Shown here: in pieces, positions 1-64,000 of the stretch | How positions within the stretch are numbered: the first letter of the stretch is position 1 | Layout of the letters: every line of letters begins with the position of its first letter | NCBI GenBank assembly: GCA_041650935.1 | Contig: JBAZKH010000003.1 | Location: 101,269-165,268 of the forward strand | Length of the DNA: 64,000 nt | Reading direction: 5' to 3' | From: Candidatus Omnitrophota bacterium | GTDB taxonomy: Bacteria > Omnitrophota > Gorgyraeia > 2-01-FULL-45-10 | The notes under the pieces: model-generated | What the model was told of the DNA's origin: nothing | The model's database searches: none | The model's input: the letters and a program-made list of their open reading frames with translations, nothing else | Translations under genes and position numbers: made by a program

Positions 1-774
1 CAGGACATCCCTGTCTTTGACATAATCCGTTGTCAATCCGGCTACCCCTCCCGGTTTCAATAGGCGCCCGACTTCAGACATCATAAAGGCTCTGACAGCG
101 GATGGGAGATGTTCGATAACGCATACTGAAAAGATGTGGTCAAAGCAGTTATCGGGAAACGGCAGCCTCCTGGCAAGATCTATGTCATGGGCCTTAAGAT
201 GCCAGCCCATTTTATAAGCAACATAATTAGTGTTAAAGACCGTGCCGCAATTCCCCCAGTCATTATCGACGACATCCACGTCGCAGCCAATGCTGGCCAG
301 ATAAAAAGCGAATACCGTAGACGCGCCGCCCAGGTCCAGCACCCTCTTTCCCTCGCGCACACCGGAGTGCGCGATCATCCAGCAATTTTCCCAATTTTTA
401 GTACGCTCGGTCCTGTCAAGATACGTGGTAGATTTAAATATCCCGGCCGGAGAGCAATATGCCAGGCCGCGCCTTTCCATTTCCTGCTTTAAAAGATAGA
501 TGCCGTGACAGATCGACTGCACGGCCGGCGCTTTCATATCTTCGTCGATCCACCGGGCGCTTTTATTGATAGCGGCGCGTTGGGCCGAAAGATCCGAACC
601 CGGCTGAGACCAAATAGCATTGCCGTCGGGGGTTATACCCCGCGGCCCGGATATCCTGGCTTTTCGCTCGAGGATGCGCACAAGGCTCTGGCGGTATACT
701 TTCCTTATTATCAGGAATATCAGGTAATAAAGAGGCAGATAGCGGGGATATTTTTTCTTATCGTTTTTTTTCAT
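1..774 (-). CDS. Class I SAM-dependent methyltransferase. The C-terminus runs off the window start; the N-terminus has a hydrophobic segment.
   Basis: Minus-strand translation gives MKKNDKKKYPRYLPLYYLIFLII...GKRVLDLGGASTVFAFYLASIGCDVDVVDND...VIEHLP...LLKPGG, with a glycine-rich SAM-binding motif I and motif II-like blocks. The ATG is at 772-774. It is absent from the ORF track because it has no stop inside the window. Confidence 0.6.
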   Translation of the reverse strand, partial: MKKNDKKKYPRYLPLYYLIFLIIRKVYRQSLVRILERKARISGPRGITPDGNAIWSQPGSDLSAQRAAINKSARWIDEDMKAPAVQSICHGIYLLKQEMERRGLAYCSPAGIFKSTTYLDRTERTKNWENCWMIAHSGVREGKRVLDLGGASTVFAFYLASIGCDVDVVDNDWGNCGTVFNTNYVAYKMGWHLKAHDIDLARRLPFPDNCFDHIFSVCVIEHLPSAVRAFMMSEVGRLLKPGGVAGLTTDYVKDRDVL

Positions 775-787
775 CTAATGGCGTTTT

Positions 788-1012
788 TTAATTACCACCG
801 CCGGAGCCGGTGTTCATAGATGACTGGACCTGGTCCACTTCGGCTTCGCCCTGGGCGCGGTCACCATTGATCTCAGAGCTCAAACCTTCATCCATCCTGG
901 ACTCGGACTGTTCGATCATCCTATCGTCGGCACTATCATCCTGGCAATAGACCGGCGCTTCCCAGCTCGCAAGAAACGCGCAGGCCGTCATTACCATAAG
1001 CATCCTCTTCAT
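788..1012 (-). CDS. Small acidic secreted protein (signal peptide, Gly-rich C-terminus), function unknown
   Basis: 74-aa ORF with an N-terminal hydrophobic signal-like segment (MKRMLMVMTACAFLASWEA) and a D/E-rich body. Confidence 0.4.
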   Translation of the reverse strand: MKRMLMVMTACAFLASWEAPVYCQDDSADDRMIEQSESRMDEGLSSEINGDRAQGEAEVDQVQSSMNTGSGGGN

Positions 1013-1142
1013 GGCACCCTCCTTATCTATTTGTGGAACAATAAATTATAACATATAACCGGCTCAGGGTAATACCAATTATTTGCAAAAAAGTGCCCAT
1101 AATTTACTATGGGCACTTTGATATGAAGCTTGGATATGCGCT

Positions 1143-1508
1143 CTACTTCTTTTCGTATACAGCCACGCCATTACCGGTATTGGCGTCGACAAAGACCCAG
1201 ATATCTTTCCGCGCGTCGTCGTAAAAATCGAAGTATACCGCCTGATACTTATACTTTTTAAGAATGCCGTGAGGCAGATACCCGTGGTTCTTATCGTTGG
1301 GCATACGGGCCACATAATCGCCCCACCCCGCCCATGCCTTATTCCCTTCGTCATACACGACATTGCAGTCGACCACTTTAATATTCCTGTCGGCAAGCGC
1401 CTTCCTGGCGCTATTTATAACATCTTCCCGATTCATATCGGCAACGGCTGCGGATGCCGCAATACAAACGGCGATTGCCGCTATGAACAAAACGCTGAAT
1501 ATTTTCAT
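1143..1508 (-). CDS. PepSY-like secreted protein
   Basis: Signal peptide (MKIFSVLFIAAIAVCIAASAAVA). The C-terminal block DIWVFVDANTGNGVAVYEKK resembles the PepSY end motif. An AG-rich RBS lies upstream. Confidence 0.6.
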   Translation of the reverse strand: MKIFSVLFIAAIAVCIAASAAVADMNREDVINSARKALADRNIKVVDCNVVYDEGNKAWAGWGDYVARMPNDKNHGYLPHGILKKYKYQAVYFDFYDDARKDIWVFVDANTGNGVAVYEKK

Positions 1509-1536
1509 CTCTCTTCTCCTCTCTTTTTTGAAACCG

Positions 1537-3315
1537 CTAATTCGCGGCAGGCGTGAAATTCCCGAATTTACCGGATGCGATCTCGCTGCTCTTCACGTTA
1601 ATTTGCTTCAACAGTTTATTGGTTATCTCATAATCGCATGAAATTATATCAAGAAAAATTTCCATAGACATCTCCTCGAGTTTTTTCAAATCGCTATAGC
1701 CCGCGCACCGCGCCATCAGGAGATGCTCGTCCATCAGGTCCGAGGGGATACCTAAGGCATTTATGGCCCTGGCCTGTTTTATGTGCGTCGGGATCCATTC
1801 GGCTATACTCTTGCCCAGGAATGAATAAGGAGATTTGAAGTTTTTATCCACCAGGATATGGACGGATATATCGGCCCTCAACCCTATCCTTGCGAACTTT
1901 TCTTTATCCAATGAAATATTATATTTCTCCGGCTCGTGGTACCATTTTGTGCCCGCATATACTATAGCGGGGATCACCTGGAAAGAGTCCGGCATCGTAA
2001 GTTTGGCAAGCCTGATATTATCTTCATATACCTGCTCCATCGTGATGCCTTTTTCTACTAAATTCTTCGTGAGCGGACAAGGATATATATACGATGTGAT
2101 GATATAGACATGCACATTCTCAAGCTCGCTGGCACGCCTGATGCATTTGACCGTGTCGATAATATCCTGGCTCGTAAGATCCTTATTCATCACCTCCCTA
2201 AGGACGTCGTCGTTCCCGGATTCCGCGCCTATAAATACTATCCTCATGCCGGCCCTGATTATCGTACGGAAGGTATCGATCAGGTAATCTCTTTTGGCAG
2301 CGGCGGACTTCCAGGCACGCGTCAGCATAGTAAATTCTATCTGCAGGCCGCGGCGTAATATCTCCTCGCCGATCGTCTTGGCCTGTGGCAAAGGCGTATC
2401 GGAAGCCGTGAACGTAAAGAAGCTTATCCCCCGCTTAATCATAAACTCGATCTCATCGACGACCAACCCCGGTTCCCGCAAATGGAATTCGCGGTGTATC
2501 TGCGGATGTATACAAAAACTACAGCGGCCGTAATCGCACCCGATACCGTTAACTATTGTGTGGGATCTTATTTTACCCGATAACTCATGGGGCGTATATT
2601 CCGGGGTGAGCCTCTCGTTGACCGGCCCGTAAACTACAGGGTTAATTTTAATCTCGCCGCCGGCGCGGTAAACGAGATTTGGGATATTCGCCTTTACGAT
2701 AGCACCGATCCTGTCTTTCCGCGTTTCATACTGTTTGGCTATCTTTACTATATTGACAAGCGCTTCCTCCCCTTCGGAGTAGACCGCCAGATCGAAAGCG
2801 GTATCTTTAAGTATAAGGCCGTCGGCGAAAAAACAGTTGACCTGCGGCCCGCCGACAACTATCACCGTCTCCGGGCTTGCCCTGTGGATCATGTCGCACA
2901 ATTTTTCGCAATATTTGAAGGGACTGCCCGACCAAAGCTTGATCCCGAATACAGGGATCTTGCCGCGCGCCACCGTCTCGGTGATTCTACCGAGGTATTC
3001 ATCCATCTTAAGATCATGAAATTTTACCAGTCGGGAATAGAGCTTCTTGATCTTTAAAGCGTAAAACAGCTCTTTTAGTTTGGAATTTTTGTGTTTTGGG
3101 AAAACAACTTTTTTGAATAGTTCTCTTAAGGGTTTCGTCACCTGCGGATATCTAAAATCGTCGTACCCGTCGACCGTCATGCGGTCTTCGATAATGAAAT
3201 CTATACCCGACAACTTAAGGCGTCTCCGTAATATACCTATGCTATTATCTAAAAAAACATCGCCCGGCGCGCGCTTGCGCGGGGTAAAGCTATTATATAA
3301 AAATAGGTCCGCCAT
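1537..3315 (-). CDS. B12-binding-domain radical SAM protein (class B radical SAM, putative methyltransferase)
   Basis: 592 aa. The N-terminal Rossmann-like B12-binding region precedes a cysteine triad, GCDYGRCSFC, in the radical SAM core. The track ORF start is a long clean ORF. Confidence 0.8.
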   Translation of the reverse strand: MADLFLYNSFTPRKRAPGDVFLDNSIGILRRRLKLSGIDFIIEDRMTVDGYDDFRYPQVTKPLRELFKKVVFPKHKNSKLKELFYALKIKKLYSRLVKFHDLKMDEYLGRITETVARGKIPVFGIKLWSGSPFKYCEKLCDMIHRASPETVIVVGGPQVNCFFADGLILKDTAFDLAVYSEGEEALVNIVKIAKQYETRKDRIGAIVKANIPNLVYRAGGEIKINPVVYGPVNERLTPEYTPHELSGKIRSHTIVNGIGCDYGRCSFCIHPQIHREFHLREPGLVVDEIEFMIKRGISFFTFTASDTPLPQAKTIGEEILRRGLQIEFTMLTRAWKSAAAKRDYLIDTFRTIIRAGMRIVFIGAESGNDDVLREVMNKDLTSQDIIDTVKCIRRASELENVHVYIITSYIYPCPLTKNLVEKGITMEQVYEDNIRLAKLTMPDSFQVIPAIVYAGTKWYHEPEKYNISLDKEKFARIGLRADISVHILVDKNFKSPYSFLGKSIAEWIPTHIKQARAINALGIPSDLMDEHLLMARCAGYSDLKKLEEMSMEIFLDIISCDYEITNKLLKQINVKSSEIASGKFGNFTPAAN

Positions 3316-3391
3316 TTCGATATCCTCCTCTATTCGACAAGTATATCACGGAAAACCGGAAAAGCAATGATGGCGCGGGATGTCTTACGTA

Positions 3392-3859
3392 TTATTTCGA
3401 GGCGAGTTTGACGGCTGCTACCTTTAAATCGAATTCAACGACTTCGCCGATCCGCGAATAAGGATACTGCTCATTCTTCTCGTTGACAAAATTGTCCCTA
3501 AGACAAACCTTATATCTCCGCGCCTGGCCGGGCGGGACGGGATCGTTCAGGGCGTCTTTGACGATGACCTTTTTTATCAGGTATCCCCCCTCGCCGTAAT
3601 AGCTCATCTCCAATGCCAGGTTGGCTATCTTCCGGCCGCCGTTATTATTTACCGTTATGTAGAGGTACGCCAGTATCGGGGTTTTGGAGCGCTCTATGTC
3701 TATGGTCTCGTTTGTTATGACGACATTGTTTATGTAGTCTTTATCTTCCGCCCCGCCGGCGGAGGAGGAAAATAACGAAGAGAGAAGGCAGGTAAAAATA
3801 ACGGCTGCCGATATTGTCGGAAAATATTTTCGCCGGTGCGCCATTACCGTATCTTGCAT
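3392..3859 (-). CDS. Secreted hypothetical protein
   Basis: 155-aa ORF with a signal-like hydrophobic stretch (ISAAVIFTCLLSSLFSSSAGGA). The start may be the internal Met (MAHRR). Confidence 0.45.
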   Translation of the reverse strand: MQDTVMAHRRKYFPTISAAVIFTCLLSSLFSSSAGGAEDKDYINNVVITNETIDIERSKTPILAYLYITVNNNGGRKIANLALEMSYYGEGGYLIKKVIVKDALNDPVPPGQARRYKVCLRDNFVNEKNEQYPYSRIGEVVEFDLKVAAVKLASK

Positions 3860-3889
3860 CCTTTTATATGCCCGCCTCCTTAGGCGGTA

Positions 3890-4951
3890 TTACTTCATCA
3901 GCCACTGCTCATTGGTCACAAAATGAGCAATAGTGTTCCGGTTATCATAGGAATAGACGACATGTATCAACCCGTGTTTGTCCTGTATGACGGAAGGGTA
4001 CCCGTAGACGTGGCCCGCCTTGCATTCGATCATCCTGACATGCGGCCAGGTCCTTCCCCCGTCGCGGGAAAGCGCGATGCTGAGGCTGTCGCGGTCCGTC
4101 CTGGCATTATTGAATGCCATAACGACATTACCGCTATCCAGCTTAATCATCTCGAGAGAAAATCCCGGGTTCCTGACGTTGGAAAGCCTCTGCTCTTTCC
4201 AACTGCGGCCGCCGTCACGGCTAACCGCCTGCCAGGCGAACCGCGGCCAGGTGCCTGTCCGCATAAGCGCGAATAGACTTAAGTCCGGGCGCTGGATTAT
4301 AGTGGGTTGTATGCCGAAGAAGAAGAGTATGTACCTGGGTCCTTTCCATGTCAGGCCGCAGTCCCTGGATATCACCGCCGCCGAAGATGTGCACAGGTCC
4401 GTGTATACAGGAAGAAGTATACTGCCGTCCTGAAGCTTTATCGGATGAGTCCTGCCCAAAAACCACGGAAGCACCTTGACAGCGCCGGCTTCGTCCCACG
4501 TCCGGCCGAAATCCGAAGATTTTTTTAACCATATAGTATCCTCGATGATCTTGAACGGCCATCTCTTCTCAATCCCCCAGAAGAGCCATAGCTTCTCATC
4601 GGGCCCAAAATAAAGTACCGGATTCTTGTTACCATGCCCCGGGGTGCGGTTTATTATCGAGGGCAGCGTCCATTTGTCGCCGCCGGCTGGCCTGCGCGAA
4701 CCCCAGATGACGGATTTAGGGGCCCATGAAGCATGCCACACCGCGTATAGATCCCCATTGGGAAGTTCGGCTATGCTGGACGCATGGGAAGAAGGAATAA
4801 GCCCCAGCGGGAATATGAATTCTTTATACGGCAGTTCGGGATACGGGCCCGACTCCCCGGCATGCGCAAGCGAAGGCGCGTAACTTGCGGCCGCCGCAAA
4901 AAACGCCGCCGCCAGGATAAAACTTGCCTTATTTATCCACATCTTTTTCAT
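3890..4951 (-). CDS. BNR/Asp-box repeat glycoside hydrolase, sialidase-like (secreted)
   Basis: Signal peptide, then repeated Asp-box motifs: SRDCGLTW, SRDGGRSW, SRDGGRTW, SSDFGRTW. This is the typical exo-alpha-sialidase/BNR beta-propeller pattern. Confidence 0.8.
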   Translation of the reverse strand: MKKMWINKASFILAAAFFAAAASYAPSLAHAGESGPYPELPYKEFIFPLGLIPSSHASSIAELPNGDLYAVWHASWAPKSVIWGSRRPAGGDKWTLPSIINRTPGHGNKNPVLYFGPDEKLWLFWGIEKRWPFKIIEDTIWLKKSSDFGRTWDEAGAVKVLPWFLGRTHPIKLQDGSILLPVYTDLCTSSAAVISRDCGLTWKGPRYILFFFGIQPTIIQRPDLSLFALMRTGTWPRFAWQAVSRDGGRSWKEQRLSNVRNPGFSLEMIKLDSGNVVMAFNNARTDRDSLSIALSRDGGRTWPHVRMIECKAGHVYGYPSVIQDKHGLIHVVYSYDNRNTIAHFVTNEQWLMK

Positions 4952-4980
4952 ATTTGCATTATATCATATTTTGGTGGAAA
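4926..4980 (-). repeat. 55-nt direct repeat copy 1 (leader plus first 8 codons MKKMWINKA of the BNR gene)
   Basis: gccttatttatccacatctttttcatatttgcattatatcatattttggtggaaa is about 43/55 identical to 5685-5739. Confidence 0.7.
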
Positions 4981-5100
4981 GGGCTTACTTAACGAAATCT
5001 TAAATATACTAATACAACCGCCAATAGAAGCAACAGGCCATAAAATATAACGCGTATCGTTACATGAGCCAGTATCTTTGAGAATATATTCTTCATTCTG

Positions 5101-5562
5101 CTATGGTCTTCTTTTCTTCTTTGACATCAATATAGAAATATCAACATCATCCTGCTTACGTCCGGATTTTTTCTTATTTTTTATCAATTCATTAAACCCT
5201 ATGAAAATCACTTTTTGCCTTCCGTAGGTACCTATGGCCCTATTTTCCCACGCCTCCTTGAAATCGCAACCTTCTATAGAGGTCATTAAATCAATTCTTA
5301 TAGGTTCATAACCAAGCTGAATAACTCTTCCTTTTCGGATTAAATCTTTTTCTTCAAGCGATAGGCTTTTGAATCCAAATTCCTCAAGCGATTTTATTAT
5401 TTTATGCGCATTATTCTCATCCGGTTCTACGAAGATATCCATATCCTTTGTGTATCTTGGCTCAGCATAAAAGGCGACAGCATACGCACCAACTATGCAA
5501 TATCTTACCTTGTTTTTGTTAAATAACTTTAATAACTCTTCGAAGTCCTTTTCCGTTTTCAA
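5101..5562 (-). CDS. Nucleotidyltransferase-fold protein (MNT/AbiEii-like family; putative toxin-antitoxin or accessory component)
   Basis: 153 aa. VRYCIVGAYAVAFYAEPRYTKDMDIFVEP resembles the widespread small 'nucleotidyltransferase family' proteins. The start codon appears to be TTG at 5560-5562, and it overlaps the upstream small ORF by 44 nt. Confidence 0.55.
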   Translation of the reverse strand: MKTEKDFEELLKLFNKNKVRYCIVGAYAVAFYAEPRYTKDMDIFVEPDENNAHKIIKSLEEFGFKSLSLEEKDLIRKGRVIQLGYEPIRIDLMTSIEGCDFKEAWENRAIGTYGRQKVIFIGFNELIKNKKKSGRKQDDVDISILMSKKKRRP

Positions 5563-5710
5563 TTTTCGAAGCCCTCAATTTATGATAAATTTCTCGTAAA
5601 AACTGCATAGTATCTATCCGCTCCGCTTTTGACATTTTAGCATAATAGGCGGAATCAAATTTTGCCGCTTCTTTAAACGAATTCGCCTTATTTATCCATA
5701 TTTTTTTCAT
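5519..5710 (-). CDS. Small partner protein of the nucleotidyltransferase-fold gene (unknown function)
   Basis: 63-aa ORF directly upstream of and overlapping the NTase-fold gene. It shares its first 8 codons plus about 30 nt of leader with the BNR gene at 4926-4980. Confidence 0.4.
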   Translation of the reverse strand: MKKIWINKANSFKEAAKFDSAYYAKMSKAERIDTMQFLREIYHKLRASKIENGKGLRRVIKVI

Positions 5711-5739
5711 GATTATATTATATCATGTTTTATGAAAAA
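5685..5739 (-). repeat. 55-nt direct repeat copy 2 (leader plus first 8 codons MKKIWINKA of the small ORF)
   Basis: gccttatttatccatatttttttcatgattatattatatcatgttttatgaaaaa. Together with copy 1 it brackets the 0.8-kb NTase-pair cassette. Confidence 0.7.
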
Positions 5740-5915
5740 ACAAAACGCCTACCGATAAACTACCGATAAACTTTTTTGATTCCCAACCTGGCTTGCCATA
5801 GCGGCCTTTTCTTTCATAGTCCTGGCCCATATCCGGCCGCAAATAGACACAATATCAGCCTCCCGTTGTTTAGGGGTCATCATGTGATAAAAAGTTCCTT
5901 TCATGCTTTTGGTTT

Positions 5916-7004
5916 ATGGTATATAATACGGGTATGAAAGGCCGTATTATGCCATTTAACCCAAAATATACCATAACCGAAAAAATACTCTATAACCTCA
6001 CCATGATTGCCGCGGCCCGTGAGGTTATAGAGAGCTCTTATCTTATCCCTAAATGGGAAGCGTCGCTTCGCAGGCAGGCAAAACTGCGCAACACCCATTC
6101 GTCCACCGCCATTGAAGGCAATAAACTTACACTTGAACAAGTTGAGGCCCTTGCTGATGGTAAGGATGTTATCGCTACCGATAAAGACAAGAAGGAAGTG
6201 CTTAATTACCTTGAGGCGCTGGACGCTATTCATTCCTTTGCCGAGAAAGGCAATGTCAGGGTCGAAGACCTTCTTAATATTCACAGAATGGTTTCAAAGA
6301 ACGTCTTGCGGAATAATAAACACAGCGGCGCCTTCCGCGACCGGCAGGTCTTTGTGGGTAGACGTGTTTTTGACGGAACAGGATTTAAGGAAGAGGTAGA
6401 ATACATGCCTCCGTCCACCCGGGACGTACCTAATCTGGTAAAGGAATTTATTGCCTGGCTTAATTTAGATAAGACATGGGAAATAAATCCGGTTTTACTT
6501 GCCGGGATTACCCACTACGAGATCGCCAGGATCCATCCTTTTATTGACGGCAATGGTCGGACAGCCCGGCTTTTTGCGACGCTTATTATTTACTTAAGCG
6601 GCTTTGACCATCGCAGACTTTTTGCCCTCGATGATTTTTATGACCGTGACAGGCAGGCGTATTACGCGGCCTTGAAAACAGCCCAGGATAATAACAATGA
6701 CATCAGCAAATGGCTTGAATACTTCACCGCAGGCGTAGCATATTCTGTTAATGAGATAAAAGAGGCTGTTCTGAAATTGGGGGCTAAGAAAAAACGCGAT
6801 TCAAAAGAGCAAATCCCTCTTACCGACAAACAGATGAAGATCGTCGAATTTATCAATGCACGCGGCAAAGTCACTAACAAAGATATGCAGACGCTTTTTA
6901 AGATTTCGGCTCAGGCCGTGCACAAGGAGCTGGCAAAGCTGGTAGAGCTTAAAGTAATCAAACCGCAAGGCGCCGGACGTTCGCTGTATTACGTTTTGGA
7001 ATAA
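5916..7004 (+). CDS. Fic family protein (AMPylase/adenylyltransferase) with C-terminal winged-HTH
   Basis: Canonical Fic motif HPFIDGNGRTARL. The C-terminal ~60 aa are DeoR/wHTH-like (KQMKIVEFINARGKVTNKDMQTLFKISAQAVHKEL). The true start may be the internal MKG or MPF Met. Confidence 0.85.
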   Translation: MVYNTGMKGRIMPFNPKYTITEKILYNLTMIAAAREVIESSYLIPKWEASLRRQAKLRNTHSSTAIEGNKLTLEQVEALADGKDVIATDKDKKEVLNYLEALDAIHSFAEKGNVRVEDLLNIHRMVSKNVLRNNKHSGAFRDRQVFVGRRVFDGTGFKEEVEYMPPSTRDVPNLVKEFIAWLNLDKTWEINPVLLAGITHYEIARIHPFIDGNGRTARLFATLIIYLSGFDHRRLFALDDFYDRDRQAYYAALKTAQDNNNDISKWLEYFTAGVAYSVNEIKEAVLKLGAKKKRDSKEQIPLTDKQMKIVEFINARGKVTNKDMQTLFKISAQAVHKELAKLVELKVIKPQGAGRSLYYVLE

Positions 7005-7007
7005 ACA

Positions 7008-7046
7008 AGCGATTGATGATTAGGTTGATGATTAGGTTGATGATTA
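7008..7046. repeat. Short tandem repeat (ttgatgattagg x3) immediately after the Fic stop codon
   Basis: The sequence gattgatgattaggttgatgattaggttgatgattattagg is seen directly. Confidence 0.7.
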
Positions 7047-7199
7047 TTAGGCGGCTCCCCTCAGTTGACGATTATAGAACTTTAATGGGGGAGTTTATAG
7101 AGTTTTGTTATACTAAGGAGGCGGAGGCAATGAGACTAAATATATGATTACTGCTCAAACAGGCTTGAAGGTGACAAGAAAACAATCTCGTCGAATAAA

Positions 7200-7475
7200 T
7201 TATTTATTAGGACTCATCAAAGGAAGCTTTGCAATAGTTTGCTGAGAATAAGCTTCATAAGTTGTTGCCATTCGACTTGCTAAATATACATTACCGCATT
7301 TAAGACAAGTAATTTTCCAGCCAGGGTTTCTATCCTGTTCGTTTTTCAATGCGCTCATTTCATAACCACACGTAAGACATTTAAGGCCGACATACTTTGT
7401 TGGCGTTACAGTAACAGCAAATACACATGATGTTACTAAAATTATCGCTAATAAAAAACTCGGGATTCTTAACAT
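7200..7475 (-). CDS. Small secreted zinc-ribbon-like protein (two CxxC pairs)
   Basis: 91 aa with a signal peptide and CLTCGYEMS...CLKCGN, in an AT-rich stretch. Confidence 0.45.
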   Translation of the reverse strand: MLRIPSFLLAIILVTSCVFAVTVTPTKYVGLKCLTCGYEMSALKNEQDRNPGWKITCLKCGNVYLASRMATTYEAYSQQTIAKLPLMSPNK

Positions 7476-7600
7476 AATATGCCTTTCTTCAAATAATCTT
7501 CACCTAACAGTATTTGGTGAAATACGAACCGTCTTACCATTCTGCCGTACCGCTTTTTTTAACGCCGCTTCGGCTTTGTCCTGTAAAGACATTCTCTTTT

Positions 7601-7816
7601 TTACGATTTCACCCATCCGACTTTTCGATGAGATTGCACACAATCCCTCAGATACATATTGATTAAAATCTGATAAGGTACGTCCATCTCGTCTGCCAGA
7701 TGCTTAAAATACGCTATGACATCGGAGCCAATCCGTATCGTTACTGGTTTTTTTAGCCTTGCAGCATATGGATTGCGCTTACCATGTAATTTTGAAAAAT
7801 CATATTCTGTTCTCAT
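7601..7816 (-). CDS. brnA: BrnA antitoxin (type II TA)
   Basis: 71 aa: MRTEYDFSKLHGKRNPYAARLKKPVTIRIGSDVIAYFKHLADEMDVPYQILINMYLRDC, a hallmark BrnA sequence, immediately downstream of brnT. Confidence 0.85.
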   Translation of the reverse strand: MRTEYDFSKLHGKRNPYAARLKKPVTIRIGSDVIAYFKHLADEMDVPYQILINMYLRDCVQSHRKVGWVKS

Positions 7817-7819
7817 ATT

Positions 7820-8104
7820 TTACTCCTTTCGATAATTATCAGCCTCAGGGCGGGTCGCTTTCCTCGCTGAAATTATCCTTATAGTATTTCCTTTTCTTGT
7901 GCAATAACACACGACCAACATCCGTAACTTAAAACTAAAGCCCAGCATTATAAATCTATCCTCATCCTCTGAATGATCCGGGTCAAAATATTCTATGGCA
8001 TTCTCATCATAAAAAACAGTTTGTGCCTCTTCAAAAGAAACGCCATGCTTTCTTTTGTTAAGCAACGCTTTTGGATTGTCCCATTCAAAACGAATATCAT
8101 TCAT
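7820..8104 (-). CDS. brnT: BrnT toxin (DUF497 ribonuclease, type II TA)
   Basis: 94 aa: FEWDNPKALLNKRKHGVSFEEAQTVFYDENAIEYFDP...RIISARKAT, the characteristic BrnT motif set, with a 4-nt spacing to brnA. Confidence 0.85.
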   Translation of the reverse strand: MNDIRFEWDNPKALLNKRKHGVSFEEAQTVFYDENAIEYFDPDHSEDEDRFIMLGFSFKLRMLVVCYCTRKGNTIRIISARKATRPEADNYRKE

Positions 8105-8174
8105 ATGTACAATGTAAATATACCATAAATACTGATAAATGCAAATGTTTTTTGAATATTGTTACTACGGCGAG

Positions 8175-8218
8175 GATCCTCAAAACAAGAACGCCCACCG
8201 TTAAATGATGGGCGTTCT
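8175..8218 (-). terminator. Rho-independent terminator downstream of tRNA-Asn (minus strand)
   Basis: GC-rich stem AGAACGCCCA/TGGGCGTTCT with a 10-nt loop. It is followed on the minus strand by UGUUUUG. Confidence 0.55.
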
Positions 8219-8223
8219 CAACA

Positions 8224-8576
8224 TGGCTCCCCCGCGAGGACTCGAACCTCGGACACTCTGGTTACGATCTGACTCCGATTACTCGGAGAGTCGGACTATA
8301 CCATTACCATGGCCTTTTTTAGGCTTTAGGTAGCGAGTCTCTAGTCTCTGCACCTTCCTTACTTCGCTCGTAAGACGCCTGGATAAGAGTCGAGCTTCGT
8401 AAGGCTTGGCTCAGGATTGACCCTTCGGCGCGGCCAAATATCCAACAACGGCCTTGCTCAGGGCGTTCCCTGAATTTACTCGCTTTTCACCGCAACGTTT
8501 CCGTTGCGGGCTGCTAACTTTAGGCGCTTTGCGCCTCGTGCACAGCCAGATGCTCTACCGACTGAGCTACAGGGGA
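8224..8576 (-). tRNA. tRNA-Asn (anticodon GUU) interrupted by a group I intron. The exons are 8542-8576 and 8224-8264, giving a mature length of 76 nt with CCA encoded.
   Basis: The joined exons give UCCCCUGUAGCUCAGUCGGUAGAGCAUCUGGCUGU|UAACCAGAGUGUCCGAGGUUCGAGUCCUCGCGGGGGAGCCA. D-arm, T-arm (GGUUCGAGUCC) and the 7-bp acceptor stem all pair. The sequence is very close to E. coli tRNA-Asn, which also has U1-A72 and the loop CUGUUAA. Confidence 0.8.
8265..8541 (-). ncRNA. Group I intron (IC3-like, Azoarcus/Anabaena tRNA-intron type), 277 nt, inserted in the anticodon loop (inferred between positions 35 and 36)
   Basis: The intron contains AAGGUGCAGAGACUAGAGAC...ACCUAAAG...GGUAUAGUCC (P7 GACUA/UAGUC plus J8/7), GAGCCAAGCCUUACGAAGCU and UAAAUUCAGGGAA. 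All closely resemble the Azoarcus pre-tRNA-Ile intron core. It ends in G (omega G), and the preceding exon ends in U. Confidence 0.75.
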
Positions 8577-8635
8577 ACGATTTATACAAAGAGCTGGGGA
8601 AAGTGTAGCACAATCCGATATTTTTTTCAAATACT

Positions 8636-9751
8636 TTAGCCCTGCTCCAAAAGATAAGGCGCGGGACGACCCAGGAAGAAACCCTGGCCCGCCTTGACCC
8701 CGAGGCCGATCAACGTATCGAGCTCTTTTTCGGTCTCTATGCCTTCGGCGATGGTAATGATCTTATTCTGTTCGCAGAATGATAAGATGGCCTTTACCAG
8801 GTTCTGTTTTTTGACATTGGTATCTATATCGCGGAGCAGGGCGATGTCGATCTTGGCGTAACCCGGGTCTATCTCGGCGATGGAGTCGAGACTGGAATAG
8901 CCGCTGCCGACATCGTCGACGGCTATCCCGAAACCCTGCGAGTTGATCACGCGCAGCGTCCGGCAAAAGACCGCGAAATCCTTTATCTCCGCGCGCTCGG
9001 TGATCTCCAGGACGATCTGCGACGGCTTACCATAAAGAGCGGTGATCTCGCCGAACTGCCCGGATTCGATGATATAAGGGCTGCAATTAAAGAAAAATAG
9101 CTTCTTATCGATCTCCGCGCCTATCTTTTCCAGCGCTTTCCGGCGGTAAAGCATCTCCAGGTCCAAGAACATCCCGCAGTTTAAGGCGCTCTGGAACAAT
9201 TTTTCCGGGTTTTCCAGCCGGCTCCCTTCCGGGCCGCGCACCAGCACTTCGTAAGCGAATATCTCGCGAGGCCGCAGGTAACAGACGGGCTGGAAGAGCA
9301 CGGAGACCAGTCCATCCTGTATAATATGCTTCAACTCTTTGACAAGCGATAATTTCTCCCCGTCCATATCTTCGGAGAAGCCGCTCCGCCTCAACAAGGC
9401 TTCGATACGGGCAAAAAGCTCTTCCATGTCGGCGGATTTGTTTATATAATCGTCGGCGCCGATCTGCAAGCCCTCAACTTTGTCCCTGGACATATTCTTC
9501 GCGGTCAGCATGATTACGGGGATATTCCGCGTCGCGCCGTCCTGCCGTATCCGCCCGCATATCTCATACCCGCCCATAACGGGCATCATCACATCCAGCA
9601 GAATGAGATCCGGTTTCTCTTTCACCTTCTCCAGGGCCGCCGCGCCGTCATGGACCATCGTCACTTTATAACCCCGCAGCTGCAGGCGCATAGCCATCGT
9701 CTGCGCGAAGTCGACCTCGTCATCCACAAGTAAGATATGCTTTTTAACCAT
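8636..9751 (-). CDS. Response regulator with receiver plus EAL (c-di-GMP phosphodiesterase) domain
   Basis: Receiver: LLVDDE...DLILLDVMMP...MLTAK. EAL domain: EVLVRG, EITE, DDVGSGYSSL, EGIETE. The track start at 9871 overlaps the upstream kinase, so the start was chosen at the MVKKHILLVDDE Met (9749-9751). Confidence 0.85.
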   Translation of the reverse strand: MVKKHILLVDDEVDFAQTMAMRLQLRGYKVTMVHDGAAALEKVKEKPDLILLDVMMPVMGGYEICGRIRQDGATRNIPVIMLTAKNMSRDKVEGLQIGADDYINKSADMEELFARIEALLRRSGFSEDMDGEKLSLVKELKHIIQDGLVSVLFQPVCYLRPREIFAYEVLVRGPEGSRLENPEKLFQSALNCGMFLDLEMLYRRKALEKIGAEIDKKLFFFNCSPYIIESGQFGEITALYGKPSQIVLEITERAEIKDFAVFCRTLRVINSQGFGIAVDDVGSGYSSLDSIAEIDPGYAKIDIALLRDIDTNVKKQNLVKAILSFCEQNKIITIAEGIETEKELDTLIGLGVKAGQGFFLGRPAPYLLEQG

Positions 9752-9767
9752 AGGATTATTTTTAAGT

Positions 9768-11204
9768 TTAAGGCGGGCTAATGGGTAATGTGAAACTGAA
9801 CTTCGCGCCGCCGTCTTTACCGCTTTCCGCCCAGATCTTTCCTTTGTGCAGAAGAATGATCTCCCTGGCAATGGACAATCCCAGCCCGGTCCCGCTTATA
9901 TCCGTATGCGCCCTCTCCCCTTTTACCTGGTAGAATTTATCGAAAATTTTTCCAAGGTCTTTTTCGTCTATCCCGGCGCCGGTGTCGGATACGCTCACGA
10001 TAAGATTCTTACCGTCATTATCGAAACCTGCCTCGATAGTTATAACGCCCTGCCGCGGAGTAAACTTTATTGCGTTGCCGATAATATTATTTATGACCTG
10101 GATCATCCTGTTATAATCCAGGTTTATGTCCGGCATATCCCGGTGAATCCTCTTCTCTATCCTGATAGCCTTGGCTATCGCCCAGGCGCTCAGGCCGTCG
10201 CAGGCATCGTTTACCAGTTTTTCGACGGAATACCGCGCAACCTGCAGCTCCAATTTGGATGCCTCGAGCTTCGCCTCGTCGAGTAAGTCGTTGACTAATA
10301 GAGAGAGCCTTTGAAGGCTGCGTTTGGCTATGCTCAGAAAATTTTCCTGCTCCTTGGTAATATCGCCGAGCGATCCTCCCAATAGCAGCGCCACGGCATT
10401 TTGGACGGTTATAATGGGCGTGCGCAGTTCATGCGAGACCTTGGACACAAAATCCGACTTGAGCTGGTCGAGCTCCTTCTGTTTCGTCACATCGCTTAAG
10501 ACGGAGACCATGCCGACCGTCTGCCCGTTCTCGTTTTCTATGATCGCGCTGCTCGACCTCAGTATCCGCTTGGTCTCGTCTTCCGGGCTCGTTATCTCTA
10601 TCTCCGAATTCTCTTCGCCGGCAGGATTCGTAGACATGGAAATCAGGTGCTCTTTCTTGAGGTTCTCCAGGATAGGCTTACCGACTTTGTCCTTCTGCAA
10701 AACACCGAGGAGCTTTTCCGCAGTAGGGTTCATCATGATGACGTTGCCTGCGGCATCGACCACAACGAGGCCCTGGGCGATACTGCGTATGACCGCTTCC
10801 GTCTCTTTTTTGGCGACGAGCACATTATTATACTTCTGCCACGCGGCCTGCTCGCTCCGCTCTTTCTGCCGGATGACAACGTTATACTGGTCCGCCAGTT
10901 CCCGCCCTTTTAACTCCACCCTCTTCTGTGTCTCGTTAATGAAAATTCTCGATATCGTCTCGGCCATCGCCTTGCCGCGCGGCTCGGCGCCCAGCGTCTT
11001 CTCTATGGTCGCAAAGATCGTATCCTTCATCTCTTTATCGGTAATAACTTCACCGGCAGGAGTAGCGCCGTCGCGGAGACTTTCGGTATTGGCTGCCCCG
11101 GCCTGGAACGACATGCGTGATAAATAGTTCGATAATATAACAACGGCAACCGCGAGTGCCGCTATTCCCAAAAATATCAGCGGAGCATAAAAGATAAATG
11201 ACAT
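9768..11204 (-). CDS. Membrane sensor histidine kinase (PAS domain, HisKA, HATPase_c)
   Basis: N-terminal TM segment, a PAS-like region, H-box SHELRTP and G-boxes DTGAGI...GTGLGLSIA. It lies immediately upstream of the EAL response regulator. Confidence 0.85.
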   Translation of the reverse strand: MSFIFYAPLIFLGIAALAVAVVILSNYLSRMSFQAGAANTESLRDGATPAGEVITDKEMKDTIFATIEKTLGAEPRGKAMAETISRIFINETQKRVELKGRELADQYNVVIRQKERSEQAAWQKYNNVLVAKKETEAVIRSIAQGLVVVDAAGNVIMMNPTAEKLLGVLQKDKVGKPILENLKKEHLISMSTNPAGEENSEIEITSPEDETKRILRSSSAIIENENGQTVGMVSVLSDVTKQKELDQLKSDFVSKVSHELRTPIITVQNAVALLLGGSLGDITKEQENFLSIAKRSLQRLSLLVNDLLDEAKLEASKLELQVARYSVEKLVNDACDGLSAWAIAKAIRIEKRIHRDMPDINLDYNRMIQVINNIIGNAIKFTPRQGVITIEAGFDNDGKNLIVSVSDTGAGIDEKDLGKIFDKFYQVKGERAHTDISGTGLGLSIAREIILLHKGKIWAESGKDGGAKFSFTLPISPP

Positions 11205-11264
11205 TCCTGCCTCCTGGTATGTCTTACAGGATAAAGCTTAACATAAAAAAATTACATGCGCAAG

Positions 11265-12917
11265 CTATCCGGACCCGCACTTTTTGAGATTCCGGATAGC
11301 GTCGTCATAAAAAGGATATATCGTAACCGCCCTTTTGAAATAGCGCCTTGCGCCGGCGATATCCCCGCGCATCGCCATCATGGCTCCTATATTGTTTGCT
11401 GCCCGGAAATATTCCGGATCGAGGCGAAGAGCCTTGCGATACGCCGTCTCCGCCTTCGGGCGGTCTTTCATGTCGAGATAGATATCCCCGAGCGCCTTAT
11501 AGCCCTCCGCATCGTCAGGGTATAGGCAGATGTACTCTTTGATTTCGGCAAGCGCTCTATGCGGCTCCGATCTTTTTAGATAAACCTCCGCCAGGCTTAG
11601 ATGTGTCCGAGAATATTCCCTGGGCTTGACACCGGCCATATCGATATTCACGAGGCCGCAGCAAATTAGCAGTATGCAAACGGCATAGACAAGGCCTCTT
11701 CTGTCCGCCGAGGCTATCCGCTTCCATATATCATCGAGCGCAAATACGGCGAATAACAGGAGCATTACTGCAAGAAATAACCTGTGGCGCGAACTTGTCT
11801 GGAAAGGAACGAGCGTCAGGAACGTAGCTATCAAGAATAGATAGTGCAACGCAAGTTCCCGCCGCCGCTTAAACATAAGTACCGCGCCGCACAGTCCCAG
11901 CGGCCCTATGAGCCAGAAACCCGGAAGACTGAATATGAGCGGCGAAAAATTCCTGTTATACAATATCTCTTTATCCGCGCATATCTCGACGCTCGATAAG
12001 ATCGATAAGGCATTCGTAAAAATGTGTTTAATAAAAAGTACGGGTTCCTGCGAGATCATCAACATGGCCTTCGCTATCCAGAACCTGCCCTGGCCATTCC
12101 CGCTGAGCACATTTGCGCGGATCGGCTCAAGCATCCACTTATCCCAGACGAGCCCTGCCCTCACGCCATACATCGTATCAAGATGCGGGTTAAGGCCCAG
12201 GAAGAGATTAAGCCCGCCGTGCGCCTGCAATAATACAAATTCGCCGCTCACCAGATAATGGCGCAAGGTTATCGGCGCAATAATAACGGCCGCCCCCGAT
12301 ATTAAAATAAGCGCATTCTTCACAAAAGACCCCCGGCGCGATATCATAAATATCCACACCAGAATAAAAGGGACGATCAGCGCTATATTGGGCCTTGCGG
12401 CGGCAGAGAGTCCGATAAATAATCCGGCGAGAAAGGTTATCGCCGGACGCTTGTCGTCCGCCGCCCTCCACAAAAGCAGAAAAGCCGCCAGGCTGAGGAA
12501 TATAGCAAGCGTCTCCGTCACAAGTTCGCACGACCAGTAGATAAGCGGCCAGTAAAAAGCCGCGGCAAGGCCCGCTATTATGCCGGCCACCCGCCCGCAC
12601 GATTTCCGGGAGATATGAGCTATAAGGACACAGGCCAGGGATGATACCACAACGCCAAAAAGACGTCCTATATAGTAGCCGCCGCCGAATATCTTATACA
12701 GGAAGGCAAGCAGATACGGATATAGCGGACCATGGTACGGGACACCGCTCCACAACAATCTTCCGGAGAGTATCTCCTTCGCCCACCTGTCGTATTCGAA
12801 TTCGTCGGCAATAAAGAATCCGAAGAGCGGACTCTGCGTAAGTTGATTGAGATAGATCAGCCTGATGACAAACGCGAGAAAAAATATTATGAGGTATGTG
12901 CGCCGTGTATTGGCCAT
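11265..12917 (-). CDS. GT-C fold glycosyltransferase family 39 (ArnT/PMT-like) fused to C-terminal TPR repeats
   Basis: 550 aa with about 11 TM helices and the typical N-terminal DEFEY-type loop (FIADEFEYDRWAKE). The C-terminal ~120 aa are TPR-like (AEGYKALGDIYLDMKDRPKAETAYRKALRLDPEY...). Confidence 0.75.
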   Translation of the reverse strand: MANTRRTYLIIFFLAFVIRLIYLNQLTQSPLFGFFIADEFEYDRWAKEILSGRLLWSGVPYHGPLYPYLLAFLYKIFGGGYYIGRLFGVVVSSLACVLIAHISRKSCGRVAGIIAGLAAAFYWPLIYWSCELVTETLAIFLSLAAFLLLWRAADDKRPAITFLAGLFIGLSAAARPNIALIVPFILVWIFMISRRGSFVKNALILISGAAVIIAPITLRHYLVSGEFVLLQAHGGLNLFLGLNPHLDTMYGVRAGLVWDKWMLEPIRANVLSGNGQGRFWIAKAMLMISQEPVLFIKHIFTNALSILSSVEICADKEILYNRNFSPLIFSLPGFWLIGPLGLCGAVLMFKRRRELALHYLFLIATFLTLVPFQTSSRHRLFLAVMLLLFAVFALDDIWKRIASADRRGLVYAVCILLICCGLVNIDMAGVKPREYSRTHLSLAEVYLKRSEPHRALAEIKEYICLYPDDAEGYKALGDIYLDMKDRPKAETAYRKALRLDPEYFRAANNIGAMMAMRGDIAGARRYFKRAVTIYPFYDDAIRNLKKCGSG

Positions 12918-12980
12918 AGGAAGACATTTTATCAGATTCCGCGCTAAATCGGAAGTTTTCCATGATATACTTATCGCATA

Positions 12981-13409
12981 ATGAAAAATCGCATTACGAA
13001 AGAGGATATAGCGCTGGCGTCCCTTCTCCTTATCGCCTTCATAATAAACATGTCACTGCTCGCGCAAGCGCTTAGATCGATCACCGAGATAGACAAGGTG
13101 GATTGGATCACCGCTTATGAAAACCGGTTCGACGGCCTTAAAAAAACTCTGCCGGGATATGGCACGGTCGGCTATGTAACGAATAACCAGGCGGAAGATA
13201 TTCGCTACATCTTCGAAGAGTCCAAGAGATATTACCTGGCACAGTATGCGCTCGCACCGATTGTGCTCGAATACGGCGGTAGAAAAGGACCTGTCGTGGG
13301 TAATTTCAAGGATCCGGCCGATGGGCGGGACGCGCTTAAGAAGATTGGATTGCCTTTAGTGCGCGACTTTGGAAACGGCGTCGTACTGCTGGAGGAGGCA
13401 AAGCGATAA
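12981..13409 (+). CDS. Membrane-anchored hypothetical protein
   Basis: 142 aa with a single N-terminal TM segment. Its stop overlaps the start of the next gene (TAATG), indicating translational coupling. Confidence 0.5.
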   Translation: MKNRITKEDIALASLLLIAFIINMSLLAQALRSITEIDKVDWITAYENRFDGLKKTLPGYGTVGYVTNNQAEDIRYIFEESKRYYLAQYALAPIVLEYGGRKGPVVGNFKDPADGRDALKKIGLPLVRDFGNGVVLLEEAKR

Positions 13410-14800
13410 TGCTCCCTATCTTATTTTCTATCCTCGTCCCGGCATCGATAGGCTTCTTCTTCGTATCTATCGTCTTAAAAGACAGCAAAATACTCTCCCG
13501 TAATAACCTGTTCAAAGTATGCCTGGGGACCGGGATCGGTTTCGGCATCACCTCATATTTATTCTTTATATGGTGCGTGATATTCGGCCCGGCATGTAGA
13601 GGTTACTTTATAATAGAGGCGCTCCTCCTGGCGTCTCTTATAATAATACACTGCTCCACGAGCCGGAAAGGTCTGCCAGGCGCCGGTGGAAAACACGACG
13701 CTCCCGGAAAAAGGAATATTCTGCATAAATTACTCGAACCCTGTTTCTATCTTTCGGCAATAGGCGCGGCCGTAACGCTATCTATCTTGTCGCTCCTCAA
13801 CCCGCACGGATCCTGGGACGCGTGGATGACCTGGAACCTGCACGCAAAGTTCATCTTCCTGGGCGGGGAGCACTGGAAAGGCATATTCGCGCCGGCACTT
13901 GCCTGGTCGCATCCCGATTATCCTTTTCTGATCCCGGCAGCTATCGCCCGGTGCTGGATATTCATAGGCCGCGGCACGACGGTGATACCGGCAACGGTAT
14001 CGATCCTATTCACTCTCGCAACCGCCGGAACTTTAACCGCCGCCTTGATCATCATGCGCGGGCGGAGCCAGGGGTTCCTGGCGGGGATGGTACTACTCGC
14101 CACCCCGTTTTTTATAACGCAGGGCGCCGCCCAATACGCGGATATCCCCGCGGCTTTCTTTTATCTGGCAACGGTCGTGCTATTATGCCTTTGGGATAAC
14201 TCGGCGCCGGCAGCTAACGGACTGCCGCTCCTTGCCGGGTTAACGGCGGGATTTTCGGGATGGACAAAGAATGAAGGACTGCTCTTCCTGACAGCCATAA
14301 TAGTTGCCCGCGCCTTCGCCCGGATAATAATAAGGCGGGAGCGTAAAAGCTATCTTAAGGAGACATTATACTTTTTCGCCGGAGCCATACCTATACTACT
14401 GCTCATAATATACTTTAAAAGCGCGCTGGCAACGCATAGCGATCTCCTATCAGACCGGACGATCGGTTTGGCCGTAAAAAATCTGGCGGATCTGCCAAAA
14501 TGCCGTTTGATCTTATCCGAATTTTTCAATACGGCCATGAATTTCGGCCAATGGCGCGGTCCGTTCATGCCGCTATTATTCTTTTGCGCCCTCCTTTTCG
14601 GAATAAAGGTGCGGGTAAAAGAGAGGCCCGTCTTCGCCGCTATCCTGGCCGCCGCATTCATGATGCTGGCGGGCTACTTCTTCATATTCCTGACCACTCC
14701 ATATGGCGTCGAATGGCATATGGGCACCGCGCTTGACCGGCTCTTCCTGCAACTATGGCCCTGCATAGTATTTATATATTTCCTGGCAACTCTTGCATAA
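13409..14800 (+). CDS. Polytopic membrane protein, possibly GT-C-like glycosyltransferase/glycan-processing protein
   Basis: 463 aa with at least 10 hydrophobic helices. It is divergent from the GT39 gene. Confidence 0.5.
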   Translation: MLPILFSILVPASIGFFFVSIVLKDSKILSRNNLFKVCLGTGIGFGITSYLFFIWCVIFGPACRGYFIIEALLLASLIIIHCSTSRKGLPGAGGKHDAPGKRNILHKLLEPCFYLSAIGAAVTLSILSLLNPHGSWDAWMTWNLHAKFIFLGGEHWKGIFAPALAWSHPDYPFLIPAAIARCWIFIGRGTTVIPATVSILFTLATAGTLTAALIIMRGRSQGFLAGMVLLATPFFITQGAAQYADIPAAFFYLATVVLLCLWDNSAPAANGLPLLAGLTAGFSGWTKNEGLLFLTAIIVARAFARIIIRRERKSYLKETLYFFAGAIPILLLIIYFKSALATHSDLLSDRTIGLAVKNLADLPKCRLILSEFFNTAMNFGQWRGPFMPLLFFCALLFGIKVRVKERPVFAAILAAAFMMLAGYFFIFLTTPYGVEWHMGTALDRLFLQLWPCIVFIYFLATLA

Positions 14801-14826
14801 CACGGCTTATATGTTATACTAATGGC

Positions 14827-15156
14827 ATGCGCGGAAGAGAAAAGATTATTATAGTAATACTTTGTATTTTTTGTCTTGCAGGATGCGCCCAGTCGATGAA
14901 ACAACGCGCCAACATGATCAACGCCATGAACGGTAAATTCGGCCATGTTAATTACACCAGGACATATATCTTTTCGACGTTCGGCCGGCCCAATTCGAAG
15001 ACCGTGTCGGTCACAGACGGCGTAACCACGGAAGTTTGGGTTTATAAGACACGGATGGCCGACAAGGATACTATCTTTGTCAAGCGGTCCGCAAAAGAAA
15101 GATGCATGAAGATAACGATGACTAACACCATAGTCACGAATGTCTCTTATGAATGA
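14827..15156 (+). CDS. Lipoprotein (lipobox LAGC)
   Basis: MRGREKIIIVILCIFCLAGCAQS is a classic signal peptidase II lipobox. The track ORF starts earlier (14755), but the internal Met fits better. Confidence 0.55.
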   Translation: MRGREKIIIVILCIFCLAGCAQSMKQRANMINAMNGKFGHVNYTRTYIFSTFGRPNSKTVSVTDGVTTEVWVYKTRMADKDTIFVKRSAKERCMKITMTNTIVTNVSYE

Positions 15157-15165
15157 GGAGTAGCT

Positions 15166-16239
15166 ATGAACTTTAAAGACGTTTTCGAGATAATGATAGC
15201 CAGGAAAGCCTCCGATGCTTTCATAGTGCCCGGCGGCCCGTTACGCGCCAGGATATATTCGGAGGTGCAAACTATCGGAGACTATATATTCACCCCGAAA
15301 GACATAGAAAAGTATGTCTCCGAAATAACAGATACTGCGGAAAGGGAAATACTGAAAGAGACCAAAAGTTGCGAACTGGGCGTTAATCACGACAACCGCT
15401 GGAGGTTCCGCATAGGCGTATTTTACCAGAGGGACGTTATTTCGATAGTCTTGAGAAAGATCGACCTTGATATATTGAACTTCGAGGAATTAAACCTGCC
15501 CGTTCACGCATTTCAAAAGCTGTGCCAGGAGCGCCGCGGCCTTATCCTGCTTACGGGGCTGACCGGAAGCGGCAAATCCACGGCTATCGCCTCCATGATC
15601 GAGCATATCAATAAGAACTACGGGCGGCACATAATGACCATCGAGGAACCGATAGAGTTCACGTTCACCGACAAAAAATCGATAATAAACCAGCGGGAAA
15701 TAAACAGGGACGTCCGCACATACCAGAAGGCCCTGAAAGAGACGGCAATGCACTCGCCCGACGTCCTCTATATAGGCAATATCAGGGACCGCGAAACATG
15801 TTACGCGGCTCTAAGCGCCGCCGAAACCGGCGTGCTCGTATTCTCGACGATCCACACCATCAATGCCCCTTCCGCGATCGAGCGCATAGTAAACTTCTTC
15901 CCGCCGGAGCAGCAGCATCTCATATTCAACCAGCTTTCTTTCTTTTTGAAGGCCGTCGTTTCCCTGCGCCTCCTCCCCCGCGCCGATGCCGAAGGTCTGA
16001 TACCGGCCTATGAAATAATGACGCTATCCTCTACCGTTTCGGCCCTTATAAAAGAACATAAAATATGGGACATACCTCAATATATGGAATCGGGCGAGAT
16101 CTACGACATGATGACCTTCAACCAGTGCCTCTGGAGCCTTATCAAGAAAAAACACATTACGACCGAAACCGCCCTGCAATATTCGGATGAAAAGGCAAAT
16201 CTGTCATTAATAATGAGGAAGGAAAGCTACGCTAAATAG
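15166..16239 (+). CDS. pilT: Type IV pilus retraction ATPase PilT/PilU family
   Basis: 357 aa. Walker A LTGLTGSGKSTAIASMIEHIN, Asp box, His box (IGNIRDRET) and Walker B (VLVFSTIHT). Confidence 0.85.
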   Translation: MNFKDVFEIMIARKASDAFIVPGGPLRARIYSEVQTIGDYIFTPKDIEKYVSEITDTAEREILKETKSCELGVNHDNRWRFRIGVFYQRDVISIVLRKIDLDILNFEELNLPVHAFQKLCQERRGLILLTGLTGSGKSTAIASMIEHINKNYGRHIMTIEEPIEFTFTDKKSIINQREINRDVRTYQKALKETAMHSPDVLYIGNIRDRETCYAALSAAETGVLVFSTIHTINAPSAIERIVNFFPPEQQHLIFNQLSFFLKAVVSLRLLPRADAEGLIPAYEIMTLSSTVSALIKEHKIWDIPQYMESGEIYDMMTFNQCLWSLIKKKHITTETALQYSDEKANLSLIMRKESYAK

Positions 16240-16290
16240 TGAAGCTCCACCGCCTTACAGCGGTGACTTCATGGGTAAATTAAGGGGGTA
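16238..16290 (+). repeat. 50-nt post-stop-codon repeat (copy 1) between pilT and the PilZ gene. It contains the hairpin CACCGCcttacaGCGGTG nested in TGAAG/CTTCA.
   Basis: TAGTGAAGCTCCACCGCCTTACAGCGGTGACTTCATGGGTAAATTAA. It overlaps the pilT stop codon. See copy 2 at 36715-36768. Confidence 0.65.
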
Positions 16291-16295
16291 TTACG

Positions 16296-16679
16296 ATGTC
16301 GAACGATTACGCGGGAAAAGATAAGAGAGAATTTTTCAGATACAGGCACGAAGGGCCGGCTCTTTTTAAAGAGGTATCGAAAAGCAATAATACCGTCTCT
16401 GATACCGCCCAGGCAATCACCAGAAACCTTAGCGCCTCCGGGATGCTCTTCACAAGCCAATACCCGCCGAGGCTCTCGAGCATAATAATCCTGGAGATCG
16501 ATTACAGGACGACGAGACTATGCGAAGAGATAGAGAACCGCGCCCTCATACTGAACAACAAACTGCTCGGCAAAGTGGTGCGTATCGAAGATAACGACAA
16601 TGGTTCTTACGATATCGGCATCGCCTTCGTGAAAAAATCGGAGAGCCTGCCGCAGGATGTCTTGACGCTCATAAAATAA
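16296..16679 (+). CDS. PilZ domain protein (c-di-GMP receptor)
   Basis: KREFFRYRHE (RxxxR) followed by NLSASGMLF (D/NxSxxG) are the two c-di-GMP-binding motifs of PilZ. Confidence 0.75.
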   Translation: MSNDYAGKDKREFFRYRHEGPALFKEVSKSNNTVSDTAQAITRNLSASGMLFTSQYPPRLSSIIILEIDYRTTRLCEEIENRALILNNKLLGKVVRIEDNDNGSYDIGIAFVKKSESLPQDVLTLIK

Positions 16680-16688
16680 AAAGGTGAG

Positions 16689-18065
16689 GTGCGCATGACA
16701 AAGTTATTCATCTATATTACCGCGGCGATAGCGGCGCTGGCAGGTCTTCTCTTCGGATATGATACCGGTGTAATATCGGGCGCTATACTATTCATAAAGG
16801 ACCAGTTCGCTTTAAGTTCCCGCTCCATAGAAAACGTCGTCAGCGCCGTGCTTCTTGGCGCCGTGATCGGCGCCGCGTTAAGCGGCGCCCTGGCCGACCG
16901 GTTCGGGCGGCGCAAGGTCATAATAGTCACCGCCATCCTATTCGCGGCGGGCGCAATCGGCGCCAGCTTCGCTATAAACGTAGCCATGATCATAACCTTC
17001 AGGCTCATCATCGGAATAGCGATAGGCGTCGCTTCATATACCGCCCCTCTATACATCTCTGAAATATCGCCGCCGCAGGCAAGGGGCGCGCTCGTATCTT
17101 TGAACCAGCTTATGATAACCTGCGGCATAGTCGTCTCTTATCTTGTCGATTACATCTTATCCGTGGGACAATCGGAATGGCGGTGGATGTTCGGCCTGGG
17201 AGCGGTCCCGGCAGTCATCCTCATTATAGGAATGATCGCCCTCTCCGAGAGCCCGCGCTGGCTCGTAAGTAAAAATCGCGACGAAGAGGCGCGGGCGGTG
17301 CTTTCACACGTTATGCCGGCCAAAGAGATCGACACGGAGATACAGGCTATACGCAGTTCGCTCACAGTCAAACAGGGAGGCTGGAAGGAGCTTATGGCGC
17401 CGTGGGTAAGGCCGGCGCTGGGCGTCGGTATAATCCTTGCCTTCCTCCAGCAGTTCACAGGGATAAATACTATAATCTATTATGCTCCTACCATATTCGA
17501 ATTCGCCGGGTTCGAGTCGCATAAAATTTCGATACTAGCCACTGTAGGCGTAGGCGTAGTAAACGTCCTCATGACGCTTGTCGCAATATGGTTCTTAGAC
17601 CGCCTCGGCAGGAAACCCCTGTTATACATAGGGATGGCCGGCATGACAATATCGCTCGGTATACTGGGATTTGCTTTTCACTGTTCCAACCTGGGCGGCG
17701 GTCTTAAATTAATATCCGTTTTGAGCGTCGTCGCCTATATCGCGTCATTCGCCATAAGCCTGGGGCCCATCTTCTGGCTCATGATATCCGAAATCTACCC
17801 GCTGGAGATAAGAGGGCGCGCAATGAGCCTTGCGACCGTAGCAAATTGGGGATGCAACATGGTCGTTGCCGCGACGTTCCTCACCCTTACGGAGAAACTC
17901 GGTAAATCGGGTGCATTCTGGTTCTACGGCGCTGTCTCGGCCATCGGTATAATATATTGCTACTTTTATGTTCCCGAGACGAAAGGGCACACCCTGGAAG
18001 AGATAGAAGCCCATCTGCGTTCTAGAAAGAAACTGGCCCTGCTTGGGCGCAAAGGGAGAGCCTAA
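16689..18065 (+). CDS. MFS sugar porter family transporter (sugar:H+ symporter)
   Basis: 458 aa with 12 TM helices. Motifs GRRK, PESPRWL, PETKG and GYDTGVISGA. Confidence 0.85.
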   Translation: MRMTKLFIYITAAIAALAGLLFGYDTGVISGAILFIKDQFALSSRSIENVVSAVLLGAVIGAALSGALADRFGRRKVIIVTAILFAAGAIGASFAINVAMIITFRLIIGIAIGVASYTAPLYISEISPPQARGALVSLNQLMITCGIVVSYLVDYILSVGQSEWRWMFGLGAVPAVILIIGMIALSESPRWLVSKNRDEEARAVLSHVMPAKEIDTEIQAIRSSLTVKQGGWKELMAPWVRPALGVGIILAFLQQFTGINTIIYYAPTIFEFAGFESHKISILATVGVGVVNVLMTLVAIWFLDRLGRKPLLYIGMAGMTISLGILGFAFHCSNLGGGLKLISVLSVVAYIASFAISLGPIFWLMISEIYPLEIRGRAMSLATVANWGCNMVVAATFLTLTEKLGKSGAFWFYGAVSAIGIIYCYFYVPETKGHTLEEIEAHLRSRKKLALLGRKGRA

Positions 18066-19412
18066 ATGAAGATGTTGAAAAAACTTCTATCGGTAATTCT
18101 TGTTGCGCTGTTCGCCTCGCCGGTTTACGCCGACGTACCGAACGCAGCCGATAACTCCGAGAGATATTTCAGGGACCTGCATTGCCAGAAATGTAAACAG
18201 GAACACATGAGCGGCAATTGGAAAGAAACAAGGGTCGACATCGAGGATAAAGGCGTTACCATAGAATCCACCATCGTAGCCGATACGCTCGGCAACGTAT
18301 CGGGCGGAAAAAGGCAGGGAGCCAGATACAATAACTCGATGAGTTACGACATAAATTTCGACCTGGAAAAATTCGCCAAGATGATGGGAACGCAGTTCCA
18401 TATAAGCGGATTGTGGCGCGCCGGAGAGAGCGTTTCCGCCGCTTGCATAGGGAACGTTTTCGTCGCCAGCAGTATATACGGCACCCAGCAGTTCAGGTTC
18501 TTCGGCCTATATCTTGACAAGATGTTCCTCGACAAAAAATTGAACATACGCATCGGCAGGTTGGCCGCCGGAGATGATTTCGCGTCCGACAGCATTTACT
18601 GGAATTTTGTAACTAACGCCATTGACGGCAACCCTATAGCAATACCATTGAACCTCTACTTCCCATGTTACCCTATATCTACATGGGGCGTGCGCGCCAA
18701 GTATAACTTCACGGATGAATTCTATACCAAGAGCGCCCTTTATAACGGCGACCCCGGTGTCCAGCAACTGGGGAATTACGGCTTCGATTTCTCGTTCAGG
18801 TTTAAACGCGGCCTTATCTTCTGCCAGGAGCTGGGTTATACTCCTACTTTTAAAGGATTGCCGGGACGATATAAGGCGGGCTTCTACTACAACGGCGGGA
18901 CTTTTAGAGACCAATATACCGATATCAACGGTATGCCTGCCGTAGTTACCGGGGCGGATTTCAAAAAACATATCGGAAATTACGGGCTATACTTCCACGC
19001 CAGCCAGACGATCTATAAGCCCGCCAAGACCGATTGCGACGAGGGCTTAACGCCTTTCGCGGTAGTTACGCTGGCACCGGACAACATAAACCAGTTCCCG
19101 TTCTTTATCGACGGAGGCTTCATCTATAAAGGGCTTGTGCCAACACGGCATCACGATATAACCTGCGTAGGCTTTGCTTACGGCAGGTATGCCGATTCGA
19201 TCTATCGCTCGGAGCGAATGAACCGGGAGGCGAACGGCAACCTTAATACGCCGTTACAGACATACGAACTGATCTTCGACTTCTCGCACAAGATAGAGAT
19301 AACACCATGGATGTTCATGCAGCCCGATTTCCAATATATAGTAAATCCGAGCGGCACGAATAATATAGACGATGCGTTCGTCGTCGGGACACGGTTCGGA
19401 CTAACGTTCTAA
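18066..19412 (+). CDS. Carbohydrate-selective porin, OprB family
   Basis: 448 aa. Signal peptide, beta-barrel-like alternating pattern, C-terminal ...RFGLTF (aromatic terminal residue). It is translationally coupled to the sugar transporter (stop/start adjacent). Confidence 0.7.
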   Translation: MKMLKKLLSVILVALFASPVYADVPNAADNSERYFRDLHCQKCKQEHMSGNWKETRVDIEDKGVTIESTIVADTLGNVSGGKRQGARYNNSMSYDINFDLEKFAKMMGTQFHISGLWRAGESVSAACIGNVFVASSIYGTQQFRFFGLYLDKMFLDKKLNIRIGRLAAGDDFASDSIYWNFVTNAIDGNPIAIPLNLYFPCYPISTWGVRAKYNFTDEFYTKSALYNGDPGVQQLGNYGFDFSFRFKRGLIFCQELGYTPTFKGLPGRYKAGFYYNGGTFRDQYTDINGMPAVVTGADFKKHIGNYGLYFHASQTIYKPAKTDCDEGLTPFAVVTLAPDNINQFPFFIDGGFIYKGLVPTRHHDITCVGFAYGRYADSIYRSERMNREANGNLNTPLQTYELIFDFSHKIEITPWMFMQPDFQYIVNPSGTNNIDDAFVVGTRFGLTF

Positions 19413-19420
19413 CGCTTACT

Positions 19421-21181
19421 TTAACCAAGGCATACGCGGTTCTTACCTTCCTCCTTAGCTTTGTATAATGCTTTGTCCGCTTTTTCGATCAACTCTTCCT
19501 TTTCATGCTCGCTCGTATATTCGGCCGCACCCATGCTTATCGTCGTGCCGAAGTTATCGCTCTTGAACCTGAATTTTTTATTCTGCGCGCCGTCACGGAT
19601 CTTCTCGGCTATATCAAGCGCTTCCTTCTCCCCCGCCCCGGACAACATCACTATAAACTCTTCGCCCCCATACCGAGCCACAACGTCGGTCTGGCGGCAT
19701 TTCGACTGTATTATCCTGGCAAACTCCTTCAACACCACGTCACCGGCCTGGTGGCCGTAAGTATCATTGATATGCTTAAAATTGTCGATATCGGCCATGA
19801 TTATGGCGAGGCGTTTCGATTTATAGATCGAGACGTTCCTGAATTCGGCTTCGAAGAGAAGGTTGAAATGGCGGATGTTGTAAAGACCGGTAAGCCCGTC
19901 GCGCGTGGCCTGCCTGAACAGGCGCGCGCGTTCGATCGACTGTAATATCTGAGCGTATAACGACGTTAAGCTGTACGATAGCGCTATGGCAAGTATGGGA
20001 TAGAATGTCGCTACCGTTATCCTGAAAAATCCGAACAGGAAGACCGACGCCATGGCATAAGAGACGATACCCATGGTAGCAAGCGCCATACCGCCGACAA
20101 GCCGCAGGTTGGAAAGATAGAGCGTAACGACTATCGATACCAGGAGTATTATGATTATATTGAAATATCTCGGCAGGCTGTAGATAAAATCATTGTTGAT
20201 CACGCCGTTTATCACCATGGCATTTATACCTACCGCCGGATATGCGTTCTCTATAGGCACCGGTTTTATATCGGTCAATCCCGCGGCGGTCAGTCCGACC
20301 ACGCATATTTTGTCCTTAAAGTCATCGAAATTTATCGGGCTCGGAAGGCCCCGCGCAAGCAGGGCGTAAGACTTTATGACGCTTGCATAGGAAAAGTGCT
20401 TGAACTCTCTTCCCCACCTGGCCTTCCAGTTTATAATGAACTGGTTTCTCTCGTCCAGCGGTATCCTTACCGTCTTATTATCTGCTGTCTGCGCAGTTAT
20501 CTCGTGCCCGGACGGGTCAAACGATATATCATCGTCTTTTATCCCGAGCGTATCGAGCCCGACCTTAAGACCCAGTTGATACGCCGGCTTTCCCTTGAAG
20601 GAGATGACCGGGGGTATCCGCCTCAATATCCCATCCATGTCCGGGATCGCGTTGATGTGTCCCACGCCTTCGGTTTGCCTGATAAACTGCGGAAGCGGTT
20701 CTATCACCGACAGGACGCCTTCGCCCCTATAGAGAAACTCCGCGTTCTGCTGTTTCAGGTCGAATAATAACGGCAGGTATACGGCGCCGGAACCTTTTAT
20801 CGCCTCTTCCAGGGCCGCATCGTCCGCGGTGCCTTGCGCCTCGGAAAACAGGACATCGAATACTATCGCTTTCGGTTTGTAATCGGAAAGGGCCTTTATA
20901 AGAGCGGCGTGCCAACTCCTGGGCCACGGCCACCTGCCGATCGCCTGTATGCTGTCCTCGGACATGTCGATAAAGACTATCTCCGTACCGAGCGGTGCGG
21001 GCGACTTAAGCTTAAACCGGTAATCCAACGTAAGGAGCTCGAGCCGATCCAATACGTTAAACTGGTAAAGCACTATGACGATCAGCGCGACGATAAGCGC
21101 CAGGGCCCATTTTATGCGGTATTTGTATTTGAATGTCCGCTGGTAGATAAAATCACGTATATCTTTTATGGTCGAGATCAT
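19421..21181 (-). CDS. CHASE2 sensor domain-containing diguanylate cyclase (GGDEF)
   Basis: An N-terminal TM segment plus a CHASE2-like periplasmic region, then TM helices, then a GGDEF domain with RYGGEEF and substrate-binding NIRHFN. Confidence 0.85.
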   Translation of the reverse strand: MISTIKDIRDFIYQRTFKYKYRIKWALALIVALIVIVLYQFNVLDRLELLTLDYRFKLKSPAPLGTEIVFIDMSEDSIQAIGRWPWPRSWHAALIKALSDYKPKAIVFDVLFSEAQGTADDAALEEAIKGSGAVYLPLLFDLKQQNAEFLYRGEGVLSVIEPLPQFIRQTEGVGHINAIPDMDGILRRIPPVISFKGKPAYQLGLKVGLDTLGIKDDDISFDPSGHEITAQTADNKTVRIPLDERNQFIINWKARWGREFKHFSYASVIKSYALLARGLPSPINFDDFKDKICVVGLTAAGLTDIKPVPIENAYPAVGINAMVINGVINNDFIYSLPRYFNIIIILLVSIVVTLYLSNLRLVGGMALATMGIVSYAMASVFLFGFFRITVATFYPILAIALSYSLTSLYAQILQSIERARLFRQATRDGLTGLYNIRHFNLLFEAEFRNVSIYKSKRLAIIMADIDNFKHINDTYGHQAGDVVLKEFARIIQSKCRQTDVVARYGGEEFIVMLSGAGEKEALDIAEKIRDGAQNKKFRFKSDNFGTTISMGAAEYTSEHEKEELIEKADKALYKAKEEGKNRVCLG

Positions 21182-21275
21182 AATAACCCTAAGTATATCA
21201 TAAAAGTCAGCGTTTACAAGTAGGCATAAAGTTTACTGTTGCCGTCCGGCGGGGATACTACTATAATGTATCGGT

Positions 21276-21971
21276 ATGGAAAATTTAATAAAAACGATAA
21301 CGATCGATTGGGACTGGGTCAAGACACGCGTCTCGACCAGAGAAAAGCTCACGCGGATACACGCGGTCGAAACCAAAGAAGCTCTTTTAGATTCTCTCGG
21401 GAAAGCCTTGGAGGAGGCAAGATCAAAGGCCGCGCCGAAAATAGCCATAGTAAAAAAGTTTATCGCAAAGTTCGAAACCGCATCTTTCACGCTCGAGGAT
21501 GGCCCGGTCATATCCACTAAGGAGCTCTCCGCCTACATAAAGGGCGCGAACCACATATACGCCTTCCTTGCCACTATCGGCAAAGATGTCGAGGAGAAAG
21601 CCACCTCCTATATGAACGGCGGCGACCATCTCTCCGGCTATCTCCTGGACAGGATCGGTTCTTTCGCAGTCGAGTCCATGGCAAAGAACGCGGAAGATGC
21701 CCTGAGACGCAAGCTCCAGCTCAAAAATTTAAGCGTTTCCATGCGCTTCAGCCCGGGTTACTGCGATTGGCCCATCGAAGAACAGTCTAAGATCGCGCAG
21801 ATAATCGATTTCTCAAGCGTCGGAGTCACGTTAACGCAAAGCTGTGTAATGGTACCCAGAAAATCGATAACGGCGGTAGTGGCCGTAGGCCCAGGGGACT
21901 TATTCAAGGATATAAGATCACCTTGCGCGGTATGTAATATGCGGGTTTGCGATTATCGTAGAAAAGACTAG
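21276..21971 (+). CDS. Hypothetical protein with C-terminal Cys cluster; possibly methionine-synthase activation-domain-like
   Basis: 231 aa: ...MRFSPGYCDWPIEEQ...SPCAVCNMRVCDY. The family assignment is tentative. Confidence 0.5.
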   Translation: MENLIKTITIDWDWVKTRVSTREKLTRIHAVETKEALLDSLGKALEEARSKAAPKIAIVKKFIAKFETASFTLEDGPVISTKELSAYIKGANHIYAFLATIGKDVEEKATSYMNGGDHLSGYLLDRIGSFAVESMAKNAEDALRRKLQLKNLSVSMRFSPGYCDWPIEEQSKIAQIIDFSSVGVTLTQSCVMVPRKSITAVVAVGPGDLFKDIRSPCAVCNMRVCDYRRKD

Positions 21972-22921
21972 GCGCTTTTGGCGGGTTCTTCCTGCGCCTT
22001 AGCTTGCATTTCTCTTTCAAGAAGCTCTGCCCACCTCTTATCGGTCCGATTCTGCAGATCGTCCAGGATCGCCTTATTTTCAGGTCTCATGAGGTGCCTG
22101 AAACGGCCCTGGAGTTTCATCCACTCGACGATAGGCTTCTTCTCTTTGGGTTTATACGTAATGCGGTACTGCCCGTTCTGCACTTCGTAGAGCGGCCATA
22201 CGCACGTATCCGCCGCAAGCCTGCCCATTTCGCAGGTTAGCTCCGGCGGAAACGACCAGCCCAGCCTGCACGGCTGGAATACATTGATGAACTTCGGCCC
22301 TTCGATCGAAAGCGCCTTCTCAACCTTTGAGGTAAGGTCGCGCCAATTCCCGGCTATCGATTGCGCGGCATAAGGTATACCGTGAGCAACCATTATCGCG
22401 GTTAAATCTTTGCGATACTGCTCTTTCCCCTTCTTCACCTTGCCGAAGGGGGCCGTCGTCGTGTCGGCGCCTTTCGGAGTCGCGCCGGAACGCTGGACAC
22501 CCGTATTCATATAGGCTTCGTTGTTGTAGCAGACGTACAGGATATTATGGCCGCGTTCCATGGCGCCGGAGAGCGATTGCAGCCCTATGTCGTATGTGCC
22601 GCCGTCTCCCCCGAAAGCTATAAAATTCAGCTTCTTCGATATCCGTCCCTGCCTGGTCAATGACTTATACATCGCTTCGACACCGCTTATCGTAGCGCCG
22701 GCATTTTCGAAAGCGCTGTGGAGGAACGGGACATTCCAGGAGGTATACGGGTAGATGGTGGAGACTACCTCAAGACATCCTGTAGCGCTGACTACCACCG
22801 TATCCGGGCCCGCAGCCATGAGCACCTGTCTCGCCACCAGGGCCGCGCCGCAACCCGCGCATCCGCGGTGGCCGCTCGTGAATAATTCCTTTTGTTTAGC
22901 CAGTTCTTTTAAGTTAGCCAT
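21968..22921 (-). CDS. porB: Pyruvate:ferredoxin (2-oxoacid) oxidoreductase beta subunit (TPP-binding)
   Basis: GCAGCGA near the N-terminus and the TPP-binding GDGG...YNNE motif. It is the last gene of the por operon. Confidence 0.9.
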   Translation of the reverse strand: MANLKELAKQKELFTSGHRGCAGCGAALVARQVLMAAGPDTVVVSATGCLEVVSTIYPYTSWNVPFLHSAFENAGATISGVEAMYKSLTRQGRISKKLNFIAFGGDGGTYDIGLQSLSGAMERGHNILYVCYNNEAYMNTGVQRSGATPKGADTTTAPFGKVKKGKEQYRKDLTAIMVAHGIPYAAQSIAGNWRDLTSKVEKALSIEGPKFINVFQPCRLGWSFPPELTCEMGRLAADTCVWPLYEVQNGQYRITYKPKEKKPIVEWMKLQGRFRHLMRPENKAILDDLQNRTDKRWAELLEREMQAKAQEEPAKSA

Positions 22922-22925
22922 ATAT

Positions 22926-24104
22926 CTACTCTCTCACGCCCAGGTAGGTGATCCTGTCGATCGCCTTACCCTTTACGGCATCTGTCAACTTTTTATATAC
23001 GCTCTCGATATCGCCCATGCCTATCTCTCTTCCGCCAAGCCCGTAAATATAATTCGCGACGATCTTGTTTAAATTTTTATTAAAGAGAGCGGCTTTAACT
23101 TCCGAACAGAGCGGCCCCTCGCATCCACTGAGCGAATCGGACCTGTCCATAACAGCTATGGCTTTTACACTTTTCAGCGCATCCGCTATTTCGTCCTGGG
23201 GGAACGGCCTGAACGCTCTCGGTTTAAGCAGGCCGACCTTCATACCTTTTTCCCTCAACTCGTCGACGACAACCTTCGTCGTACCAGCCGTCGAACCCAT
23301 TGCAACGATGGCGCAATCGGCGCCGTCCAGCTTATACGTTTCGAAAAGGCCGTAAGAACGGCCGGACTTCTGCGCGTATTCTTTGCCGACATCCGCTATT
23401 ATCGATTTTGCGTTCTTCATTGCCTCGGCCGCCTGGCGCCTGTGCTCGAAATAATAGTCGGTCAGATCGAGCGCGCCGACCGTAATAGGTTTAGCGGCAT
23501 TTAAAAGGTAATATTCGGGTCGGTATTCACCTATGAATTTCTGCACATCCTCGTCGGAAAGAATCTCGATGCGTTCCATGCCGTGGCTTATGATGAACCC
23601 GTCCGTCGTCACTATCGTGGGCAGTTTTGCTTTCTCGGCTATCTTAACCGCCTGTATCATATTGTCATAACCTTCCTGCGCGTTCTCGGAGAATATCTGG
23701 ATCCAGCCGGCATCCCTGACCATCATAGTATCGGAATGGTCGCAATGTATGTTGATCGGGCTGGAGAGGGCGCGATTGACGTCGGCCAGCACTATCGGAA
23801 GCCGCAGTCCTGCCGCGATGTAGAGCATCTCTGCCATCAGGGCAAGGCCCTGGCTCGAGGTACCGGTCATCGCCCTGCCGCCGGCCACACTTGCGCCTAT
23901 GCAGGCAGACATGGCGGAGTGTTCGCTCTCGACCGGGACAAACTCTGTCTTGACTACGCCGTCCGCGACATAGCCGGCGAATATCTGGACTATCTCCGTC
24001 GCCGGGGTTATCGGATAGGCCGCGACTACGTCAGGATTTACCTGCCGCATCGCTTCCGCCATCGCCTCGTTTCCGGTTCTCGCTAGTACATTCATTTTAG
24101 CCAT
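22926..24104 (-). CDS. porA: Pyruvate:ferredoxin oxidoreductase alpha subunit
   Basis: 392 aa: MAKMNVLARTGNEAMAEAMRQVNPDVVAAYPITPATE..., a typical PorA. Confidence 0.9.
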   Translation of the reverse strand: MAKMNVLARTGNEAMAEAMRQVNPDVVAAYPITPATEIVQIFAGYVADGVVKTEFVPVESEHSAMSACIGASVAGGRAMTGTSSQGLALMAEMLYIAAGLRLPIVLADVNRALSSPINIHCDHSDTMMVRDAGWIQIFSENAQEGYDNMIQAVKIAEKAKLPTIVTTDGFIISHGMERIEILSDEDVQKFIGEYRPEYYLLNAAKPITVGALDLTDYYFEHRRQAAEAMKNAKSIIADVGKEYAQKSGRSYGLFETYKLDGADCAIVAMGSTAGTTKVVVDELREKGMKVGLLKPRAFRPFPQDEIADALKSVKAIAVMDRSDSLSGCEGPLCSEVKAALFNKNLNKIVANYIYGLGGREIGMGDIESVYKKLTDAVKGKAIDRITYLGVRE

Positions 24105-24174
24105 GTTTTAGGGTCTAGGATATCAGGATATATTAGATAGGAAAATATTTTCCCTATTCATTATAGCCCCTACC

Positions 24175-24495
24175 CTATCTACTATTCTGTTTCGCTTCTT
24201 TCTCGGAAATCATCTTAATCGCTTTTCCCTTGACCGGGCACTCGTGCTCGCATATCCCGCACCCTTTACAATGGTCGTAATCGAACCCCACGACCTTGCC
24301 GTCCTTGACTATAACGGCCGAATCGGGACAGTATACCCAGCACGTAAGACAGCTTATGCACTTTTCAGGTATTAGGACCGGCCTTGATGAACGCCAATCG
24401 CCGGTCTTAAAATCTTTTGCCGTGCCGCCGCCCGCTATAATATCCGCTTCCGGTATCGCCCGCCACCCTGGTTTTTTATTTTTCTCTATAGCCAT
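24175..24495 (-). CDS. porD: Pyruvate:ferredoxin oxidoreductase delta subunit (2x[4Fe-4S] ferredoxin)
   Basis: CISCLTCWVYCP and CKGCGICEHECP cysteine motifs. Confidence 0.9.
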   Translation of the reverse strand: MAIEKNKKPGWRAIPEADIIAGGGTAKDFKTGDWRSSRPVLIPEKCISCLTCWVYCPDSAVIVKDGKVVGFDYDHCKGCGICEHECPVKGKAIKMISEKEAKQNSR

Positions 24496-24520
24496 ATTCC
24501 CGCCATCTGACAGCTAACAG

Positions 24521-25099
24521 CTAACTCCTGACTTCGCTATATGCCCGCTCGATAGCTTTAAGGTTTCCCTCTATGACTTCGGGCTTAGACTTGAACTTTT
24601 TTTCGAGCTTCTTGCGCATATCCTCGGACATTGCCTTAAAATCGAGTATGCCGGTCGCTTTTATGAGCGCGCCAAGCATCGGCGTATTGGGTATATCCCT
24701 GCCTATGGTCTCCATGGATATAGTAGAGGCGTCGACCGTAAAGACCTTGATAGAGCCTGTTATATTGAATATCTTCTTGATATCGGCAGGCGGCTTTTCG
24801 CTATTAATAACGAGAACGCCGTTTACAGGTATACCTTCGGTCACATCCACAGTCTCTATAAGAGTCGGATCGAGGACCATTACAATAGAGGGATTTTCCA
24901 CTCCGGAATGGAGCAGGATCGGCTTGGATGAAATACGGTTAAACGCTGTAACGGGCGCGCCCATGCGCTCCGGACCATACTCCGGAAACGCCTGTATATA
25001 CATTCCTTGGGCAAGCGCAGCGTCCGCAAATAAAAGAGCGGCCGTCTTTGCTCCCTGGCCGCCCCTTCCATGCCAGCGAATTTCAGTTAATTCTTTCAT
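24521..25099 (-). CDS. porG: Pyruvate:ferredoxin oxidoreductase gamma subunit
   Basis: 192 aa: MKELTEIRWHGRGGQGAKTAALLFADAA..., a typical PorG. Confidence 0.9.
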   Translation of the reverse strand: MKELTEIRWHGRGGQGAKTAALLFADAALAQGMYIQAFPEYGPERMGAPVTAFNRISSKPILLHSGVENPSIVMVLDPTLIETVDVTEGIPVNGVLVINSEKPPADIKKIFNITGSIKVFTVDASTISMETIGRDIPNTPMLGALIKATGILDFKAMSEDMRKKLEKKFKSKPEVIEGNLKAIERAYSEVRS

Positions 25100-25117
25100 T
25101 ATAATAAGTTATCCACA

Positions 25118-25147
25118 TTGTAGGGGACGTTTAAACGTCCCCTACAA
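25118..25147. repeat. Palindromic hairpin element, TTTAAA-loop family (copy A), with AGTTATCCACATTG flank
   Basis: ttgtaggggacgTTTAAAcgtcccctacaa between the membrane-protein stop and the porG start. It is related to the copies at 58310-58339, 59220-59243 and 36613-36634. Confidence 0.7.
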
Positions 25148-25150
25148 AAT

Positions 25151-25948
25151 TTAAATCGTCTTCTCCGGCTTTGCCGCTAAACCGAGGTAGTATACCATGA
25201 ACGCGGCCATCATCACAATGCCCAAATAACCGTTAATTATACTGGTCACTACAGCCATCAATATTTTGCCTACCATATCCGGTGTCACGGCGCTGATCAA
25301 GCCGACGATAAAGCCGAATACCAATCCTACGCCCAGCGAAATAAGGATCAGGATAACAAAGAGAAGGATAAGCAGGAATACCCTGACAAAAGGCTTCTTT
25401 GCGACAACCAGGCTCCTCTTCAGCGAGGTAATAACGCCAAGGCCTTCGCATATGAGCGCATAAGGCGAAAGGGCAAACGGAATAAAATAGAATAAGGAGG
25501 TCATAACACCGATCACTATGGCAATAGCTACCGCTATGCCGGAGATGACCGGATTATTTAACGGCGCCGTTCCTGCTATAAGCAGCGCCGCTACCAAGGC
25601 CACTATGCCTATAATTAGGACTATCAGGATACCAAGGACCAGAAGCTTAAGGTAATATTTGGCTCCGTATGAAATAAATGAGCCCAACTTCATCTTACCT
25701 TCCTTTATAGTATCTCTGACCAGGCCCAGGGCGCCGCCCTGGATAAATATGCTTATAAGGATGAAAACTATAGTAAATATTATCGCTCCCACCATCATTT
25801 CAGGCGGCGGCGTCTGGCCGGGTTGGACGGCAAAAGGCATACTAGTAAGATTTCCGATCAGATTAAATATAATCAAAACCAGGACAAGACCGAGACTTTT
25901 TGTGGCAATACCGAATCCCCTCTTAATCGCCTCTAATACTCCTGCCAT
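25151..25948 (-). CDS. Polytopic membrane protein of unknown function
   Basis: 265 aa with about 6 strongly hydrophobic helices. Confidence 0.6.
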   Translation of the reverse strand: MAGVLEAIKRGFGIATKSLGLVLVLIIFNLIGNLTSMPFAVQPGQTPPPEMMVGAIIFTIVFILISIFIQGGALGLVRDTIKEGKMKLGSFISYGAKYYLKLLVLGILIVLIIGIVALVAALLIAGTAPLNNPVISGIAVAIAIVIGVMTSLFYFIPFALSPYALICEGLGVITSLKRSLVVAKKPFVRVFLLILLFVILILISLGVGLVFGFIVGLISAVTPDMVGKILMAVVTSIINGYLGIVMMAAFMVYYLGLAAKPEKTI

Positions 25949-26088
25949 GTTTACCCCCTGATTTGTTATAATTTTACTTCAGACAAATCATCCCGGGACG
26001 CTATCTTCTTACTACTGCGGCGAGGGATTACATTAAATTATAATAACGCATAAGAATATAGCAGATAACTATCACCATGTCAAGGGCT

Positions 26089-26697
26089 TTACGCCCCCTC
26101 CAGGTCTCTCCTGCCCTCGAACGCCTTAGCTATCGTAGCCTGGTCCGCATACTCCAGGCCGCCCCCAACCGGTATCCCGTAAGCTACCCTTGTCAGCCTG
26201 GCGCCCGAACCCTTAAGGACCTTAAGGAGATAAAGGGCGGTTGCCTCCCCTTCCGTATTAAAATCGGTGGCTATGATTATCTCCTTAAACTTCTCTTTCT
26301 TTACCCTTTCGAGCAATTCTTTTATCTTTAATTCGGATGGCCCTATTCCGTCCAGCGGCGACAACGAACCCAAAAGAACGTGGTACAGGCCATTAAAGTT
26401 CCCGGCCCGCTCTATCGTAACCATATCATTGGGCTCTTCCACAACACAAAGTACCGATCTTGTCCTCGAAGGGCTCTTACATATTTCGCAAAGTTCTTCG
26501 TCGCTTAAATTGTTGCAGATCCTGCAAAACCGGACCGATTCCTTTACTTTGCGTATAGCGCCCGCAAGCGATTCGGCGTCATTTTTAGGGCTCCTCAGTA
26601 TATAAAAAGCGAGGCGCTGTGCCGTCTTGGGCCCGATCCCGGGCATCCGAGAAAATTCCTCTATCAAGAGCTTCATCGAAGCTGGGAATTCCGTCAT
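26089..26697 (-). CDS. recR: Recombination protein RecR
   Basis: HhH (PGIGPKTAQRLAFY), zinc finger CRICNNLSDEELCEIC and a Toprim domain. Confidence 0.9.
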   Translation of the reverse strand: MTEFPASMKLLIEEFSRMPGIGPKTAQRLAFYILRSPKNDAESLAGAIRKVKESVRFCRICNNLSDEELCEICKSPSRTRSVLCVVEEPNDMVTIERAGNFNGLYHVLLGSLSPLDGIGPSELKIKELLERVKKEKFKEIIIATDFNTEGEATALYLLKVLKGSGARLTRVAYGIPVGGGLEYADQATIAKAFEGRRDLEGA

Positions 26698-28359
26698 CTA
26701 ACGCCTACCCGACGGGCCATCCGCCATATTACCGCCGAAAATCTCCATCGCCGCTTTTACTATAGGATCAACCTCTTTTTTGAGCGCACCGCCGTCTCCG
26801 GTAAAATCACCATCAGTCCCGGAAAGATATGCGCCCGGGGAATTCGGCATAGATTGCGGTTCCACCAGCATGAATACAACCCTCACTTCTTTGCCGAGGA
26901 CGGTCTTAGCGGCCGCCTCCACGAAGCTCTTATTCTCGGGGGATTCGAGAACCTCTTTATGGAACTGCAGGCTTTTCGGAAATCCGATAGCAAGCGTTCC
27001 TTTTTCGAAAGAGGCGGGATATCCCTCCTGCAGATATGACGCAACCGACATCTTCTTCGCCATAATCTGGTTTATTATGGCCGACCAAGAGCCTGAGATT
27101 TCACCAAGATTTGCAGGTTTAGCTGCTTTTGCTTCCGCGGCGGCCGGCTGCGGCGGTTTTGGGATATTAGAGGGTTGTTTAATATCCTGGCTAACCGCAA
27201 TACCTGATTCTGTACCATGATTCCTCTCAAGCGCCTCCAGCCTCTTCGTTATCTCGTCCAGCGCAAGTATGGGACGATTCAATGTAAGTTTGACAAGCGC
27301 CGCTTCGAGCGGCACCCGCGCTATATTCGCTTTTTTTATAAAATCGATAGCCCCGGCCATCGTATATATGATATAAAGGGTCTCTTCTACGGTAAAAGCA
27401 CCCGCCTCCTCGCGATAACGTTTTATCTTGTCGGCTCCGGCATCGATCAGATTATCGTTCTTCGGGTCGATCTTGCTTATGGCGATATTGCGAAAATGCT
27501 CGATGAGACCGGCGGCAATCTGCGCGGCATCTTTACCCTCAATCAGCAGCCGATCGATCGTTCCGAGAGCTTTTGCCGCCGCTTTATCCCTAATCGCGGC
27601 CGATAATTCGAAGAGCGCTTCATCCGCGACCATCCCCAATATCCGCGTAACGTCTTCCGCGCCGACTTTTCCGTTCGCAAAAGACGTTATCTGGTCGAGC
27701 ATCACCTGCGCGTCACGCATACCTCCGTCGGAATACCTGGCGATAAGTCCGAGCGCACCGTCGTCTATCTTGAGCGATTCCGAGTCGACTATACGTTTAA
27801 GGTTCTCGACGATAAGGCTCGTCCCGATACGCCTGAAGTCGAACCTCTGGCATCTCGAAAGTATCGTCGGAGGGACCTTGTGGGCCTGGGTAGTCGCGAA
27901 TATAAATTTGACGTGCCTGGGCGGCTCCTCAAGCGTCTTTAAGAGGGCATTGAAGGCCTCGGAGGTGAGCATATGCACTTCGTCTATTATATATACCTTG
28001 AACTTTCCTTTGGATGGCGCGAACTTGACGTTATCCCGCAAATTCCTGATCTCGTCTATGCCCCTATTGGAGGCTCCGTCTATCTCCAGTATGTCGAGAC
28101 TCGATCCTTGAGTTATCTCTTTGCATGAGGCGCAAACATTGCATGGTTTCGGGATCGGACCTTTTTCGCAGTTCAACGCCTTGGCGAGTATCCTGGCCGC
28201 CGTCGTCTTGCCCACCCCGCGGGGTCCGGAAAAAAGATAGGCGTGAGCAACCCTATCCTGCGTTATGGCATTTTTTAATGTGGTTGTGACGTGCGATTGG
28301 CCGATGATGTCGTCAAAAACCTGGGGCCGGTACTTCCTTGCGAATGCGATGTAGCTCAT
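26698..28359 (-). CDS. dnaX: DNA polymerase III subunit gamma/tau
   Basis: Walker A GPRGVGKTT, zinc module CEKGPIPKPCNVCASC and an AAA+ clamp-loader core. It is directly abutted by recR. Confidence 0.9.
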   Translation of the reverse strand: MSYIAFARKYRPQVFDDIIGQSHVTTTLKNAITQDRVAHAYLFSGPRGVGKTTAARILAKALNCEKGPIPKPCNVCASCKEITQGSSLDILEIDGASNRGIDEIRNLRDNVKFAPSKGKFKVYIIDEVHMLTSEAFNALLKTLEEPPRHVKFIFATTQAHKVPPTILSRCQRFDFRRIGTSLIVENLKRIVDSESLKIDDGALGLIARYSDGGMRDAQVMLDQITSFANGKVGAEDVTRILGMVADEALFELSAAIRDKAAAKALGTIDRLLIEGKDAAQIAAGLIEHFRNIAISKIDPKNDNLIDAGADKIKRYREEAGAFTVEETLYIIYTMAGAIDFIKKANIARVPLEAALVKLTLNRPILALDEITKRLEALERNHGTESGIAVSQDIKQPSNIPKPPQPAAAEAKAAKPANLGEISGSWSAIINQIMAKKMSVASYLQEGYPASFEKGTLAIGFPKSLQFHKEVLESPENKSFVEAAAKTVLGKEVRVVFMLVEPQSMPNSPGAYLSGTDGDFTGDGGALKKEVDPIVKAAMEIFGGNMADGPSGRR

Positions 28360-28484
28360 AGCATGTTATAAAATAACACATCCTGCGCCCTAATTCAAGG
28401 GTGAAAAATTTTTCGTATCAGTCGAATGTGCCGTGTCGATGTAGTTCGTAGGGACGCGCAATTTTCAGCCATGTGAAAATTGGA

Positions 28485-28510
28485 TTATTTCCACCCCGGG
28501 GTGGAAATAA
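28485..28510 (-). terminator. Perfect 26-bp palindrome TTATTTCCACCCCGGGGTGGAAATAA. It is a putative terminator of the MFS-DegT operon and may act bidirectionally or as an operator.
   Basis: Seen directly, 30 nt downstream of the MFS stop (28542). Weak T-tracts follow on both strands. Confidence 0.45.
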
Positions 28511-28541
28511 TATTCGGATTTTGTGCTTACCGATCTCTTTT

Positions 28542-29843
28542 TTAGTCTTCCGGCGGCAGTGTGAGGCGCGTAGCGGAGCCGATGCCGGAGGCGACCTCGG
28601 GGATTATACCCATCTTCCTGTATATAGGATGGATCTGTTTCTTTATGAGCGGAAGTTTTGTGGCGAAGATGCCGGATGCCAGAACACAGCAGACCCCGCC
28701 TATTATAAGCGTATTCCCCGCTCCTATCTTATTCGCCAGCGTTCCTGCCAATAGACTCCCCAACGGCGCCATGCCCATGAAGGCCATCGTATAGAAACTC
28801 ATAACCCTGCCGCGCTTATCATCGTCGGAGATCGTCTGCAGGATCGTATTGCTTGCCGCCATGTGCGTCATAAATCCAAATCCGGATATCGCCAGTAAAA
28901 GCACCGAAAGCCATAATGAACGCGAAAAAGAGAATGCTATAAGGCCCGCGGCGAATATCGAAGCGCACACAGGTATCATGCCGCCAAGGCCCACTATGCT
29001 CTTACGCGATGCCAGATATATCGTAGCCGCCAGCGCCCCGACGCCGATAGCGGCCATGAGAAGGCCGAAAGTCTCCGGCCCGCCGCCCAGGACGTCTTTG
29101 GCAAATACCGGCATAAGCACAATATACGAAGCCCCCATCAGGCTTATCACGGCCAGAAGCAGTATTATAAACCTGATCGGCTGAAAGCCGAATGTATATA
29201 AAAACCCTTCCCTCAACTCATCAAAGAGCCGTATCGGTGTCTTCTCGGACGCACGCCTTTTGATATCCATCGCAGCCAGAGATGCAATTACGGCCGTGAA
29301 GCTTACGGCATTCAGCAGAAAACAGATTCCTTCGCCCATAATCGCAATGATTACACCGGCAATCGACGGGCCGATAAGGCGCGCAACGTTAAACATCAAG
29401 GAATTAAGCGCTATCGCATTCGCCAGGCTCTCCTTCTTCTCGACCATCTCGACTATAAAAGCCTGGCGCGCCGGAATATCGAACGAGTTTATGAGCCCCA
29501 GGACTACGCCCAGCACAATTATGTGCCATACAGCTATCGTTCCTGTAAGCGTCAATACCGTAAGCACCACGGCCTGCAGCATTAAAAGCGACTGCGTCAC
29601 TATCAAAATTTTGCGGCGGTCCACCCTGTCGGCCAACAGCCCTGCGAACGGGCTGAATATAAAAGTCGGTATCTGGCTGGAAAAACCGACTATGCCTAGG
29701 ACGAGCGGCGAATTTGTCATGCGATAGACCAGCCAGCTCATCGCAACGGCCTCCATCCATGTCCCTACCAGCGATATACCCTGACCGATAAAAAAGAGCC
29801 GGAAATTCCTGTAACGCATAGCGCGGAAGATGGTCCTTAACAT
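28542..29843 (-). CDS. MFS transporter (efflux type, EntS/macrolide-exporter-like)
   Basis: 433 aa with 12 TM helices: MRYRNFRLFFIGQGISLVGTWM. Confidence 0.8.
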   Translation of the reverse strand: MLRTIFRAMRYRNFRLFFIGQGISLVGTWMEAVAMSWLVYRMTNSPLVLGIVGFSSQIPTFIFSPFAGLLADRVDRRKILIVTQSLLMLQAVVLTVLTLTGTIAVWHIIVLGVVLGLINSFDIPARQAFIVEMVEKKESLANAIALNSLMFNVARLIGPSIAGVIIAIMGEGICFLLNAVSFTAVIASLAAMDIKRRASEKTPIRLFDELREGFLYTFGFQPIRFIILLLAVISLMGASYIVLMPVFAKDVLGGGPETFGLLMAAIGVGALAATIYLASRKSIVGLGGMIPVCASIFAAGLIAFSFSRSLWLSVLLLAISGFGFMTHMAASNTILQTISDDDKRGRVMSFYTMAFMGMAPLGSLLAGTLANKIGAGNTLIIGGVCCVLASGIFATKLPLIKKQIHPIYRKMGIIPEVASGIGSATRLTLPPED

Positions 29844-31066
29844 CCCGAGCCCTCCTTTATTATCCTGACTACCGCGTCCATATCTTTCGCGTCGAGATAC
29901 GTGCTCGTCGATAAGGCCAGGGACCTTGCCGCAAGGCTCCTGCCGCCCTGCGCCCGCCTGTCCGGCACAATCCCTTTCAGGTAGCCAAAATCCGTTACCG
30001 CTTCGGAATAGATTACCGAGGCGCCGAGCCCGGCCCCCTGCAGAGCCGACAATACTTCGCCGCGCCTTTCGGCCTTTTCGAAAAGGATCGTTACGAAAGG
30101 ATACGTCGCAAAATCTCCGGGAGATTCTCTCACAAGCCTAACCCCTTTCACACCCATAAGTTTCCCGAAAAAATAACCGGCTTTTTTTCTCTGGTCCCTG
30201 ATAGCGTCTTCTATTCGATAAAATCCGGCATGTCCCACCGCCTGTCTGAAGGCCGAAACCTTGTTCACGGGAAAGCCGGCGTCGAAACGATCCTGGTTTG
30301 CCCTTACCCTATCGCCGGCCATGACCCAAAAAACATACGGAAGCCTGTAAACAAACCAGAATGCCTGCGGCCGATAGAATAACCAGTAACCGAAGAGTTC
30401 CGCTATCTTTACGCTTTCCGAAAACGCTTCCTTTTTAACGAGCCGGGCAATCGTATCGTCGAGCTTTGTCTCAAATTCCTTATTATTGGTTACCAGGGCG
30501 CCGCCCTCGTAAATAGTAAGCCCCTTCCCGCGCGCCAGGCTAAAGAAAGAAAAGTCGCCGGATGTCCCGGCATATCTACCTTGATGCCGCACCCCGAACG
30601 ATTGAGCGCAATCTTCTATCAGAAACGCCCCGCATCGTGCCGCCGCCTCTTTTACAGCATTTAGTCTTACAGGCACGCCTCCGATATGCGCGGCCACTAT
30701 TGCCAGGATCTCCTTATTACCGGCGCATATGCGCTCAAGCTCATCCGGCGCGAAATTAAAATCATCGCCTGTTACATCGCAGACCTCTATCTTCAGGCCG
30801 GAGCGCGCAATGGCCAGGGGTACGAGCGCGCATATATAAGAAGGTATCACCACCGTCTTCTTACCGGATATTTTTTTAAGTGTCTCCAGGATAAGATACA
30901 GGGCCGTGGTGCCGGAATTTACTATGCGGCAATAACCGGTTCGAAGATAATTTTTAATATCATCTTCGAGCGAACCGGCAGGCAAGGCGCCCGCAACTGC
31001 CGAGAGCAAATCTTTCGCGTAAAGCGGTATCCCCGCGGTCGGCGGGATCTCTTTGAATATTCCCAT
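29837..31066 (-). CDS. DegT/DnrJ/EryC1/StrS family PLP-dependent aminotransferase (sugar aminotransferase, ArnB-like)
   Basis: 409 aa with N-terminal aminotransferase-fold blocks. Its start overlaps the MFS gene by 7 nt. Confidence 0.7.
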   Translation of the reverse strand: MGIFKEIPPTAGIPLYAKDLLSAVAGALPAGSLEDDIKNYLRTGYCRIVNSGTTALYLILETLKKISGKKTVVIPSYICALVPLAIARSGLKIEVCDVTGDDFNFAPDELERICAGNKEILAIVAAHIGGVPVRLNAVKEAAARCGAFLIEDCAQSFGVRHQGRYAGTSGDFSFFSLARGKGLTIYEGGALVTNNKEFETKLDDTIARLVKKEAFSESVKIAELFGYWLFYRPQAFWFVYRLPYVFWVMAGDRVRANQDRFDAGFPVNKVSAFRQAVGHAGFYRIEDAIRDQRKKAGYFFGKLMGVKGVRLVRESPGDFATYPFVTILFEKAERRGEVLSALQGAGLGASVIYSEAVTDFGYLKGIVPDRRAQGGRSLAARSLALSTSTYLDAKDMDAVVRIIKEGSGC

Positions 31067-31152
31067 AAATTCGTTAAATCGGTTGTGCTAAATTCCTTTT
31101 TATTATAGAATAAAAATATACTTTTTACATAGAAAAATTTAAGATAAAAACT

Positions 31153-32280
31153 ATGCCACTCGCGGTAAAGATATCCCGGTCGATAACCGGGATCGGCCAA
31201 AAAGACTGGGAGAGCGTCTACCCCGGCATCCCGGAAAGCTATGGTTATCTCAAAACCTGCGATGAGACCCTCCGCGGACAATTCGAATTCTATTACGTCT
31301 CTATTTATGACGAGGGCGGCATCGCCTTCTGTGCGCCCATCTTCGTAGCCAACTACCCTATCGAGACGACACTGGACGGCCCTTTAAAAAAGACGGCCGA
31401 GGCGATCAGGCGCGTCCTGCCTAAACTACTCACGTTCCGCGCGGTAATATGCGGCTCGCCGGCATGCGAGGGCCGCGTGGGCATAAAGGATACTGCCGGA
31501 TGGGCCAGGATGCTCGATATCCTTGTGCGCGAGATGGACGGCATCGCCCGGACCGAAAACGCGTCGGTTTTGGGGTTCAAAGAATTTTCGGAAGATTACG
31601 ATACCCCTTTCGCGCGCCTTAAGGATATCTTTTTTCGCAAGTTCCCGGCTTTTCCATCCGTCAGGATGGAATTGCCCTTTGGGACTTTTGATGAATATTT
31701 CCGGACATTGAGCAAAAAGACACAGATAGACCTTAAGCGAAAATTTAAGAAGACAGACGGCACCGTCGATATAAGGATGGCGGTGCTCCCCTCGCTGGGC
31801 GCCCTGCTCGACGAAGCCTACGGGTTGTACAGGGCCAATCTCGATAAAGCGGAGACGAGGTTCGAGGAGATGACCAGGGATTTTTTCCGCAGGATTCCGG
31901 AAAATATGCCGGGGGAATCCAGATATTTTGTCTGGCACATCGACGGCAGGCTCGCCGCCTTCAGCCAGACGCTCGTATCTAAAGACCTGCTGATAGCCGA
32001 ATATATAGGATTCGATTACAGCGTGGCATACAAATACAACCTGTATTTCATAGTAATGAGGGACCAGCTGAAGTGGTGCATCGAAAACGGCATACGTAAA
32101 TATGAGTCGGGCGCGCTAAATTACGACCCGAAGAGACGGCTGGGCTTCACGTTTGTGCCGCAATATATCTACGCAAGGCACAGGAACCGTTTTGTCAACG
32201 GACTTCTTGCCATAGTTACTGGAATATTGGACCCGCAAAAACACGATCCCGTCCTCAAATCTTTGCGGAAGAAGCCGTGA
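31153..32280 (+). CDS. FemAB-like/BioF2-like GNAT acyltransferase (Acetyltransf_6-type), paralog 1
   Basis: 375 aa with conserved blocks RYFVWHIDGRLAAF, KYESG and KRRLGF...YARHRNR, which are shared with the paralog at 35332-36555. Confidence 0.65.
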   Translation: MPLAVKISRSITGIGQKDWESVYPGIPESYGYLKTCDETLRGQFEFYYVSIYDEGGIAFCAPIFVANYPIETTLDGPLKKTAEAIRRVLPKLLTFRAVICGSPACEGRVGIKDTAGWARMLDILVREMDGIARTENASVLGFKEFSEDYDTPFARLKDIFFRKFPAFPSVRMELPFGTFDEYFRTLSKKTQIDLKRKFKKTDGTVDIRMAVLPSLGALLDEAYGLYRANLDKAETRFEEMTRDFFRRIPENMPGESRYFVWHIDGRLAAFSQTLVSKDLLIAEYIGFDYSVAYKYNLYFIVMRDQLKWCIENGIRKYESGALNYDPKRRLGFTFVPQYIYARHRNRFVNGLLAIVTGILDPQKHDPVLKSLRKKP

Positions 32281-33157
32281 CGCGCTGGAAAAAATCGGCC
32301 ACTTTCCCGGCAACCGTCTCCCTCTCCTGGTCGGCGGTAACCACATGGTAGGAATCGTAAAGGAGTATCATCTCTTTTATCTTCGAGTTTACTTTGTCAT
32401 AAATAAACTTCGAATTTTTGACACTCGCCACGTCGTCGTCTTTAGCCTGTATAAGTTGGACCGGGAAATCCATCGCCGGGAGCCTTCGCGTAACATGTTT
32501 AACCATGAGCTGCAGCTCGTATAACAGCGTAACAGGGAAGAATGGATAGCCATACTGTTCGGCGTCTTCGGTATCTTCAAACCGGGCCGTGCTATAATAT
32601 TTGTGGATACGCTGCTGAATTATCTCGTTCTTTATCCCGTAAGGCGGCGATTCCTTAAAATACGCCAGGTGCCGGAGCGGCGTATACGCGAACGGGAAGA
32701 AGAGCTTGGAAAGCGGCGTGTTCCACCCGTCGTAAAAGAGCGTCGGCGCAAGACAGCTCACGCCCAGGACGCGGTCCCTGAATTCATCGGCCAGCATAAG
32801 GGCAAAGAGCGCGCCCATCGAAAGGCCGGAGATGAATATTGGCCCTTCGAAGTCCGCCATGGCGCCGTTTATAAATACCATACGCAGCGACGCATAGAAC
32901 TCCTGCCAGGTCGTATTCTTCAACACCCATAATGACTCACCGTGATTTGCAAGCTTAGGACATATCACCGTGTAACCGCGTTTATTGAGGTAAGTGGCGA
33001 GATACTTCATTTCATTGGGAGTGCCGGTAAGACCATGGATGAGGATAACGGCACTGCCGTTATCTCCCGGGAAGAATAACCCCTTACCGTTATTCGAAGA
33101 ATTTTTCGGCTTATGCTTCTTTAGATTATTTATGTCGAACGAAAAGATAACGGACAT
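32255..33157 (-). CDS. Alpha/beta-hydrolase fold esterase/lipase
   Basis: 300 aa with nucleophile elbow GLSMGA and an HGLTG oxyanion region. Confidence 0.75.
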   Translation of the reverse strand: MSVIFSFDINNLKKHKPKNSSNNGKGLFFPGDNGSAVILIHGLTGTPNEMKYLATYLNKRGYTVICPKLANHGESLWVLKNTTWQEFYASLRMVFINGAMADFEGPIFISGLSMGALFALMLADEFRDRVLGVSCLAPTLFYDGWNTPLSKLFFPFAYTPLRHLAYFKESPPYGIKNEIIQQRIHKYYSTARFEDTEDAEQYGYPFFPVTLLYELQLMVKHVTRRLPAMDFPVQLIQAKDDDVASVKNSKFIYDKVNSKIKEMILLYDSYHVVTADQERETVAGKVADFFQRVTASSAKI

Positions 33158-33167
33158 ATTTTTAAGC

Positions 33168-34613
33168 CTACGCGGGATAAGATATCGGTAGTGATACGGT
33201 AAAAGTCGAGCCTTTACCCGGCCGGCTCTCCACGTCTATCCTGCCCTTATGCGATTCTGCGATCGATTTCGCTATGCTCAAACCCAGGCCAAAACCATTC
33301 TTGTTGATGCGGGGTTTATTTATCTGGTAGAACCTGTCGAATATATACGGAAGCTCGTCGTCCGGCATACCTATGCCGGTATCGCTTACGGTAATCCGCG
33401 CGCATTTTTCATCCTTGTGGGCCGACACTATTATCCGCCCCTTCCTGAGGGTGTATTTGACCGCGTTGTCGAGCAGGTTGGAGAATAATTTCTTAAGCTG
33501 GTCCTCGTCACCGTCCAGGATTATCTTATTGTGCAGAAACGAGGATAGGGCTATGTCTTTCCCCCCGGCGGATATCTTTGCGTTCCTTACCATCTCCTCC
33601 AATATATTCGTCACGTTGGTCTTCTTTATCTCGAGCGGCATCCGGGAATTGTCAAACTTCGCGAGGATGAGAAGGTCATCGATGATCGACGAGAAGTGAT
33701 TCAGCTCTTCCAGGGCCTTATGCAGGATCGCATCAGACGCCTCTTTGGAATACGGTTTTCTTACTGCCTCCTCGAGCTCTCCTTTAAGCATAACCAGCGG
33801 CGCTTTAAGTTCGTAAGATATATCCTGTATAAAGCTTTGCTGAGACGAAAAAGACCTGTCGAGACGGTCTATCATATCGTTAAAGGTATCGGCGAGCCTC
33901 TTCACCTCATCTTTCGTATCGGGGATGTGTATCTTAAGTTTCAGGTTTTCCGCCGTAATCTGCTTTAGGGTATCTATCATGCTATTGACCGGTTTCAGCG
34001 TCAAGCCGGCCAAAAGGACACCGGGGATCCCGGCAAGAAAGATCGTAAGAGGCAGGAGAAGGATGAGGACAAGGATGAGGTTGTGCAGCGCCAGCGATAT
34101 GAGATAGGCCGGCGCGGCCACCTGGACTACATACCTGACCTTCCCGTCCTCGATAACGGGCTTGGTATAAACTTTGAATCTGGTCTTCTTCCCTTCGGAA
34201 GAGACGCCCTTCAGCGTATCGAAACTATCTTCGCCGTCCAGGACATCCTCGAAGTCAGACTTATCGATGGACGATATGAAAGGCATTGACTTGGTCGCCA
34301 CCAGTCTCTCGCCGCCTGGATTGAGTATCTGGACGTATAGCTTCATAAGCTCCGGGTCTTTGCGCTTCTCCTCCACCCACCCGCGGGCGATATCGAGGAA
34401 AGAATTCGTATCCGTCCTGGTTTCGGCGGAATGCAGATAGGTATGTACGGCATCGACCACGCCTTCCGCGCGCGAACTCAAAAGATCCTCAAGGTTTCCC
34501 ACAAGGATCTTATCAAAGCTTCCGTAGAGCACTCCGGAAAAAGCGAAGAGCGTTATCGTAAGCAGGAGCATGTACCACAAAAGCATCTTGAATCGTATCG
34601 ATCTTATGAACAT
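33168..34613 (-). CDS. Sensor histidine kinase (two TM, HAMP, HisKA, HATPase_c), orphan
   Basis: H-box LKAPL/ISYELKAPL, N and G boxes DTGIGM...GFGLGLSIA. No adjacent response regulator. Confidence 0.85.
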   Translation of the reverse strand: MFIRSIRFKMLLWYMLLLTITLFAFSGVLYGSFDKILVGNLEDLLSSRAEGVVDAVHTYLHSAETRTDTNSFLDIARGWVEEKRKDPELMKLYVQILNPGGERLVATKSMPFISSIDKSDFEDVLDGEDSFDTLKGVSSEGKKTRFKVYTKPVIEDGKVRYVVQVAAPAYLISLALHNLILVLILLLPLTIFLAGIPGVLLAGLTLKPVNSMIDTLKQITAENLKLKIHIPDTKDEVKRLADTFNDMIDRLDRSFSSQQSFIQDISYELKAPLVMLKGELEEAVRKPYSKEASDAILHKALEELNHFSSIIDDLLILAKFDNSRMPLEIKKTNVTNILEEMVRNAKISAGGKDIALSSFLHNKIILDGDEDQLKKLFSNLLDNAVKYTLRKGRIIVSAHKDEKCARITVSDTGIGMPDDELPYIFDRFYQINKPRINKNGFGLGLSIAKSIAESHKGRIDVESRPGKGSTFTVSLPISYPA

Positions 34614-34623
34614 ATTTTTTCTT

Positions 34624-35004
34624 TCAGCTCACCGATATCAGCACTATACCGCCCATCACTAAAAGCGTGCCCGTAACCTTCATCCTGTCTACCTTTTCGC
34701 CCAGGAAGATATGCGCCGCGGAAAGTATAAAGATGTATTGGATGCTGCCGATGGGAAATACGAAGCTTAAATCTGCCTGGGCCAGGGCCATTATCCATGT
34801 GGCAACACACAAAACTTGAAAGGCCAAACCAAGCCATATATAGCTTTTCGAAAGGACGGTCTTCAAATAACTGATGTGCCCGGATACTCCCCGCATCTTT
34901 CCCGCTTCTACCGCGTTGGTGCTCTTTTTGAAGAATATCTGGCCGGTAACATTCAGGGCTTCCGATAACAGGATAAGCAGTATTACCCTAATCACTGTGG
35001 ACAT
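34624..35004 (-). CDS. Small 4-TM EamA/DMT-family protein (ArnE/ArnF-like flippase subunit)
   Basis: 126 aa with four hydrophobic helices. It pairs with the adjacent 146-aa paralog, as ArnE/ArnF heterodimers do. Confidence 0.55.
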   Translation of the reverse strand: MSTVIRVILLILLSEALNVTGQIFFKKSTNAVEAGKMRGVSGHISYLKTVLSKSYIWLGLAFQVLCVATWIMALAQADLSFVFPIGSIQYIFILSAAHIFLGEKVDRMKVTGTLLVMGGIVLISVS

Positions 35005-35432
35005 ACTGCACCGTCTCCTTTTTGCCCTTCGGCAAGCTCAGGATTTTTGCTCTGCGACGTGAAATATATCCCCAGAACTATCATGGCTATACCCAGCCAT
35101 CTGATAGGACTGACATGCTCGTGCAGGAAAATTACCGCTATGATAGGGACAAAAGCATAAGCAACCGAACCCACCGGCATCGCTATGCTGAGGTCTATGC
35201 GGTAGATTATCACCAGCCATAAGACAAAATTCACTATGTATACAAGTATGCCCAGCCATACGAGCCAGGACGAGAGGCTGGCAAACCCGAACTCTATTAT
35301 ATTGTTTAAACCTATTACGCTGATCCCTGTATCAGCCAGCCCTTTTTTCAGAAACAGCTGGGCTATGCTGTCCATGGCGTCGTTTAATACTATCAGGGCG
35401 AACACCTTTAGCGTCAGATGTCCTTTTTTCAC
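34992..35432 (-). CDS. Small 4-TM EamA/DMT-family protein (ArnE/ArnF-like flippase subunit)
   Basis: 146 aa, translationally coupled to the downstream paralog. Its 5' end overlaps the C-terminal tail of the GNAT paralog by about 100 nt, so one of the two boundaries is uncertain. Confidence 0.5.
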   Translation of the reverse strand: MKKGHLTLKVFALIVLNDAMDSIAQLFLKKGLADTGISVIGLNNIIEFGFASLSSWLVWLGILVYIVNFVLWLVIIYRIDLSIAMPVGSVAYAFVPIIAVIFLHEHVSPIRWLGIAMIVLGIYFTSQSKNPELAEGQKGDGAVCPQ

Positions 35433-36555
35433 GGAGACTCCTTGCTATTTTTTTCAGGTCCGGATCGAAATTCTCAAATTTTAAAAATTTGCACATCGTC
35501 CTGAATAGCGGATTGATCACGCGGTTCCTGTGTTTAGCATAAATATGAAGCGGCGTAAAATCGAACCCGAGGCGTTTCTTAGGCTCGTATCCGCTAAAAC
35601 CTATCTCATACTTTTTTATATTGTTATCGATGCACCATTTCATAACGTCCCGGTGTTTCACGAAGAAGAGATGAAGATCGTGCGCCACCGCATAGTCGAG
35701 GCCAAGGTAATAATCGACCATCAGGTCATTCGCCACAAGAGCCAGAAGAAAAGCGACGAGCTTGCCGTCTACCCGCCATAAGAAGAACTTCGTCTCGCGC
35801 GGCATGTGCCTTGGTATGTTTTTGAAAAATTCGATCGGCACTACTTCGAAGCCCACTTCATGCTTATTGACCATCTGCAGGTAAAGGCCGTAAACCTCTT
35901 CCAGGGTCTTCTCATCAAGACTATCGACGATCTCCATCTTTATATTCGCGCTCGCTTCCGCTTTTTTGAATTTTCTTCTCAGGTCGTATCTTGAAGCACT
36001 GCTCAATTTCATCAGATATTTGTCGAAACTGTCGAAGTCGAGATCCATCTCCGCGTAAGGCAGGCTGTCCACTTTAAAAAACTTCTTTGCGAGGAGCGGC
36101 TTCAGGGTATCGTTGTATCCGTGCGAGAAGTCTTTAAAAGCCAGGACCGAAGCCTTCTCATGTTTAGCTATCTCTTCCATCTTGTGCAGCAACACTTCGA
36201 TGATCTCCTCTTCCCGGGCGGCCATACCTATATGGCCCTGCCCCATAGGGACTCCGCAGACAAAAGCCCGCACGCTTAAAAAGTTGGGGAAGGCGCGCTT
36301 CACAAGGTTCATCATGCGCTTTGTCGCGCCGGTCATACTCGTATCGAGGGAAAAATCTACCGAGAAGCAGGGCGCGGCGCCGACAAGATCTTCGCCGTCG
36401 TAGACCGTTACGTAATAGAGGGAAAATTGTTCGAAGTTACTATCGTCCATCACCCTGAAAAAGTCGTACCCTTCGATGGTGGCGGGAAATATATCTTCCC
36501 AGGCGGCCCTGGGAACATCTTCGATCTTTTTTGTTACTCTTGTCGTTAAGTTCAT
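35332..36555 (-). CDS. FemAB-like/BioF2-like GNAT acyltransferase, paralog 2
   Basis: 407 aa: KFFLWRVDGKLVAF...KYEIG...KKRLGF...YAKHRNR, parallel to paralog 1. It has an extra ~30-aa basic C-terminal tail. Confidence 0.65.
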   Translation of the reverse strand: MNLTTRVTKKIEDVPRAAWEDIFPATIEGYDFFRVMDDSNFEQFSLYYVTVYDGEDLVGAAPCFSVDFSLDTSMTGATKRMMNLVKRAFPNFLSVRAFVCGVPMGQGHIGMAAREEEIIEVLLHKMEEIAKHEKASVLAFKDFSHGYNDTLKPLLAKKFFKVDSLPYAEMDLDFDSFDKYLMKLSSASRYDLRRKFKKAEASANIKMEIVDSLDEKTLEEVYGLYLQMVNKHEVGFEVVPIEFFKNIPRHMPRETKFFLWRVDGKLVAFLLALVANDLMVDYYLGLDYAVAHDLHLFFVKHRDVMKWCIDNNIKKYEIGFSGYEPKKRLGFDFTPLHIYAKHRNRVINPLFRTMCKFLKFENFDPDLKKIARSLREKRTSDAKGVRPDSIKRRHGQHSPAVSEKRAG

Positions 36556-36612
36556 AGGTTATATTATACTAGTAAAACAAGCTTTTCGTAAAGCTAATTG
36601 TGGAGAAAATTT

Positions 36613-36634
36613 GGAGGTTTAAACCTCCCCTACG
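36613..36634. repeat. TTTAAA-loop hairpin element (copy D, truncated left arm)
   Basis: GGAGGtttaaaCCTCCcctacg. The right arm is identical to copy C (58310-58339). Confidence 0.55.
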
Positions 36635-36714
36635 TTCTCGTTGAGATACTTCTTTACGCGTCTTAAGCTCGCCACAGAGCCACATCACATTAGACTGATA
36701 CGAAAAATTTTACC

Positions 36715-36768
36715 CATAAACCAGAAAGCCGCTGCTGTAAGGCGGTGGAGCTTCACTGCCGCCGCCTT
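36715..36768 (-). repeat. 50-nt post-stop-codon repeat (copy 2) AGTGAAGCTCCACCGCCTTACAGC...ATGGGTAAAATT, overlapping the PRTase stop codon
   Basis: 24/24 nt are identical to 16238-16261, and ATGGGTAAA(A)TT is shared again 20 nt downstream. It has the same orientation relative to the flanking genes as copy 1. Confidence 0.65.
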
Positions 36769-37436
36769 GAAAATTCTTCCTTCAGTATGGCAATGACCGC
36801 TTCGTCCGTAGTCTGTTCGAAATTGACGTAGAATTCCCCGACTGCGCCGAAGAATGGAGGGACCCGCAGACAGACGACTTCGTCGCAAGAACCTGCTATC
36901 CTGTTGACGGCTTCGGCTGAAGCAACCGGGATACCGGCGATAAGCCTGGCCGGGGCCTCTTCTCTTACCGCCCAAAGCGAAGCCTGCATCGTAGCGCCTG
37001 TGGCCAGCCCGTCATCTACAATAATAACCGTCTTATCATTAAGGATTGTCTTAGGTAATGCTTTGCGGAATATCCCTGACCTGCGCCTTATCTCCGACAA
37101 TTGACGTCCTGCCTCTGCTTTTATATATGTCTCGTCGGCTCCGGTCTGCGCGGCTATATTCTTATCCAGAAAGATCCTGTTAGTTTCGCTTATCGCACCT
37201 ATGGCAAGTTCGGAATTGCGGGGAGCGCCAAGTTTCCGGGAGAGCGCTATGTCAAGATCCGATTCCAGGATAGCGGCTACCTCTTTACCGATAACGACTC
37301 CGCCGCGCGGGATCCCGAGGACAACCACCGCAGAACCGCCGCCCAGGTGCCGCAGCGCGTTCCCTAATAGCCTGCCCGCTTCTTCACGGCCGCGGAAGGC
37401 CGCGCTACTATCCGACAGGATCGTTATCTTTCCCAT
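36753..37436 (-). CDS. Phosphoribosyltransferase-domain protein (type I PRTase fold, COG1926-like)
   Basis: 227 aa with the PRPP-binding loop VIIVDDGLATGATM. Confidence 0.75.
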   Translation of the reverse strand: MGKITILSDSSAAFRGREEAGRLLGNALRHLGGGSAVVVLGIPRGGVVIGKEVAAILESDLDIALSRKLGAPRNSELAIGAISETNRIFLDKNIAAQTGADETYIKAEAGRQLSEIRRRSGIFRKALPKTILNDKTVIIVDDGLATGATMQASLWAVREEAPARLIAGIPVASAEAVNRIAGSCDEVVCLRVPPFFGAVGEFYVNFEQTTDEAVIAILKEEFSRRRQ

Positions 37437-37453
37437 GGGGCTATTTCACCGGA

Positions 37454-37696
37454 TCAATTCTTATCGATATTCTTAAGCCAGTCGGCGGTTGCGGTAAAGA
37501 ATGTCTGCTTATTTCCCGGCCTCTTGAACGGCCTGTCGAACATCGAAAAATAATCCGAAAGATGATTAAAGATGCTCTTTTTGTGCGCGGGACTCGCAGC
37601 GGCAGAAGCGCCGGATTGATCGCTATCTGCGGCAAATAGCGGCGCCGAAACCGCCAATATAACTATCGATATTAAGATAGGCATCATTTTTTTCAT
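37454..37696 (-). CDS. Small secreted protein
   Basis: 80 aa with a signal peptide (MKKMMPILISIVILAVSAPLFA). Confidence 0.45.
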   Translation of the reverse strand: MKKMMPILISIVILAVSAPLFAADSDQSGASAAASPAHKKSIFNHLSDYFSMFDRPFKRPGNKQTFFTATADWLKNIDKN

Positions 37697-37798
37697 TATC
37701 CACCTCCATTGGGATTTTGGATTTTATTTGTCCTTAATATATATAGCACAAAATATCGCCCTTGACAATCGGCGCATTTTTAATTATTGTAATATCTT

Positions 37799-39571
37799 AT
37801 GCACGCTTTAACACTCCTGATTACAAGTCTCCTTATATTCGCGCTCGCGTATCGCTACTATTCGAAGTTCATAGTCGCCAGGATACTGGTACTAAACGAC
37901 AAAACCCCGACCCCGGCCCATACGTTCAGGGACGGACGCGACTATCACCCCACAAATAAATACGTCTTATTCGGGCACCACTTCGCCGCCATATCGGGCG
38001 CAGGGCCCCTGGTCGGCCCCGTCCTCGCCGCGCAGTTCGGTTTCTTGCCGGGATTTTTATGGATCCTTATCGGCACCGTCCTCGGCGGAGCCGTTCACGA
38101 TACGGTAATACTCTTCGCTTCCGTCCGGACGAAAGGACTGTCGCTTACAAGGCTGGCGCGGAAGAATGTAAGCAAGACCGCGGGACTCACGACGGGCTTC
38201 GCCGTCTTATTCATCATAATCACCGCCCTGGCAGGACTTGCGCTCGTCGTCGTAAATGCTTTGAGCGAAAGTTCCTGGGCCACCTTTACGATCGTAATGA
38301 CCGTACCCGCCGCCCTCATCGTGGCGCTCTATATGTATAAATTACGTCCGGGCAAAATAGTAGAAGCGTCTTTGATCGGTGTGGCGATAGTGCTAGCCGG
38401 CGTCGTGGCCGGTGAGCCTTTATCGAAGACGGCCTTCGGGCAGTACTTCCTATTGTCTAAATCCGCGCTGTCGATAATCCTTCCTATCTACGGCTTCATC
38501 GCCTCGACGCTGCCGGTGTGGCTGCTCCTGTGTCCCAGGGACTACTTAAGTTCCTATATGAAATTGGGGACGATAGCGCTTTTGGCAATAGGTATATTCC
38601 TGGTCAACCCCGTCTTGCGCATGCCGGCCGTCACCTCATTTATACACGGCGGCGGACCGATAATCCCGGGAAAGGTCTGGCCCTTCGTCTGTATAACGAT
38701 CGCCTGCGGCGCCATAAGCGGCTTCCATTCGCTCGTCGCTTCCGGCACCACGCCCAAGATGATAAACAAAGAGTCCGACATCCGCATGATAGGCTTCGGC
38801 GCAATGCTTATAGAATCGCTCGTATCGATAATGGCGCTCATAGCAGCCACCGTCCTGCTGCCCGGAGATTACTTCGCAATAAATATCCCGGCCGACCTTT
38901 TTCAAAAGCTCGGGCTCCAGACGAACCAACTTGCGTCTATAGAACAGATGACCGGCGAAGCGCTGTCCGGCAGGGCCGGAGGCGCCGTATCGCTTGCCGC
39001 CGGGATGTCGCTCATCCTCTCCTCCATCCCGGGTATGAAAGGCCTTATGGGCTACTGGTACCATTTCGCAATAATGTTCGAGGCGCTCTTCATACTCACG
39101 ACGGTAGATACCGGGACGAGGGTAGCGCGGTACATCTTCCAGGAACTGCTCATGCACGTAAATCCGCGGATAGGAAGGAGTAAAAAACTGCCGGTCATTA
39201 TAATAACCGGGGCTATAATCAGCTGCCTCTGGGGATACCTCGTCTACAACGGCGAGGTTTCGACTATCTGGCCGATGTTCGGGGTGGCAAACCAGCTGCT
39301 TGCAACAGTCGCCCTTCTCATCGGAACGGTTTACATACTCAAACATACCGGCAAATGGTACTACGGCCTCGTCACGTTTATGCCGGCCGTCTTCATGTTC
39401 GCCACCACCATCACAGCCGGCATAATGAACATAACCGGCAACTATCTGCCGAAACACACGTTCCAGGGGAACCTAAACGCATGGCTCTGCCTTATAATGA
39501 TAGTCCTGGTAATAGTGATAACAGCCGAATCGCTTAAGAAGATATATAGCATAAGGAAACAAATACGATGA
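37799..39571 (+). CDS. cstA: Carbon starvation protein A (peptide/pyruvate transporter family)
   Basis: 590 aa with the typical CstA N-terminal conserved region (FGHHFAAISGAGPLVGPVLAAQFG...). Confidence 0.85.
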   Translation: MHALTLLITSLLIFALAYRYYSKFIVARILVLNDKTPTPAHTFRDGRDYHPTNKYVLFGHHFAAISGAGPLVGPVLAAQFGFLPGFLWILIGTVLGGAVHDTVILFASVRTKGLSLTRLARKNVSKTAGLTTGFAVLFIIITALAGLALVVVNALSESSWATFTIVMTVPAALIVALYMYKLRPGKIVEASLIGVAIVLAGVVAGEPLSKTAFGQYFLLSKSALSIILPIYGFIASTLPVWLLLCPRDYLSSYMKLGTIALLAIGIFLVNPVLRMPAVTSFIHGGGPIIPGKVWPFVCITIACGAISGFHSLVASGTTPKMINKESDIRMIGFGAMLIESLVSIMALIAATVLLPGDYFAINIPADLFQKLGLQTNQLASIEQMTGEALSGRAGGAVSLAAGMSLILSSIPGMKGLMGYWYHFAIMFEALFILTTVDTGTRVARYIFQELLMHVNPRIGRSKKLPVIIITGAIISCLWGYLVYNGEVSTIWPMFGVANQLLATVALLIGTVYILKHTGKWYYGLVTFMPAVFMFATTITAGIMNITGNYLPKHTFQGNLNAWLCLIMIVLVIVITAESLKKIYSIRKQIR

Positions 39572-39584
39572 AAGAAGGCGCGGA

Positions 39585-40325
39585 ATGAAGATACGTATCC
39601 TGGGAACGAACGGCTGGTTCGACACCGCGATCGCCAATACAGTATGCATACTCATTGAGACAAATGAATGTTACATAATACTCGATGCCGGCGGCGGATT
39701 CCATAAGGCAAGAGAGTATATAAAGGCGGACCGGCCGGTCTATCTATTCATAAGCCATCTGCACCTCGATCATATAATCGGACTTCACACCCTTCCGCTA
39801 TTCAAGGTACCTCAGGGAATAGATATCTATCTGCCCGGAGGCATGGCGGCGCCGCTAAAGACTTTCCTGGATAAGCCCTACACTTCGTCTGTCGATACAC
39901 TCGCCTCTCCGGTAAGGATACACGAGATAGATACCGAGAAGCCGCCCAGACTCGCGGTCGATTTTGGACAACTTTGCCACTGGACCCTCTGTTACGGGTA
40001 CCGGTTTAACCTGGAAGGCAGGATAATCTCTTATTGTACGGATACGGGTATCTGCGACGAACTACGCATTCTCGCAAAAGACTGCGACCTCCTTATAACA
40101 GAATGCTCGTTCAAGCCCGGAGAGGATGTCAGCAAAACCCTCCATCTTAATCCGGAAGCGGCGGCAGAGATCGCTAAAGAGTGCGGGGTAAAAAAACTCG
40201 GCCTCATCCATTTCGATGCGGGACGTTATCCCGCCTTAAAAGACAGGGCCCTGGCCGAGAAGACAGCTGTAAAGATATTTCCGAATACTTTCGCGGCGTT
40301 CGACGGGCAGGAAGTCAAACTGTAG
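39585..40325 (+). CDS. MBL-fold metallo-hydrolase (RNase Z/phnP-like)
   Basis: HLHLDH metal-binding motif (SHLHLDHIIG). Confidence 0.75.
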   Translation: MKIRILGTNGWFDTAIANTVCILIETNECYIILDAGGGFHKAREYIKADRPVYLFISHLHLDHIIGLHTLPLFKVPQGIDIYLPGGMAAPLKTFLDKPYTSSVDTLASPVRIHEIDTEKPPRLAVDFGQLCHWTLCYGYRFNLEGRIISYCTDTGICDELRILAKDCDLLITECSFKPGEDVSKTLHLNPEAAAEIAKECGVKKLGLIHFDAGRYPALKDRALAEKTAVKIFPNTFAAFDGQEVKL

Positions 40326-40353
40326 AAAAGCAGCAGCGGGTAGTGAGCGCTTA

Positions 40354-40878
40354 TTACTTTTTAAGGAATGCGAGCAGATGTTCTATTATGGTAATTGGAT
40401 CGGGCGGGCATCCCGGTATGTGCGCCGATACCGGTATTATATTTTTAACACCGCCTGCGACATAGTAAGCGCTCCTGAATAACCCTCCGCCTAAGGCACA
40501 ATCACCAAGCGTTATTACATATTTCGGCTCCGGTATTGCGTCGTAAGTCTTTTTGAGCGCAAGCGCCATATTTTTGGAGACCGGCCCCGTAACTAAAAGA
40601 GCGTCCGCGTGCCTGGGTGAGGCGACAAAATCGACGCCAAACCTCTGAATGTCATACACCGGGTTCGTCGCTGCGATGATCTCGGACTCGCAACCGCCGC
40701 AGGAACCGGTATCGAGGGCGCGGATATGAAAGGACCTGCCGAATTGCTTACAGACCAGCTCTTTAAACTCGCTCCCAAGCGCCTCCAAATCCGCCGGCTT
40801 TTGGCGCATCGCATCCGGTAAGGATCTTGTCACGACGCCTTTGGATAACCTGTTCTTTATTATCCTGAATATGCTCAT
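40354..40878 (-). CDS. NuoB/hydrogenase small-subunit-like [4Fe-4S] protein of the Ehr-like/FHL-like complex
   Basis: CGGCESE, GDCALGGG and IPGCPP, the four Cys ligands of the N2-type cluster. Confidence 0.85.
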   Translation of the reverse strand: MSIFRIIKNRLSKGVVTRSLPDAMRQKPADLEALGSEFKELVCKQFGRSFHIRALDTGSCGGCESEIIAATNPVYDIQRFGVDFVASPRHADALLVTGPVSKNMALALKKTYDAIPEPKYVITLGDCALGGGLFRSAYYVAGGVKNIIPVSAHIPGCPPDPITIIEHLLAFLKK

Positions 40879-42467
40879 AGATCATTCCCTGAATAAGATA
40901 GATCGAAGCTCTTATTGCATAACGGAAAATCGGGTATTATGTTGCCCAGGACGGCAAACGAAAGCGCTTCCCAGTTATGGAAAGACGGGTCGACGATCTT
41001 GCATCTTTCGATAAGACCCCCATCATCGATTTCGACCCAATAGAGTGTCGCGCCGCGCCAGCCTTCCGAGTATCCGAGGGCGGCGCCGGACTTAAACGGA
41101 GGTATCGAACCTGCGCATGCCGCTTTTGAGGAAAGCTCATCCCAGTCGATAAGCTGCGCTATGATCCTGGCAGATTCTTCAAATTCCGCTATCCGGAGAT
41201 TGAGCCTCGCAAGAACGTCGCCGGCCGACTCCTTTGCCGCGTTAAACCGGATCCTGTTATATATACCTGCAGGAAAATCCTTACGTATATCCATCGATAT
41301 GCCGCTCGCCCTGGCCGCGGGGCCGACTACGCCCAGGTCCTCGGCCGTCCGCTTCTTTAATATACCCGTTCCGTCAACCCTATCCATGAACGAAACGCTG
41401 TTATAGAGCATCGCTTTTAACTTAGCGAAATCTTTCGAAATAATGTCAAGGGATCCGCGAAGGTTTGCCGCATCTCCGCTCGTCAAGTTTTTGCATACAC
41501 CGCCTATCCTGTTCATGCCCTTAAGATACCTGCTGCCGGTAAGGGCCCGGTTCATGGCAAGCATAGACTCTTTTATCACGGATGCATATGCAGACGGAAA
41601 GCTAAAACCCACATCTACAGCCATACCGCCTATATCCGCCGCATGATTATACATCCTCTCCAGTTCCAGCATTATTGCCCTGGCGGCCGCGGCATCCTCC
41701 GGGATGTTTATCCCGCAAATCTTCTCGACGGCGCGGCAGAACGCAAGACTATGGCCGAAACAAGAATCACCGCTCACGCATTCGGCGATCTTCACGGCCT
41801 CGGAGACGCATATCCCTTCCAGCAGTTTTTCGATGCCCCTGTGGGTGAAGCCGAGCCGCTCCTCCATGTTTATGATCGGCTCGCCGGCAGCGCTGAACCG
41901 GAAATGGCCGGGACCGATGATGCCCGCGTGGACGGGCCCGACGGGCACTTCGAATATCCCTTCGCCCTCTATCCTGTTGAATTTGTATTCACCGGACGGC
42001 GGCTTACCCGCTCGAGCGGCGGAAAAGTCTTTCCTTAAAGGATACGCCCCTTCCGGCCATACCTCGTCGTGAAGCTTGAGCCTGCGGCTATCGGGATTCC
42101 CATCCGGGGTTATACCGAACATCTCTTTTATCTCGCGCTCGAAGAGGCTCGCCGAATAGATATCTTTCGACAGGCTGTCGAAGCGCGGGTTATCGCCGCC
42201 GATATCGGCGCAGACTATTACCCATCTCCTGTATTTGGCCGACATGAAGACACATTTCAGCGTAAATACTCCTCTTGACTTTCTTTCATCGGAAGCGAAG
42301 AAAGCCATCACCGGCGATTTCAGCGTCCTGTGCAGTTCAAGGCAGGTCTCCTTAAAGTTTTCCAAAGCTACCTTTATGCGGACCTCGTCGCCGTATAATT
42401 CCGTCATCACGCCGGCCGGCATATTCCGCTTCTCCAGGATATCTTTAAAGATAAGCTTGGGATCCAT
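40875..42467 (-). CDS. Fused NuoC-NuoD / HycE-like large subunit, apparently lacking a complete NiFe ligand set
   Basis: An N-terminal 30-kDa-subunit-like domain is followed by a 49-kDa-subunit-like domain (GPVHAGIIGPGHFRF...GFTHRGIEKL). The L1 site reads ECVSGDSCFGHS instead of RxCGxCxxxH. The C-terminal L2 site reads VDPSFHNW instead of DPCxxCxxH. Confidence 0.8.
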   Translation of the reverse strand: MDPKLIFKDILEKRNMPAGVMTELYGDEVRIKVALENFKETCLELHRTLKSPVMAFFASDERKSRGVFTLKCVFMSAKYRRWVIVCADIGGDNPRFDSLSKDIYSASLFEREIKEMFGITPDGNPDSRRLKLHDEVWPEGAYPLRKDFSAARAGKPPSGEYKFNRIEGEGIFEVPVGPVHAGIIGPGHFRFSAAGEPIINMEERLGFTHRGIEKLLEGICVSEAVKIAECVSGDSCFGHSLAFCRAVEKICGINIPEDAAAARAIMLELERMYNHAADIGGMAVDVGFSFPSAYASVIKESMLAMNRALTGSRYLKGMNRIGGVCKNLTSGDAANLRGSLDIISKDFAKLKAMLYNSVSFMDRVDGTGILKKRTAEDLGVVGPAARASGISMDIRKDFPAGIYNRIRFNAAKESAGDVLARLNLRIAEFEESARIIAQLIDWDELSSKAACAGSIPPFKSGAALGYSEGWRGATLYWVEIDDGGLIERCKIVDPSFHNWEALSFAVLGNIIPDFPLCNKSFDLSYSGNDL

Positions 42468-42468
42468 G

Positions 42469-43929
42469 TCATGCGCCCTTCAGTATCTCTGTCGCCGAAA
42501 CTATGGCACCGTTAAGTAACGACGGCACCTTAAGGCCCATCACGCATATCAATACTAAGAGAAATATAAATACTATCTTCCCGCTAAGAGGTTCGCCCGA
42601 GACCGTCATCTTTTCCGGGGGCCGGCCGAATATGATCTTGCTCAGATGGAATATGATCCCGCCGAAGATAACGGGAATAAATAAGAGCAGCAGCGCCGAC
42701 GTAAAATACGCGCCTTTGGTAAAAGCGGATATGATTATTATGATTTCGCTTAAAAATATGGAAAAAGGCGGCGAGCCCACAAGCGCAAAGCCCGCTATGA
42801 TAACGACCGTGCCTATAAACGGCATCGTCTTTATTACGCCCCTTATCATATTCATATTATTCGTCTTATATTTCTTCACTATCTTTCCGGCGCCGAAGAA
42901 AATGATCGATTTCGTCATCGCGTGATTAAATACGTGGAGGAGCGCGCCGTAAATCCCCATGACGCCGCCGATCCCGAGCCCTATGCAGACTATCCCTATG
43001 TGCTCTATGCTGCTGTATGCGAAGAGCCTCTTCAGGTCCTTCTGCGCCAGTATAAAACCCGCCGACACCACAAGCGACAGGCAGCCGAAGAATATCAAAA
43101 GATTCGAAACATACGCGGAGCCCGCGCACCTGTTCACTATCACGGCAAACCTCAGGACCGCGTAGATCGCCGTCTTGAGCAATACTCCCGAAAGGAGCGC
43201 GCTTATCGGCGAGAGCGCCTGGCTGTGCGCATCGGGCAGCCATGTATGCATCGGCACGAGCCCGGCCTTCGTTCCGTAACCCACCAGTATGAAGAGGAAC
43301 GCCGTCTTTATCAGCCGGGGGTCGAGCCGGGACGCAACGGAGAGCATGCCGGTCCAATCAAGGGTCCGGACACCGCCATGCATGGCAATGGCATAGTAAA
43401 ATAGTATCGTACCGAAAAGCGCCAGCGTTATACCGACCGAGCAGATTATGATATATTTCCATGCGGCCTCGACAGAAGGCTTATCGTTATGAAAACCTAC
43501 GAGGAACGCGGAGACTAGCGTCGTCATCTCTATGGCAACCCAGACAAGCCCCATGTTGTTCAGGACCACTACCAGGAACATCGAAAGCGCAAAGAGATTG
43601 AATAGCGCGTAATAGGTCTTGAGCTTCCTTAAAGATATCGTGCCGGCGGCGAAATCGAGCGCCATGTAATCTATGGAATATAATGATGCCGCAAGGTCGA
43701 CGACCGAAATGGTAAGAAGAAAGAAGGCGCTCAGGGCGTCTATATAAAGAAAGCTGCCTATGGCGATGACCGATTTGGCGGTTACGACAGAATAGGTTAT
43801 TTTGAGGCTTATAAGCGCCGCCGCGAGATGGCCCGAAAAATTTATAACGCCCAGGCCTTTTGCATTATTGACAAAAGGCGCGATCGCGGCAAGCGCCAAA
43901 ATTATACCCAGTATAACCAGTATCTCCAT
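42469..43929 (-). CDS. Antiporter-like membrane subunit (NuoN/NuoM/HyfF/MrpD family)
   Basis: 486 aa, about 14 TM helices, with the WLPDAHSQA motif. Confidence 0.85.
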   Translation of the reverse strand: MEILVILGIILALAAIAPFVNNAKGLGVINFSGHLAAALISLKITYSVVTAKSVIAIGSFLYIDALSAFFLLTISVVDLAASLYSIDYMALDFAAGTISLRKLKTYYALFNLFALSMFLVVVLNNMGLVWVAIEMTTLVSAFLVGFHNDKPSVEAAWKYIIICSVGITLALFGTILFYYAIAMHGGVRTLDWTGMLSVASRLDPRLIKTAFLFILVGYGTKAGLVPMHTWLPDAHSQALSPISALLSGVLLKTAIYAVLRFAVIVNRCAGSAYVSNLLIFFGCLSLVVSAGFILAQKDLKRLFAYSSIEHIGIVCIGLGIGGVMGIYGALLHVFNHAMTKSIIFFGAGKIVKKYKTNNMNMIRGVIKTMPFIGTVVIIAGFALVGSPPFSIFLSEIIIIISAFTKGAYFTSALLLLFIPVIFGGIIFHLSKIIFGRPPEKMTVSGEPLSGKIVFIFLLVLICVMGLKVPSLLNGAIVSATEILKGA

Positions 43930-43941
43930 ATCCGGCCTTCT

Positions 43942-44580
43942 CTACCCTTTCAACTCCCTCATCTTATTGACGTCTATATGAGTAAATACCTTGTTGATTT
44001 TGTAAACGAACATCCCCAGTATGATAACGCATACAAATACGTCGAAGAATATCGCGATCTCTACGAAGAACGGCATACCCCCCGAAACGGACGACGCCAC
44101 CAGAAACAGGCCGTTCTCCATTACAAGGAGCCCCACTATCTGCGAGACCGCTTTCATCCTTGAGACCATCATGAATAATCCTATAAGGGTGACCGAAAGA
44201 GATATGATAACCGCCTCTCCCTGCGCGCGGTCCGCCAGCGGCATGCGGCCGGTGAAAAGATACGAAATATACGTAAGAAGGATCGCTATAAATATGGAGA
44301 CGGTGGGGTTTACGAACAATCCCGCAGTCCCTTCCGTCCGTATCCTCTTCACCATCCTCGACAATATATAAGGTATGGCTATGACCTTTACCGACAAAAG
44401 GAGGAACGCGATTATATAGATTTCGGCATCCCCCGCCCTGACGGCCATATAAAGCGTCGCGAGGAAAAGGAAGAACGATTGCGCGCGAAACGCGCCTATT
44501 ATGGCATCCAGCCTTTTGGCGGCTACAAGCGCAAATGCCATAAAGAGAATGCCTGTCAGGAATAATTGCATTATATCCAT
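43942..44580 (-). CDS. HyfE-like small membrane subunit of FHL/hydrogenase-4-type complexes
   Basis: About 212 aa with about 6 TM helices. The internal Met (MDIMQLF) was chosen as the start to avoid overlap with the upstream gene. Confidence 0.6.
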   Translation of the reverse strand: MDIMQLFLTGILFMAFALVAAKRLDAIIGAFRAQSFFLFLATLYMAVRAGDAEIYIIAFLLLSVKVIAIPYILSRMVKRIRTEGTAGLFVNPTVSIFIAILLTYISYLFTGRMPLADRAQGEAVIISLSVTLIGLFMMVSRMKAVSQIVGLLVMENGLFLVASSVSGGMPFFVEIAIFFDVFVCVIILGMFVYKINKVFTHIDVNKMRELKG

Positions 44581-44581
44581 G

Positions 44582-45457
44582 CTATAACCCCACCGCCGAG
44601 ATAACAAGCGCCGCCATCGCCAGGACGAACGCAAAGCTTAAGAAATCGACGGCCCTGAAGAGCCGCATCTTTGCCACCGAGACCTCGATGAGCGCCGCCA
44701 TAACGGATATTATCAATACCTTTACCGCCAGCCCCCATACGGGAAAGACCACGTTTGCCAGGATGACGAAAAAGACCATCTGCTTAATCTGCGATGCAAG
44801 CTCGATAAGCGCAAGGGACCTGCCCGAATATTCCAGCACCATCGCCTCATGTATCATCGTAAGTTCAAGGTGCGTCTCCTGGTTATCGACGGGCACTCTC
44901 GAAGTCTCCGCCAGCACCGCCATAATAAGCGAAACGCCCGCCACAATGGAAGAAAACCGGATCGAGTGGTGGCTGTATATAACGGCAGGATTTGTGGAAG
45001 CGAAATTGGCGCAGACGGCGAATATCGCAGTAAGTATTACGGGTTCGACGAGGCTCGATATAAACATCTCCCGCGATGAACCCATCCCCCCGAATGCACT
45101 TGCCGTATCGAGGCCCGCGAGCGCCAGGAAGAAACGGCCGAGCGCCATCAGGAATATTATCGCAAGAAGCTCCCCCATATAATTGAACGGGTTTGCCGCG
45201 CCGGATACGGGCAGAAGGAAGAGCGCCAGCGCGCAGGATGTAAAGACGACATACGGCGTAATGGTAAATATCCAGGACCTGTTTTCGGATACGACTTCCG
45301 CCTTGCCGAATAATTTGGCCAGATTGTAATACGGCTGGAGTATGCCGGGCCCGCGGCGCATCCTTATATTATTCTTTATCTTACTGATAATACCGCTTAC
45401 AAGAGGCGCCGCCAGTATAAGCAGAATAACCTGGGCTGTTATAATTAAGAATTTCAT
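44582..45457 (-). CDS. NuoH/HycD/HyfC-like membrane subunit
   Basis: 291 aa with 8 TM helices, in the complex I subunit 1 family. Confidence 0.8.
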   Translation of the reverse strand: MKFLIITAQVILLILAAPLVSGIISKIKNNIRMRRGPGILQPYYNLAKLFGKAEVVSENRSWIFTITPYVVFTSCALALFLLPVSGAANPFNYMGELLAIIFLMALGRFFLALAGLDTASAFGGMGSSREMFISSLVEPVILTAIFAVCANFASTNPAVIYSHHSIRFSSIVAGVSLIMAVLAETSRVPVDNQETHLELTMIHEAMVLEYSGRSLALIELASQIKQMVFFVILANVVFPVWGLAVKVLIISVMAALIEVSVAKMRLFRAVDFLSFAFVLAMAALVISAVGL

Positions 45458-45461
45458 AATT

Positions 45462-47303
45462 TTAAAACCTGCTCATGAAAATTATAAGCGCAATCATGGT
45501 TATGAATATATAGGCTATATATAGATGGATACTGCCGGACTGCATCCGTTTCAGGGTGTCGGATATCTTAAAGACGGCGCGCAGGATAGGTTCATATATA
45601 TATTCCTTGAAGAGGAGCGTCGTATAGACCTCATACTTAAAAGACTTCACATGATAGAACGATTCGCGGATCTTTTCCGTCTTACGGTACGGCTTAAGGA
45701 AGAAGTTGAACGCTATCCTGAAAGGCTTGGAAAACGCGGTGGCCGTATATTCCGTCCTGGAATCGAGCTTGTAATAACCGCAGTCCCACGTCCTGTTTAC
45801 CGCGCGCCGCGGCGCGCCCGCTAAAAGATATACGGTTAAGACCGTTATCCCGGCGATCGCCAGAAGGGCGAGCGCGATCAAAGACGGCGAAAGATATGCG
45901 CCGGAAGAAACCGGGGGCATAATAATAAAACCGTTAAAGGTAAATGCGATCTGCGACGTATCGATTGCCAAAATACTCCCGGAGACGCAGACTAAAACCT
46001 TTAATATGAACGGCGCCGCAAGCCCGAAGACCACCGCAAGTATGGCAAGAAAAATCATCGCGAGCTTCATGGAAAACGGGGACTCTTTTGCCTCATGCGC
46101 GCTCTGGGACCTCGGCATGGCGAGAAACGTTATGCCGAACGCCTTGACAAAACACGCCGCCGCGAGCCCGCTCGTCAAGGCCAGGACGCCTGCCAATAGC
46201 CCCATGAATATTTTTATCCCGGCCGCGCCGCTTATTACACCGGTGAAAAATGCCTGGAACGTCAGCCACTCGCTCACGAAGCCGTTTAAGGGCGGCAGGG
46301 CCGATATGGCCATCGCCCCGATCAGGAATGAAACAGCCGTAACCGGCATCGTTTTGATGAGCCCGCCCATCCGCTCCATATTGCGCCTGCCGGTAGCCTT
46401 GTAGACGCTCCCCGCCGAGAGGAAGAGCAGCCCTTTGAATATCGAGTGGTTAATAAGGTGGTATAGTCCTGCCGCCATGGCTAATACGGCGGCGGCGGGC
46501 ATCTGCAGTTTAAGGAACAAAACCGAAGCTCCGACGCCTAAAAGTATTATGCCGATATTCTCGACGCTATGGTAAGCGAGCAGTTTCTTTATGTCGTGTT
46601 CCATGAGGGCATATATGACGCCGACCAGACACGAGATGGCGGCTATTACAAGGACGGTACCGCCCCACCACGCTGCCTGGACACCGATTATCATTACCGT
46701 AAATCTTATGAAAGCGTATATAGCCGTCTTTATCATGACACCCGACATGATGCTGGATATGTGGCTGGGCGCCTGCGGATGCGCATACGGCAGCCAAACA
46801 TGCAGGGGTACTATACCGGCCTTGGTCCCGAAACCGCCAAGGAATAACAGGAAGGCGAGGTTTTTCGCTCCGGGCGACATCGCCGGGCACGCGGCTTTCA
46901 TCGCCGCGAAGTCGAACGAATGCGAGTAACCGAATATGATCAGGATGGCCGCAATGATAAAAGCCGTCCCTATATGCGTCATGACGATGTATATCGTGCC
47001 GGCCTGGATAGAACGGTCGTGTTCACTGTCGAATATAACGAGAAAATACGACGCCAGCGACATCAGTTCCCATACGATTATAAACGAGAAGGCGTTCTTT
47101 ACGGTAACTACCAGAGACATCGAAAGGACGAACAAGGCAAGGATCGCCCATCCCAGGACTATCCTCCGGCGCGTATATTGATTCTTCAGGTACCCGATCG
47201 AATAGACGGCCGAGGGCAGCGACACTACGGCTATTACGGCCAGAAAGAAGACCGATAAAGGATCGAACGATAATGTGAAGATGCTGTTGATAAGATATCC
47301 CAT
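45462..47303 (-). CDS. NuoL/HyfB/HycC-like antiporter-type membrane subunit
   Basis: 613 aa with the WLPYAHPQAPSHISS motif. It is the first gene of the operon. Confidence 0.85.
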   Translation of the reverse strand: MGYLINSIFTLSFDPLSVFFLAVIAVVSLPSAVYSIGYLKNQYTRRRIVLGWAILALFVLSMSLVVTVKNAFSFIIVWELMSLASYFLVIFDSEHDRSIQAGTIYIVMTHIGTAFIIAAILIIFGYSHSFDFAAMKAACPAMSPGAKNLAFLLFLGGFGTKAGIVPLHVWLPYAHPQAPSHISSIMSGVMIKTAIYAFIRFTVMIIGVQAAWWGGTVLVIAAISCLVGVIYALMEHDIKKLLAYHSVENIGIILLGVGASVLFLKLQMPAAAVLAMAAGLYHLINHSIFKGLLFLSAGSVYKATGRRNMERMGGLIKTMPVTAVSFLIGAMAISALPPLNGFVSEWLTFQAFFTGVISGAAGIKIFMGLLAGVLALTSGLAAACFVKAFGITFLAMPRSQSAHEAKESPFSMKLAMIFLAILAVVFGLAAPFILKVLVCVSGSILAIDTSQIAFTFNGFIIMPPVSSGAYLSPSLIALALLAIAGITVLTVYLLAGAPRRAVNRTWDCGYYKLDSRTEYTATAFSKPFRIAFNFFLKPYRKTEKIRESFYHVKSFKYEVYTTLLFKEYIYEPILRAVFKISDTLKRMQSGSIHLYIAYIFITMIALIIFMSRF

Positions 47304-47551
47304 TTAACAATCTGGTTTTGCTACGGGATAGGAGGGCTTAAGCGGTAAAACGATAAGCGGTAAGACATTTCGCGAGTCTCTCTATCTTAGCTACGCCATT
47401 CAAATTCTACTTTGCTCTTATATGCCCAAACACTGGCAGAGCTTCGTAGAAATTCCTGCAAAGCCATATCTTAAGTAAAACTGCTGAATGGCGTAGCAGA
47501 AGTTGTAATTAATTATAAGCTGAATCCTGCCGGTATGTCAAATATTTTACT

Positions 47552-47935
47552 CTACTTCTTGGAATCGTACTTATCGAGCACTTTTTTTATATCGTAGAGA
47601 AGCTCTTCGGAATCGAAAGGTTTGCTTATAAAATAAGTAACGCCGCTCTTCAGGCTCTTCGCCACGACATCCTGGCCCATCAGCGCAGTCACCATTATAA
47701 CGGGGATATCCTTCGTCTTATCATTCTCTTTCAGATGTTTCACTACTTCGAAACCGCTCTTCCCGGGGAGCAGTATGTCCATAAGTATAAGGTCGGGTAT
47801 ATCGTCTTCCGCCTTCTTGAGACAATCCTCCCCATTAACGGCGGTAACTACCACATAGCCATTCGACACCAGCCTGGCCCGGATTATCTCCAGCATATAC
47901 GGCTCGTCGTCGACCACTAGAATCTTCTTGGCCAT
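47552..47935 (-). CDS. Single-domain response regulator (CheY-like receiver)
   Basis: 127 aa: ILVVDDEP...DLILMDILLPG...VIMVTAL...K. Confidence 0.85.
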   Translation of the reverse strand: MAKKILVVDDEPYMLEIIRARLVSNGYVVVTAVNGEDCLKKAEDDIPDLILMDILLPGKSGFEVVKHLKENDKTKDIPVIMVTALMGQDVVAKSLKSGVTYFISKPFDSEELLYDIKKVLDKYDSKK

Positions 47936-47972
47936 TTTGCACTCCTTCGTTTTTGGTACTTGCCGCTATAAC

Positions 47973-49475
47973 CTAAAGAGCTTCCATGCCGCGGCGGCAA
48001 ATCTCCCTGGCGTAATCCGTCCACAACCCCTGCCCCCAGTAACGGAAATCGCTCGATTGGGATAAGAGAAGATACAGGAGAGCCTTCCGGTAGCCAGGAT
48101 CCTCCGTATCCGCGCTTTTGCTGCCGGCCCTTCTGCGGCGCACGGGGTCGATACTGAGCTCTGTCGAAGTATCGAACTTGCGATGGAACATGACGCTTAA
48201 TTTATTGATGGGGCCCAGGATATCCTCGTATCCCTTTACCCAGTTTTTATCATTGGTCCATGAGCCTTTGTCGAGATTGTAGTTCGGGTCTCTTCCATGT
48301 ATGGCTTCGATGGCGCGATCGCACGCGCCGGGTGAATATTCGGTTACGAATTCCCATATCCTGTGCTGGGATACAGGCTGGACCGGCGTAAAAAACCGCT
48401 CGTCGGCGCCGGAGAGTTTCAGAAATTCGAGATACTCGGAGCCGTTCATCCCGACGGTGCCCACTATACCTATCTCACGAAAAGCCTGTTTGTATGCCGG
48501 CGGGAATTCGTTCATCATCACGCCGCCGTTCTCGCCGTCCCCTATCTGCAGGACATAGGGCGGCATCCGCCTGCCCTGGAGATCCTCGCGGAGACGGGAT
48601 TTTGCCTCATAGTACGGCTGCATCTGGGCGACGAGCTTGGTGTCCGACCCCTGGGTCTTGACCAGGACCGTTATCTCTTCTGTCTTGCCGAGAGAATTTT
48701 TGGCAACAAGCTTATGCGGGAAATGCGGCCTGTGTATCGGTTTCCCATCCAGGTTCTCTATCGTGTGCTCCTGCACCATCAGCCATTCGTAACCGCACTC
48801 TTTAAGCGCCTTAACATATTCGTAACATACGTCCGGATGTATCGGCAGGTGCATCTCGGGAGCGGAAAAACCTTTCACGCGGTCGAGCGCGTCGTAACCG
48901 AATATCGACGCAAAATGTTTACGCCAGGCGAGCATATGCAGTTTTATGTCGGGCACGGGCGTTGACGTCACAACGGCATGCGACCACATCGTCCCCAGCC
49001 ATTCGCAATACCGGTAATATTTCTTATCGCAGGTGATCAGGCTTAAGCTATCGAGCGCTTTGCCGCCGTCGATCTGCCTTAAACCCCACAGTAGATTACC
49101 GGAGTAGTCCAGCATCACGCGCGGATTATGGCCCTGCCCGGCGAGCTCCCTTAAGAATTCGGACATGCGCGCATAGCACCACAAAAATACGGTCGCATTA
49201 TGATTGTCGCCTATATTCTGGTGCTCCAGCATATACTGTAGGTTCGAGATAAGATGGGCACCCCTTAGATCATCTGTCGATGCGGGGATAGTGGGCTGGT
49301 GCATATGGAGGGCTATGCCGAAACCGGAATTTACCCTCTCGAAATCTATATTCGAAACCGGCGCGTATACTTCTTTTTTGCGCCGCGCGCCTTTTAACGC
49401 AAGCCGCTCCTCCCCGCCGCTTATGTTGGGGAGCCCGTCGACAAGTTCCCGCGGTCTTTCTTTAATGGTCGGCAT
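47973..49475 (-). CDS. Glycoside hydrolase family 57 protein (alpha-glucan-active, amylase/glucanotransferase-like)
   Basis: GH57 region-I motif ALHMHQP. The start was set at MPTIKERP (GGAGG RBS upstream), because the track start overlaps the upstream gene. Confidence 0.7.
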   Translation of the reverse strand: MPTIKERPRELVDGLPNISGGEERLALKGARRKKEVYAPVSNIDFERVNSGFGIALHMHQPTIPASTDDLRGAHLISNLQYMLEHQNIGDNHNATVFLWCYARMSEFLRELAGQGHNPRVMLDYSGNLLWGLRQIDGGKALDSLSLITCDKKYYRYCEWLGTMWSHAVVTSTPVPDIKLHMLAWRKHFASIFGYDALDRVKGFSAPEMHLPIHPDVCYEYVKALKECGYEWLMVQEHTIENLDGKPIHRPHFPHKLVAKNSLGKTEEITVLVKTQGSDTKLVAQMQPYYEAKSRLREDLQGRRMPPYVLQIGDGENGGVMMNEFPPAYKQAFREIGIVGTVGMNGSEYLEFLKLSGADERFFTPVQPVSQHRIWEFVTEYSPGACDRAIEAIHGRDPNYNLDKGSWTNDKNWVKGYEDILGPINKLSVMFHRKFDTSTELSIDPVRRRRAGSKSADTEDPGYRKALLYLLLSQSSDFRYWGQGLWTDYAREICRRGMEAL

Positions 49476-51087
49476 AAGATGCCTCCGGTAAGTAATATAC
49501 GGCACAGTCCATATCGCGGAATATATTATCCCGGCTCTCCACCTCTTCCAGCCACTCCTCATCTATGGAATTGCCGAGTATGTCGTTATATAGTTTCGTA
49601 AACCTGTTTATGTGCACACAGGTCCTTTTATTGGCATACGGCACCATCGTGCCGGTCTTTATTATAAAGGCCCAGTCGCTCGATTCCGCAAGCACCAGTT
49701 CTCTGGCGGCCTGGTTCAACGCACGGGTCCGGAGCTTGTTTAATTCGGGGTTCTTTATATTCGCTTCGAACTTTTGCGCCAGCTCCACCATCCTATCCTC
49801 CGCCGCGTGCAAGTGCTTATATATCCAATCCGTCCCGCCGCTGAGCCACTGTTCGCTGTAACCCTTCCACCCCCAGCTCGAGCCGGACGGCAGCGCGACC
49901 TGGTTCGTCGGATATTCTTCGAGATATTCGCCGGGCGTCGCCATCTTTACCGTCTTCTGGTCGTAGGCCATCTTCCTTGCCAGGAAATCTATCCACATCG
50001 GCCCCTCGAACCACCAGTGGCCGAAGAGCTCGGCATCGTACGGCGCAATGATGATAGGTTTCCTGTCCATATGGTGGGAGAGATGCTCTATCTGCTTCTC
50101 CCTATTGAACATAAAGTTACCGGCGTGCATGGCCGCTTTTTCGCGCGCCCAGTCTGGAACATACGGTTCCTTATGTTCGGTCTTGCCGGTTATACGCCAA
50201 TACTTCATGCCGGTATTTATCCTCAACCCGTTAGGGTGTATGTACGGTTTTATATACTCGTGATCGAGCTCATAGCCTATGTCCTTGTAATATTCCCTGT
50301 AATCTACGTCGCCGGGATAACCTTCTTTCGAGCTCCAAACCTGTTTAGACGATTCCCAGTCGCGGCCGAACGCCGCTACCCCGGACGGGCAATAGAGCGG
50401 CGCATATACGCCGTATTTCGGCGCGGGATCCGCGTTCATTATACCGTGTGAATCTACGAAGAAATACCTGACGCCCGCGTCTTTCAGGATCTTGTCGACG
50501 CCCGGATAATAGCCGCATTCGGGGAGCCAGAAACCTTTGGGCGTGCGCCCGAATGTCTTCTTGTAGTGATCGACGCCGATGTTGATCTGCGCCCTGGCCG
50601 CCTGTTCATTTACACCGAGGATGGGCAGGAAACCGTGCGTCGCGCACGAACCGATGACCTCGACATATCCCATGTCCTGGAATTTCTTAAAAGCGCGCAC
50701 GAGATCCCGCTTGTATTTGTCGACGAAAGTCTCTCTCGCTTCGAGGAATTTCCTGTGATACATGAGCGCGAGCCCGTGGAAGCGCGCGTCATAACCGGTC
50801 CTCTCCATCTCTTTTTTCGCCAGGTCTATGAGCCTGTCGATGTGACGGATATAGCGGTTCTGTAAAAACGGGTCCTTTAACATCGAGACAAGGGGAGGCG
50901 TCAGGGACATTGTTATGCGGAATTCCACGCCGTCGGCTATAAGTTTCTCGAAGACATTTATGAGCGGGATGTATGTTTCGGTAATAGCTTCGTAGAGCCA
51001 GTTCTCCTCGAGGAAATACTCTTCTTCGGGATGGCGGACAAACGGAAGGTGTGTATGCAGGACAAGGCTTAAATATCCTTTATACAT
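49462..51087 (-). CDS. GH57 family 1,4-alpha-glucan branching enzyme
   Basis: LVLHTHLPFV motif and a C-terminal helical domain. The start was chosen at MYKGYLS (51085-51087). Confidence 0.75.
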   Translation of the reverse strand: MYKGYLSLVLHTHLPFVRHPEEEYFLEENWLYEAITETYIPLINVFEKLIADGVEFRITMSLTPPLVSMLKDPFLQNRYIRHIDRLIDLAKKEMERTGYDARFHGLALMYHRKFLEARETFVDKYKRDLVRAFKKFQDMGYVEVIGSCATHGFLPILGVNEQAARAQINIGVDHYKKTFGRTPKGFWLPECGYYPGVDKILKDAGVRYFFVDSHGIMNADPAPKYGVYAPLYCPSGVAAFGRDWESSKQVWSSKEGYPGDVDYREYYKDIGYELDHEYIKPYIHPNGLRINTGMKYWRITGKTEHKEPYVPDWAREKAAMHAGNFMFNREKQIEHLSHHMDRKPIIIAPYDAELFGHWWFEGPMWIDFLARKMAYDQKTVKMATPGEYLEEYPTNQVALPSGSSWGWKGYSEQWLSGGTDWIYKHLHAAEDRMVELAQKFEANIKNPELNKLRTRALNQAARELVLAESSDWAFIIKTGTMVPYANKRTCVHINRFTKLYNDILGNSIDEEWLEEVESRDNIFRDMDCAVYYLPEASYADH

Positions 51088-52135
51088 ATCGTGTCTTTTC
51101 GCGCTCCGCGGCTGTAATAATCTCACGCTTTTCCGCATCATCAGCGGAGATCGCGGTAAAACCCAGCGGTATCTTCCCATCGGGCAGGGCGAGCCTCATA
51201 TCGAATGTCCCGTCGGGGCGCAATTCTATTTTTTTATCGCCCCAGAAGACTTTTGCATCCGGCTCCGTCCGGCCGTAAACTATGAGTTCAGTGCCGATCT
51301 CGAAAAAAAACTTTCTTGCCGGGGATTGTTCGCTGGCGCCCGGGAAGGCCTCGCTCGCGCCGCCGTATTCGGAAGCGCCCAGAAATGTCTTTTTGGAGAA
51401 TCTTCCCGCGATAGCGCTGCAGGTATCGGATCCCGTCAGGGAGAAATCGAGCCCCAGGCGCTTAAGCATGCCTCTGCGGGTCAGGCGGCGTGCAAGTCTT
51501 TGTGATATAACATCTTTAAGGAGGGGTGAAATATTCGAATAATACTCCGCTACGTCCTCTTCAGTCAGGGTTATCCTGCGGCGGCGGTTCGGTCTGTTCC
51601 CGGGCGTTCCTGTTCTTTGATTTTTTTTTACGTCCGCTATTACGTAAGGCGCCGCCGGCTTGAAACCCTCCGCCTTCATCCATATCTCTTCGCGGCGGTT
51701 CGAAGAATTAATCCGCGGCGTCGTGACAAAGTTGGATCTTGTCAGGGCGAAGAATCTCCCGTCATTAAAACGGTAACCTATCTCAGCGCAATAGCTCGCG
51801 TTATCGTTCCAAAGATTTACGTACCAGTTATCTGAGTTAGCGCCCACATCGATATCGAACTGGCGGTTAGCGTTGGTCCCGTTAAAATCGATGCAGGAGA
51901 CATCATAGAGACGCAGGATCCGGGCGGCACCGTCCAGGGAACCTATCCGGCTCTTCAGCTCGTCGACCGAAGAATACGGGATCTCCCAGTATGCGTATAT
52001 CCAGTGCGGATCCCGCGCTACTAAGGTGAGTTTTATCCTGTTATAGGCAAGAGGTATGTCGAGACTCTCAACAAACGGCTTTTTTACGCCATGGCTCTTC
52101 TTGTTCCTGCTAGTGGCCATACGAAGTTTCACCAA
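51080..52135 (-). CDS. Hypothetical protein conserved with GH57 glucan genes (DUF4912-like)
   Basis: 351 aa with a basic mid-region (GTPGNRPNRRRRITLTEED). The family call is tentative. Confidence 0.5.
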   Translation of the reverse strand: MVKLRMATSRNKKSHGVKKPFVESLDIPLAYNRIKLTLVARDPHWIYAYWEIPYSSVDELKSRIGSLDGAARILRLYDVSCIDFNGTNANRQFDIDVGANSDNWYVNLWNDNASYCAEIGYRFNDGRFFALTRSNFVTTPRINSSNRREEIWMKAEGFKPAAPYVIADVKKNQRTGTPGNRPNRRRRITLTEEDVAEYYSNISPLLKDVISQRLARRLTRRGMLKRLGLDFSLTGSDTCSAIAGRFSKKTFLGASEYGGASEAFPGASEQSPARKFFFEIGTELIVYGRTEPDAKVFWGDKKIELRPDGTFDMRLALPDGKIPLGFTAISADDAEKREIITAAEREKTRYV

Positions 52136-52141
52136 ATTGCT

Positions 52142-53305
52142 TTAGGAGCTGTAAACATCCAATACCTGGTCGGCGACTATATCCCACGAAAACGCGGATT
52201 CCACCGCGACCCGGCCGTTTCTTCCCATCCACCTGGCATGCTCGAAATCGTTAAAAAGCGTCCCTATTCCCCACGCTATCGATTCCGGATTGCAGTATAT
52301 CTTCAAACCCGTAACGTCGTGCCATATTATCTCGGACGGTCCGCCGTTGCCGCAAGCCACAACGGGTTTGCCGGCGCTCCACGCCTCGAGTATCACGATA
52401 CCAAACGGCTCGTTCCTGCTCGGCACCACTACGCAGTCGCAGGCCTTGTACAGGTCCGACAACCGCCACCCGTTGTGATAACCGAGGAATCTTGTCGCGT
52501 GAGCAACGCCGATCTGCCTGGCGCGCGCCTCGACCGACCAGCGCATTTCACCGTCACCGACGAATACGAATTTAGCGTTTCCGTAATATTTGAGGATGTA
52601 AGGGATCGCCTCGACCAGGAGGTCCGGCCCTTTCTGGTAGACCATCCTTCCCGAAAATAAGACCATCGGATCCATCGGCCCTACGCCGTACATACGCCGC
52701 ACGCCGGCAGGATCTATCCAGCCGTCGTAATTTCTGGGATTCACACCGTTATATACTACGCTGACTTTCCAGTCCGGCAGATTATACATCCACATTATCT
52801 CGTTCTTAAGCGCGCCCGAGACAGCCATCACCTTGTCCGCGCAGAATGTACCGTGGCGTTCGTGGTCCCTTATGCGGGCGGACCTTCCTCCGTGAAAATT
52901 ATTGCCGCATCTGCCGTATTCGGTAGAGTGTATCGTCAAAATACTCTTCCGGCCGCGGCCCTGTTTTATCCATACCATAGCGTTAGATGCCAGCCAGTCG
53001 TGGGCATGGACAATATCGAACGGCGCGCCCATGTAATCCTCGGCATGGAAGACAGCATCGACAAACGCCCTGCACATATTATTTATCTCTTCGACAAAAT
53101 CGGAATGTGACGTGAACGGGACCCTGTGATAATGGACGCCCTGGATACGCTCATACTGGGCATGGTTGGGCCTGCCCATGCGGGTAAATACATGGATCTC
53201 ATTGCCTTTGCGTTCCAACGCACATGCAAGCTCGGTAACATGCGCCGCTACGCCGCCTACGCCTATCGAGTGAAGGGATTCCCATGAAAGCAACGCTATC
53301 TTCAT
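52142..53305 (-). CDS. GT4-family glycosyltransferase (glycogen/alpha-glucan synthase-like)
   Basis: 387 aa with the C-terminal E-x7-E-type motif region (PSRNEPFGIVILEAWSAGKPVV). Confidence 0.75.
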   Translation of the reverse strand: MKIALLSWESLHSIGVGGVAAHVTELACALERKGNEIHVFTRMGRPNHAQYERIQGVHYHRVPFTSHSDFVEEINNMCRAFVDAVFHAEDYMGAPFDIVHAHDWLASNAMVWIKQGRGRKSILTIHSTEYGRCGNNFHGGRSARIRDHERHGTFCADKVMAVSGALKNEIMWMYNLPDWKVSVVYNGVNPRNYDGWIDPAGVRRMYGVGPMDPMVLFSGRMVYQKGPDLLVEAIPYILKYYGNAKFVFVGDGEMRWSVEARARQIGVAHATRFLGYHNGWRLSDLYKACDCVVVPSRNEPFGIVILEAWSAGKPVVACGNGGPSEIIWHDVTGLKIYCNPESIAWGIGTLFNDFEHARWMGRNGRVAVESAFSWDIVADQVLDVYSS

Positions 53306-53400
53306 AACACCCTCTCTATTCCGCCACTATTAGAATTGTCGTTAAGGTAGGTCTATATTATATCATATGTTGCATATAATGTCACAAGAAAGTGAAGTTT

Positions 53401-54396
53401 CTATCTATGAAGTATTTGACGCAACGCAAGGTAAGATAAGGCCGATATGAATGCCGAACACGGTATGGTCAATATCCAGGCCCAGACGATCCTGCCGGCA
53501 ACACCCCATTTTACCGCGCTCAAGCGCCTGAGAGAGCCAATGCCCATAATGGCGCCGGTAATGGTATGCGTCGTGCTTACGGGGATACCGAATCCGGAAG
53601 AGATGAATAATGTAGCGGCGGCGCCCAGTTCGGCGCAAAAACCGTCGACCGGTTTTAACTTCGCCACCTTCTGCCCCATCGTCTTGACTACACGCCATCC
53701 GCCGAACATCGTACCGGCCGCAATGGCCATATAGCAGGCTATGATAATCCAAAACGGGATGTAGAATTTGTCACCAAGCAGCCCCGCGCTGAATAGAAGG
53801 CTCGCTATGATTCCCATCGTCTTCTGCGCATCGTTCCCGCCGTGGCCCAGGCTGTAAAATGCCGCCGAGAGTAACTGCCCCTTGCGGAATATGTGATCGA
53901 CCTGGGCGGGAGCGCTCGACCTGAATATCCAGTAGACTACTATTCCAAGTCCAAGGCCCAATGCGAGCCCCAGTACCGGGGATATAAAGATAAACGCGAC
54001 TGTCTTGATGATGCCGCTCCACAAAAGCGCCCCGGTGCCGACCTTTGCCAGCGCTGCCCCTATCATCCCGCCGATCAGCGCGTGGGATGAGCTCGTCGGA
54101 AGCCCCAGATACCATGTAATAATGTTCCATCCGCACGCTCCTATGAGCGCGCCGAAGATCGTCATCTTGTCGATAGTATTTATATCGACGATGCCCTTGC
54201 CTATAGTGGTCGCAACATGCAGCCCGAAGAAGAGGAACGCGGCGAAGTTAAAGAACGCCGCCCATATCACGGCTTTTTTCGGGGATAATACGCGTGTAGA
54301 AACAATAGTAGCTATGGAGTTAGCGGAATCGTGGAACCCGTTTAAAAAATCGAACAGGAGCGCGAGGGCTATAAGAAAAAGTATGGCCAGCGTCAT
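53401..54396 (-). CDS. Inorganic phosphate transporter, PiT (PHO4) family
   Basis: GFHDSANSIAT and a repeated GxNDAQK motif (GHGGNDAQKTMG). Confidence 0.85.
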   Translation of the reverse strand: MTLAILFLIALALLFDFLNGFHDSANSIATIVSTRVLSPKKAVIWAAFFNFAAFLFFGLHVATTIGKGIVDINTIDKMTIFGALIGACGWNIITWYLGLPTSSSHALIGGMIGAALAKVGTGALLWSGIIKTVAFIFISPVLGLALGLGLGIVVYWIFRSSAPAQVDHIFRKGQLLSAAFYSLGHGGNDAQKTMGIIASLLFSAGLLGDKFYIPFWIIIACYMAIAAGTMFGGWRVVKTMGQKVAKLKPVDGFCAELGAAATLFISSGFGIPVSTTHTITGAIMGIGSLRRLSAVKWGVAGRIVWAWILTIPCSAFISALSYLALRQILHR

Positions 54397-54399
54397 TTA

Positions 54400-55026
54400 T
54401 CAGGCCTGCTTTACAAGGATGGATTGGACTACGTGCGCGACGTCTTCACAGATATCGAGGACCGTCTCAGCGTCCTGATATATCTCTTTCAATTTTATTA
54501 TTTCGATGGGATCTTTCGACGTCTCGAAAAGCTCGGCAAGGACATTATCCCTCATCGTATCGCCTAAATTCTCGAGGCTGTTTATCTCTACGCACGCATT
54601 CGAAACATCTTTGGCCTTTTTAGGATCCCTCAGGCCTTTTATGGCGCACGACACGGCATAGACGGATTCGCCGATCATCGACGCGAATTCCATCAGGTTC
54701 TTGTTCGGTCCGGCAATCTTATATACCTTCATCCTGTTAACGATCGTATACAGCATGTCGATCACGTCATCCAGCTCTTTTGCCAGCGCGTGAATGTCTT
54801 CCCTGTCAAAAGGCGTAATGAAGGTTTTATTCAGGCTGTCGAGGATGGTATGCGCGACTTCGTCGCCCTGGTGCTCGATCTCGTGCATCGTTGTAAGAGA
54901 CGCCTCGTCGAGAGCGCTCTTCGATACAAGCTCTTTGAAGCATTCGGCCGCGTCTACGGCGTAACCGGCCTGTTTTTCGAATAGGTCGAAGAAATTAAAA
55001 TCTTTAGGGAAAAATTTGAATAACAT
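54400..55026 (-). CDS. DUF47 / PhoU-like phosphate transport regulator, partner of PiT
   Basis: 208 aa helical protein, translationally coupled to PiT. Confidence 0.75.
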   Translation of the reverse strand: MLFKFFPKDFNFFDLFEKQAGYAVDAAECFKELVSKSALDEASLTTMHEIEHQGDEVAHTILDSLNKTFITPFDREDIHALAKELDDVIDMLYTIVNRMKVYKIAGPNKNLMEFASMIGESVYAVSCAIKGLRDPKKAKDVSNACVEINSLENLGDTMRDNVLAELFETSKDPIEIIKLKEIYQDAETVLDICEDVAHVVQSILVKQA

Positions 55027-55079
55027 GATGATTCATTATAAGTGGCATGGTTGGAAGTGTCAATGGGAAAAAATTTATG

Positions 55080-55748
55080 TTACTTCAGCTTTTCGGGGTG
55101 GTGTTTGACGACCTCGGCCTGGACCATATAGATGACATCTTCGGCAATATTTGTGGTATGGTCGCATATCCGTTCCAGGAAGCGCGTAATTAGCAGAAGC
55201 TGGACGGCTCTGGGAGCCGTGGATGGATCCTTCAACATGTAATCCTCTATAAGCTCTTTCGAGATCAGGTTTCGCAAGCTATCGGCCTCGGCGTCGGAAA
55301 GTATTACTTTACGCGCCAGCTCTACATCGCCTTTTATAAAAGAATCTACGGCCATCTTCACCATATTCTGCGCGATTGCTGTCAGTTTAGGGATGTCTAC
55401 AAGCGGCTTTAATAGAGGTTTATCTGCGAGCTCCAGCACCCGCTGGGCTATATCTAAGGCTATGTCGGCAATACGTTCCAGTTCGGCGTTTAATTTCATG
55501 CCGGTCGTAATAAAACGCAGGTCTTTGGCCATCGGTTGGTAGCGCGCGATAAGGTCGATGCATCTCTCATCAATATCGAGCTCCAGCTTGTCTATATTGG
55601 CATCGTTGGCTATGACGCTCTTCGCCAGTTCCCCGTCCCGGCCTTTCAACGCTTCTATCGATTTATAGATAGCCTCTTCCGCATAGCATCCAATCTTCAG
55701 GATCTCCTGGTTCAACTCTTTCAATTCCTGGTCTAAATGTCTTTCCAT
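55080..55748 (-). CDS. phoU: Phosphate signalling complex protein PhoU
   Basis: Two PhoU repeats with the conserved E(R/x)IADxAxxIAE and ERICDH motifs. Confidence 0.9.
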   Translation of the reverse strand: MERHLDQELKELNQEILKIGCYAEEAIYKSIEALKGRDGELAKSVIANDANIDKLELDIDERCIDLIARYQPMAKDLRFITTGMKLNAELERIADIALDIAQRVLELADKPLLKPLVDIPKLTAIAQNMVKMAVDSFIKGDVELARKVILSDAEADSLRNLISKELIEDYMLKDPSTAPRAVQLLLITRFLERICDHTTNIAEDVIYMVQAEVVKHHPEKLK

Positions 55749-55761
55749 GGTAACCCTCCGT

Positions 55762-55940
55762 TTTAGCTCTTAGGTCATAGCTATTAGCTCATAGCTCTTA
55801 GCTCATAGGTCATAGGGAGTAGCTCGTAGGTCATAGGTCATAGGTTTATAGGAAAATTTTATTCTTACCCCTATCACCTATCAGCTATGACCTATCACCT
55901 ATGAGCTATCAGCTAAGAGCTATGAGCTATCACCTACACT
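55762..55940. repeat. Long imperfect palindrome, about 80-bp arms, each made of degenerate 8-9-nt tandem units (tagctcata/taggtcata), between pstB and phoU
   Basis: Left arm ggtcatagctattagctcatagctcttagctcataggtcatagg.... Right arm ...cctatcacctatcagctatgacctatcacctatgagctatcagctaagagctatgagctatcacc. The centre is ggaaaattttattcttacc. Confidence 0.8.
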
Positions 55941-56694
55941 ACCCATATCTTCCCGTGATATAATCCTCTGTCCTCTTATCCTGCGGCGCGGTAAATATCT
56001 GCTCCGTCCTGCCGAATTCTATCAGTTCGCCAAGGAGCATGAAGCCGGTGTCGTCTGAAACGCGCGCCGCCTGCTGCATGTTGTGCGTGACTATTATTAT
56101 AGTATAATTACTCTTCAACTCACGCATTAATTCTTCGATCCTCGCGGTCGCCTGCGGGTCGAGGGTCGAACACGGCTCGTCCATCAAGAGCACGTCCGGC
56201 TTGACCGCTATGAGCCGCGCGATGCAGAGCCTCTGTTTTTGCTCTAGCGATAACGAGAGAGCCGATTTATTCAAGCCGTCTTTCAACTCGTCCCATAATA
56301 ACACGCTCTTAAGGCTCGCCTCAACTATCCCGTCCAGATCGTTACGTTTGATATTTTCCGTATGTATCCTCTGGCCGAAAACTATATTCTCATAAATTGA
56401 CAAAGGAAACGGGTTGGGCCTCTGGAAGACCATTCCGACCTTTTTGCGTAAACTCACCAGGTCCGCTTTGCCGCCCAGTATATTTTCTCCGTCGATAATA
56501 ACCTCACCTGCCTGCCGGACACTCTCTATCAGGTCGTTCATCCTGTTAAAAATCCGAAGAAGCGTCGACTTACCGCAACCCGAAGGCCCTATTATCGCGG
56601 TAATCTTTTTGGGCGCGAAACTCGAATTCACATCTTTGATCGCGTGAAAACCGCCATACCATAAATTGAGTTTTCTGGTGACTATTTTGCTCAT
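55939..56694 (-). CDS. pstB: Phosphate ABC transporter ATP-binding protein PstB
   Basis: Walker [10 protein letters not shown], signature LSLEQKQRL, Walker B LLMDEP. Confidence 0.9.
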
Positions 56695-57449
56695 CCGAAC
56701 TTTCCTCTTATATATCCGTCAGTGCGTTTATCACGCGGCGCGGTAAATATCTTATCGGTACTGTCAATCTCAAGCAGTTCTCCGCTCAGGAAGAACGCCG
56801 TCCTGTCCCCGACCCTTGCCGCCTGTTTTACGTTATTCGTCACAAGCACTATCGTATATTTTTCTTTCAGTTTTAGCATCGCGTCTTCGACTTTAGCCGT
56901 CGAAATAGGATCGAGCCCCGAACACGGTTCGTCGAAAAGTATCACCTCCGGACCCACCGCAAGGGTCCTCGCTATGCAAAGGCGCTGCTGCTGGCCGCCT
57001 GATAATTTAAACGCCGACTCATCGAGCCTGTCCTTAACCTCCTCCCAGAGGTAGGCCTGCCGAAGCGCCTCCTCGACATGCGTCTTTATGCCTCTGCGTT
57101 TGATCTTGGCTTGCATACTTATTCCGTATGCTACATTATCGAATATCGAAAGCGGGAGAGGAAGCGGGAGCGCGAAGACCATCCCCACCCTGCGCCGGAG
57201 AGACTCTACGTCGAGGCCCCTGGTGTCCTGGCGCTCAAGCTCTATCAAACCCGTCATCCTGCAATTAGCGCTCAAGTCGTTCAGGCGATTCAGCGCGCGC
57301 AAAAAAGTCGTCTTCCCGCTGTTGGACGGCCCGATTACGCTCAAGATCTCGTTTGCATTGATCTCCATGCTCACATCTTTTAAAACACGGAGCGCGCCGA
57401 ACCATATATTTAAATCGTGAAGCTCGAATTTTGTCTGCGGGGCTACCAT
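56691..57449 (-). CDS. pstB: Phosphate ABC transporter ATP-binding protein, second tandem PstB paralog
   Basis: Walker [10 protein letters not shown], signature LSGGQQQRL, Walker B ILFDEP. It overlaps the downstream pstB by 4 nt. Confidence 0.85.
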
Positions 57450-58294
57450 TTCTTCTTCTTTCTGAATTTATAACGGATAATTATCGCAACCAGGTTCATG
57501 AAGAGCACCATTGCCAGCAATACGAGCGCGGTCCCGTATCTCACCTTTTCATCGACGTTAGGCACCTGGGTCGAAATTACATATAAGTGGTACGGCAAAG
57601 CCATCGCCTGGTCAAAGATCGAAGCCGGAAGCTGCGGCAGGTAAAATGCCGCAACGGTAAAGAGTATCGGCGCAGTTTCGCCCGCCGCGCGGCCGAGCCC
57701 CAGGATCGTGCCAGTCAGGACGCCGGGGATGGCGTTCGGCAGGACTATGCGGCGTATTGTCTGCCATTTACTTGCGCCGAGCGACAGGCTCACTTCGCGA
57801 AAAGATTGCGGCACGCTCTCGAGCGCCTCGCGCGACGTAGTAATGATAATCGGCAGTATCATTATGCCCAGCGTAAGCGAACCTGAAAGTATCGACGCGC
57901 CGAACTTAAAGAATGTGACGAAGAGCGCGAGGCCGAAGAGACCGTAGACCACCGACGGCACGCCCGCCAGATTTACGATAGCGAGCCTTATTATCCGGCT
58001 TATGAAATTTTCTTTAGAATATTCGCTCAAATATATCGCGGCCAAAAGCCCTATGGGAAGCGCAAAAAGGATCGCGCCCGAAACTAAATATAGCGTGCCG
58101 ACGATCGCCGGGAATATACCTCCGGCGCGCATTCCCTGGCGCGGGATATCCGACAAGAATTGCCAATTTATCGCGGGCAGGCCCTTCTGGATGATGATTA
58201 CAACGATAAGCCCCACCGGCACGACTATCAAAAGCGTCGCCAGGAAGAGTAACGCAAAAGCTATTTTTTGTGATCTGTAAGGGTTTCTTTTCAC
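57443..58294 (-). CDS. pstA: Phosphate ABC transporter permease PstA
   Basis: 283 aa with 6 TM helices and the EAA-like loop. The start is GTG. Confidence 0.85.
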   Translation of the reverse strand: MKRNPYRSQKIAFALLFLATLLIVVPVGLIVVIIIQKGLPAINWQFLSDIPRQGMRAGGIFPAIVGTLYLVSGAILFALPIGLLAAIYLSEYSKENFISRIIRLAIVNLAGVPSVVYGLFGLALFVTFFKFGASILSGSLTLGIMILPIIITTSREALESVPQSFREVSLSLGASKWQTIRRIVLPNAIPGVLTGTILGLGRAAGETAPILFTVAAFYLPQLPASIFDQAMALPYHLYVISTQVPNVDEKVRYGTALVLLAMVLFMNLVAIIIRYKFRKKKKW

Positions 58295-58309
58295 TATTGA
58301 CTCTCTGAT

Positions 58310-58339
58310 CGTAGTGGAGGTTTAAACCTCCACTACGAT
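58310..58339. repeat. TTTAAA-loop hairpin element (copy C) between pstC and pstA
   Basis: cgtagtggaggTTTAAAcctccactacg, a perfect 11-bp stem. Confidence 0.7.
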
Positions 58340-58342
58340 GGC

Positions 58343-59206
58343 TCATTTCTTTTTGTGGAGAAACAGGTCTGCGGTCACATTGATCGCGAAACTTATAACA
58401 AATAACACTATGCCGATGGCAAACAAAGCAAAATAATGCTCGCTGCCCACCACCGCCTCGCCCATCTCCGCGGCGACTGTCGCCGTCAACGTCCTGACAG
58501 GGGCAAGTATGCTCTGCGGGATCACGGCGGCATTACCCGTGATCATCATGACCGCCATCGTCTCGCCTATCACGCGGCCTATCCCCAGCATCACTGCCGC
58601 AAGTATCCCGCTCGACGCGGCGGGAAGCATCACTCTGCGTATCGTCTGCCAGTGTGTGGCCCCGAGAGCAAAGGCGCCCTCTTTATAACTCTTAGGCACG
58701 GAGTAAAGGGCGTCCTCGGCAATAGAAACGATCGTCGGCATTGCCATGAACGCAAGCATTATCGAGCCCGATAAAGCCGTCAGCCCCGTCGGCAGATGAA
58801 ATAAACTTTTCACAAGCGGAACGAGCGTAACCATTCCTATGAATCCCAAAACAACGCTCGGTATTGCCGCCAGGAGTTCTATCCCCGCCTTCAAAACTTC
58901 TTTTGACCTTGCAGGAGCGATCTCGGCTATGTACACCGCGCAGCCAACACCTATCGGAATAGAAATTATGGCGGCGCCCATAGTCACAAGGAGGGATCCG
59001 AGTATGAGCGGAAGTATGCCAAGCTGAGGCGGTTCGGAGATAGGGTACCAGCTCTTGCCCAGTAAAAATTCGGGTAATCTTATAAACTTGAATAACGCGA
59101 GACCTTCTTTGAGAAGAAAGAGAAAGATAATCGCAACGATAAATATCGACACCATGCCGCAGATAAGTATAAGCTTCTCTATGATAAACTCTTTGAATTT
59201 ACGCAT
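58343..59206 (-). CDS. pstC: Phosphate ABC transporter permease PstC
   Basis: 287 aa and 6 TM helices. Confidence 0.85.
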   Translation of the reverse strand: MRKFKEFIIEKLILICGMVSIFIVAIIFLFLLKEGLALFKFIRLPEFLLGKSWYPISEPPQLGILPLILGSLLVTMGAAIISIPIGVGCAVYIAEIAPARSKEVLKAGIELLAAIPSVVLGFIGMVTLVPLVKSLFHLPTGLTALSGSIMLAFMAMPTIVSIAEDALYSVPKSYKEGAFALGATHWQTIRRVMLPAASSGILAAVMLGIGRVIGETMAVMMITGNAAVIPQSILAPVRTLTATVAAEMGEAVVGSEHYFALFAIGIVLFVISFAINVTADLFLHKKK

Positions 59207-59219
59207 TTATAAACTCTGG

Positions 59220-59243
59220 TAGCTGACGTTTAAACGTCAGCTA
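59220..59243. repeat. TTTAAA-loop hairpin element (copy B) between pstS and pstC, with AGTTATCCACAATG flank
   Basis: tagctgacgTTTAAAcgtcagcta followed by cattgtggataact. This is the reverse complement of the flank at copy A. Confidence 0.7.
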
Positions 59244-59255
59244 CATTGTGGATAA

Positions 59256-60110
59256 CTATTTACTTACCGGCACAAAGTCGGTTGCGAGCACTATCTCCTG
59301 CCCTTCCTTAGAGAGGCAGAAATCTACAAATTTTTTCACGAGCCCGCGGGGCTGGCCGTTTGTATAGATAAATAACGGCCTCGATATCGGATATTTGCCG
59401 CTTATGACATTCTCTATCGTAGGCGCTTCATACTCCGGTCTGCCGTCTCCGGCTATCCAGACGGGTTTCTGCTTAGCGGAGACGTATCCCATACCGTAAT
59501 ACCCTATAGCATCGGGGTTACCGGCCACTTCGTCGGCGATCGCCTGGGAGGATGAGAGCATAAGCGCTGTCGGCGCAAACTCTTCTTTGGAATTTGGGTC
59601 GTTTTTTCTCAAGACGTGTTCTTTAAAATATACATGCGTCCCGGAATTGACCTCACGCGATAATAGAACAATGGTTCCGTTATTACCTCCGAGATCTTTC
59701 CAGTTTTTTACCCTGCCTGTAAAGATATCCGCAAGCTGCGCCACGGTAAGTTTTCCGATCGGGTTCTTTGGGTTCACCACTACCGCTAGTCCGTCCAGGG
59801 CCGCCTTTATTTCGTTCGGATTTATCCCTTTTTTGTTCGCCAGCGCGACCTCCTTCTCTTTTATGTTCCTGGAGCTCATCGCGACGTCGCAAGTGCCGCT
59901 GATAAGGCTGGATAGCCCTGTCCCGGAACCTCCGCCGGTAACGGCAACGAAATCACCCGGGTTCGCCTCCATATATCGTTCCGCCCACGCCTGGCCCAGA
60001 TTCACCATCGTATCGGAGCCTTTGACTTGTATCGAATTTTTCGCAGGCGCCGCATATGCTGAAGCCGCGAAGAAACTTATAACAAAAAATACGATCCATT
60101 TTTTAGACAT
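59256..60110 (-). CDS. pstS: Phosphate-binding protein PstS
   Basis: Signal peptide (MSKKWIVFFVISFFAASAYA) then a periplasmic-binding fold with SGTGLSSL... The start was chosen at the internal Met. Confidence 0.85.
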   Translation of the reverse strand: MSKKWIVFFVISFFAASAYAAPAKNSIQVKGSDTMVNLGQAWAERYMEANPGDFVAVTGGGSGTGLSSLISGTCDVAMSSRNIKEKEVALANKKGINPNEIKAALDGLAVVVNPKNPIGKLTVAQLADIFTGRVKNWKDLGGNNGTIVLLSREVNSGTHVYFKEHVLRKNDPNSKEEFAPTALMLSSSQAIADEVAGNPDAIGYYGMGYVSAKQKPVWIAGDGRPEYEAPTIENVISGKYPISRPLFIYTNGQPRGLVKKFVDFCLSKEGQEIVLATDFVPVSK

Positions 60111-60187
60111 ACCATTCCCCCTTTTTGCCAATATTATACTATCCCTGTATTAGATCTATATTAGGCAGGTGTAAAATCTATGTAAAA

Positions 60188-60853
60188 TCAGAATATCAGC
60201 TTCAGTTTCAAGCCGAGGATATTCGCGTCTGTCCAGCGCCCCGATTTCTTTGTGCTCTGCAGCATATAATAGATATCGCCTTTTAAGTTTTTCAGAAAGT
60301 CGAGCGATACCCCGGCAGCAAACCTATTTTTGTCCCATGCGGCATTATTCAGTTTAACAAAAACTTCGTTTGAGACATACGGCTGGATCCCGAGGGGCGT
60401 AAACTTCCACGGAGCCTTTATGAGCAATCTGTTGCGGTATTGCACGCTATCTTCCCTTTTGTCATCGAACAGCTTGAGAGCAAAGCGGTTCCTGTCTTCA
60501 AGCTTGAATCCATAAAGCTCGTATTTTGGGGTTATATTCAGGTAAGGATAGTATTCCGGCTTAAACTTCCCCTTCTCCCCTTCATATATCTGCCGGTAGT
60601 TGATGCTCGTGGTCAAATATTTATTGACGTCATAGGCCAGTCCGAGGTCGTAATGATGATAATAAAGCTCGCCCGCACTATCACCGTAGCGGAACTCTTC
60701 CTCCGCAAGTAACTTTGTTCCTTCTTTCAGATTGACATCCTGTACTTCAGTGTGCCATATCTGAAAGTCACCGTCTGTGTAACCGTAAAGATCGCAGTTT
60801 AATGCTTCCAGGCACAAAACCAACAACGCCGATCTAACTATATTCCTAAACAT
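60188..60853 (-). CDS. Outer-membrane beta-barrel protein (DUF2490-like), between pstS and phoR
   Basis: 221 aa. Signal peptide, an alternating amphipathic pattern and a C-terminal aromatic residue (...LKLIF). Confidence 0.55.
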   Translation of the reverse strand: MFRNIVRSALLVLCLEALNCDLYGYTDGDFQIWHTEVQDVNLKEGTKLLAEEEFRYGDSAGELYYHHYDLGLAYDVNKYLTTSINYRQIYEGEKGKFKPEYYPYLNITPKYELYGFKLEDRNRFALKLFDDKREDSVQYRNRLLIKAPWKFTPLGIQPYVSNEVFVKLNNAAWDKNRFAAGVSLDFLKNLKGDIYYMLQSTKKSGRWTDANILGLKLKLIF

Positions 60854-60948
60854 ACTCTCTCCTCCTTTTTACAAAGGAGTATAGACTATCAGCATTAAAT
60901 TCATTTCAAGGGTAAGTAAAATGTAGGTAAAACTGTTTTTGGTAAATC

Positions 60949-62724
60949 CTATGACCGGGGAAGCGTAAGCCGGAACTTCGACCCGAAACCTTCGACGCTC
61001 TCTACGCCGGCATCGCCGCCATGCAGTTCGATAATGTGTTTGACGATCGACAGTCCGAGACCGGTTCCACCGAGCTCACGCGATCGCGCCTTGTCGACAC
61101 GGTAGAACCGTTCGAATATACGCGGGATATCTTTCTCAGGGATACCGATGCCGGAATCTTCCACTATAATGTTTACCGCATCAGCCGTCTTACCGGCATA
61201 TATCCTGATAGAGCCTTTCTCTTTATTGAACTTTATTGCGTTATCTATAAGGTTCGTAAATACCTGCTCCATCTTATTTTTATCCGCCTCGATGGCGAGG
61301 CCCGGCGCCAGTTCGTTTCTTATCTCGACGCCCCTCTTCTTTATCTGCGACGTAAAACCAAGGATAACCTTATCGGCCAGTTCCTTCAGGTCGAGCGTTT
61401 CTTTTTTGAGACGGATCTCCCGCGATTCAAGATATGATAAGGCAAGGAGATCGTTTACCAGGATGTCGAGCCTGTCCGTATGCTCCTGCACTATTTTTAA
61501 AAAACTCCGGCCGTTTGCCCTATCGTCGATAGCGCCTTCCAGGAGCGTCTCTACAAAACCCTTTATCGAGGTAAGCGGCGTCTTCAATTCGTGCGAGACG
61601 TTAGCCACAAAATCCCTGCGCACCGTCTCCAGCCTCCTGGTCTCGGTAACATCGTGTATTACGGCTACGCATCCGCTTATTGCGTCATCGCTGAAGACGG
61701 GCGTAGCGCTCACTTCGAATATCTTTCGTACCGGATAGATAAGCGCTATCTCCCCGCGCACGGATTCACCATTTTTTAATGCATTACTTATTACCTTAGA
61801 AATATCATTATTGCGGATCGCTTCCAAAAGGAGCTTTCCTGCCACGTCGTATCCGGAAACAGCGAATATCTTTTCGATAGCGGTATTGATAGAAACGATG
61901 CGGCTCGTCTTATCGACGACTATGATACCCTCGATCATGCTGTCAAAGATCGCGGCAAGTTTCTGGTTCTGGTTCCCGATCTCGCGTACTTTGTTCTCTA
62001 TATCCCCGGCCATCTTATTAATGGTAGCTGCAAGCTCTCCGATCTCGTCCTCAGAGACCTGGAACACTCTCTTCGTAAAATCACCTTCGGAAAATTTGCG
62101 CGAGACCTCGATCATCTTATTGATAGGGCCGGTAGTCCTGGCAGCCAGTATCGATCCCAGGATAAACGCAAAGCACAGGGCAAAGAACAATCCGACGAAG
62201 ACTATCTCTCTGATAGTCAATAATGTCTTCCGTACGCTGACGAGCGGAAGCGCCAATCTCAATATGCCTAAGATCCTATTATTATCTCTTACAGGCAAGG
62301 CCGCGTACAGCATATCGATCTTGAGCGTCGGAGAATACCGTATATCGATGCCGGTATTTCCGGCCATGGCAGTCCTTATTTCGGAGCGGTTGCTGTGATT
62401 CTCCATCTGCAAAACATTTTCTTCCGTCTTTTCGGAATCGGCGAGAACTTTTCCGCCCGTATCGATTATGGTAACGCGGGCGCCGGCCTTCGGACCCAGG
62501 TTCCTGGCCAACGCTTCCAGATAAAAGATATCCCCTTTGATGATTTTTTCCGGAATGATCTGGCTCTCGATCAGTTGCGCCTGGCTGACAAGAGAGGATT
62601 TGATATTATGGAGCGAATTCTCTTCGAGGCTTCTGTCCAGAAAGAAAGATATGAGTGCAAAAGGAATCAGGATAACAACGACATAGGACAGTATCAATTT
62701 AATACCGAAACTTTTAATCTTCAT
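60949..62724 (-). CDS. phoR: Phosphate regulon sensor histidine kinase PhoR (TM, HAMP, PAS, HisKA, HATPase_c)
   Basis: H-box VSHELKTPLTSI and G-boxes DSGIGI...GGTGLGLSIV. Start at MKIKSFGIK. Confidence 0.85.
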   Translation of the reverse strand: MKIKSFGIKLILSYVVVILIPFALISFFLDRSLEENSLHNIKSSLVSQAQLIESQIIPEKIIKGDIFYLEALARNLGPKAGARVTIIDTGGKVLADSEKTEENVLQMENHSNRSEIRTAMAGNTGIDIRYSPTLKIDMLYAALPVRDNNRILGILRLALPLVSVRKTLLTIREIVFVGLFFALCFAFILGSILAARTTGPINKMIEVSRKFSEGDFTKRVFQVSEDEIGELAATINKMAGDIENKVREIGNQNQKLAAIFDSMIEGIIVVDKTSRIVSINTAIEKIFAVSGYDVAGKLLLEAIRNNDISKVISNALKNGESVRGEIALIYPVRKIFEVSATPVFSDDAISGCVAVIHDVTETRRLETVRRDFVANVSHELKTPLTSIKGFVETLLEGAIDDRANGRSFLKIVQEHTDRLDILVNDLLALSYLESREIRLKKETLDLKELADKVILGFTSQIKKRGVEIRNELAPGLAIEADKNKMEQVFTNLIDNAIKFNKEKGSIRIYAGKTADAVNIIVEDSGIGIPEKDIPRIFERFYRVDKARSRELGGTGLGLSIVKHIIELHGGDAGVESVEGFGSKFRLTLPRS

Positions 62725-63403
62725 CCTCGAACCTGTACCCATAGTTTTTCACGGTAATTATGTACTTTGCCGCACCTTTAAGTTTCTTCCGGAGCGTCCT
62801 TATGTGCACATCTACCGTTCTTGTCTGTATCTCCGATGCCTGGTCGAATCCCCAGATAGCGTCGAGGAGATAATCCCGCGAAAGGACCCTGCCTTTCGCT
62901 TTTATCAATGTTTTTAGAAGTTCGAACTCTTTTGAGGTAAGTTCTGCCGGCCTGCCTTTAACCGTTACCGCTATCCTGGAAAAATCTACGCTCATATCGC
63001 CCACGCTCAACATCTCGGGCAATCGCTCTTTTCCCCGCCTAAGCACGGCCTTTATGCGGGCAACAAGCTCCCGCGGACTAAAAGGTTTCGTCACATAATC
63101 GTCCGCCCCCAGTTCCAGGCCCACAACCTTATCGGACTCCTGCGACTTGGCCGTGAGCATTATAATAGGTATGGATGAGGTCTTGCGCTCCGTTTTAAGC
63201 GTTTTACATACTTCCAGGCCGTCCATGCCGGGCAGCATCAGGTCCAGGAGAATGAGCCCCGGGCATTCTTTACCTGCTATCTTTATAGCTTCCTCCCCGT
63301 TACGCGCGGATAGAGTAGCATAGCCTTCTTTCTTGAGGTTATACTCAAGCATCTTCACTATATCTTTTTCGTCCTCGACTATCAGTATCTTCTCTTTTGC
63401 CAT
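62714..63403 (-). CDS. phoB: Phosphate regulon response regulator PhoB (OmpR family)
   Basis: Receiver domain (ILIVEDE...LILLDLMLPG...MLTAK) plus a winged-helix trans_reg_C domain (TVDVHIRTLRKKL). Start at MAKEKIL. Confidence 0.85.
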   Translation of the reverse strand: MAKEKILIVEDEKDIVKMLEYNLKKEGYATLSARNGEEAIKIAGKECPGLILLDLMLPGMDGLEVCKTLKTERKTSSIPIIMLTAKSQESDKVVGLELGADDYVTKPFSPRELVARIKAVLRRGKERLPEMLSVGDMSVDFSRIAVTVKGRPAELTSKEFELLKTLIKAKGRVLSRDYLLDAIWGFDQASEIQTRTVDVHIRTLRKKLKGAAKYIITVKNYGYRFEDED

Positions 63404-63404
63404 T

Positions 63405-64000
63405 TTAACCCGCCGCGATAACGCCCAGGATGACCAGGGCAAGGATTATCCTGTAGATTACAAATATATTCAGGCTCGACCTTCTGACAAATCGTAACAG
63501 GAAGTGTATTGCCGCGAAACCGCTGATAGCAGACGATATCACACCTGCCCAGAAAGCTGTATTGAAATCGGATGGATGAAATTTCGGAAGTTTTAATACG
63601 GCGGCCGCGAATACGATAGGCGCGGCCAAAAGGAAAGAGAATCTCGCCGCGGCCTCGCGGGATAATCCCTCGAAGAGCCCGGCGCTCATCGTTATGCCCG
63701 AACGCGAAACACCGGGGATTATGGCTATCGCCTGGGCAATGCCTATTACAAGGCTCTCTTTCAGGCCCAGGTCATCCAGGCCTTTTACCTTCCGCCCGAA
63801 CCGGTCCGCAAACCACAGGACCACTGCGAATATCGCGAGCATCGCCATTATTACCGACGGGGACCTGAAGACAGACTCCGCTTTCTCTTCCAGGGCAAGC
63901 CCGGCAAGCGCGGCGGGTATTGTGCCCGCCATAAGATACCACAAGATATTGCTCTTACGCGGGCTTTTTTTTGCAAAGGCCGAAGTAATTATCCCGATCC
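63405..64000 (-). CDS. uppP: Undecaprenyl-diphosphate phosphatase UppP/BacA (N-terminus beyond window end)
   Basis: The C-terminal half includes the PGVSRSGITM motif. The ORF is open to the window edge. Confidence 0.7.
   Translation of the reverse strand, partial: IGIITSAFAKKSPRKSNILWYLMAGTIPAALAGLALEEKAESVFRSPSVIMAMLAIFAVVLWFADRFGRKVKGLDDLGLKESLVIGIAQAIAIIPGVSRSGITMSAGLFEGLSREAAARFSFLLAAPIVFAAAVLKLPKFHPSDFNTAFWAGVISSAISGFAAIHFLLRFVRRSSLNIFVIYRIILALVILGVIAAG

Follow-up and report, generated by a model that had tools for sequence, protein, structure and literature searches.

Group I intron between anticodon positions 35 and 36 of the tRNA-Asn(GUU) gene from an Omnitrophota-like bacterium

The prototype of the IC3 subgroup of group I introns is found in the tRNA-Ile(CAU) gene of Azoarcus sp. 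BH72; this intron is approximately 205 nt long and interrupts the anticodon loop at site 36/37. We know of no relatives of the Azoarcus intron that carry an endonuclease. Subgroup IA, on the other hand, is defined by a peripheral element, P7.1/P7.2.

Introns located between positions 35 and 36 of tRNA-Asn(GUU) have also been described. Williams 2020 (bioRxiv 10.1101/2020.01.27.920355) extended the bacterial tRNA intron settings from four classical ones to 21, and the setting 'Asn.4Ug' of that work, as quoted in PMC13011429, corresponds to tRNA-Asn(GUU) with an insertion at position 35/36. More recently, Nakagawa et al. 2026 (mSystems, PMC13011429) reported 15 tRNA-Asn(GUU) 35/36 introns in Patescibacteria and further introns at this site in Cyanobacteriota (3), Nitrospirota (3) and Bipolaricaulota (1), and demonstrated accurate in vitro self-splicing of Asn 35/36 introns. 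The same study found HNH (PF01844) endonucleases in four of the Patescibacteria introns, and the Asn introns among the entries listed in its Table S5 are labelled IA1 or IA2. The original prediction for the locus described here, which proposed that the host tRNA and the insertion site may be new, was therefore preceded on both counts, by the catalogue of 2020 (Asn.4Ug) and by the in vitro splicing reported in 2026 (PMC13011429).

Comparison of sequences identifies the intron in the present locus as a member of this known Asn 35/36 class. We consider it very likely that the locus encodes the working tRNA-Asn(GUU) of an Omnitrophota-like bacterium and is split between U35 and U36 by a 277-nt self-splicing ribozyme that represents a decayed mobile element.

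The split gene and its splice junction

Analysis of the window, i.e., the whole 64-kb stretch of DNA that was examined, located a tRNA-Asn(GUU) gene on the minus strand (8576..8224) that is split within the anticodon (Table 1). These limits are exactly those given in the original prediction (8224-8576), which did not state the strand. The 5' exon comprises nucleotides 1-35, i.e., the acceptor strand, the D-arm, the anticodon stem and C32, U33, G34 and U35, and its last six nucleotides, GGCUGU, also form the 5' strand of P1. The 3' exon comprises U36, A37 and A38, followed by the anticodon stem, the variable loop, the T-arm, the acceptor strand, G73 and CCA. When the exons are joined, ARAGORN recognizes a canonical 76-nt tRNA-Asn(gtt), with U1-A72, the anticodon loop CUGUUAA and the T-arm GGUUCGAGUCC, which bears out the earlier claim of a 277-nt insert in a textbook tRNA-Asn. 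Moreover, the joined exons are identical to two uninterrupted tRNA-Asn genes found among the relatives of this locus (L005 and L006), which score 69.6 bits with the Rfam tRNA model and are called as Asn by ARAGORN.

Table 1. Features of the tRNA-Asn(GUU) locus, listed 5' to 3' along the minus strand
Feature	Coordinates	Strand	Description
sigma-70-like promoter candidate	8602..8630	-	TTGAAA, 17 nt, TG-TACACT; pattern match from a consensus scan
tRNA-Asn 5' exon	8542..8576	-	35 nt, UCCCCUGUAGCUCAGUCGGUAGAGCAUCUGGCUGU, ending in ...GGCUGU
Group I intron, no ORF	8265..8541	-	277 nt, GCACGAGG...AGAUCG; Rfam RF00028
Hairpin in P1 loop	8522..8537	-	GAGGCGCAAAGCGCCU; aligns with the first hairpin of L002, L009 and L010 and with partly deleted forms
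Internal guide sequence	8509..8518	-	GUUAGCAGCC; read from the sequence, P1 present in MFE folds
P2 hairpin	8490..8509	-	CCGCAACG-GAAA-CGUUGCGG; L2 is a GAAA tetraloop; 7/8 pairs with double compensatory changes
P3, 5' strand	8479..8484	-	AGCGAG; pairs with 8337..8332; 98% of cells paired
P4-P5-P4' domain	8412..8472	-	P5 with copy-specific extension (GGCC...GGCC)
P6/P6a domain	8352..8410	-	Copy-specific extension hairpin
P7, 5' strand	8342..8348	-	GAGACUA with bulged A; pairs with 8298..8293; invariant in the nine sequences of alignment A1
P3, 3' strand	8332..8337	-	CUCGCU; 4 nt after P7
P8	8307..8330	-	11-nt-receptor-like motif CCUAAA...CAUGG; helix map
P7, 3' strand	8293..8298	-	UAGUCC; helix map
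P9 hairpin	8271..8292	-	GACUCUCCGA-GUAA-UCGGAGUC; L9 is GUAA
Terminal guanosine (omegaG)	8265..8265	-	...AGAUCG before UAACC in all 29 family members
tRNA-Asn 3' exon	8224..8264	-	41 nt, UAACCAGAGUGUCCGAGGUUCGAGUCCUCGCGGGGGAGCCA, UAACC...GGAGCCA; CCA encoded
Terminator-like hairpin	8187..8219	-	U-rich tail to ~8182; RNAfold -22 kcal/mol

The covariance-model check supported the identification of the insert as a group I intron. Rfam RF00028 (Intron_gpI) matched 8531..8272 on the minus strand over its full length (model positions 1-253 of 253) with 77.7 bits and an E value of 5e-18, the gathering score of this model being 50 bits. The catalytic-core strings AAGGUGCAGAGACUAGA, GACUA/UAGUC, ACCUAAAG and GAGCCAAGC, all of which had been quoted in the original prediction, are present in the intron. 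The insertion is located between anticodon U35 and U36, with a U at position -1 and a terminal omegaG, as had also been proposed, and this placement is supported by both the joined exons and the intron-less alleles. The junction of the window copy cannot be shifted in either direction, as the last nucleotide of the 5' exon (U) differs from that of the intron (G), and the first nucleotide of the intron (G) from that of the 3' exon (U). Since the intron-less alleles of L005 and L006 equal the ligated exons (CUGU/UAACC, the slash marking the junction), the junction is fixed at the DNA level. The presence of a group I intron at site 35/36 of the tRNA-Asn(GUU) gene is thus confirmed.

Standard searches do not report this gene. 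With default settings, ARAGORN found zero tRNAs across the 64-kb window, and an Rfam scan of the window returned no tRNA match, with Intron_gpI as the sole Rfam match; in agreement with the earlier claim of a single tRNA gene, neither ARAGORN nor Rfam revealed another one in the window. When introns were allowed, ARAGORN miscalled the gene as tRNA-Thr(cgt) i(34,277), which would imply a tRNA-Thr gene split at 33/34 with its exon boundaries elsewhere. The same ambiguity has been described for tFind and ARAGORN with introns of the Asn 35/36 class, which cause standard tools to miss or miscall the tRNA genes that contain them (PMC13011429). In the case of the locus studied here, a tRNA-Thr would require an intron that ends in C rather than G; in addition, L005 and L006 carry exactly the sequence expected from ligation at 35/36, and the internal guide sequence is complementary to GGCUGU/UAAC across a junction that is unable to slide. 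A split tRNA-Thr gene is therefore almost certainly not what the window contains, and the tRNA-Thr(cgt) call was rejected on the basis of omegaG and the intron-less alleles. With regard to annotation, neither ARAGORN at default settings nor the tRNA model of Rfam detects a tRNA at the locus; genomes like this one would be scored as lacking tRNA-Asn, to the detriment of completeness estimates.

The split tRNA-Asn gene is flanked by candidate transcription signals. The sigma-70-like promoter candidate ends 26 nt upstream of the 5' end of the tRNA, in a region that holds 3 such sites compared to 0.6 expected. Downstream of CCA, folding revealed a terminator-like hairpin with a U-rich tail, at a position where a scan for terminator consensus sequences reported none; this hairpin is retained in related loci (the blastn alignment reaches ~8181).

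Relatives of the intron and selection on its fold

When a set of genomes, one for each GTDB species, was scanned with a 29-nt pattern from the 5' exon, 11 loci were obtained, including 7 in Candidatus Omnitrophota, 1 in Planctomycetia, 2 in RA.bin60 ("Patescibacteria group") and 1 archaeal tRNA locus that was rejected as unrelated. A group I intron was found at the same place in 8 of these 11 loci (Rfam scores of 71-79.5 bits), and the tRNA-Asn is uninterrupted in L005 and L006, one of which comes from an Omnitrophota MAG and the other from RA.bin60; RA.bin60 holds both an intron-bearing and an intron-less copy. Scanning of metagenomes with the conserved string composed of P9, omegaG and exon added 26 loci, and the scan of viral contigs for the 5' exon gave no matches. 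In total, the family comprises 29 full-length introns including the window copy (i.e., 28 further relatives) with 24 distinct cores, which are mostly from Omnitrophota MAGs. The similarity to Omnitrophota extends beyond the intron; L012, from an Omnitrophota MAG, aligns with 8181-10781 of the window (78% DNA identity), and several other Omnitrophota loci align with 19.4-25.1 kb of the window (67-76% identity). The Logan assembly of SRR8542065 contains an identical 8.6-kb contig. These alignments indicate that the host is an Omnitrophota-like bacterium of a species that is absent from the genome collection scanned, which extends the range of the Asn 35/36 intron class to such bacteria.

The core helices of the window copy could be mapped in the order P1-P2-P3-P4-P5-P6-P7-P3'-P8-P7'-P9. 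As the original prediction had anticipated, a guide that pairs with exon GGCUGU is present: GCAGCC of the guide forms P1 with GGCUGU, with a U.G wobble at the splice site, and P1 is recovered in the MFE folds. GUUA of the guide pairs with UAAC of the 3' exon as P10, so that GUUAGCAGCC is complementary to the ligated anticodon stem-loop GGCUGU/UAAC except for the U.G wobble. P7.1/P7.2 is missing from the window copy, as seen from the position of P3' only 4 nt past P7, and P2.1 and P5abc are missing as well. Oddities of this copy include an A.C opposition in the P8 receptor, a G.A in P5, and unique extensions of P5 and P6.

To describe conservation of the fold, the core of nine loci was aligned (alignment A1) and a P2-P9 structure that includes the P3/P7 pseudoknot was drawn by hand. 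Standard pairs were found in 95.8% of the cells, and 21 pairs have changed on both sides. The covariation score of 0.289 was not reached by any of 500 shuffles (0.147 ± 0.014), and controls in which the partners were slid by 1-3 columns had at most 42% of the cells paired. P4, P7 and most of P9 are invariant in A1 and hence uninformative for covariation, and GUUAGCAGC is invariant in 9/9 sequences. One pair of P3 forms a series of A-U, G.U and G-C. The P2-P9 fold is under selection.

A predicted tertiary contact also shows covariation. A GAAA L2 and a receptor-like P8 occur together in 20 members, as compared to 1 GAAA member without a receptor and 2 members with unread loops; L2 of the GCAA/GCGA type is combined with a short P8 that has no receptor in 5/6. 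L2 and P8 thus co-vary across the family. In the window copy, the motifs read from the sequence are a GAAA L2, a variant receptor with the A.C opposition and a GUAA L9.

Splicing of the window copy could proceed as follows. The tRNA-Asn gene would be transcribed as a 353-nt precursor, in which pairing of the guide GCAGCC with exon GGCUGU as P1 would position the U.G wobble at the splice site. An exogenous guanosine that occupies P7 would then cut at this site, the terminal G would subsequently enter the same P7 site, and UAAC would pair with the guide GUUA as P10. Ligation of the exons would yield the normal anticodon loop CUGUUAA. The base pairings that this pathway calls for can be read in the sequence, and the chemistry in the window copy would be expected by analogy with the family and with the in vitro splicing reported for other introns at Asn 35/36. 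Similarly, P7 has a G-C pair at the position expected for guanosine binding, and a role of this pair in binding guanosine would correspond to that established for group I introns.

Loss of the endonuclease from the P1 loop

Further analysis of the P1 loop showed that the family can be divided into three classes. In endonuclease-bearing introns (543-603 nt), this loop contains an ORF of ~111 aa together with a ribosome-binding site and a pair of leader hairpins. Remnant-bearing introns (217-401 nt) contain progressively larger internal deletions of this cassette; they include L014, L018 and L025 (313 nt), L029 (355 nt), L016 (401 nt), L011 (283 nt), L022 (217 nt) and the window copy (277 nt). 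In clean introns (202-236 nt), which are the size of the Azoarcus intron, the P1 loop consists of the five nucleotides UACAG.

The ORF of the relatives, which tblastn identified in 13 loci, extends across P1' and P2 and terminates with the UAA of J3/4. Its invariant residues are CxxC...EFHH...N...CxNCH; in L023, Arg replaces the conserved His of the CxxCH motif. Pfam searches with these ORFs gave nothing at E <=0.01 and only sub-threshold HNH matches at E <=10, with HNH PF01844 matched at profile positions 1-46 of 47 with 16.1 bits (cut-off 21.4). The best match in a profile search of the PDB was McrA, an HNH enzyme, and was weak (E 0.033). A much closer match is the ORF translated from the Patescibacteria Asn 35/36 intron of GCA_000503835.1 (Table S5, PMC13011429), which is 53% identical (E 5e-35) and which that study assigns to HNH (PF01844).

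In the window copy, only the first leader hairpin, GAGGCGCAAAGCGCCU, is left of the cassette. The longest open frame in this intron is 55 aa and has no similarity to the endonuclease, and no homologue of the endonuclease was found elsewhere in the 64-kb window. The loss of the endonuclease had been overlooked in the original prediction. Alignment with the relatives points to the window copy as a decayed, endonuclease-less derivative of a mobile intron that encoded a putative HNH endonuclease, and this copy is probably no longer mobile on its own. Together with the intron-less L005 and L006, the three classes represent every stage of the homing-endonuclease cycle at one site and between near-identical exons. 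This series of empty, endonuclease-bearing, decaying and minimal forms lends itself to studying how introns are gained, how they lose their endonucleases and how ribozymes are minimised.

Decay of the ORF could also mean that the intron itself is dead, i.e., that it no longer splices, that the locus is a pseudogene, and that a second, intact tRNA-Asn gene elsewhere in the genome does the work. The unique insertions in P5 and P6 and the A.C in the P8 receptor would fit such a relic, as would the presence of both allele types in RA.bin60, and the view of the genome is limited to 64 kb. Several lines of evidence make this improbable, however. The window copy shows 0 deviations at the 101 columns with a conservation of 90% or more across the 24 distinct cores, all of its core helices are intact, and its Rfam score of 77.7 bits is on par with those of its relatives (71-79.5 bits). 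Its exons are identical to those of the intact alleles, and the T-stems of the host exons in the family vary by compensation (CCGAGG/CCUCG, CGUAGG/CCUAC, CAGAGG/CCUCU and CCGUGG/CCACG), as expected for working tRNAs. In addition, the intron-bearing gene is the sole match to the 29-nt 5' exon in 7 of the 8 intron-bearing MAGs; as far as the completeness of these MAGs allows, this speaks against a second, intact copy being routinely present. It has also been reported that intron-bearing and intron-less copies for one anticodon rarely coexist in a genome (PMC13011429). Taking these observations into consideration, we favor a tRNA-Asn gene that still works and an intron that has lost its endonuclease, and that is probably kept because the tRNA needs splicing.

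Subgroup of the intron and comparison with described systems

According to the original prediction, the intron is an Azoarcus-like IC3 intron. The compact layout of its core agrees with this description, and the nearest introns with regard to insertion site, guide, endonuclease and colinearity are the Asn introns labelled IA. On the IC3 side, the core has P2, it lacks P2.1, P5abc, P7.1/7.2 and P9.1+, and P5 and P6 show only simple extensions. The block that characterizes IA introns, P7.1/P7.2 (or P7.1a) between P7 and P3', is absent, with a gap of ~4 nt compared to a block of ~34 nt. Global identity does not discriminate between the two subgroups, since the family is 71-75% identical to IA-type Asn introns and 70-81% identical to IC3 introns.

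The intron might therefore be filed as a member of the Asn IA lineage that has secondarily lost P7.1/P7.2, rather than as an Azoarcus-like IC3 intron. It is colinear from the internal guide sequence to P9 with the IA1/IA2 Asn introns of Cyanobacteriota, Nitrospirota and Bipolaricaulota, from which it differs by one clean block of ~34 nt; insertion occurs at the same site, an endonuclease ORF homologous to theirs lies in the corresponding loop of relatives, and P8 of the L003 subtype nearly equals P8 of a cyanobacterial IA2 Asn intron. By comparison, the absence of P7.1/P7.2 and the P7-P3' spacer of ~4 nt, which is short throughout the family and in the IC3 reference introns alike, speak against this placement, and we regard it as having an even chance of being correct. 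We give slightly better than even chances to a broader interpretation, in which the family would be an undescribed, Omnitrophota-wide branch of the Asn 35/36 lineage that shed P7.1/P7.2, gained a clamp between L2 and P8 in the form of GAAA and its 11-nt receptor, and came to look like IC3 at 202-206 nt. Should this be true, the labels IA and IC3 can split one evolving mobile lineage.

A literature search for this intron in Omnitrophota found no paper, and a similar compact form may be among the 28 introns at 35/36 in Table S5 of PMC13011429. The host phylum and the compact, IC3-like core may be new for an Asn 35/36 intron. Members of the family and the published Asn 35/36 introns alike interrupt tRNA-Asn(GUU) between positions 35 and 36, follow U(-1), end in omegaG and have a guide of the GCAGC type; in some of them, the P1 loop also contains a homologous HNH-type ORF (53% identical at the amino acid level). 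Alignment of the Omnitrophota family with four published Asn introns (Table S5) was colinear between the guide and P9, apart from a single block of ~34 nt, i.e., P7.1/P7.2, which lies between P7 and P3' in the published introns and is missing from the family. In contrast to the published Asn introns, most members of the Omnitrophota family carry the GAAA/11-nt-receptor pair of L2 and P8; P8 of the subtype formed by L003, L020 and L021 is almost identical to that of a cyanobacterial IA2 Asn intron.

Cyanobacterial IC3 introns, found in tRNA-Arg(CCU) at 36/37 and in tRNA-Leu(UAA) at 34/35 (Table S5, PMC13011429), account for the global identity of 70-81% mentioned above. They resemble the family in the 3' half, where they share GAAGGU.(U/C)AGAGACUAGA-(8 nt)-ACCUAAAG...UAUGGUGAAGGUAUAGUCC, and differ from it in the tRNA that is interrupted, the site of insertion and the guide. 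Any endonuclease they encode is of the LAGLIDADG or PD-(D/E)XK type and lies elsewhere in the intron (PMC13011429).

The way in which such introns are known to work is unchanged by this find. As for the Azoarcus intron, which is compared here by its general architecture, a compact P1-P9 structure without P2.1, P5abc and P7.1/7.2 is common to both, as are tetraloops on P2 and P9, a similar J6/7-P7 string and a CCUAA...AUGG receptor motif in P8. At ~205 nt, the Azoarcus intron matches the smallest clean members of the family (202-206 nt), which makes these relatives candidate small ribozymes of the same size. The Azoarcus intron differs in its host tRNA and insertion site and is shorter than the window copy, which is larger (277 nt) because of the remnant in L1 and the extensions of P5 and P6.

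A relic exon and a GIY-YIG reading frame beside tRNA-Asn

In four loci related to the window (L003, L006, L021 and L037), nt 1-29 of the tRNA 5' exon are present as a relic copy immediately upstream of the tRNA-Asn gene, followed by a hairpin-forming insert of ~73 nt and then by GGCUGU with the first nucleotides of the intron. Next in order is an 81-aa ORF with a GIY-YIG domain (Pfam PF01541, 58.4 bits), which extends into the complete tRNA at the latter's 5' end. Therefore, a second family of endonucleases, in addition to the putative HNH enzymes encoded by some related introns, seems to be associated with this same tRNA gene.

The same ~73-nt insert was also found in a metagenomic locus (L026), where it splits the 5' exon between anticodon-stem nt 29 and 30 of a tRNA-Asn gene that is otherwise normal and bears a 184-nt intron. 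This tRNA could not fold if the insert were retained.

Two forms of tRNA-Asn in one bin

Two versions of tRNA-Asn with identical exons occur in a single MAG, RA.bin60: one is intron-bearing and HNH-encoding (L002, whose contig is 861 bp long), and the other has no intron (L006). The bin may be a mixture of strains, or the polymorphism may be genuine. The taxonomic label of this MAG, "Patescibacteria group", appears doubtful, because the exons match Omnitrophota.

Regions flanking the tRNA-Asn gene

On its 5' side, tRNA-Asn adjoins the homologue of the window sequence from 19434 onwards in four related loci (L007, L009, L003 and L004), whereas ~10.8 kb separate the two in the window; this segment is a lineage-specific indel, and at least its first 2.2 kb are also present in another related locus, L012. 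An independent Logan assembly (L001, SRR8542065_10164) represents the counterpart of window positions 8553-17141; it breaks at window position 8553, within the tRNA 5' exon.

On the 3' side, positions 4000-8100 have a G+C content of 0.42-0.45, compared to ~0.50, and contain ORFs that, as judged by eye, look accessory. This region could be an island adjoining the tRNA.

Features in the window and in related loci
Feature	Position	Strand	Remarks
Relic exon and GIY-YIG ORF	L003:1153-1440; L006:2465-2870; L021:419-733; L037:729-1043		outside the window
~73-nt insert	L026:2148-2220		metagenome contig Ga0233423_10033433
Genes for response regulator-EAL protein, PAS histidine kinase, PMT_2/TPR glycosyltransferase, T2SSE ATPase, PilZ protein	8600-19430		~10.8-kb segment
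Nucleotidyltransferase-like ORF	5101-5562	-	by eye
ORF with Fic-type HPFxxGNGR motif	5916-7004	+	by eye
BrnT/DUF497-like ORF, 94 aa	7820-8104	-	by eye
Interrupted archaeal tRNA-Asn	L008:3670-3703		Aenigmatarchaeota MAG

An interrupted tRNA-Asn in an archaeon

In an archaeal tRNA-Asn gene (L008), whose 5' half is almost identical, a short insert interrupts the sequence right behind the anticodon; this insert is not a group I intron and is presumably a protein-spliced archaeal intron.

Follow-up and report, generated by a model that had tools for sequence, protein, structure and literature searches.

What do a DegT-family aminotransferase, two FemAB-like GNAT proteins and a pair of small EamA proteins make together? 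The question is raised by a 64,000-nt stretch of DNA (hereafter the window) from Candidatus Omnitrophota bacterium (assembly GCA_041650935.1, contig JBAZKH010000003.1, positions 101,269 to 165,268 of the forward strand). In the original prediction, the locus was read as a system that modifies an envelope glycolipid or glycan with an aminoacylated amino sugar. Taken as a whole, that interpretation is partly supported by our analysis: the amino sugar found no support, and the linkage of the genes and most of the remaining interpretation held.

Organization of the locus

Pfam and NCBIfam searches confirmed the nine ORFs of the locus and the domains assigned to them. Five of the genes form one tight operon on the minus strand, with gaps of 10 nt or less or with overlaps. 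GNAT-A (35332–36555; FemAB_like/Acetyltransf_6; PF04339, 70.9 bits; PF13480, 51.8 bits) is the first gene. It is followed by EamA1 (34992–35432, 146 aa) and EamA2 (34624–35004, 126 aa), both 4-TM DMT half-transporters of PF00892. EamA1 has a GTG start and an AAGGAG ribosome-binding site; its reading frame shares 101 nt with the 3′ end of GNAT-A, and the N-terminus from the GTG onward is conserved in its homologues. EamA2 and EamA1 overlap by 13 nt. The sensor histidine kinase gene (33168–34613; HAMP-HisKA-HATPase by Pfam/NCBIfam, two TM segments and a periplasmic loop) begins 9 nt past EamA2, and the α/β hydrolase gene (32255–33157; Pfam Hydrolase_4) is the last of the operon.

GNAT-B (31153–32280; PF13480, 50.1 bits; PF04339, 37.6 bits) is a tandem GNAT on the plus strand. 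It is convergent with the hydrolase gene, their 3′ ends overlapping by 26 nt, and divergent from the DegT/DnrJ/EryC1-family PLP aminotransferase gene (29837–31066, minus strand; PF01041, 141.8 bits), from which it is separated by an 86-bp spacer. The two GNATs, both put at about 390 aa beforehand, are in fact 407 (GNAT-A) and 375 aa (GNAT-B) in length. DegT overlaps the start of the MFS_3 (EntS-like) transporter gene (28542–29843, minus strand; PF05977, 259.8 bits) by 7 nt; as predicted, MFS_3 is translationally coupled to DegT. The PRTase-fold protein (TT1426-like; 36753–37436, minus strand; PF00156) matches PDB 1wd5 with an E-value of 4e-48. One hairpin with a T-run (36628–36613) and one promoter-like site (36592–36563) are located between the PRTase gene and GNAT-A; judged by these sequence features, the PRTase probably belongs to a separate transcript, and it is probably a neighbour outside the conserved system.

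The GNAT proteins

GNAT-A and GNAT-B are 38% identical across their full length; the motifs they were predicted to share are found in them, and GNAT-B retains every residue that is invariant in the family. Both are FemAB-like by Pfam assignment, matching PF04339 and PF13480, whereas no match to PF02388 (the FemAB family) or to DUF2156 (the MprF synthase domain)/LPG_synthase_C was found in Pfam. In NCBIfam, the GNATs fall below the thresholds of both the FemX and the PEP-CTERM-FemAB equivalogs; the FemX match is weak (25.9 against a cut-off of 500, E-value 5e-6). The AF2 model of GNAT-A (pLDDT 84.8) has the FemX/MprF-type tandem-GNAT fold, and its top 18 PDB fold matches are all aminoacyl-tRNA-dependent transferases, namely FemX, Sba18/Sbb17 and the MprF/A-PGS/L-PGS synthase domains. 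GNAT-A has 433 homologues, the majority from Omnitrophota, and the median pI of the family is 9.1. From its sequence, the GNAT is predicted to be a basic, cytoplasmic tandem-GNAT transferase of FemX/MprF-synthase architecture and forms the invariant core of the cluster.

The partner proteins

ArnE and ArnF are the sole NCBIfam models matched by the EamA pair, in agreement with the type proposed for it. EamA1 scores 40.8 bits, against cut-offs of 92–99; EamA2 scores 35.8 bits with ArnE and 26.7 bits with ArnF. EamA1 and EamA2 are assigned, on sequence, as putative heterodimeric 4-TM DMT half-transporters of the ArnE/ArnF type that are translationally coupled to the GNAT. The kinase is an orphan, as had been noted: it has no adjacent response regulator, and the only receiver domains in the window lie at 8.6, 47.5 and 62.7 kb, the nearest more than 13 kb away. 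In ten related loci, kinase orthologues come after the EamA pair.

The hydrolase is a predicted cytoplasmic Ser-Asp-His α/β hydrolase of the monoacylglycerol-lipase/Est30 type; its nearest solved structures are Bacillus thermostable monoacylglycerol lipase, LipS and Est30. Ser113, Asp242 and His271 are conserved across 43 orthologues. Different from the bacterial aminoacyl-PG hydrolases, it contains no signal peptide. In DegT, the PLP-lysine motif Gly180-Lys181-Gly182 is invariant among 30 orthologues. Only residues 33–202 align with solved sugar, inosose and AHBA aminotransferases; the C-terminal domain is divergent. The best NCBIfam matches of DegT are of the PseC/LegC/DesI/ArnB type, each far under its cut-off, and every NCBIfam sugar-aminotransferase equivalog threshold is missed by a factor of about 4–10.

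Conservation of the cluster

Among 73 species-representative loci with enough flanking sequence, the EamA pair directly adjoins the GNAT, upstream or downstream, in 57; no EamA gene adjoins it in the other 16. The 17 well-flanked loci of DegT orthologues contain EamA (16), hydrolase (16), GNAT (14), HAD (12), arginase-fold (11) and class-III PLP (11) genes, whereas none of the six was found at 14 unrelated DegT loci used as control. The co-localization is well beyond chance, indicating that the genes are functionally linked. The cluster is present in MAGs of Omnitrophota, Nitrospirota and Chthoniobacterales; the co-occurrence of DegT, FemAB-like GNAT, two EamA proteins and α/β hydrolase is kept across phyla, and the original prediction therefore withstands the refutation it named, a lack of joint conservation in related genomes. 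The DegT-type aminotransferase and the cytoplasmic Ser-Asp-His esterase are its conserved accessories. Most other genomes add a class-III PLP enzyme, a HAD-IB phosphatase and an arginase-fold metallohydrolase, none of which is encoded in the window. The catalytic residues of the hydrolase, the arginase-fold enzyme and DegT are conserved.

Gene fusions were also observed. The GNAT is fused to EamA in five homologues and to the hydrolase in one; in another (E-value of 4.5e-60 against the GNAT profile), it is fused to an α-oxoamine synthase of the Spt/BioF/Kbl type. These fusions agree with the predicted order of events, from the amine produced by an aminotransferase, through its (amino)acylation by the GNAT, to passage across the membrane via a small two-subunit transporter. 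PagL-like deacylases of the outer membrane, with the RHxSN motif intact, recur beside the cluster, and their position relative to it takes three forms; KAS, FabG, ACP and FabA genes lie within or next to it in six loci, and an ICMT/LmtA-like membrane methyltransferase gene occurs in three. TolC/HlyD/ABC pumps adjoin some GNAT loci.

Possible functions of the cluster

We tentatively propose that this uncharacterized cluster, common to several phyla, carries out the (amino)acylation of an amine of enzymatic origin and then transports the product over the inner membrane. The PLP enzyme(s) would put a primary amine onto a keto or aldehyde precursor, and the GNAT, working on the cytoplasmic side of the inner membrane, would then form an amide or an ester. 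Its donor may be aminoacyl-tRNA, giving an aminoacyl group, as the GNAT fold favours, or acyl-ACP, giving an acyl group, as the fatty-acid-synthase neighbours and the Spt-like fusion favour. The outcome would be an amphiphile that carries an amine and could be an aminolipid or a modified lipid head group, and the EamA1/EamA2 pair would flip it to the outer leaflet. The esterase could trim, recycle or turn over the product, and in other genomes the arginase-fold enzyme could share in its trimming or turnover; the co-operonic kinase could link expression to envelope conditions. Only the domain assignments and the gene linkage are observations; the rest of this scheme is inferred. The domain assignments, the GNAT fold matches, the tight packing of the operon, the EamA adjacency, the GNAT fusions, the counts at DegT loci, the spread over several phyla, the conserved catalytic residues and the PagL, KAS, FabG, ACP, FabA and ICMT/LmtA-like neighbours all support an envelope role. 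Counting against it, soluble metabolites are what the majority of characterized EamA/DMT proteins export. Among the partners, the HAD-IB, class-III PLP and arginase-fold proteins resemble soluble small-molecule enzymes and are missing from the window, and the cluster has no conserved acceptor-lipid synthase. The missing signal peptide of the hydrolase, the missed FemX and PEP-CTERM-FemAB thresholds and absent DUF2156 match of the GNAT, and the 16 GNAT loci that lack adjoining EamA genes also weigh against it.

An alternative is a soluble small molecule, made by the PLP enzymes, phosphatase, ureohydrolase and GNAT and exported by the EamA pair, a reading that we regard as rather unlikely. The GNAT would N-acylate or aminoacylate a free amine or diamine (polyamine-like, amino-alcohol or aminocyclitol), and the product would be a pseudo-dipeptide or N-acetyl-type solute; in the lineage of the window MFS_3 would export as well, and the esterase would serve precursor handling or self-protection. 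MFS_3/EntS-like transporters, like the EamA family, are mainly metabolite exporters; HAD-IB (MtnX/phosphoserine-phosphatase-like), class-III PLP (GABA-AT/racemase-like) and arginase-fold proteins are typical of soluble metabolism, and DegT relatives also use non-nucleotide substrates (inosose, AHBA and those of NtdA). Natural-product pathways use FemX-fold GNATs to make small-molecule amides (Sba18/Sbb17; proposed for AlpF/AlpO), and the pumps mentioned above fit export. However, the recurrent PagL-like deacylase, the dedicated KAS/FabG/ACP/FabA genes, the ICMT/LmtA-like methyltransferase and the Spt-like fusion would be left unexplained; covalent fusion of a biosynthetic enzyme and its exporter subunit is unusual for soluble products, and lipid synthase-flippase pairs, MprF for example, typically show it.

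We consider the amino-sugar scheme of the original prediction improbable. There, DegT would make a nucleotide- or polyprenyl-phosphate-linked amino sugar, the GNATs would aminoacylate it, the ArnE/F-like pair would flip it and a GT-C would transfer it to LPS, glycolipid or glycan. DegT proteins are chiefly sugar aminotransferases, the best NCBIfam matches of DegT, all far under cut-off, are of this kind, the EamA pair matches ArnE/ArnF models only, PagL neighbours suggest an LPS context, and the GT39/ArnT-like gene with TPR repeats is indeed present in the window (11265–12917; PMT_2 and TPR). However, this GT-C gene has no counterpart near any related locus, and no nucleotide-sugar dehydratase or dehydrogenase, nucleotidyltransferase or glycosyltransferase, ArnC-like GT2 and ArnT-like GT-C included, recurs in 125 related loci. 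The missed thresholds and divergent C-terminal domain of DegT also argue against it. DegT is in most genomes partnered with class-III PLP, HAD-IB and arginase-fold enzymes, and it often lies near fatty-acid-synthase genes and the PagL-like deacylase; the amino-sugar identity is unsupported. Less credible still is a Fem-type role, in which the GNATs would extend UDP-MurNAc-peptide or lipid II by an amino acid taken from aminoacyl-tRNA, giving a side chain or cross-bridge, with the neighbours incidental. FemX is the best structural match, and the weak FemX hit and the Pfam family name are consistent with it; yet the FemX score is far below its cut-off, PF02388 is not matched, no mur, PBP or division genes recur nearby, and the near-obligate EamA pair, DegT, hydrolase and fusions would go unexplained.

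Comparison with known systems

MprF with its aminoacyl-PG hydrolase, and fungal ErdS/ErdH, resemble the cluster in functional logic, with non-orthologous parts. MprF also has a basic, cytoplasmic tandem-GNAT catalytic domain. Its fold class is the same, and in both systems the transferase is physically linked, by coupling or fusion, to a module for membrane translocation; the conserved α/β hydrolase next to the GNAT could likewise reverse the modification. An α/β hydrolase that removes the modifier is a typical gene neighbour of aminoacyl-tRNA lipid aminoacylases (PMC7334510). However, the GNAT lacks the MprF sequence signature, its membrane partner is a 4-TM DMT heterodimer rather than the multi-TM flippase domain, the MGL/Est30-type hydrolase is a cytoplasmic protein, and MprF has nothing that corresponds to the extra PLP enzymes, phosphatase and ureohydrolase; donor and lipid acceptor of the cluster are putative.

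The Arn pathway (lipid A aminoarabinose) shares the order of aminotransferase (ArnB), cytoplasmic transferase and small two-subunit flippase (ArnE/ArnF), again with non-orthologous parts. DegT, the two overlapping genes for EamA proteins of roughly 110–145 aa with their exclusive ArnE/ArnF matches, the nearby envelope sensor kinase and, in relatives, the often adjoining PagL, a lipid A enzyme, add to the likeness. Different from Arn, equivalents of ArnA, ArnC, ArnD and ArnT are not conserved, the proteins stay below every equivalog cut-off, and a FemX-fold GNAT takes the place of the formyltransferase/deformylase logic.

FemX/FemA/FemB and Sba18/Sbb17 are the best structural matches of the GNAT model (TM-score 0.6–0.7, normalized to target length), and the GNATs carry what we take to be a Fem-like C-terminal motif, Y-x-G...W...Y-E-x-G...K-(K/R)-R-L-G-F. 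Sequence identity to FemX/Sba18/Sbb17 is just 10–16%, however; the genomic context is free of peptidoglycan genes, and tRNA dependence is putative. Compared by scheme, N-acyltransferases that build aminolipids on an amino acid or on the product of a PLP enzyme, namely the bacterial ceramide synthase bCerS acting after Spt, and OlsB/OlsF of ornithine lipids, are similar: a soluble PLP enzyme is followed by a cytoplasmic peripheral-membrane acyltransferase and by translocation to the outer membrane (PMC11087976). The Spt/BioF/Kbl-type fusion and the ACP and KAS genes of several clusters match this scheme, but the GNAT has no NCBIfam match to such models and the PLP partners are aminotransferases, not α-oxoamine synthases.

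Lineage-specific features of the window

The locus may represent a lineage-specific arrangement of a conserved, uncharacterized envelope-modification cluster, a view we hold with caution. The GT39-like, PRTase and MFS genes are lineage-specific neighbours. The PRTase and MFS_3, both placed in the system by the original prediction, are present in the window and accompany the cluster only in close relatives with the entire CstA...DnaX synteny; the PRTase was seen at one of the 17 well-flanked DegT-orthologue loci. MFS_3 co-occurs in L001/L010, L004, L091, L020 and L029 and nowhere else, apart from weak cases in L096 and L105; it is a lineage-specific addition and a putative pathway member. The hydrolase-DegT interval of L004 and L091 contains no GNAT-B. 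In the window, the two GNAT paralogs would share the single transporter pair; GNAT-B groups with the GNATs of five other loci, which have DegT, class-III PLP, HAD, arginase-fold and hydrolase genes together with an EamA pair of their own.

Gene organization of the locus

ORF calling, Pfam and NCBIfam returned exactly the genes that the original prediction had listed for 28.5-37.4 kb of the window. GNAT-A, one of two FemAB-like tandem-GNAT paralogs, lies at 35332-36555 on the minus strand and is the first gene of a tightly packed minus-strand operon. It is followed by two genes for small 4-TM DMT half-transporters, EamA1 (34992-35432, minus strand; 146 aa, PF00892) and EamA2 (34624-35004, minus strand; 126 aa, PF00892); EamA1 overlaps the 3′ end of GNAT-A by 101 nt and EamA2 overlaps EamA1 by 13 nt. 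After a 9-nt gap comes a HAMP sensor kinase (33168-34613, minus strand), and after another 10 nt an alpha/beta hydrolase (32255-33157, minus strand) of the same operon. The second paralog, GNAT-B (31153-32280, plus strand), is convergent with the hydrolase gene and divergent from DegT, with 86 bp between the two. DegT (29837-31066, minus strand), a DegT/DnrJ/EryC1-family PLP aminotransferase, overlaps by 7 nt the gene of the EntS-like transporter MFS_3 (28542-29843, minus strand). At the other end, 197 nt separate GNAT-A from a PRTase gene upstream of it (36753-37436, minus strand); this interval holds a T-run hairpin and a promoter-like site, the consensus matches overall being not above background. 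The kinase had been called an orphan and is one: no response regulator adjoins it, and receiver domains occur in the window only at 8.6, 47.5 and 62.7 kb.

By our reading of the sequence, EamA1 starts at a GTG (35432-35430) five bases past AAGGAG (35443-35438). The public annotation (P0391, 127 aa) begins 19 codons downstream of this GTG and loses the conserved N-terminal part of TM1, which is kept by the homologues. The GNAT-A/EamA1 overlap is not an assembly error, because the overlapping GNAT tail is also present in close homologues. Directly past the GTG is an A6 run (35429-35424, minus strand), after which the 0-frame codon is AGG. Dropping one A of this run would join GNAT-A to EamA1 in frame and give the architecture of P0241, P0245, P0290, P0318 and P0363, the five representative family proteins in which the GNAT carries a C-terminal EamA domain; the run could be a slippage or frameshift site, or a coincidence.

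Family and fold of the two GNATs

GNAT-A matches PF04339 with 70.9 bits (threshold 27) and PF13480 with 51.8 bits (threshold 22); for GNAT-B the scores are 37.6 and 50.1 bits against the same thresholds. All four matches exceed the gathering thresholds and, by these profiles, both proteins belong to the Pfam families FemAB_like and Acetyltransf_6. As had been noticed, they share the motifs W-H/R-IDG-K/R-L-V/A-AF, KRRLGF and YAxHRNR, and they are 38% identical over the full length. The FemAB-like label given to them earlier therefore holds at the level of Pfam FemAB_like, but the narrower equivalogs were missed more than tenfold, both FemX (NF047883, 25.9 bits against a cut-off of 500) and the PEP-CTERM/exosortase FemAB model (TIGR03019, 23.7 bits against 260.35). 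The GNATs gave no match to Pfam FemAB (PF02388), and none at E ≤ 0.01 to DUF2156/LPG_synthase_C, the synthase domain of MprF.

GNAT-A had no meaningful match to PDB chains by sequence or by profile; useful information came only from the fold search. The AlphaFold2 model (pLDDT 84.8, pTM 0.82) is of tandem-GNAT fold, with two GNAT-like lobes in one chain, and has full-length Foldseek matches to FemX and to MprF synthase domains. The best matches are tandem-GNAT aminoacyl-tRNA-dependent transferases, namely Weissella FemX (E 6e-14), the peptide synthases Sba18/Sbb17 and the MprF/A-PGS/L-PGS synthase domains; the MprF-type matches (6lv0, 4v34, 4v36 and 5vrv, E about 1e-10) denote fold similarity only. 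Acetyl-CoA-dependent tandem GNATs (Eis-like, VipF) are close behind in the ranking.

The family is basic (median pI 9.1, n=102 members) and large; a profile search gave 4175 representative clusters at E ≤ 1e-3, of which 506 reach E ≤ 1e-30. Our literature search, which covered PF04339/COG3146, DUF482, PF13480 and FemAB-like proteins, found no experimentally established function for it. The role of AlpF/AlpO in argolaphos is a proposal only, and the old prediction of COG3146 as a "pterin-dependent enzyme" has been invalidated experimentally.

GNAT, EamA pair, hydrolase and DegT are conserved together

In the related loci, ORFs were delimited from stop to stop and given their labels through phmmer/BLAST clusters, Pfam being run on representatives only. 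The GNAT-anchored scan, with one genome per GTDB species, yielded 80 loci, nearly all from Omnitrophota; about ten are from Chthoniobacterales/Verrucomicrobia, at 31-33% identity. Of these loci, 73 have 1 kb or more on either side, and in 57 of the 73 small EamA genes directly adjoin the GNAT. They are downstream of it in 44 of those 57 loci (one on the opposite strand) and upstream in 13, all within one subclade. Beyond the GNAT-EamA-EamA core the flanks vary widely among loci, which marks the core as a unit of its own. More than one GNAT paralog is found in several MAGs, in some cases with no EamA genes.

Within 6 kb of the GNAT, the same alpha/beta hydrolase recurs in 18 loci, an arginase-fold protein in 14, a class-III PLP enzyme in 13 and an MtnX/phosphoserine-phosphatase-like HAD-IB phosphatase in 10. 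Histidine-kinase-like genes are present in 22 loci, and clear orthologues of the window kinase directly follow the EamA pair in about ten. In a quick neighbour-joining tree, GNAT-A groups with L008-L010, where the neighbouring genes include the kinase, the hydrolase and the PRTase. GNAT-B groups with L062, L066, L068, L069 and L070, which have the hydrolase, class-III PLP, HAD and arginase-fold genes, an EamA pair of their own and sometimes DegT. Other neighbours include an ABC-F (Uup/EttA-like, ribosome-associated) ATPase gene directly upstream of the GNAT in L027 (7990-9912), L028, L024, L026 and L076, and a TolC-HlyD-MacB or ABC-2 pump in other loci; since these ABC-type neighbours (MacB-type pumps, ABC-2 pumps, ABC-F factors) are heterogeneous, they were not used as evidence.

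Orthologues of the window DegT (about 45-60% identity) are found in Omnitrophota and Nitrospirota MAGs. Their canonical order is EamA-EamA-GNAT, divergent from DegT-hydrolase and convergent with the HAD, class-III PLP and arginase-fold genes; it was seen in three genome contexts and 43 metagenome loci, the latter not being phylogenetically independent. Among 45 DegT-orthologue loci, many of them truncated, EamA is present in 39, GNAT in 30, hydrolase in 27, class-III PLP enzyme and arginase-fold protein in 23 each and HAD in 21. Seventeen loci have at least 4 kb on both sides of DegT; EamA and hydrolase are each found in 16 of them, GNAT in 14, HAD in 12, and arginase-fold protein and class-III PLP enzyme in 11 each. 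By comparison, 0 of 14 control loci with unrelated DegT-family genes have any of these partners. These counts therefore speak against the view that the genes are not conserved together: DegT, GNAT, EamA and hydrolase, which the original prediction had placed in one locus, are indeed linked.

Not every gene of the stretch belongs to this set. PRTase (1/17) and MFS_3 (3/17) are confined to relatives with the wider CstA...DnaX synteny, and both were ruled out as core parts. The hydrolase is directly followed by DegT in L004 and L091, the closest syntenic relatives, and GNAT-B is therefore an extra gene in the window lineage. A search of the whole 64 kb for class-III PLP, HAD-IB, arginase-fold and ICMT genes found none.

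Some related loci lie close to tRNA or mobile-element genes. tRNA-Ser is found near the GNAT or the GNAT-EamA module in L023 (11946-12035), L024 (12457-12547), L035 (12749-12840), L063 (9037-11816, three flanking the module) and L006 (6685-6774), and it accounts for 6 of the 8 tRNA genes within 3 kb of the GNAT in the 80 GTDB loci. This proximity may reflect donor-tRNA linkage, island integration sites (in L006 an integrase is next to the tRNA) or shared synteny. In L006, a GNAT-EamA-EamA module (2767-5703, 52% identity) lies ~4 kb from resolvase/recombinase, phage-integrase and tRNA-Ser genes, a hint that mobile islands may carry the three-gene module or adjoin it. The 64-kb window contains zero tRNA genes, and no dedicated tRNA or aaRS gene was found.

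Fusion proteins and partner enzymes

Besides the five GNAT-EamA proteins, P0339 has an N-terminal Hydrolase_4 domain joined to the GNAT, and P0312 combines PilZ, alpha-oxoamine synthase and GNAT, its best NCBIfam matches being serine palmitoyltransferase, BioF and Kbl. Assembly frameshifts could account for some of the apparent fusions; nonetheless, the GNAT-EamA fusion occurs in five distinct 50%-identity clusters. The fusions tie the GNAT physically to a transporter subunit and to an esterase, and indicate that family members act directly after an amine-creating PLP enzyme.

At 146 and 126 aa, the adjacent EamA1 and EamA2 are of ArnE/ArnF-like size (about 110-145 aa); in NCBIfam they match only the ArnE/ArnF models, with 35.8-40.8 bits, below the cut-offs of 92 and 99. 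The closest relatives of the hydrolase are Bacillus monoacylglycerol lipase and Est30, and its Ser113-Asp242-His271 triad is conserved. DegT scores 141.8 bits against PF01041 (threshold 19.8), and 30 orthologues all keep its PLP-lysine motif G180-K181-G182 unchanged. In the arginase-fold protein all six metal ligands of arginase are retained. The class-III PLP enzyme has its closest relatives among archaeal Ala/Ser and broad-specificity racemases and among GABA aminotransferases, and the HAD partner is closest to MtnX and phosphoserine phosphatases.

Lipid-related genes beside the cluster

Some neighbouring genes point towards a membrane or lipid product. At least nine loci have a gene for a PagL-family outer-membrane deacylase next to the cluster, in three relative positions: L090 (5405-5989), L093 (11216-), L097 (7341-), L099 (9154-), L103 (11276-11938), L108, L109, L119 and L120, all with intact RHxSN. 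The RHxSN...PNxGIN motif is conserved among these proteins, which also carry a signal peptide and an aromatic residue at the C-terminus. Type-II fatty-acid-synthase genes (two KAS, FabG, ACP, FabA-like) and a FAD amine-oxidase-like gene are present within the cluster in L093, L099 and L103, and ACP/KAS genes occur in other arrangements in L088, L098 and L131. In the L103 variant (176-9738; also L093, L099 and L124), KAS, FabG, ACP, FabA-like, KAS and a FAD amine-oxidase/phytoene-desaturase-like gene are interspersed among the class-III PLP, GNAT, hydrolase and EamA-pair genes. In L030, L032 and L045 the class-III PLP gene is separated from the GNAT by a gene for an ICMT/PEMT-like membrane methyltransferase with weak similarity to Leptospira LmtA.

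Proposed mechanism and alternatives

From the observed domain identities, operon structure, conserved linkage, fusions and intact catalytic residues, we propose a model with a membrane product. A PLP enzyme (DegT in the window, DegT and the class-III enzyme elsewhere) would put a primary amine on a precursor, and the FemX-fold GNAT would make an amide or ester at the cytoplasmic face of the membrane. The EamA heterodimer would translocate the amphiphilic product, the esterase (elsewhere also the arginase-fold enzyme) would trim or recycle it, and the sensor kinase may link expression to envelope state. As a whole this model is tentative, its chance lying slightly under even. Two donors can be considered for the GNAT step: the fold ranking and a Fem-like C-terminal motif speak for aminoacyl-tRNA, the ACP/KAS genes nearby and the Spt-like fusion for acyl-ACP. 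The basic pI and the scattered tRNA-Ser neighbours are the other observations that bear on a tRNA donor. The acyl-ACP model would explain why soluble-type head-group enzymes stand beside lipid-type neighbours, since the lipid would then arise in the GNAT step.

The same soluble-type enzymes are what a pathway for synthesis and export of a soluble metabolite would contain; with the PagL-like and fatty-acid-synthase neighbours also to be accounted for, we hold such a pathway to be somewhat unlikely. The amino-sugar glycoconjugate of the original prediction drew on DegT and on the ArnE/ArnF-like pair. However, DegT misses the NCBIfam sugar-aminotransferase equivalogs (best PseC, 99.6 against 423.5 bits; ArnB, 54.5 against 631), and among the recurrent neighbour families of 125 loci there is no glycosyltransferase, nucleotidyltransferase or sugar-nucleotide dehydratase, nor ArnA, ArnC, ArnD or ArnT. 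An amino-sugar product is accordingly not borne out and appears quite improbable. The GT39/ArnT-like gene that had been noted 16 kb upstream encodes a PMT_2 (GT-C) protein with C-terminal TPR repeats (11265-12917, minus strand); it has no counterpart near any related locus and was ruled out as part of the system. A true Fem function in peptidoglycan would suit the FemX-like fold, but PF02388 is absent, the FemX threshold is failed and no mur/PBP (peptidoglycan-precursor) families recur among the neighbours in the 125 loci, and we regard it as highly improbable.

A further reading is a hitherto unrecognised multi-phylum system of aminolipid synthesis or lipid aminoacylation. Here the FemX-fold GNAT, in some cases fused to its transporter, would make an amine-bearing lipid at the inner leaflet and the ArnE/F-like DMT heterodimer would be its dedicated flippase, together forming a split, independently evolved analogue of MprF. 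In the full cluster, the arginase-fold enzyme might act on an arginyl group delivered by tRNA, or on one that is guanidino-protected, to give a head group with an ornithyl or primary amine, and the PagL-like protein might then remodel the lipid in the outer membrane. We consider this reading unlikely.

Comparison with known systems

The proposed mechanism mirrors the synthase, flippase and hydrolase logic of MprF and ErdS/ErdH. In MprF the synthase is joined to a lipid-translocating domain; here the window GNAT shows translational coupling with the EamA pair, and five representative clusters have the GNAT fused to an EamA domain; this membrane partner is a DMT domain, not of MprF type, with a putative flippase role. 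A hydrolase gene likewise adjoins the synthase in MprF systems and in the ErdS/ErdH pair (PMC7334510). The hydrolase of such systems removes the modifier; the conserved adjacent Ser-Asp-His hydrolase here is cytoplasmic, is GNAT-fused in P0339 and would be a candidate for such a role. The proposed mechanism also mirrors the order of bacterial ceramide synthesis, in which a cytoplasmic PLP enzyme is followed by a peripheral acyltransferase and then by translocation (PMC11087976). From the Arn pathway the locus borrows the ArnB/ArnE/ArnF theme, but ArnA, ArnC, ArnD and ArnT are absent. Judged by its sequence, the locus belongs to neither the MprF nor the Arn family: it has no DUF2156, it misses the ArnB/ArnE/ArnF/FemX equivalogs and it lacks the Arn partners. 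We classify it as a putative variant of envelope amine modification with coupled transferase and flippase.

A large FemAB-like branch is now tied to fixed partners, namely a DMT half-transporter pair, an esterase and PLP enzymes, and this partner set is conserved in Omnitrophota, Nitrospirota and Verrucomicrobiota. For these almost entirely uncultivated phyla it provides a concrete hypothesis of envelope amine modification that is open to heterologous expression. If the product is a lipid, the locus would represent a second, independently assembled synthase-plus-flippase solution alongside MprF, and a second substrate class for small DMT pairs of ArnE/ArnF type. A widespread family of uncharacterised proteins is thus given a concrete setting, open to test, in phyla of which little is known.

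Other genes in the window

Other window genes encode a CHASE2-GGDEF diguanylate cyclase, 2-oxoacid:ferredoxin oxidoreductase subunits and a complex-I/group-4-hydrogenase-like membrane module, which includes a NuoCD-like fusion and an antiporter-like subunit (19421-21181, 21968-25099 and 40875-47303, all on the minus strand). A gene of metallo-beta-lactamase fold follows cstA (39585-40325, plus strand); its orthologue in L001 matches PF23023 (Anti-Pycsar Apyc1) and Lactamase_B.

Follow-up and report, generated by a model that had tools for sequence, protein, structure and literature searches.

[quoted passage not shown] The archetype of the class is the Ehr (Ech-hydrogenase-related) cluster GSU0739-0745 of Geobacter sulfurreducens, named by Coppi, which comprises a NuoL-like EhrA, a HyfE-like EhrC, a large EhrL and a small EhrS; it has no known hydrogenase activity, and its function was never determined (PMC7894505). 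The Ehr of Riflemargulisbacteria and Saganbacteria, reported by Matheus Carnevali et al. in 2019, consists of HyfB, HyfF, NuoH, HyfE, NuoCD and NuoB (PMC6349859, Supplementary Note 4, Margulisbacteria), and its NuoB gene is stated to encode a NuoI homologue too (PMC6349859). The membrane-bound sulfane reductase (MBS) of Pyrococcus furiosus (6U8Y) is likewise derived from group 4 and has lost its NiFe site, but is still a redox-driven ion pump. MBS is built from 13 subunits, among them the NuoI-like MbsN with its two clusters, and still has two of the four Cys; catalysis takes place at the proximal cluster, where a shortened motif leaves one iron with no Cys to bind it (PMC7684303).

The locus considered here lies in a 64-kb stretch of DNA from Candidatus Omnitrophota, the whole of which was analysed and is referred to as the window. 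It shares with the Ehr of Riflemargulisbacteria and Saganbacteria the six subunit types, the gene order, the Cys-less motifs and the beta1-beta2 Gly, and differs in host phylum, in a small subunit without a NuoI-like domain, and in having no fdhA-nuoEF genes nearby. By this common family and gene order, the original prediction of an Ehr-type, non-hydrogenase relative of the group 4 [NiFe] hydrogenases was right, but the novelty it implied was overstated: the ferredoxin-like subunit is normally absent in the family, and the six subunits had been described in Margulisbacteria in 2019. The locus adds an Omnitrophota member to an already described family, and is not a new kind of system. The G. 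sulfurreducens cluster, compared by description only, has seven genes where the window has six.

All six subunits are closer to those of group 4 hydrogenases than to Nuo. Among solved structures, the group 4a [NiFe] hydrogenases of Escherichia coli, formate hydrogenlyase (Hyc, 7Z0S) and hydrogenase 4 (Hyf), come closest to the HyfB-like, HycD-like and large subunits, while HycG is second to MbhJ for the small one; HycE and HyfG are NuoC-NuoD fusions, as is the large subunit here. Unlike Hyc and Hyf, the complex lacks the NiFe cysteines, the proton-relay Glu and the extension after L2, and the window has neither FdhF nor hyp genes. Homologues of complex I (NDH-1) subunits NuoB, C, D, H and K and of the antiporter-like L/M/N are present, the NuoD-like one having no metal site, as in NuoD itself, whereas NuoI, E, F and G are missing.

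The operon and its relatives

Six co-directional, tightly packed ORFs occupy 40354-47303 of the minus strand, exactly the bounds given originally (Table 1); neighbours overlap by no more than 4 nt and are no more than 12 nt apart. They were assigned to families by Pfam and NCBIfam profiles and run in the order HyfB/HycC-like, HycD/NuoH-like, HyfE-like, HyfF-like, fused NuoC-NuoD/HycE-like and NuoB/HycG-like; these assignments and the contiguity of the ORFs bear out the proposed six-gene FHL/complex-I-like membrane complex. For ehrC, the start is most likely the ATG at 44580, which gives a protein of the length seen in relatives (206–220 aa), and not the TTG at 44634.

Table 1. Features of the operon and of the region upstream of it
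Feature	Position	Strand	Description
ehrA	45462..47303	-	HyfB/HycC-like antiporter-like subunit, 613 aa
ehrB	44582..45457	-	NuoH/HycD-like membrane anchor, 291 aa
ehrC	43942..44580	-	HyfE-like membrane subunit, NuoK-like C-terminal half, 212 aa
ehrD	42469..43929	-	HyfF/MbhH-like antiporter-like subunit, 486 aa
ehrL	40875..42467	-	fused NuoC + NuoD/HycE-like large subunit, 530 aa, without NiFe ligands
ehrS	40354..40878	-	NuoB/HycG/MbhJ-like small subunit, 174 aa, one [4Fe-4S] site
putative sigma-70-type promoter	47512..47541	-	TTGACA, 18 nt, TATAAT; by consensus match alone
long hairpin element	47390..47497	-	13-nt perfect outer stem, conserved apical hairpin GCTTTGCAGGAA..TTCTACGAAGC

About 40 loci, drawn from Omnitrophota, Elusimicrobia, Margulis-, Sagan- and Firestonebacteria, carry these six genes in identical order, so that the arrangement is kept across at least five phyla. 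Large-subunit identity between the window and the Margulisbacteria and Saganbacteria loci is 53–61%. Invariant across phyla are the NuoH-like coupling loop, the beta1-beta2 loop of the large subunit, a pair of membrane Glu in the NuoK-like subunit and, in both antiporter-like subunits, the Lys/Glu chains.

The operon is self-contained, without a conserved neighbour or a HycF/NuoI-type subunit. No equivalents of HycF/HyfH, HycB/HyfA or HyfD were found. Across the window, a CxxCxxCxxxC motif was absent from the six-frame translation except in PorD at ~24.3 kb, and the hyp, fdh and nuoEF families were not found among the approximately 50 ORFs scanned, in agreement with the earlier statement that the window has neither a HycF/NuoI-type 2x[4Fe-4S] subunit nor hyp genes. 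The lack of a ferredoxin-like subunit is normal for the six-subunit Ehr family and no oddity of this locus. The porGDAB genes (21968-25099) encode a four-subunit 2-oxoacid:ferredoxin oxidoreductase 15 kb from the operon, and no linkage of por to the operon was seen in the other loci examined. Outside the six genes, no cluster recurs in more than five of 49 loci (flanks up to 10 kb); the recurrent neighbours, read from their sequences, look like housekeeping genes (cyclophilin, GreA, PyrR, DEAD-box helicase and rubrerythrin).

The large and small subunits

The large subunit matches Pfam Complex1_30kDa (32–150), NiFeSe_Hases (210–275, the N-terminal part only) and Complex1_49kDa (285–441). It aligns with E. 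coli HycE (7z0s_E, E 1.9e-66) without gaps around either cysteine motif, with 'ecvSgdSCfgh' opposite HycE 'drvCgiCgfah' in the L1 region and 'sfdlSysGnd' opposite 'sldpCysCtd' in L2. The four NiFe-ligand positions are S232, S235, S524 and G527; all four cysteines have been replaced. The C-terminal cysteines are missing, as predicted, and the N-terminal pair is gone too; nor did the proposed HycE/NuoD comparison, carried out with HycE and Nqo4, reveal any retained NiFe cysteine. VDPSFHNW (residues 492–499), which had been taken for the L2 motif, aligns instead with HycE 'raatyanw' and Nqo4 'rapsfvnl', a conserved segment further upstream, while the true L2 equivalent is formed by the last ten residues (520–529). 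The conclusion that no NiFe centre is possible consequently stands on the four replaced ligands, although the L2 placement offered in its support was wrong.

Other catalytic positions have changed as well. The hydrogenase proton-relay Glu is replaced by Gly (G185), and the protein ends in ...GNDL with no extension past the L2 position. Where complex I has its quinone ligands His38 and Tyr87 (Thermus thermophilus Nqo4 numbering), the protein has I184 and G233, respectively, which is evidence against a quinone site like that of complex I. The former L1 and L2 and the beta1-beta2 motif are near-invariant in 40 ehrL orthologues, with the same ligand replacements, and the latter also occur in 95 of 125 diverse representatives. 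Gly at the Glu position of the beta1-beta2 loop is found in only four of the 125, most of the diverse Ehr-like ones keeping the Glu of 'IIEPGHFRF'. The sole invariant novelty is Asp234 in 'SGD', and no substitute set of invariant metal ligands was found among the orthologues. The dN/dS ratio of ehrL is 0.14 (against L002). With all NiFe ligands and the proton-relay Glu lost, the six-subunit complex, judged by its sequence, cannot make or use H2.

The small subunit has retained a [4Fe-4S] site with conventional ligation. It belongs to Pfam Oxidored_q6 (1.5e-28) and matches MbhJ (6cfw_J, E 2e-35) and HycG (5e-33), with C60, C63, C127 and C157 opposite the cluster cysteines of both, so that the NuoB-like subunit does retain all four, as had been claimed; they are invariant in 37 family members. 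With only five Cys, its 174 aa could not accommodate a NuoI-like fusion domain, and at 167–199 aa the small subunits of the window and of all related loci fetched are too short for one. Its CxxC has hydrogenase-type spacing, aligned to MbhJ without gaps, where NuoB has a tandem CC. We infer from this gap-free spacing that the cluster would be a relay rather than catalytic, unlike that of MBS. The three-loop coupling region of MBS is conserved, as it is here, but here the CxxC spacing is of the MbhJ type in full and a NuoI-like subunit is absent; sequence similarity to MBS is also much weaker (MbsL, 2e-26; MbsJ, 3.4e-18).

The membrane subunits and possible function

Conservation extends to the membrane arm. 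The ehrA product scores 659.7 bits against the NCBIfam 'hydrogenase 4 subunit B' profile (positions 74–667), below the cut-off of 667, and its alignment with HycC (7z0s_C, E 1.5e-79) begins at HycC residue 69; the first ~70 residues of HycC/HyfB are lacking, a short N-terminus being found family-wide. The ehrD product matches hydrogenase 4 subunit F (NCBIfam, 478.7 bits) and MbhH (6cfw_H, E 2.8e-45). In both, the TM5 Glu and the Lys of TM7, TM8 and TM12 are invariant (26 family members for ehrA, 40 for ehrD). The ehrB product matches Pfam NADHdh (2e-35) and HycD (7z0s_D, E 1.2e-34), and its TM5-6 loop reads 'aEtsR.PvDNqeTHLELTM.HEAMvLEYSG' with hardly any variation among 31 members. That of ehrC matches the NCBIfam hydrogenase 4 membrane subunit (87 bits, from ORF residue 21) and, in its C-terminal half, Pfam Oxidored_q2, with two invariant membrane Glu ('mEnG', 'vEi').

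What might such a complex do? It is probably an Ehr complex that has retained an FeS-dependent, ion-translocating function. It would pump H+ or Na+ in a redox-coupled way and have one relay cluster, that of the small subunit. This cluster would be reduced by a soluble donor of low potential, most likely ferredoxin, docking in the place that HycF/NuoI takes in related enzymes; the ferredoxin could itself be reduced by the 2-oxoacid:ferredoxin oxidoreductase encoded 15 kb away. Electrons would go straight from the cluster to an acceptor other than protons, located in the chamber that lies between the large, small and NuoH-like subunits, and the change in charge would reach both antiporter-like subunits by way of the conserved loops. 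Since none of about 130 loci pairs the operon with a gene for an electron-input subunit, a donor or an acceptor, the donor and acceptor are purely what we infer, and any specific pair is tentative.

Could the complex instead be a standard group 4 [NiFe] hydrogenase of the formate hydrogenlyase/Hyf type with misaligned cysteines, or the decaying remnant of one? The gene order does parallel hyfB-C-E-F-G-I, HycE, HycC, HycD and HycG are best or near-best among solved relatives, and relatives are publicly annotated as 'Ni,Fe-hydrogenase III large subunit'. However, the gap-free HycE alignment, with Ser, Ser, Ser and Gly at the ligand positions, refutes this reading at the sequence level; the replacements recur in the orthologues and in most of the diverse representatives, the proton-relay Glu is Gly, and there is no HycF-type gene. 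The low dN/dS, together with the invariant functional residues, excludes pseudogene decay, and the chance that either version is correct is negligible.

A redox-independent antiporter, carrying out Mrp-like secondary Na+(K+)/H+ exchange with the NuoB/NuoCD-like head as a structural cap or redox-sensing gate and no net electron flow, would account for the lack of an electron-input subunit, of a catalytic cofactor site and of a redox partner at any locus, and both large membrane subunits match the MrpA/MrpD structures (7qru, 6z16). It is nevertheless unlikely: four cluster cysteines invariant across phyla are not the pattern expected of a purely structural head, and no homologues of MrpB, E, F or G surfaced when the six operon genes were put through general family scans. 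Improbable as well is a supercomplex in which an FdhA-NuoE/F-like soluble enzyme, encoded elsewhere, docks on the head of the Ehr membrane module and feeds it electrons from formate. This was put forward for the same protein family in Margulisbacteria and Saganbacteria, by its authors' own account as a hypothesis only (PMC6349859), and the Ehr subunits of G. sulfurreducens were most abundant on formate (PMC7894505), but the window yielded neither fdh nor nuoE/F, and no such cluster recurs beside the operon in the 49 loci. The ion-translocating Ehr complex thus remains the preferred reading.

The upstream region

The intergenic leader is 248 nt long (not 240 nt, as noted earlier). A promoter candidate located after the receiver gene's stop and ahead of ehrA matches the consensus at 12 of 12 positions and is the sole perfect site in 40000-48200; transcription from it would give a 5' UTR of ~200 nt. 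The leader contains a perfect 13-nt inverted repeat (47390-47402/47485-47497), folds better than shuffled sequences (z -3.6 to -4.3), and has no match in Rfam for its hairpin. The only other copy of the hairpin is in L050, the closest relative having an upstream flank, where it stands 1.4 kb ahead of the operon, on the far side of a DEAD-box helicase gene, with the best match in the opposite orientation. The element is thus probably not specific to the operon: the inverted repeat is present, but an operon-specific leader, as originally suggested, is not what the displaced and inverted copy points to.

The adjacent orphan CheY-like receiver was also proposed as a dedicated regulator. It fared no better, such a gene being present upstream in about two of the 26 genome loci with an upstream flank, and within 3 kb in none of 80 metagenome loci. 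Dedicated regulation by the receiver gene and the leader hairpin is therefore not supported by synteny. In the window, the receiver gene forms the end of an upstream glycogen-type gene cluster, and the strong predicted promoter separates it from the operon.

The large subunit and its lost ligands

Judged by its matches, the large subunit of the six-gene operon is homologous to the large subunits of group 4 [NiFe] hydrogenases. Its best solved relative is E. coli HycE (7z0s_E; E 1.9e-66, residues 80-529), MbhL matches at 5e-32, and the Pfam families NiFeSe_Hases (N-terminal part) and Complex1_49kDa also match. In group 4 [NiFe] hydrogenases, the NiFe cysteines lie in the L1 (RxCGxCxxxH) and L2 (DPCxxCxxH/R) motifs, and a Glu in the beta1-beta2 loop is the conserved proton relay of [NiFe] hydrogenases. 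The alignment with HycE is gap-free at both motifs ('drvCgiCgfah' in HycE against 'ecvSgdSCfgh' here, and 'sldpCysCtd' against 'sfdlSysGnd') and places S232, S235, S524 and G527 at the four ligand positions, with none of the four cysteines kept. The original prediction, which had noted the non-canonical L1 spacing and the loss of the L2 cysteines, was right on both counts, but it had located the cysteine-free L2 at VDPSFHNW, a conserved stretch upstream of L2 (residues 492-499) that aligns with 'raatyanw' of HycE and 'rapsfvnl' of Nqo4. The L1 and L2 CxxC motifs are also absent at the same positions in 40 orthologues. The protein terminates ...GNDL and HycE runs on past L2, so there is no C-terminal extension here.

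The losses are not confined to the cysteines. G185 is aligned to the loop Glu of HycE ('sdEpghfr'), and all 40 orthologues have Gly, Ala or Pro at this position. The quinone ligands of complex I, NuoD His38 and Tyr87 (Nqo4 numbering), are replaced by I184 and G233. Since the NiFe ligands, the loop Glu and the quinone ligands are all gone, the large subunit has neither a hydrogenase site nor a complex I site. What has taken their place is itself near-invariant in the 40 orthologues: E-[CR]-x-[SA]-G-D-[SAT] in the former L1 region, including an invariant Asp ('SGD') retained in the former active site, VGPVHAGIIGPGHFRF in the beta1-beta2 loop, and P-[LV]-C-N-K-S-F-[DN]-L-S-Y-x-G-N-D-L at the C-terminus. 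The locus thus offers E-x-[VI]-[SA]-G-D-[SAT] and N-K-S-F-[DN]-L-S-Y-x-G-x-D-L as signature motifs of the clade. Against L002, a related locus from another genome, the large subunit has a dN/dS of 0.14 (with dS near saturation), indicating purifying selection. At the level of sequence, pseudogene decay is ruled out by this ratio and the invariant residues, and a true group 4 [NiFe] hydrogenase by the absence of the NiFe cysteines and the relay Glu.

How common is such a subunit? Searched without a profile, 1.84 billion representative proteins yielded 963 matches at E <= 1e-30, and 125 full-length sequences out of the best 150 of these were aligned. No cysteine is found at any of the four positions in 95 of the 125, while 19 have all four and read ERxCGxC...NKSFELCYxCxDR. 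The 'SGD' Asp is present in 87 of the 104 Cys-poor sequences. The loop Glu, on the other hand, is kept in 119 of the 125 and is a Gly in only four, the window protein included, which makes the clade of the window a further-reduced subgroup. In a neighbour-joining tree of the 125 representatives, one branch parts all 95 Cys-free sequences from all 19 four-Cys ones, a topology that would fit a single loss of the cysteines but has a bootstrap of only 10/100. The energy-converting-hydrogenase-related (Ehr) type is widespread, and most of the 150 nearest large-subunit relatives among the 1.84 billion proteins lack the NiFe cysteines.

Operon organization and missing partner genes

Six minus-strand ORFs exactly fill 40354-47303. 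At their junctions they overlap by up to 4 nt or are separated by up to 12 nt, consistent with a single translationally coupled operon. Subunits were assigned with Pfam and NCBIfam profiles (see table). The HyfE-like protein probably starts at the ATG listed there, since the family profile begins at that point and relatives are 206-220 aa long. The start of the HyfB-like subunit corresponds to residue ~69 of HycC and position 74 of the HyfB profile, so that about 70 N-terminal residues, roughly the first two transmembrane helices, are missing relative to HycC/HyfB. The short N-terminus is conserved across phyla (598-630 aa) and is thus not a truncation in this genome; a small ORF encoding the lost helices was looked for upstream and not found.

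Features of the operon and other regions of the window (window coordinates)
Feature	Position	Strand	Length	Remarks
Fic/DOC-family gene	5916-7004			in low-G+C stretch
BrnT-type toxin gene	7820-8104			directly beside intron-bearing tRNA gene
Intron-bearing tRNA gene	8224-8576	minus		group I catalytic intron at ~8265-8541
porG, porD, porA, porB	21968-25099	minus		four-subunit 2-oxoacid:ferredoxin oxidoreductase (Pfam)
HyfB-like antiporter-like subunit	45462-47303	minus	613 aa	first in transcription order; nearest to hydrogenase 4 subunit B, 659.7 bits (cut-off 667)
NuoH/HycD-like subunit		minus	291 aa	second in transcription order; Pfam/NCBIfam
HyfE-like subunit		minus	212 aa	third in transcription order; probable start ATG at 44580
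HyfF-like antiporter-type subunit		minus	486 aa	fourth in transcription order; Pfam/NCBIfam
Large subunit	40875-42467	minus	530 aa	NuoC-like 32-150, NiFeSe_Hases 210-275, Complex1_49kDa 285-441
NuoB-like small subunit		minus	174 aa	last in transcription order; Pfam/NCBIfam
Inverted repeat	47390-47402 / 47485-47497		13 nt	perfect
Candidate promoter	47541-47512			perfect TTGACA-18-TATAAT, between receiver gene and operon
Alpha-glucan/glycogen-type cluster	47552-53305	minus		GT4/GT5 glycosyltransferase, DUF4912, GH57 branching enzyme with BE_C, weakly GH57-like protein

Scanning a single genome for each species turned up 48 related loci, in which the six genes occur in identical order wherever the contig is long enough. 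Their hosts belong to the Omnitrophota, Elusimicrobia, Margulisbacteria, Saganbacteria and Firestonebacteria, with single deltaproteobacterial and actinobacterial MAGs, and large-subunit identity to loci from phyla with complexes published as Ehr, a type placed near group 4f, is 53-61%. A Cys-free large subunit packed tightly in one operon with NuoB-like, NuoH-like and Mrp/antiporter-like subunits, in an order conserved across phyla, bears out the Ehr-type reading of the original prediction, and the identification of the locus as Ehr is correct. Ehr complexes have been described as group-4-hydrogenase-related complexes without metal-binding cysteines, their role being stated as unknown (PMC6349859; bioRxiv 10.1101/765248; PMC10284858; PMC7304191). 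In Geobacter sulfurreducens, GSU0739-0745 include a NuoL-like EhrA, a HyfE-like EhrC, EhrL and EhrS, and the physiological role of the complex 'has never been investigated' (PMC7894505). The same six subunit types are listed for the Margulisbacteria (PMC6349859, Supplementary Note 4).

The locus is thus one more member of a family that is known and has already been surveyed; the loss of the loop Glu is a minor, clade-specific twist, and taken alone the locus sheds no new light on what Ehr does. It does add a clean, compact six-gene example from the Omnitrophota, and it shows that this clade has lost the proton-relay Glu as well, with coupling loops and ion paths remaining invariant. Because Ehr sits between group 4 hydrogenases and complex I, its function would bear on the evolution of redox-driven ion pumping.

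Which genes are missing? Group 4 [NiFe] hydrogenases have a ferredoxin-like subunit (HycF/EchF/MbhN) in the complex, whereas the operon has no such gene; across all frames of the 64-kb window, CxxCxxCxxxC motifs occur only in PorD, at ~24.3 kb. Family scans of ~50 ORFs of the window found no hyp, nuoE/F or HycF/NuoI-type genes. The absence of a 2x[4Fe-4S] subunit from the operon and of hyp maturation genes from the window had both been anticipated. Complex I differs likewise in having NuoI and a tandem CC in NuoB, where the window has no NuoI-like gene and a CxxC as in MbhJ/HycG. A conserved partner encoded nearby was also considered, by clustering the flanking ORFs of 49 loci, and rejected, since outside the six no gene recurs in more than five of the 49. 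The recurrent neighbours, as read from their sequences (cyclophilin, GreA, PyrR, DEAD-box helicase, MFS transporter, rubrerythrin-like), look housekeeping, and none of those inspected is a HycF-type FeS protein.

The Margulisbacteria NuoB gene has been said to encode a NuoI homologue too (PMC6349859, Supplementary Note 4). No such NuoB-NuoI fusion is seen in the window or in the related loci fetched. Small subunits are 167-199 aa across all of the latter, and 167-171 aa in the Margulis- and Saganbacteria loci (L022, L029, L030, L033, L035, L037); the window protein has only five Cys. Subunits this short, and with so few cysteines in the window protein, would have no room for a NuoI-like 2x[4Fe-4S] domain.

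Possible modes of coupling

Alignments of the small subunit with MbhJ (2e-35) and HycG (5e-33) are free of gaps and put C60, C63, C127 and C157 on the cluster cysteines, as had been expected. The subunit keeps the hydrogenase-type C60-x-x-C63 spacing (the MbhJ alignment is gap-free through SCGGCESE / SCNGCDIE), and by its aligned residues it holds a conventionally ligated [4Fe-4S] site. In the NiFe-less MBS of Pyrococcus, a shortened Cys motif frees one iron to give a catalytic proximal cluster (PMC7684303). Such a cluster was considered here and rejected: the full MbhJ-type CxxC spacing is kept, so that the MBS mechanism is not indicated, and MbsJ, the MBS small subunit, is a much weaker match (3.4e-18). 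In the membrane part, the acidic TM5-6 loop is kept in the NuoH-like subunit, and the TM5 Glu and the TM7, TM8 and TM12 Lys in both antiporter-like subunits. Judged by these residues, the coupling loops and two antiporter-type ion paths are intact. No variation is seen across 26-40 family members in the ion-path residues, the four small-subunit Cys or two membrane Glu of the HyfE-like subunit.

What could such a complex do? It is probably a single-cluster, redox-coupled ion pump, which would take electrons from an external low-potential donor and pass them to an acceptor other than protons. Ferredoxin is the natural candidate for the donor, since the subunits that this operon lacks (HycF, NuoI, MbhN) are ferredoxin-like in their own right; reduced ferredoxin could come from porGDAB, a plausible source, together with the CstA-type pyruvate transporter. 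It is conceivable, if rather unlikely, that the clade represents either the most stripped-down redox module of the complex I superfamily or an FeS-head redox gate on an Mrp-like antiporter. In the former case, one [4Fe-4S] cluster would be the sole cofactor, a dissociable soluble ferredoxin would replace the built-in HycF/NuoI, and the acceptor would be reduced directly at the cluster. In the latter, no electrons would be transferred through the FeS head, and the Mrp-like antiporter would be gated by its redox state. If true, either would add a coupling mode to those demonstrated so far in the complex I superfamily.

A rival view is that the complex is simply an antiporter, redox-independent or redox-gated. 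Mrp, however, is a seven-subunit complex (MrpA-G) without a redox arm, whereas the operon has only MrpA/D-like and NuoK-like parts, plus a NuoB/NuoCD-like arm, and it is this arm, with its invariant cluster cysteines, that argues against the antiporter. Another rival is the FDH-Ehr supercomplex, proposed as an untested idea for the Margulisbacteria (PMC6349859, Supplementary Note 4). The Geobacter Ehr subunits were most abundant on formate (PMC7894505); the family scans of ~50 ORFs of the window returned no fdh gene.

Neighbouring features and annotation

The por genes lie elsewhere in the window (see table), and a por-ehr linkage was not seen in the other loci examined. A CstA-type pyruvate transporter gene adjoins the ehr operon. 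On the upstream side, the original prediction had taken both the CheY-like receiver and a leader with an inverted repeat as signs of dedicated regulation, and neither claim held up. The receiver (127 aa) lies 37 nt downstream of the weakly GH57-like gene, co-directional with it, and is the last gene of the glycogen-type cluster; it is found upstream in only ~2 of 26 flank-bearing genome loci and in none of 80 metagenome loci within 3 kb. The inverted repeat closes a stable hairpin (z -4.3), which has no match in Rfam and is not conserved in the related loci L003 and L006. The sole homologous copy is in L050, the closest relative with an upstream flank (HyfB-like identity 77%), where it lies 1.4 kb upstream of the operon (1396-1572), between phosphate transporter and DEAD-box helicase genes, and its best match is in reverse orientation with respect to the ehr operon. 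A riboswitch or conserved cis-regulator was rejected on these grounds, and the displacement suggests that the hairpin is a separate element rather than a leader dedicated to the operon. The element spans ~110-130 nt, and its apical hairpin is conserved (GCTTYGCAGGAA...TYCTRCGAAGC). Two related Omnitrophota genomes share it, with a single copy each in the window and in L050, and no copy was found in the 128 remaining loci. Candidate identities are a small RNA, a mobile hairpin element or a protein-binding palindrome.

Public names for Ehr large subunits are misleading. In NCBI, a protein of a Candidatus Omnitrophota MAG that is 100% identical to the large subunit goes under the name 'NADH-quinone oxidoreductase subunit C', and 'Ni,Fe-hydrogenase III large subunit' is also in use. 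Against PF00346 (Complex1_49kDa), which a survey of Omnitrophota metabolism used as its marker of 'respiratory complex I' (PMC10066038), the subunit reaches 137 bits. With so strong a match, surveys based on PF00346 could score Ehr genomes as having respiratory complex I.

Far from the operon, a tRNA gene missed by the standard ARAGORN run contains a group I catalytic intron, which scores 77.7 bits with Rfam RF00028 (gathering threshold 50, E 5e-18). When the flanks are joined after ...CTGGCTGT and before TAACCAGA..., a perfect 76-nt tRNA-Asn(GUU) results, and as the group I rule demands, a U precedes the 5' splice site and the intron ends in G; the intron mode of ARAGORN calls Thr(CGU) instead, with the same intron length of 277 nt. 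In bacteria, tRNA-Asn is not known as one of the classic tRNAs that carry group I introns. The G+C content is 0.42 in 6001-8000, compared to ~0.50 elsewhere in the window, and the stretch 5916-8104, with its Fic/DOC-family and BrnT-type toxin genes, looks like a typical small island inserted at a tRNA.
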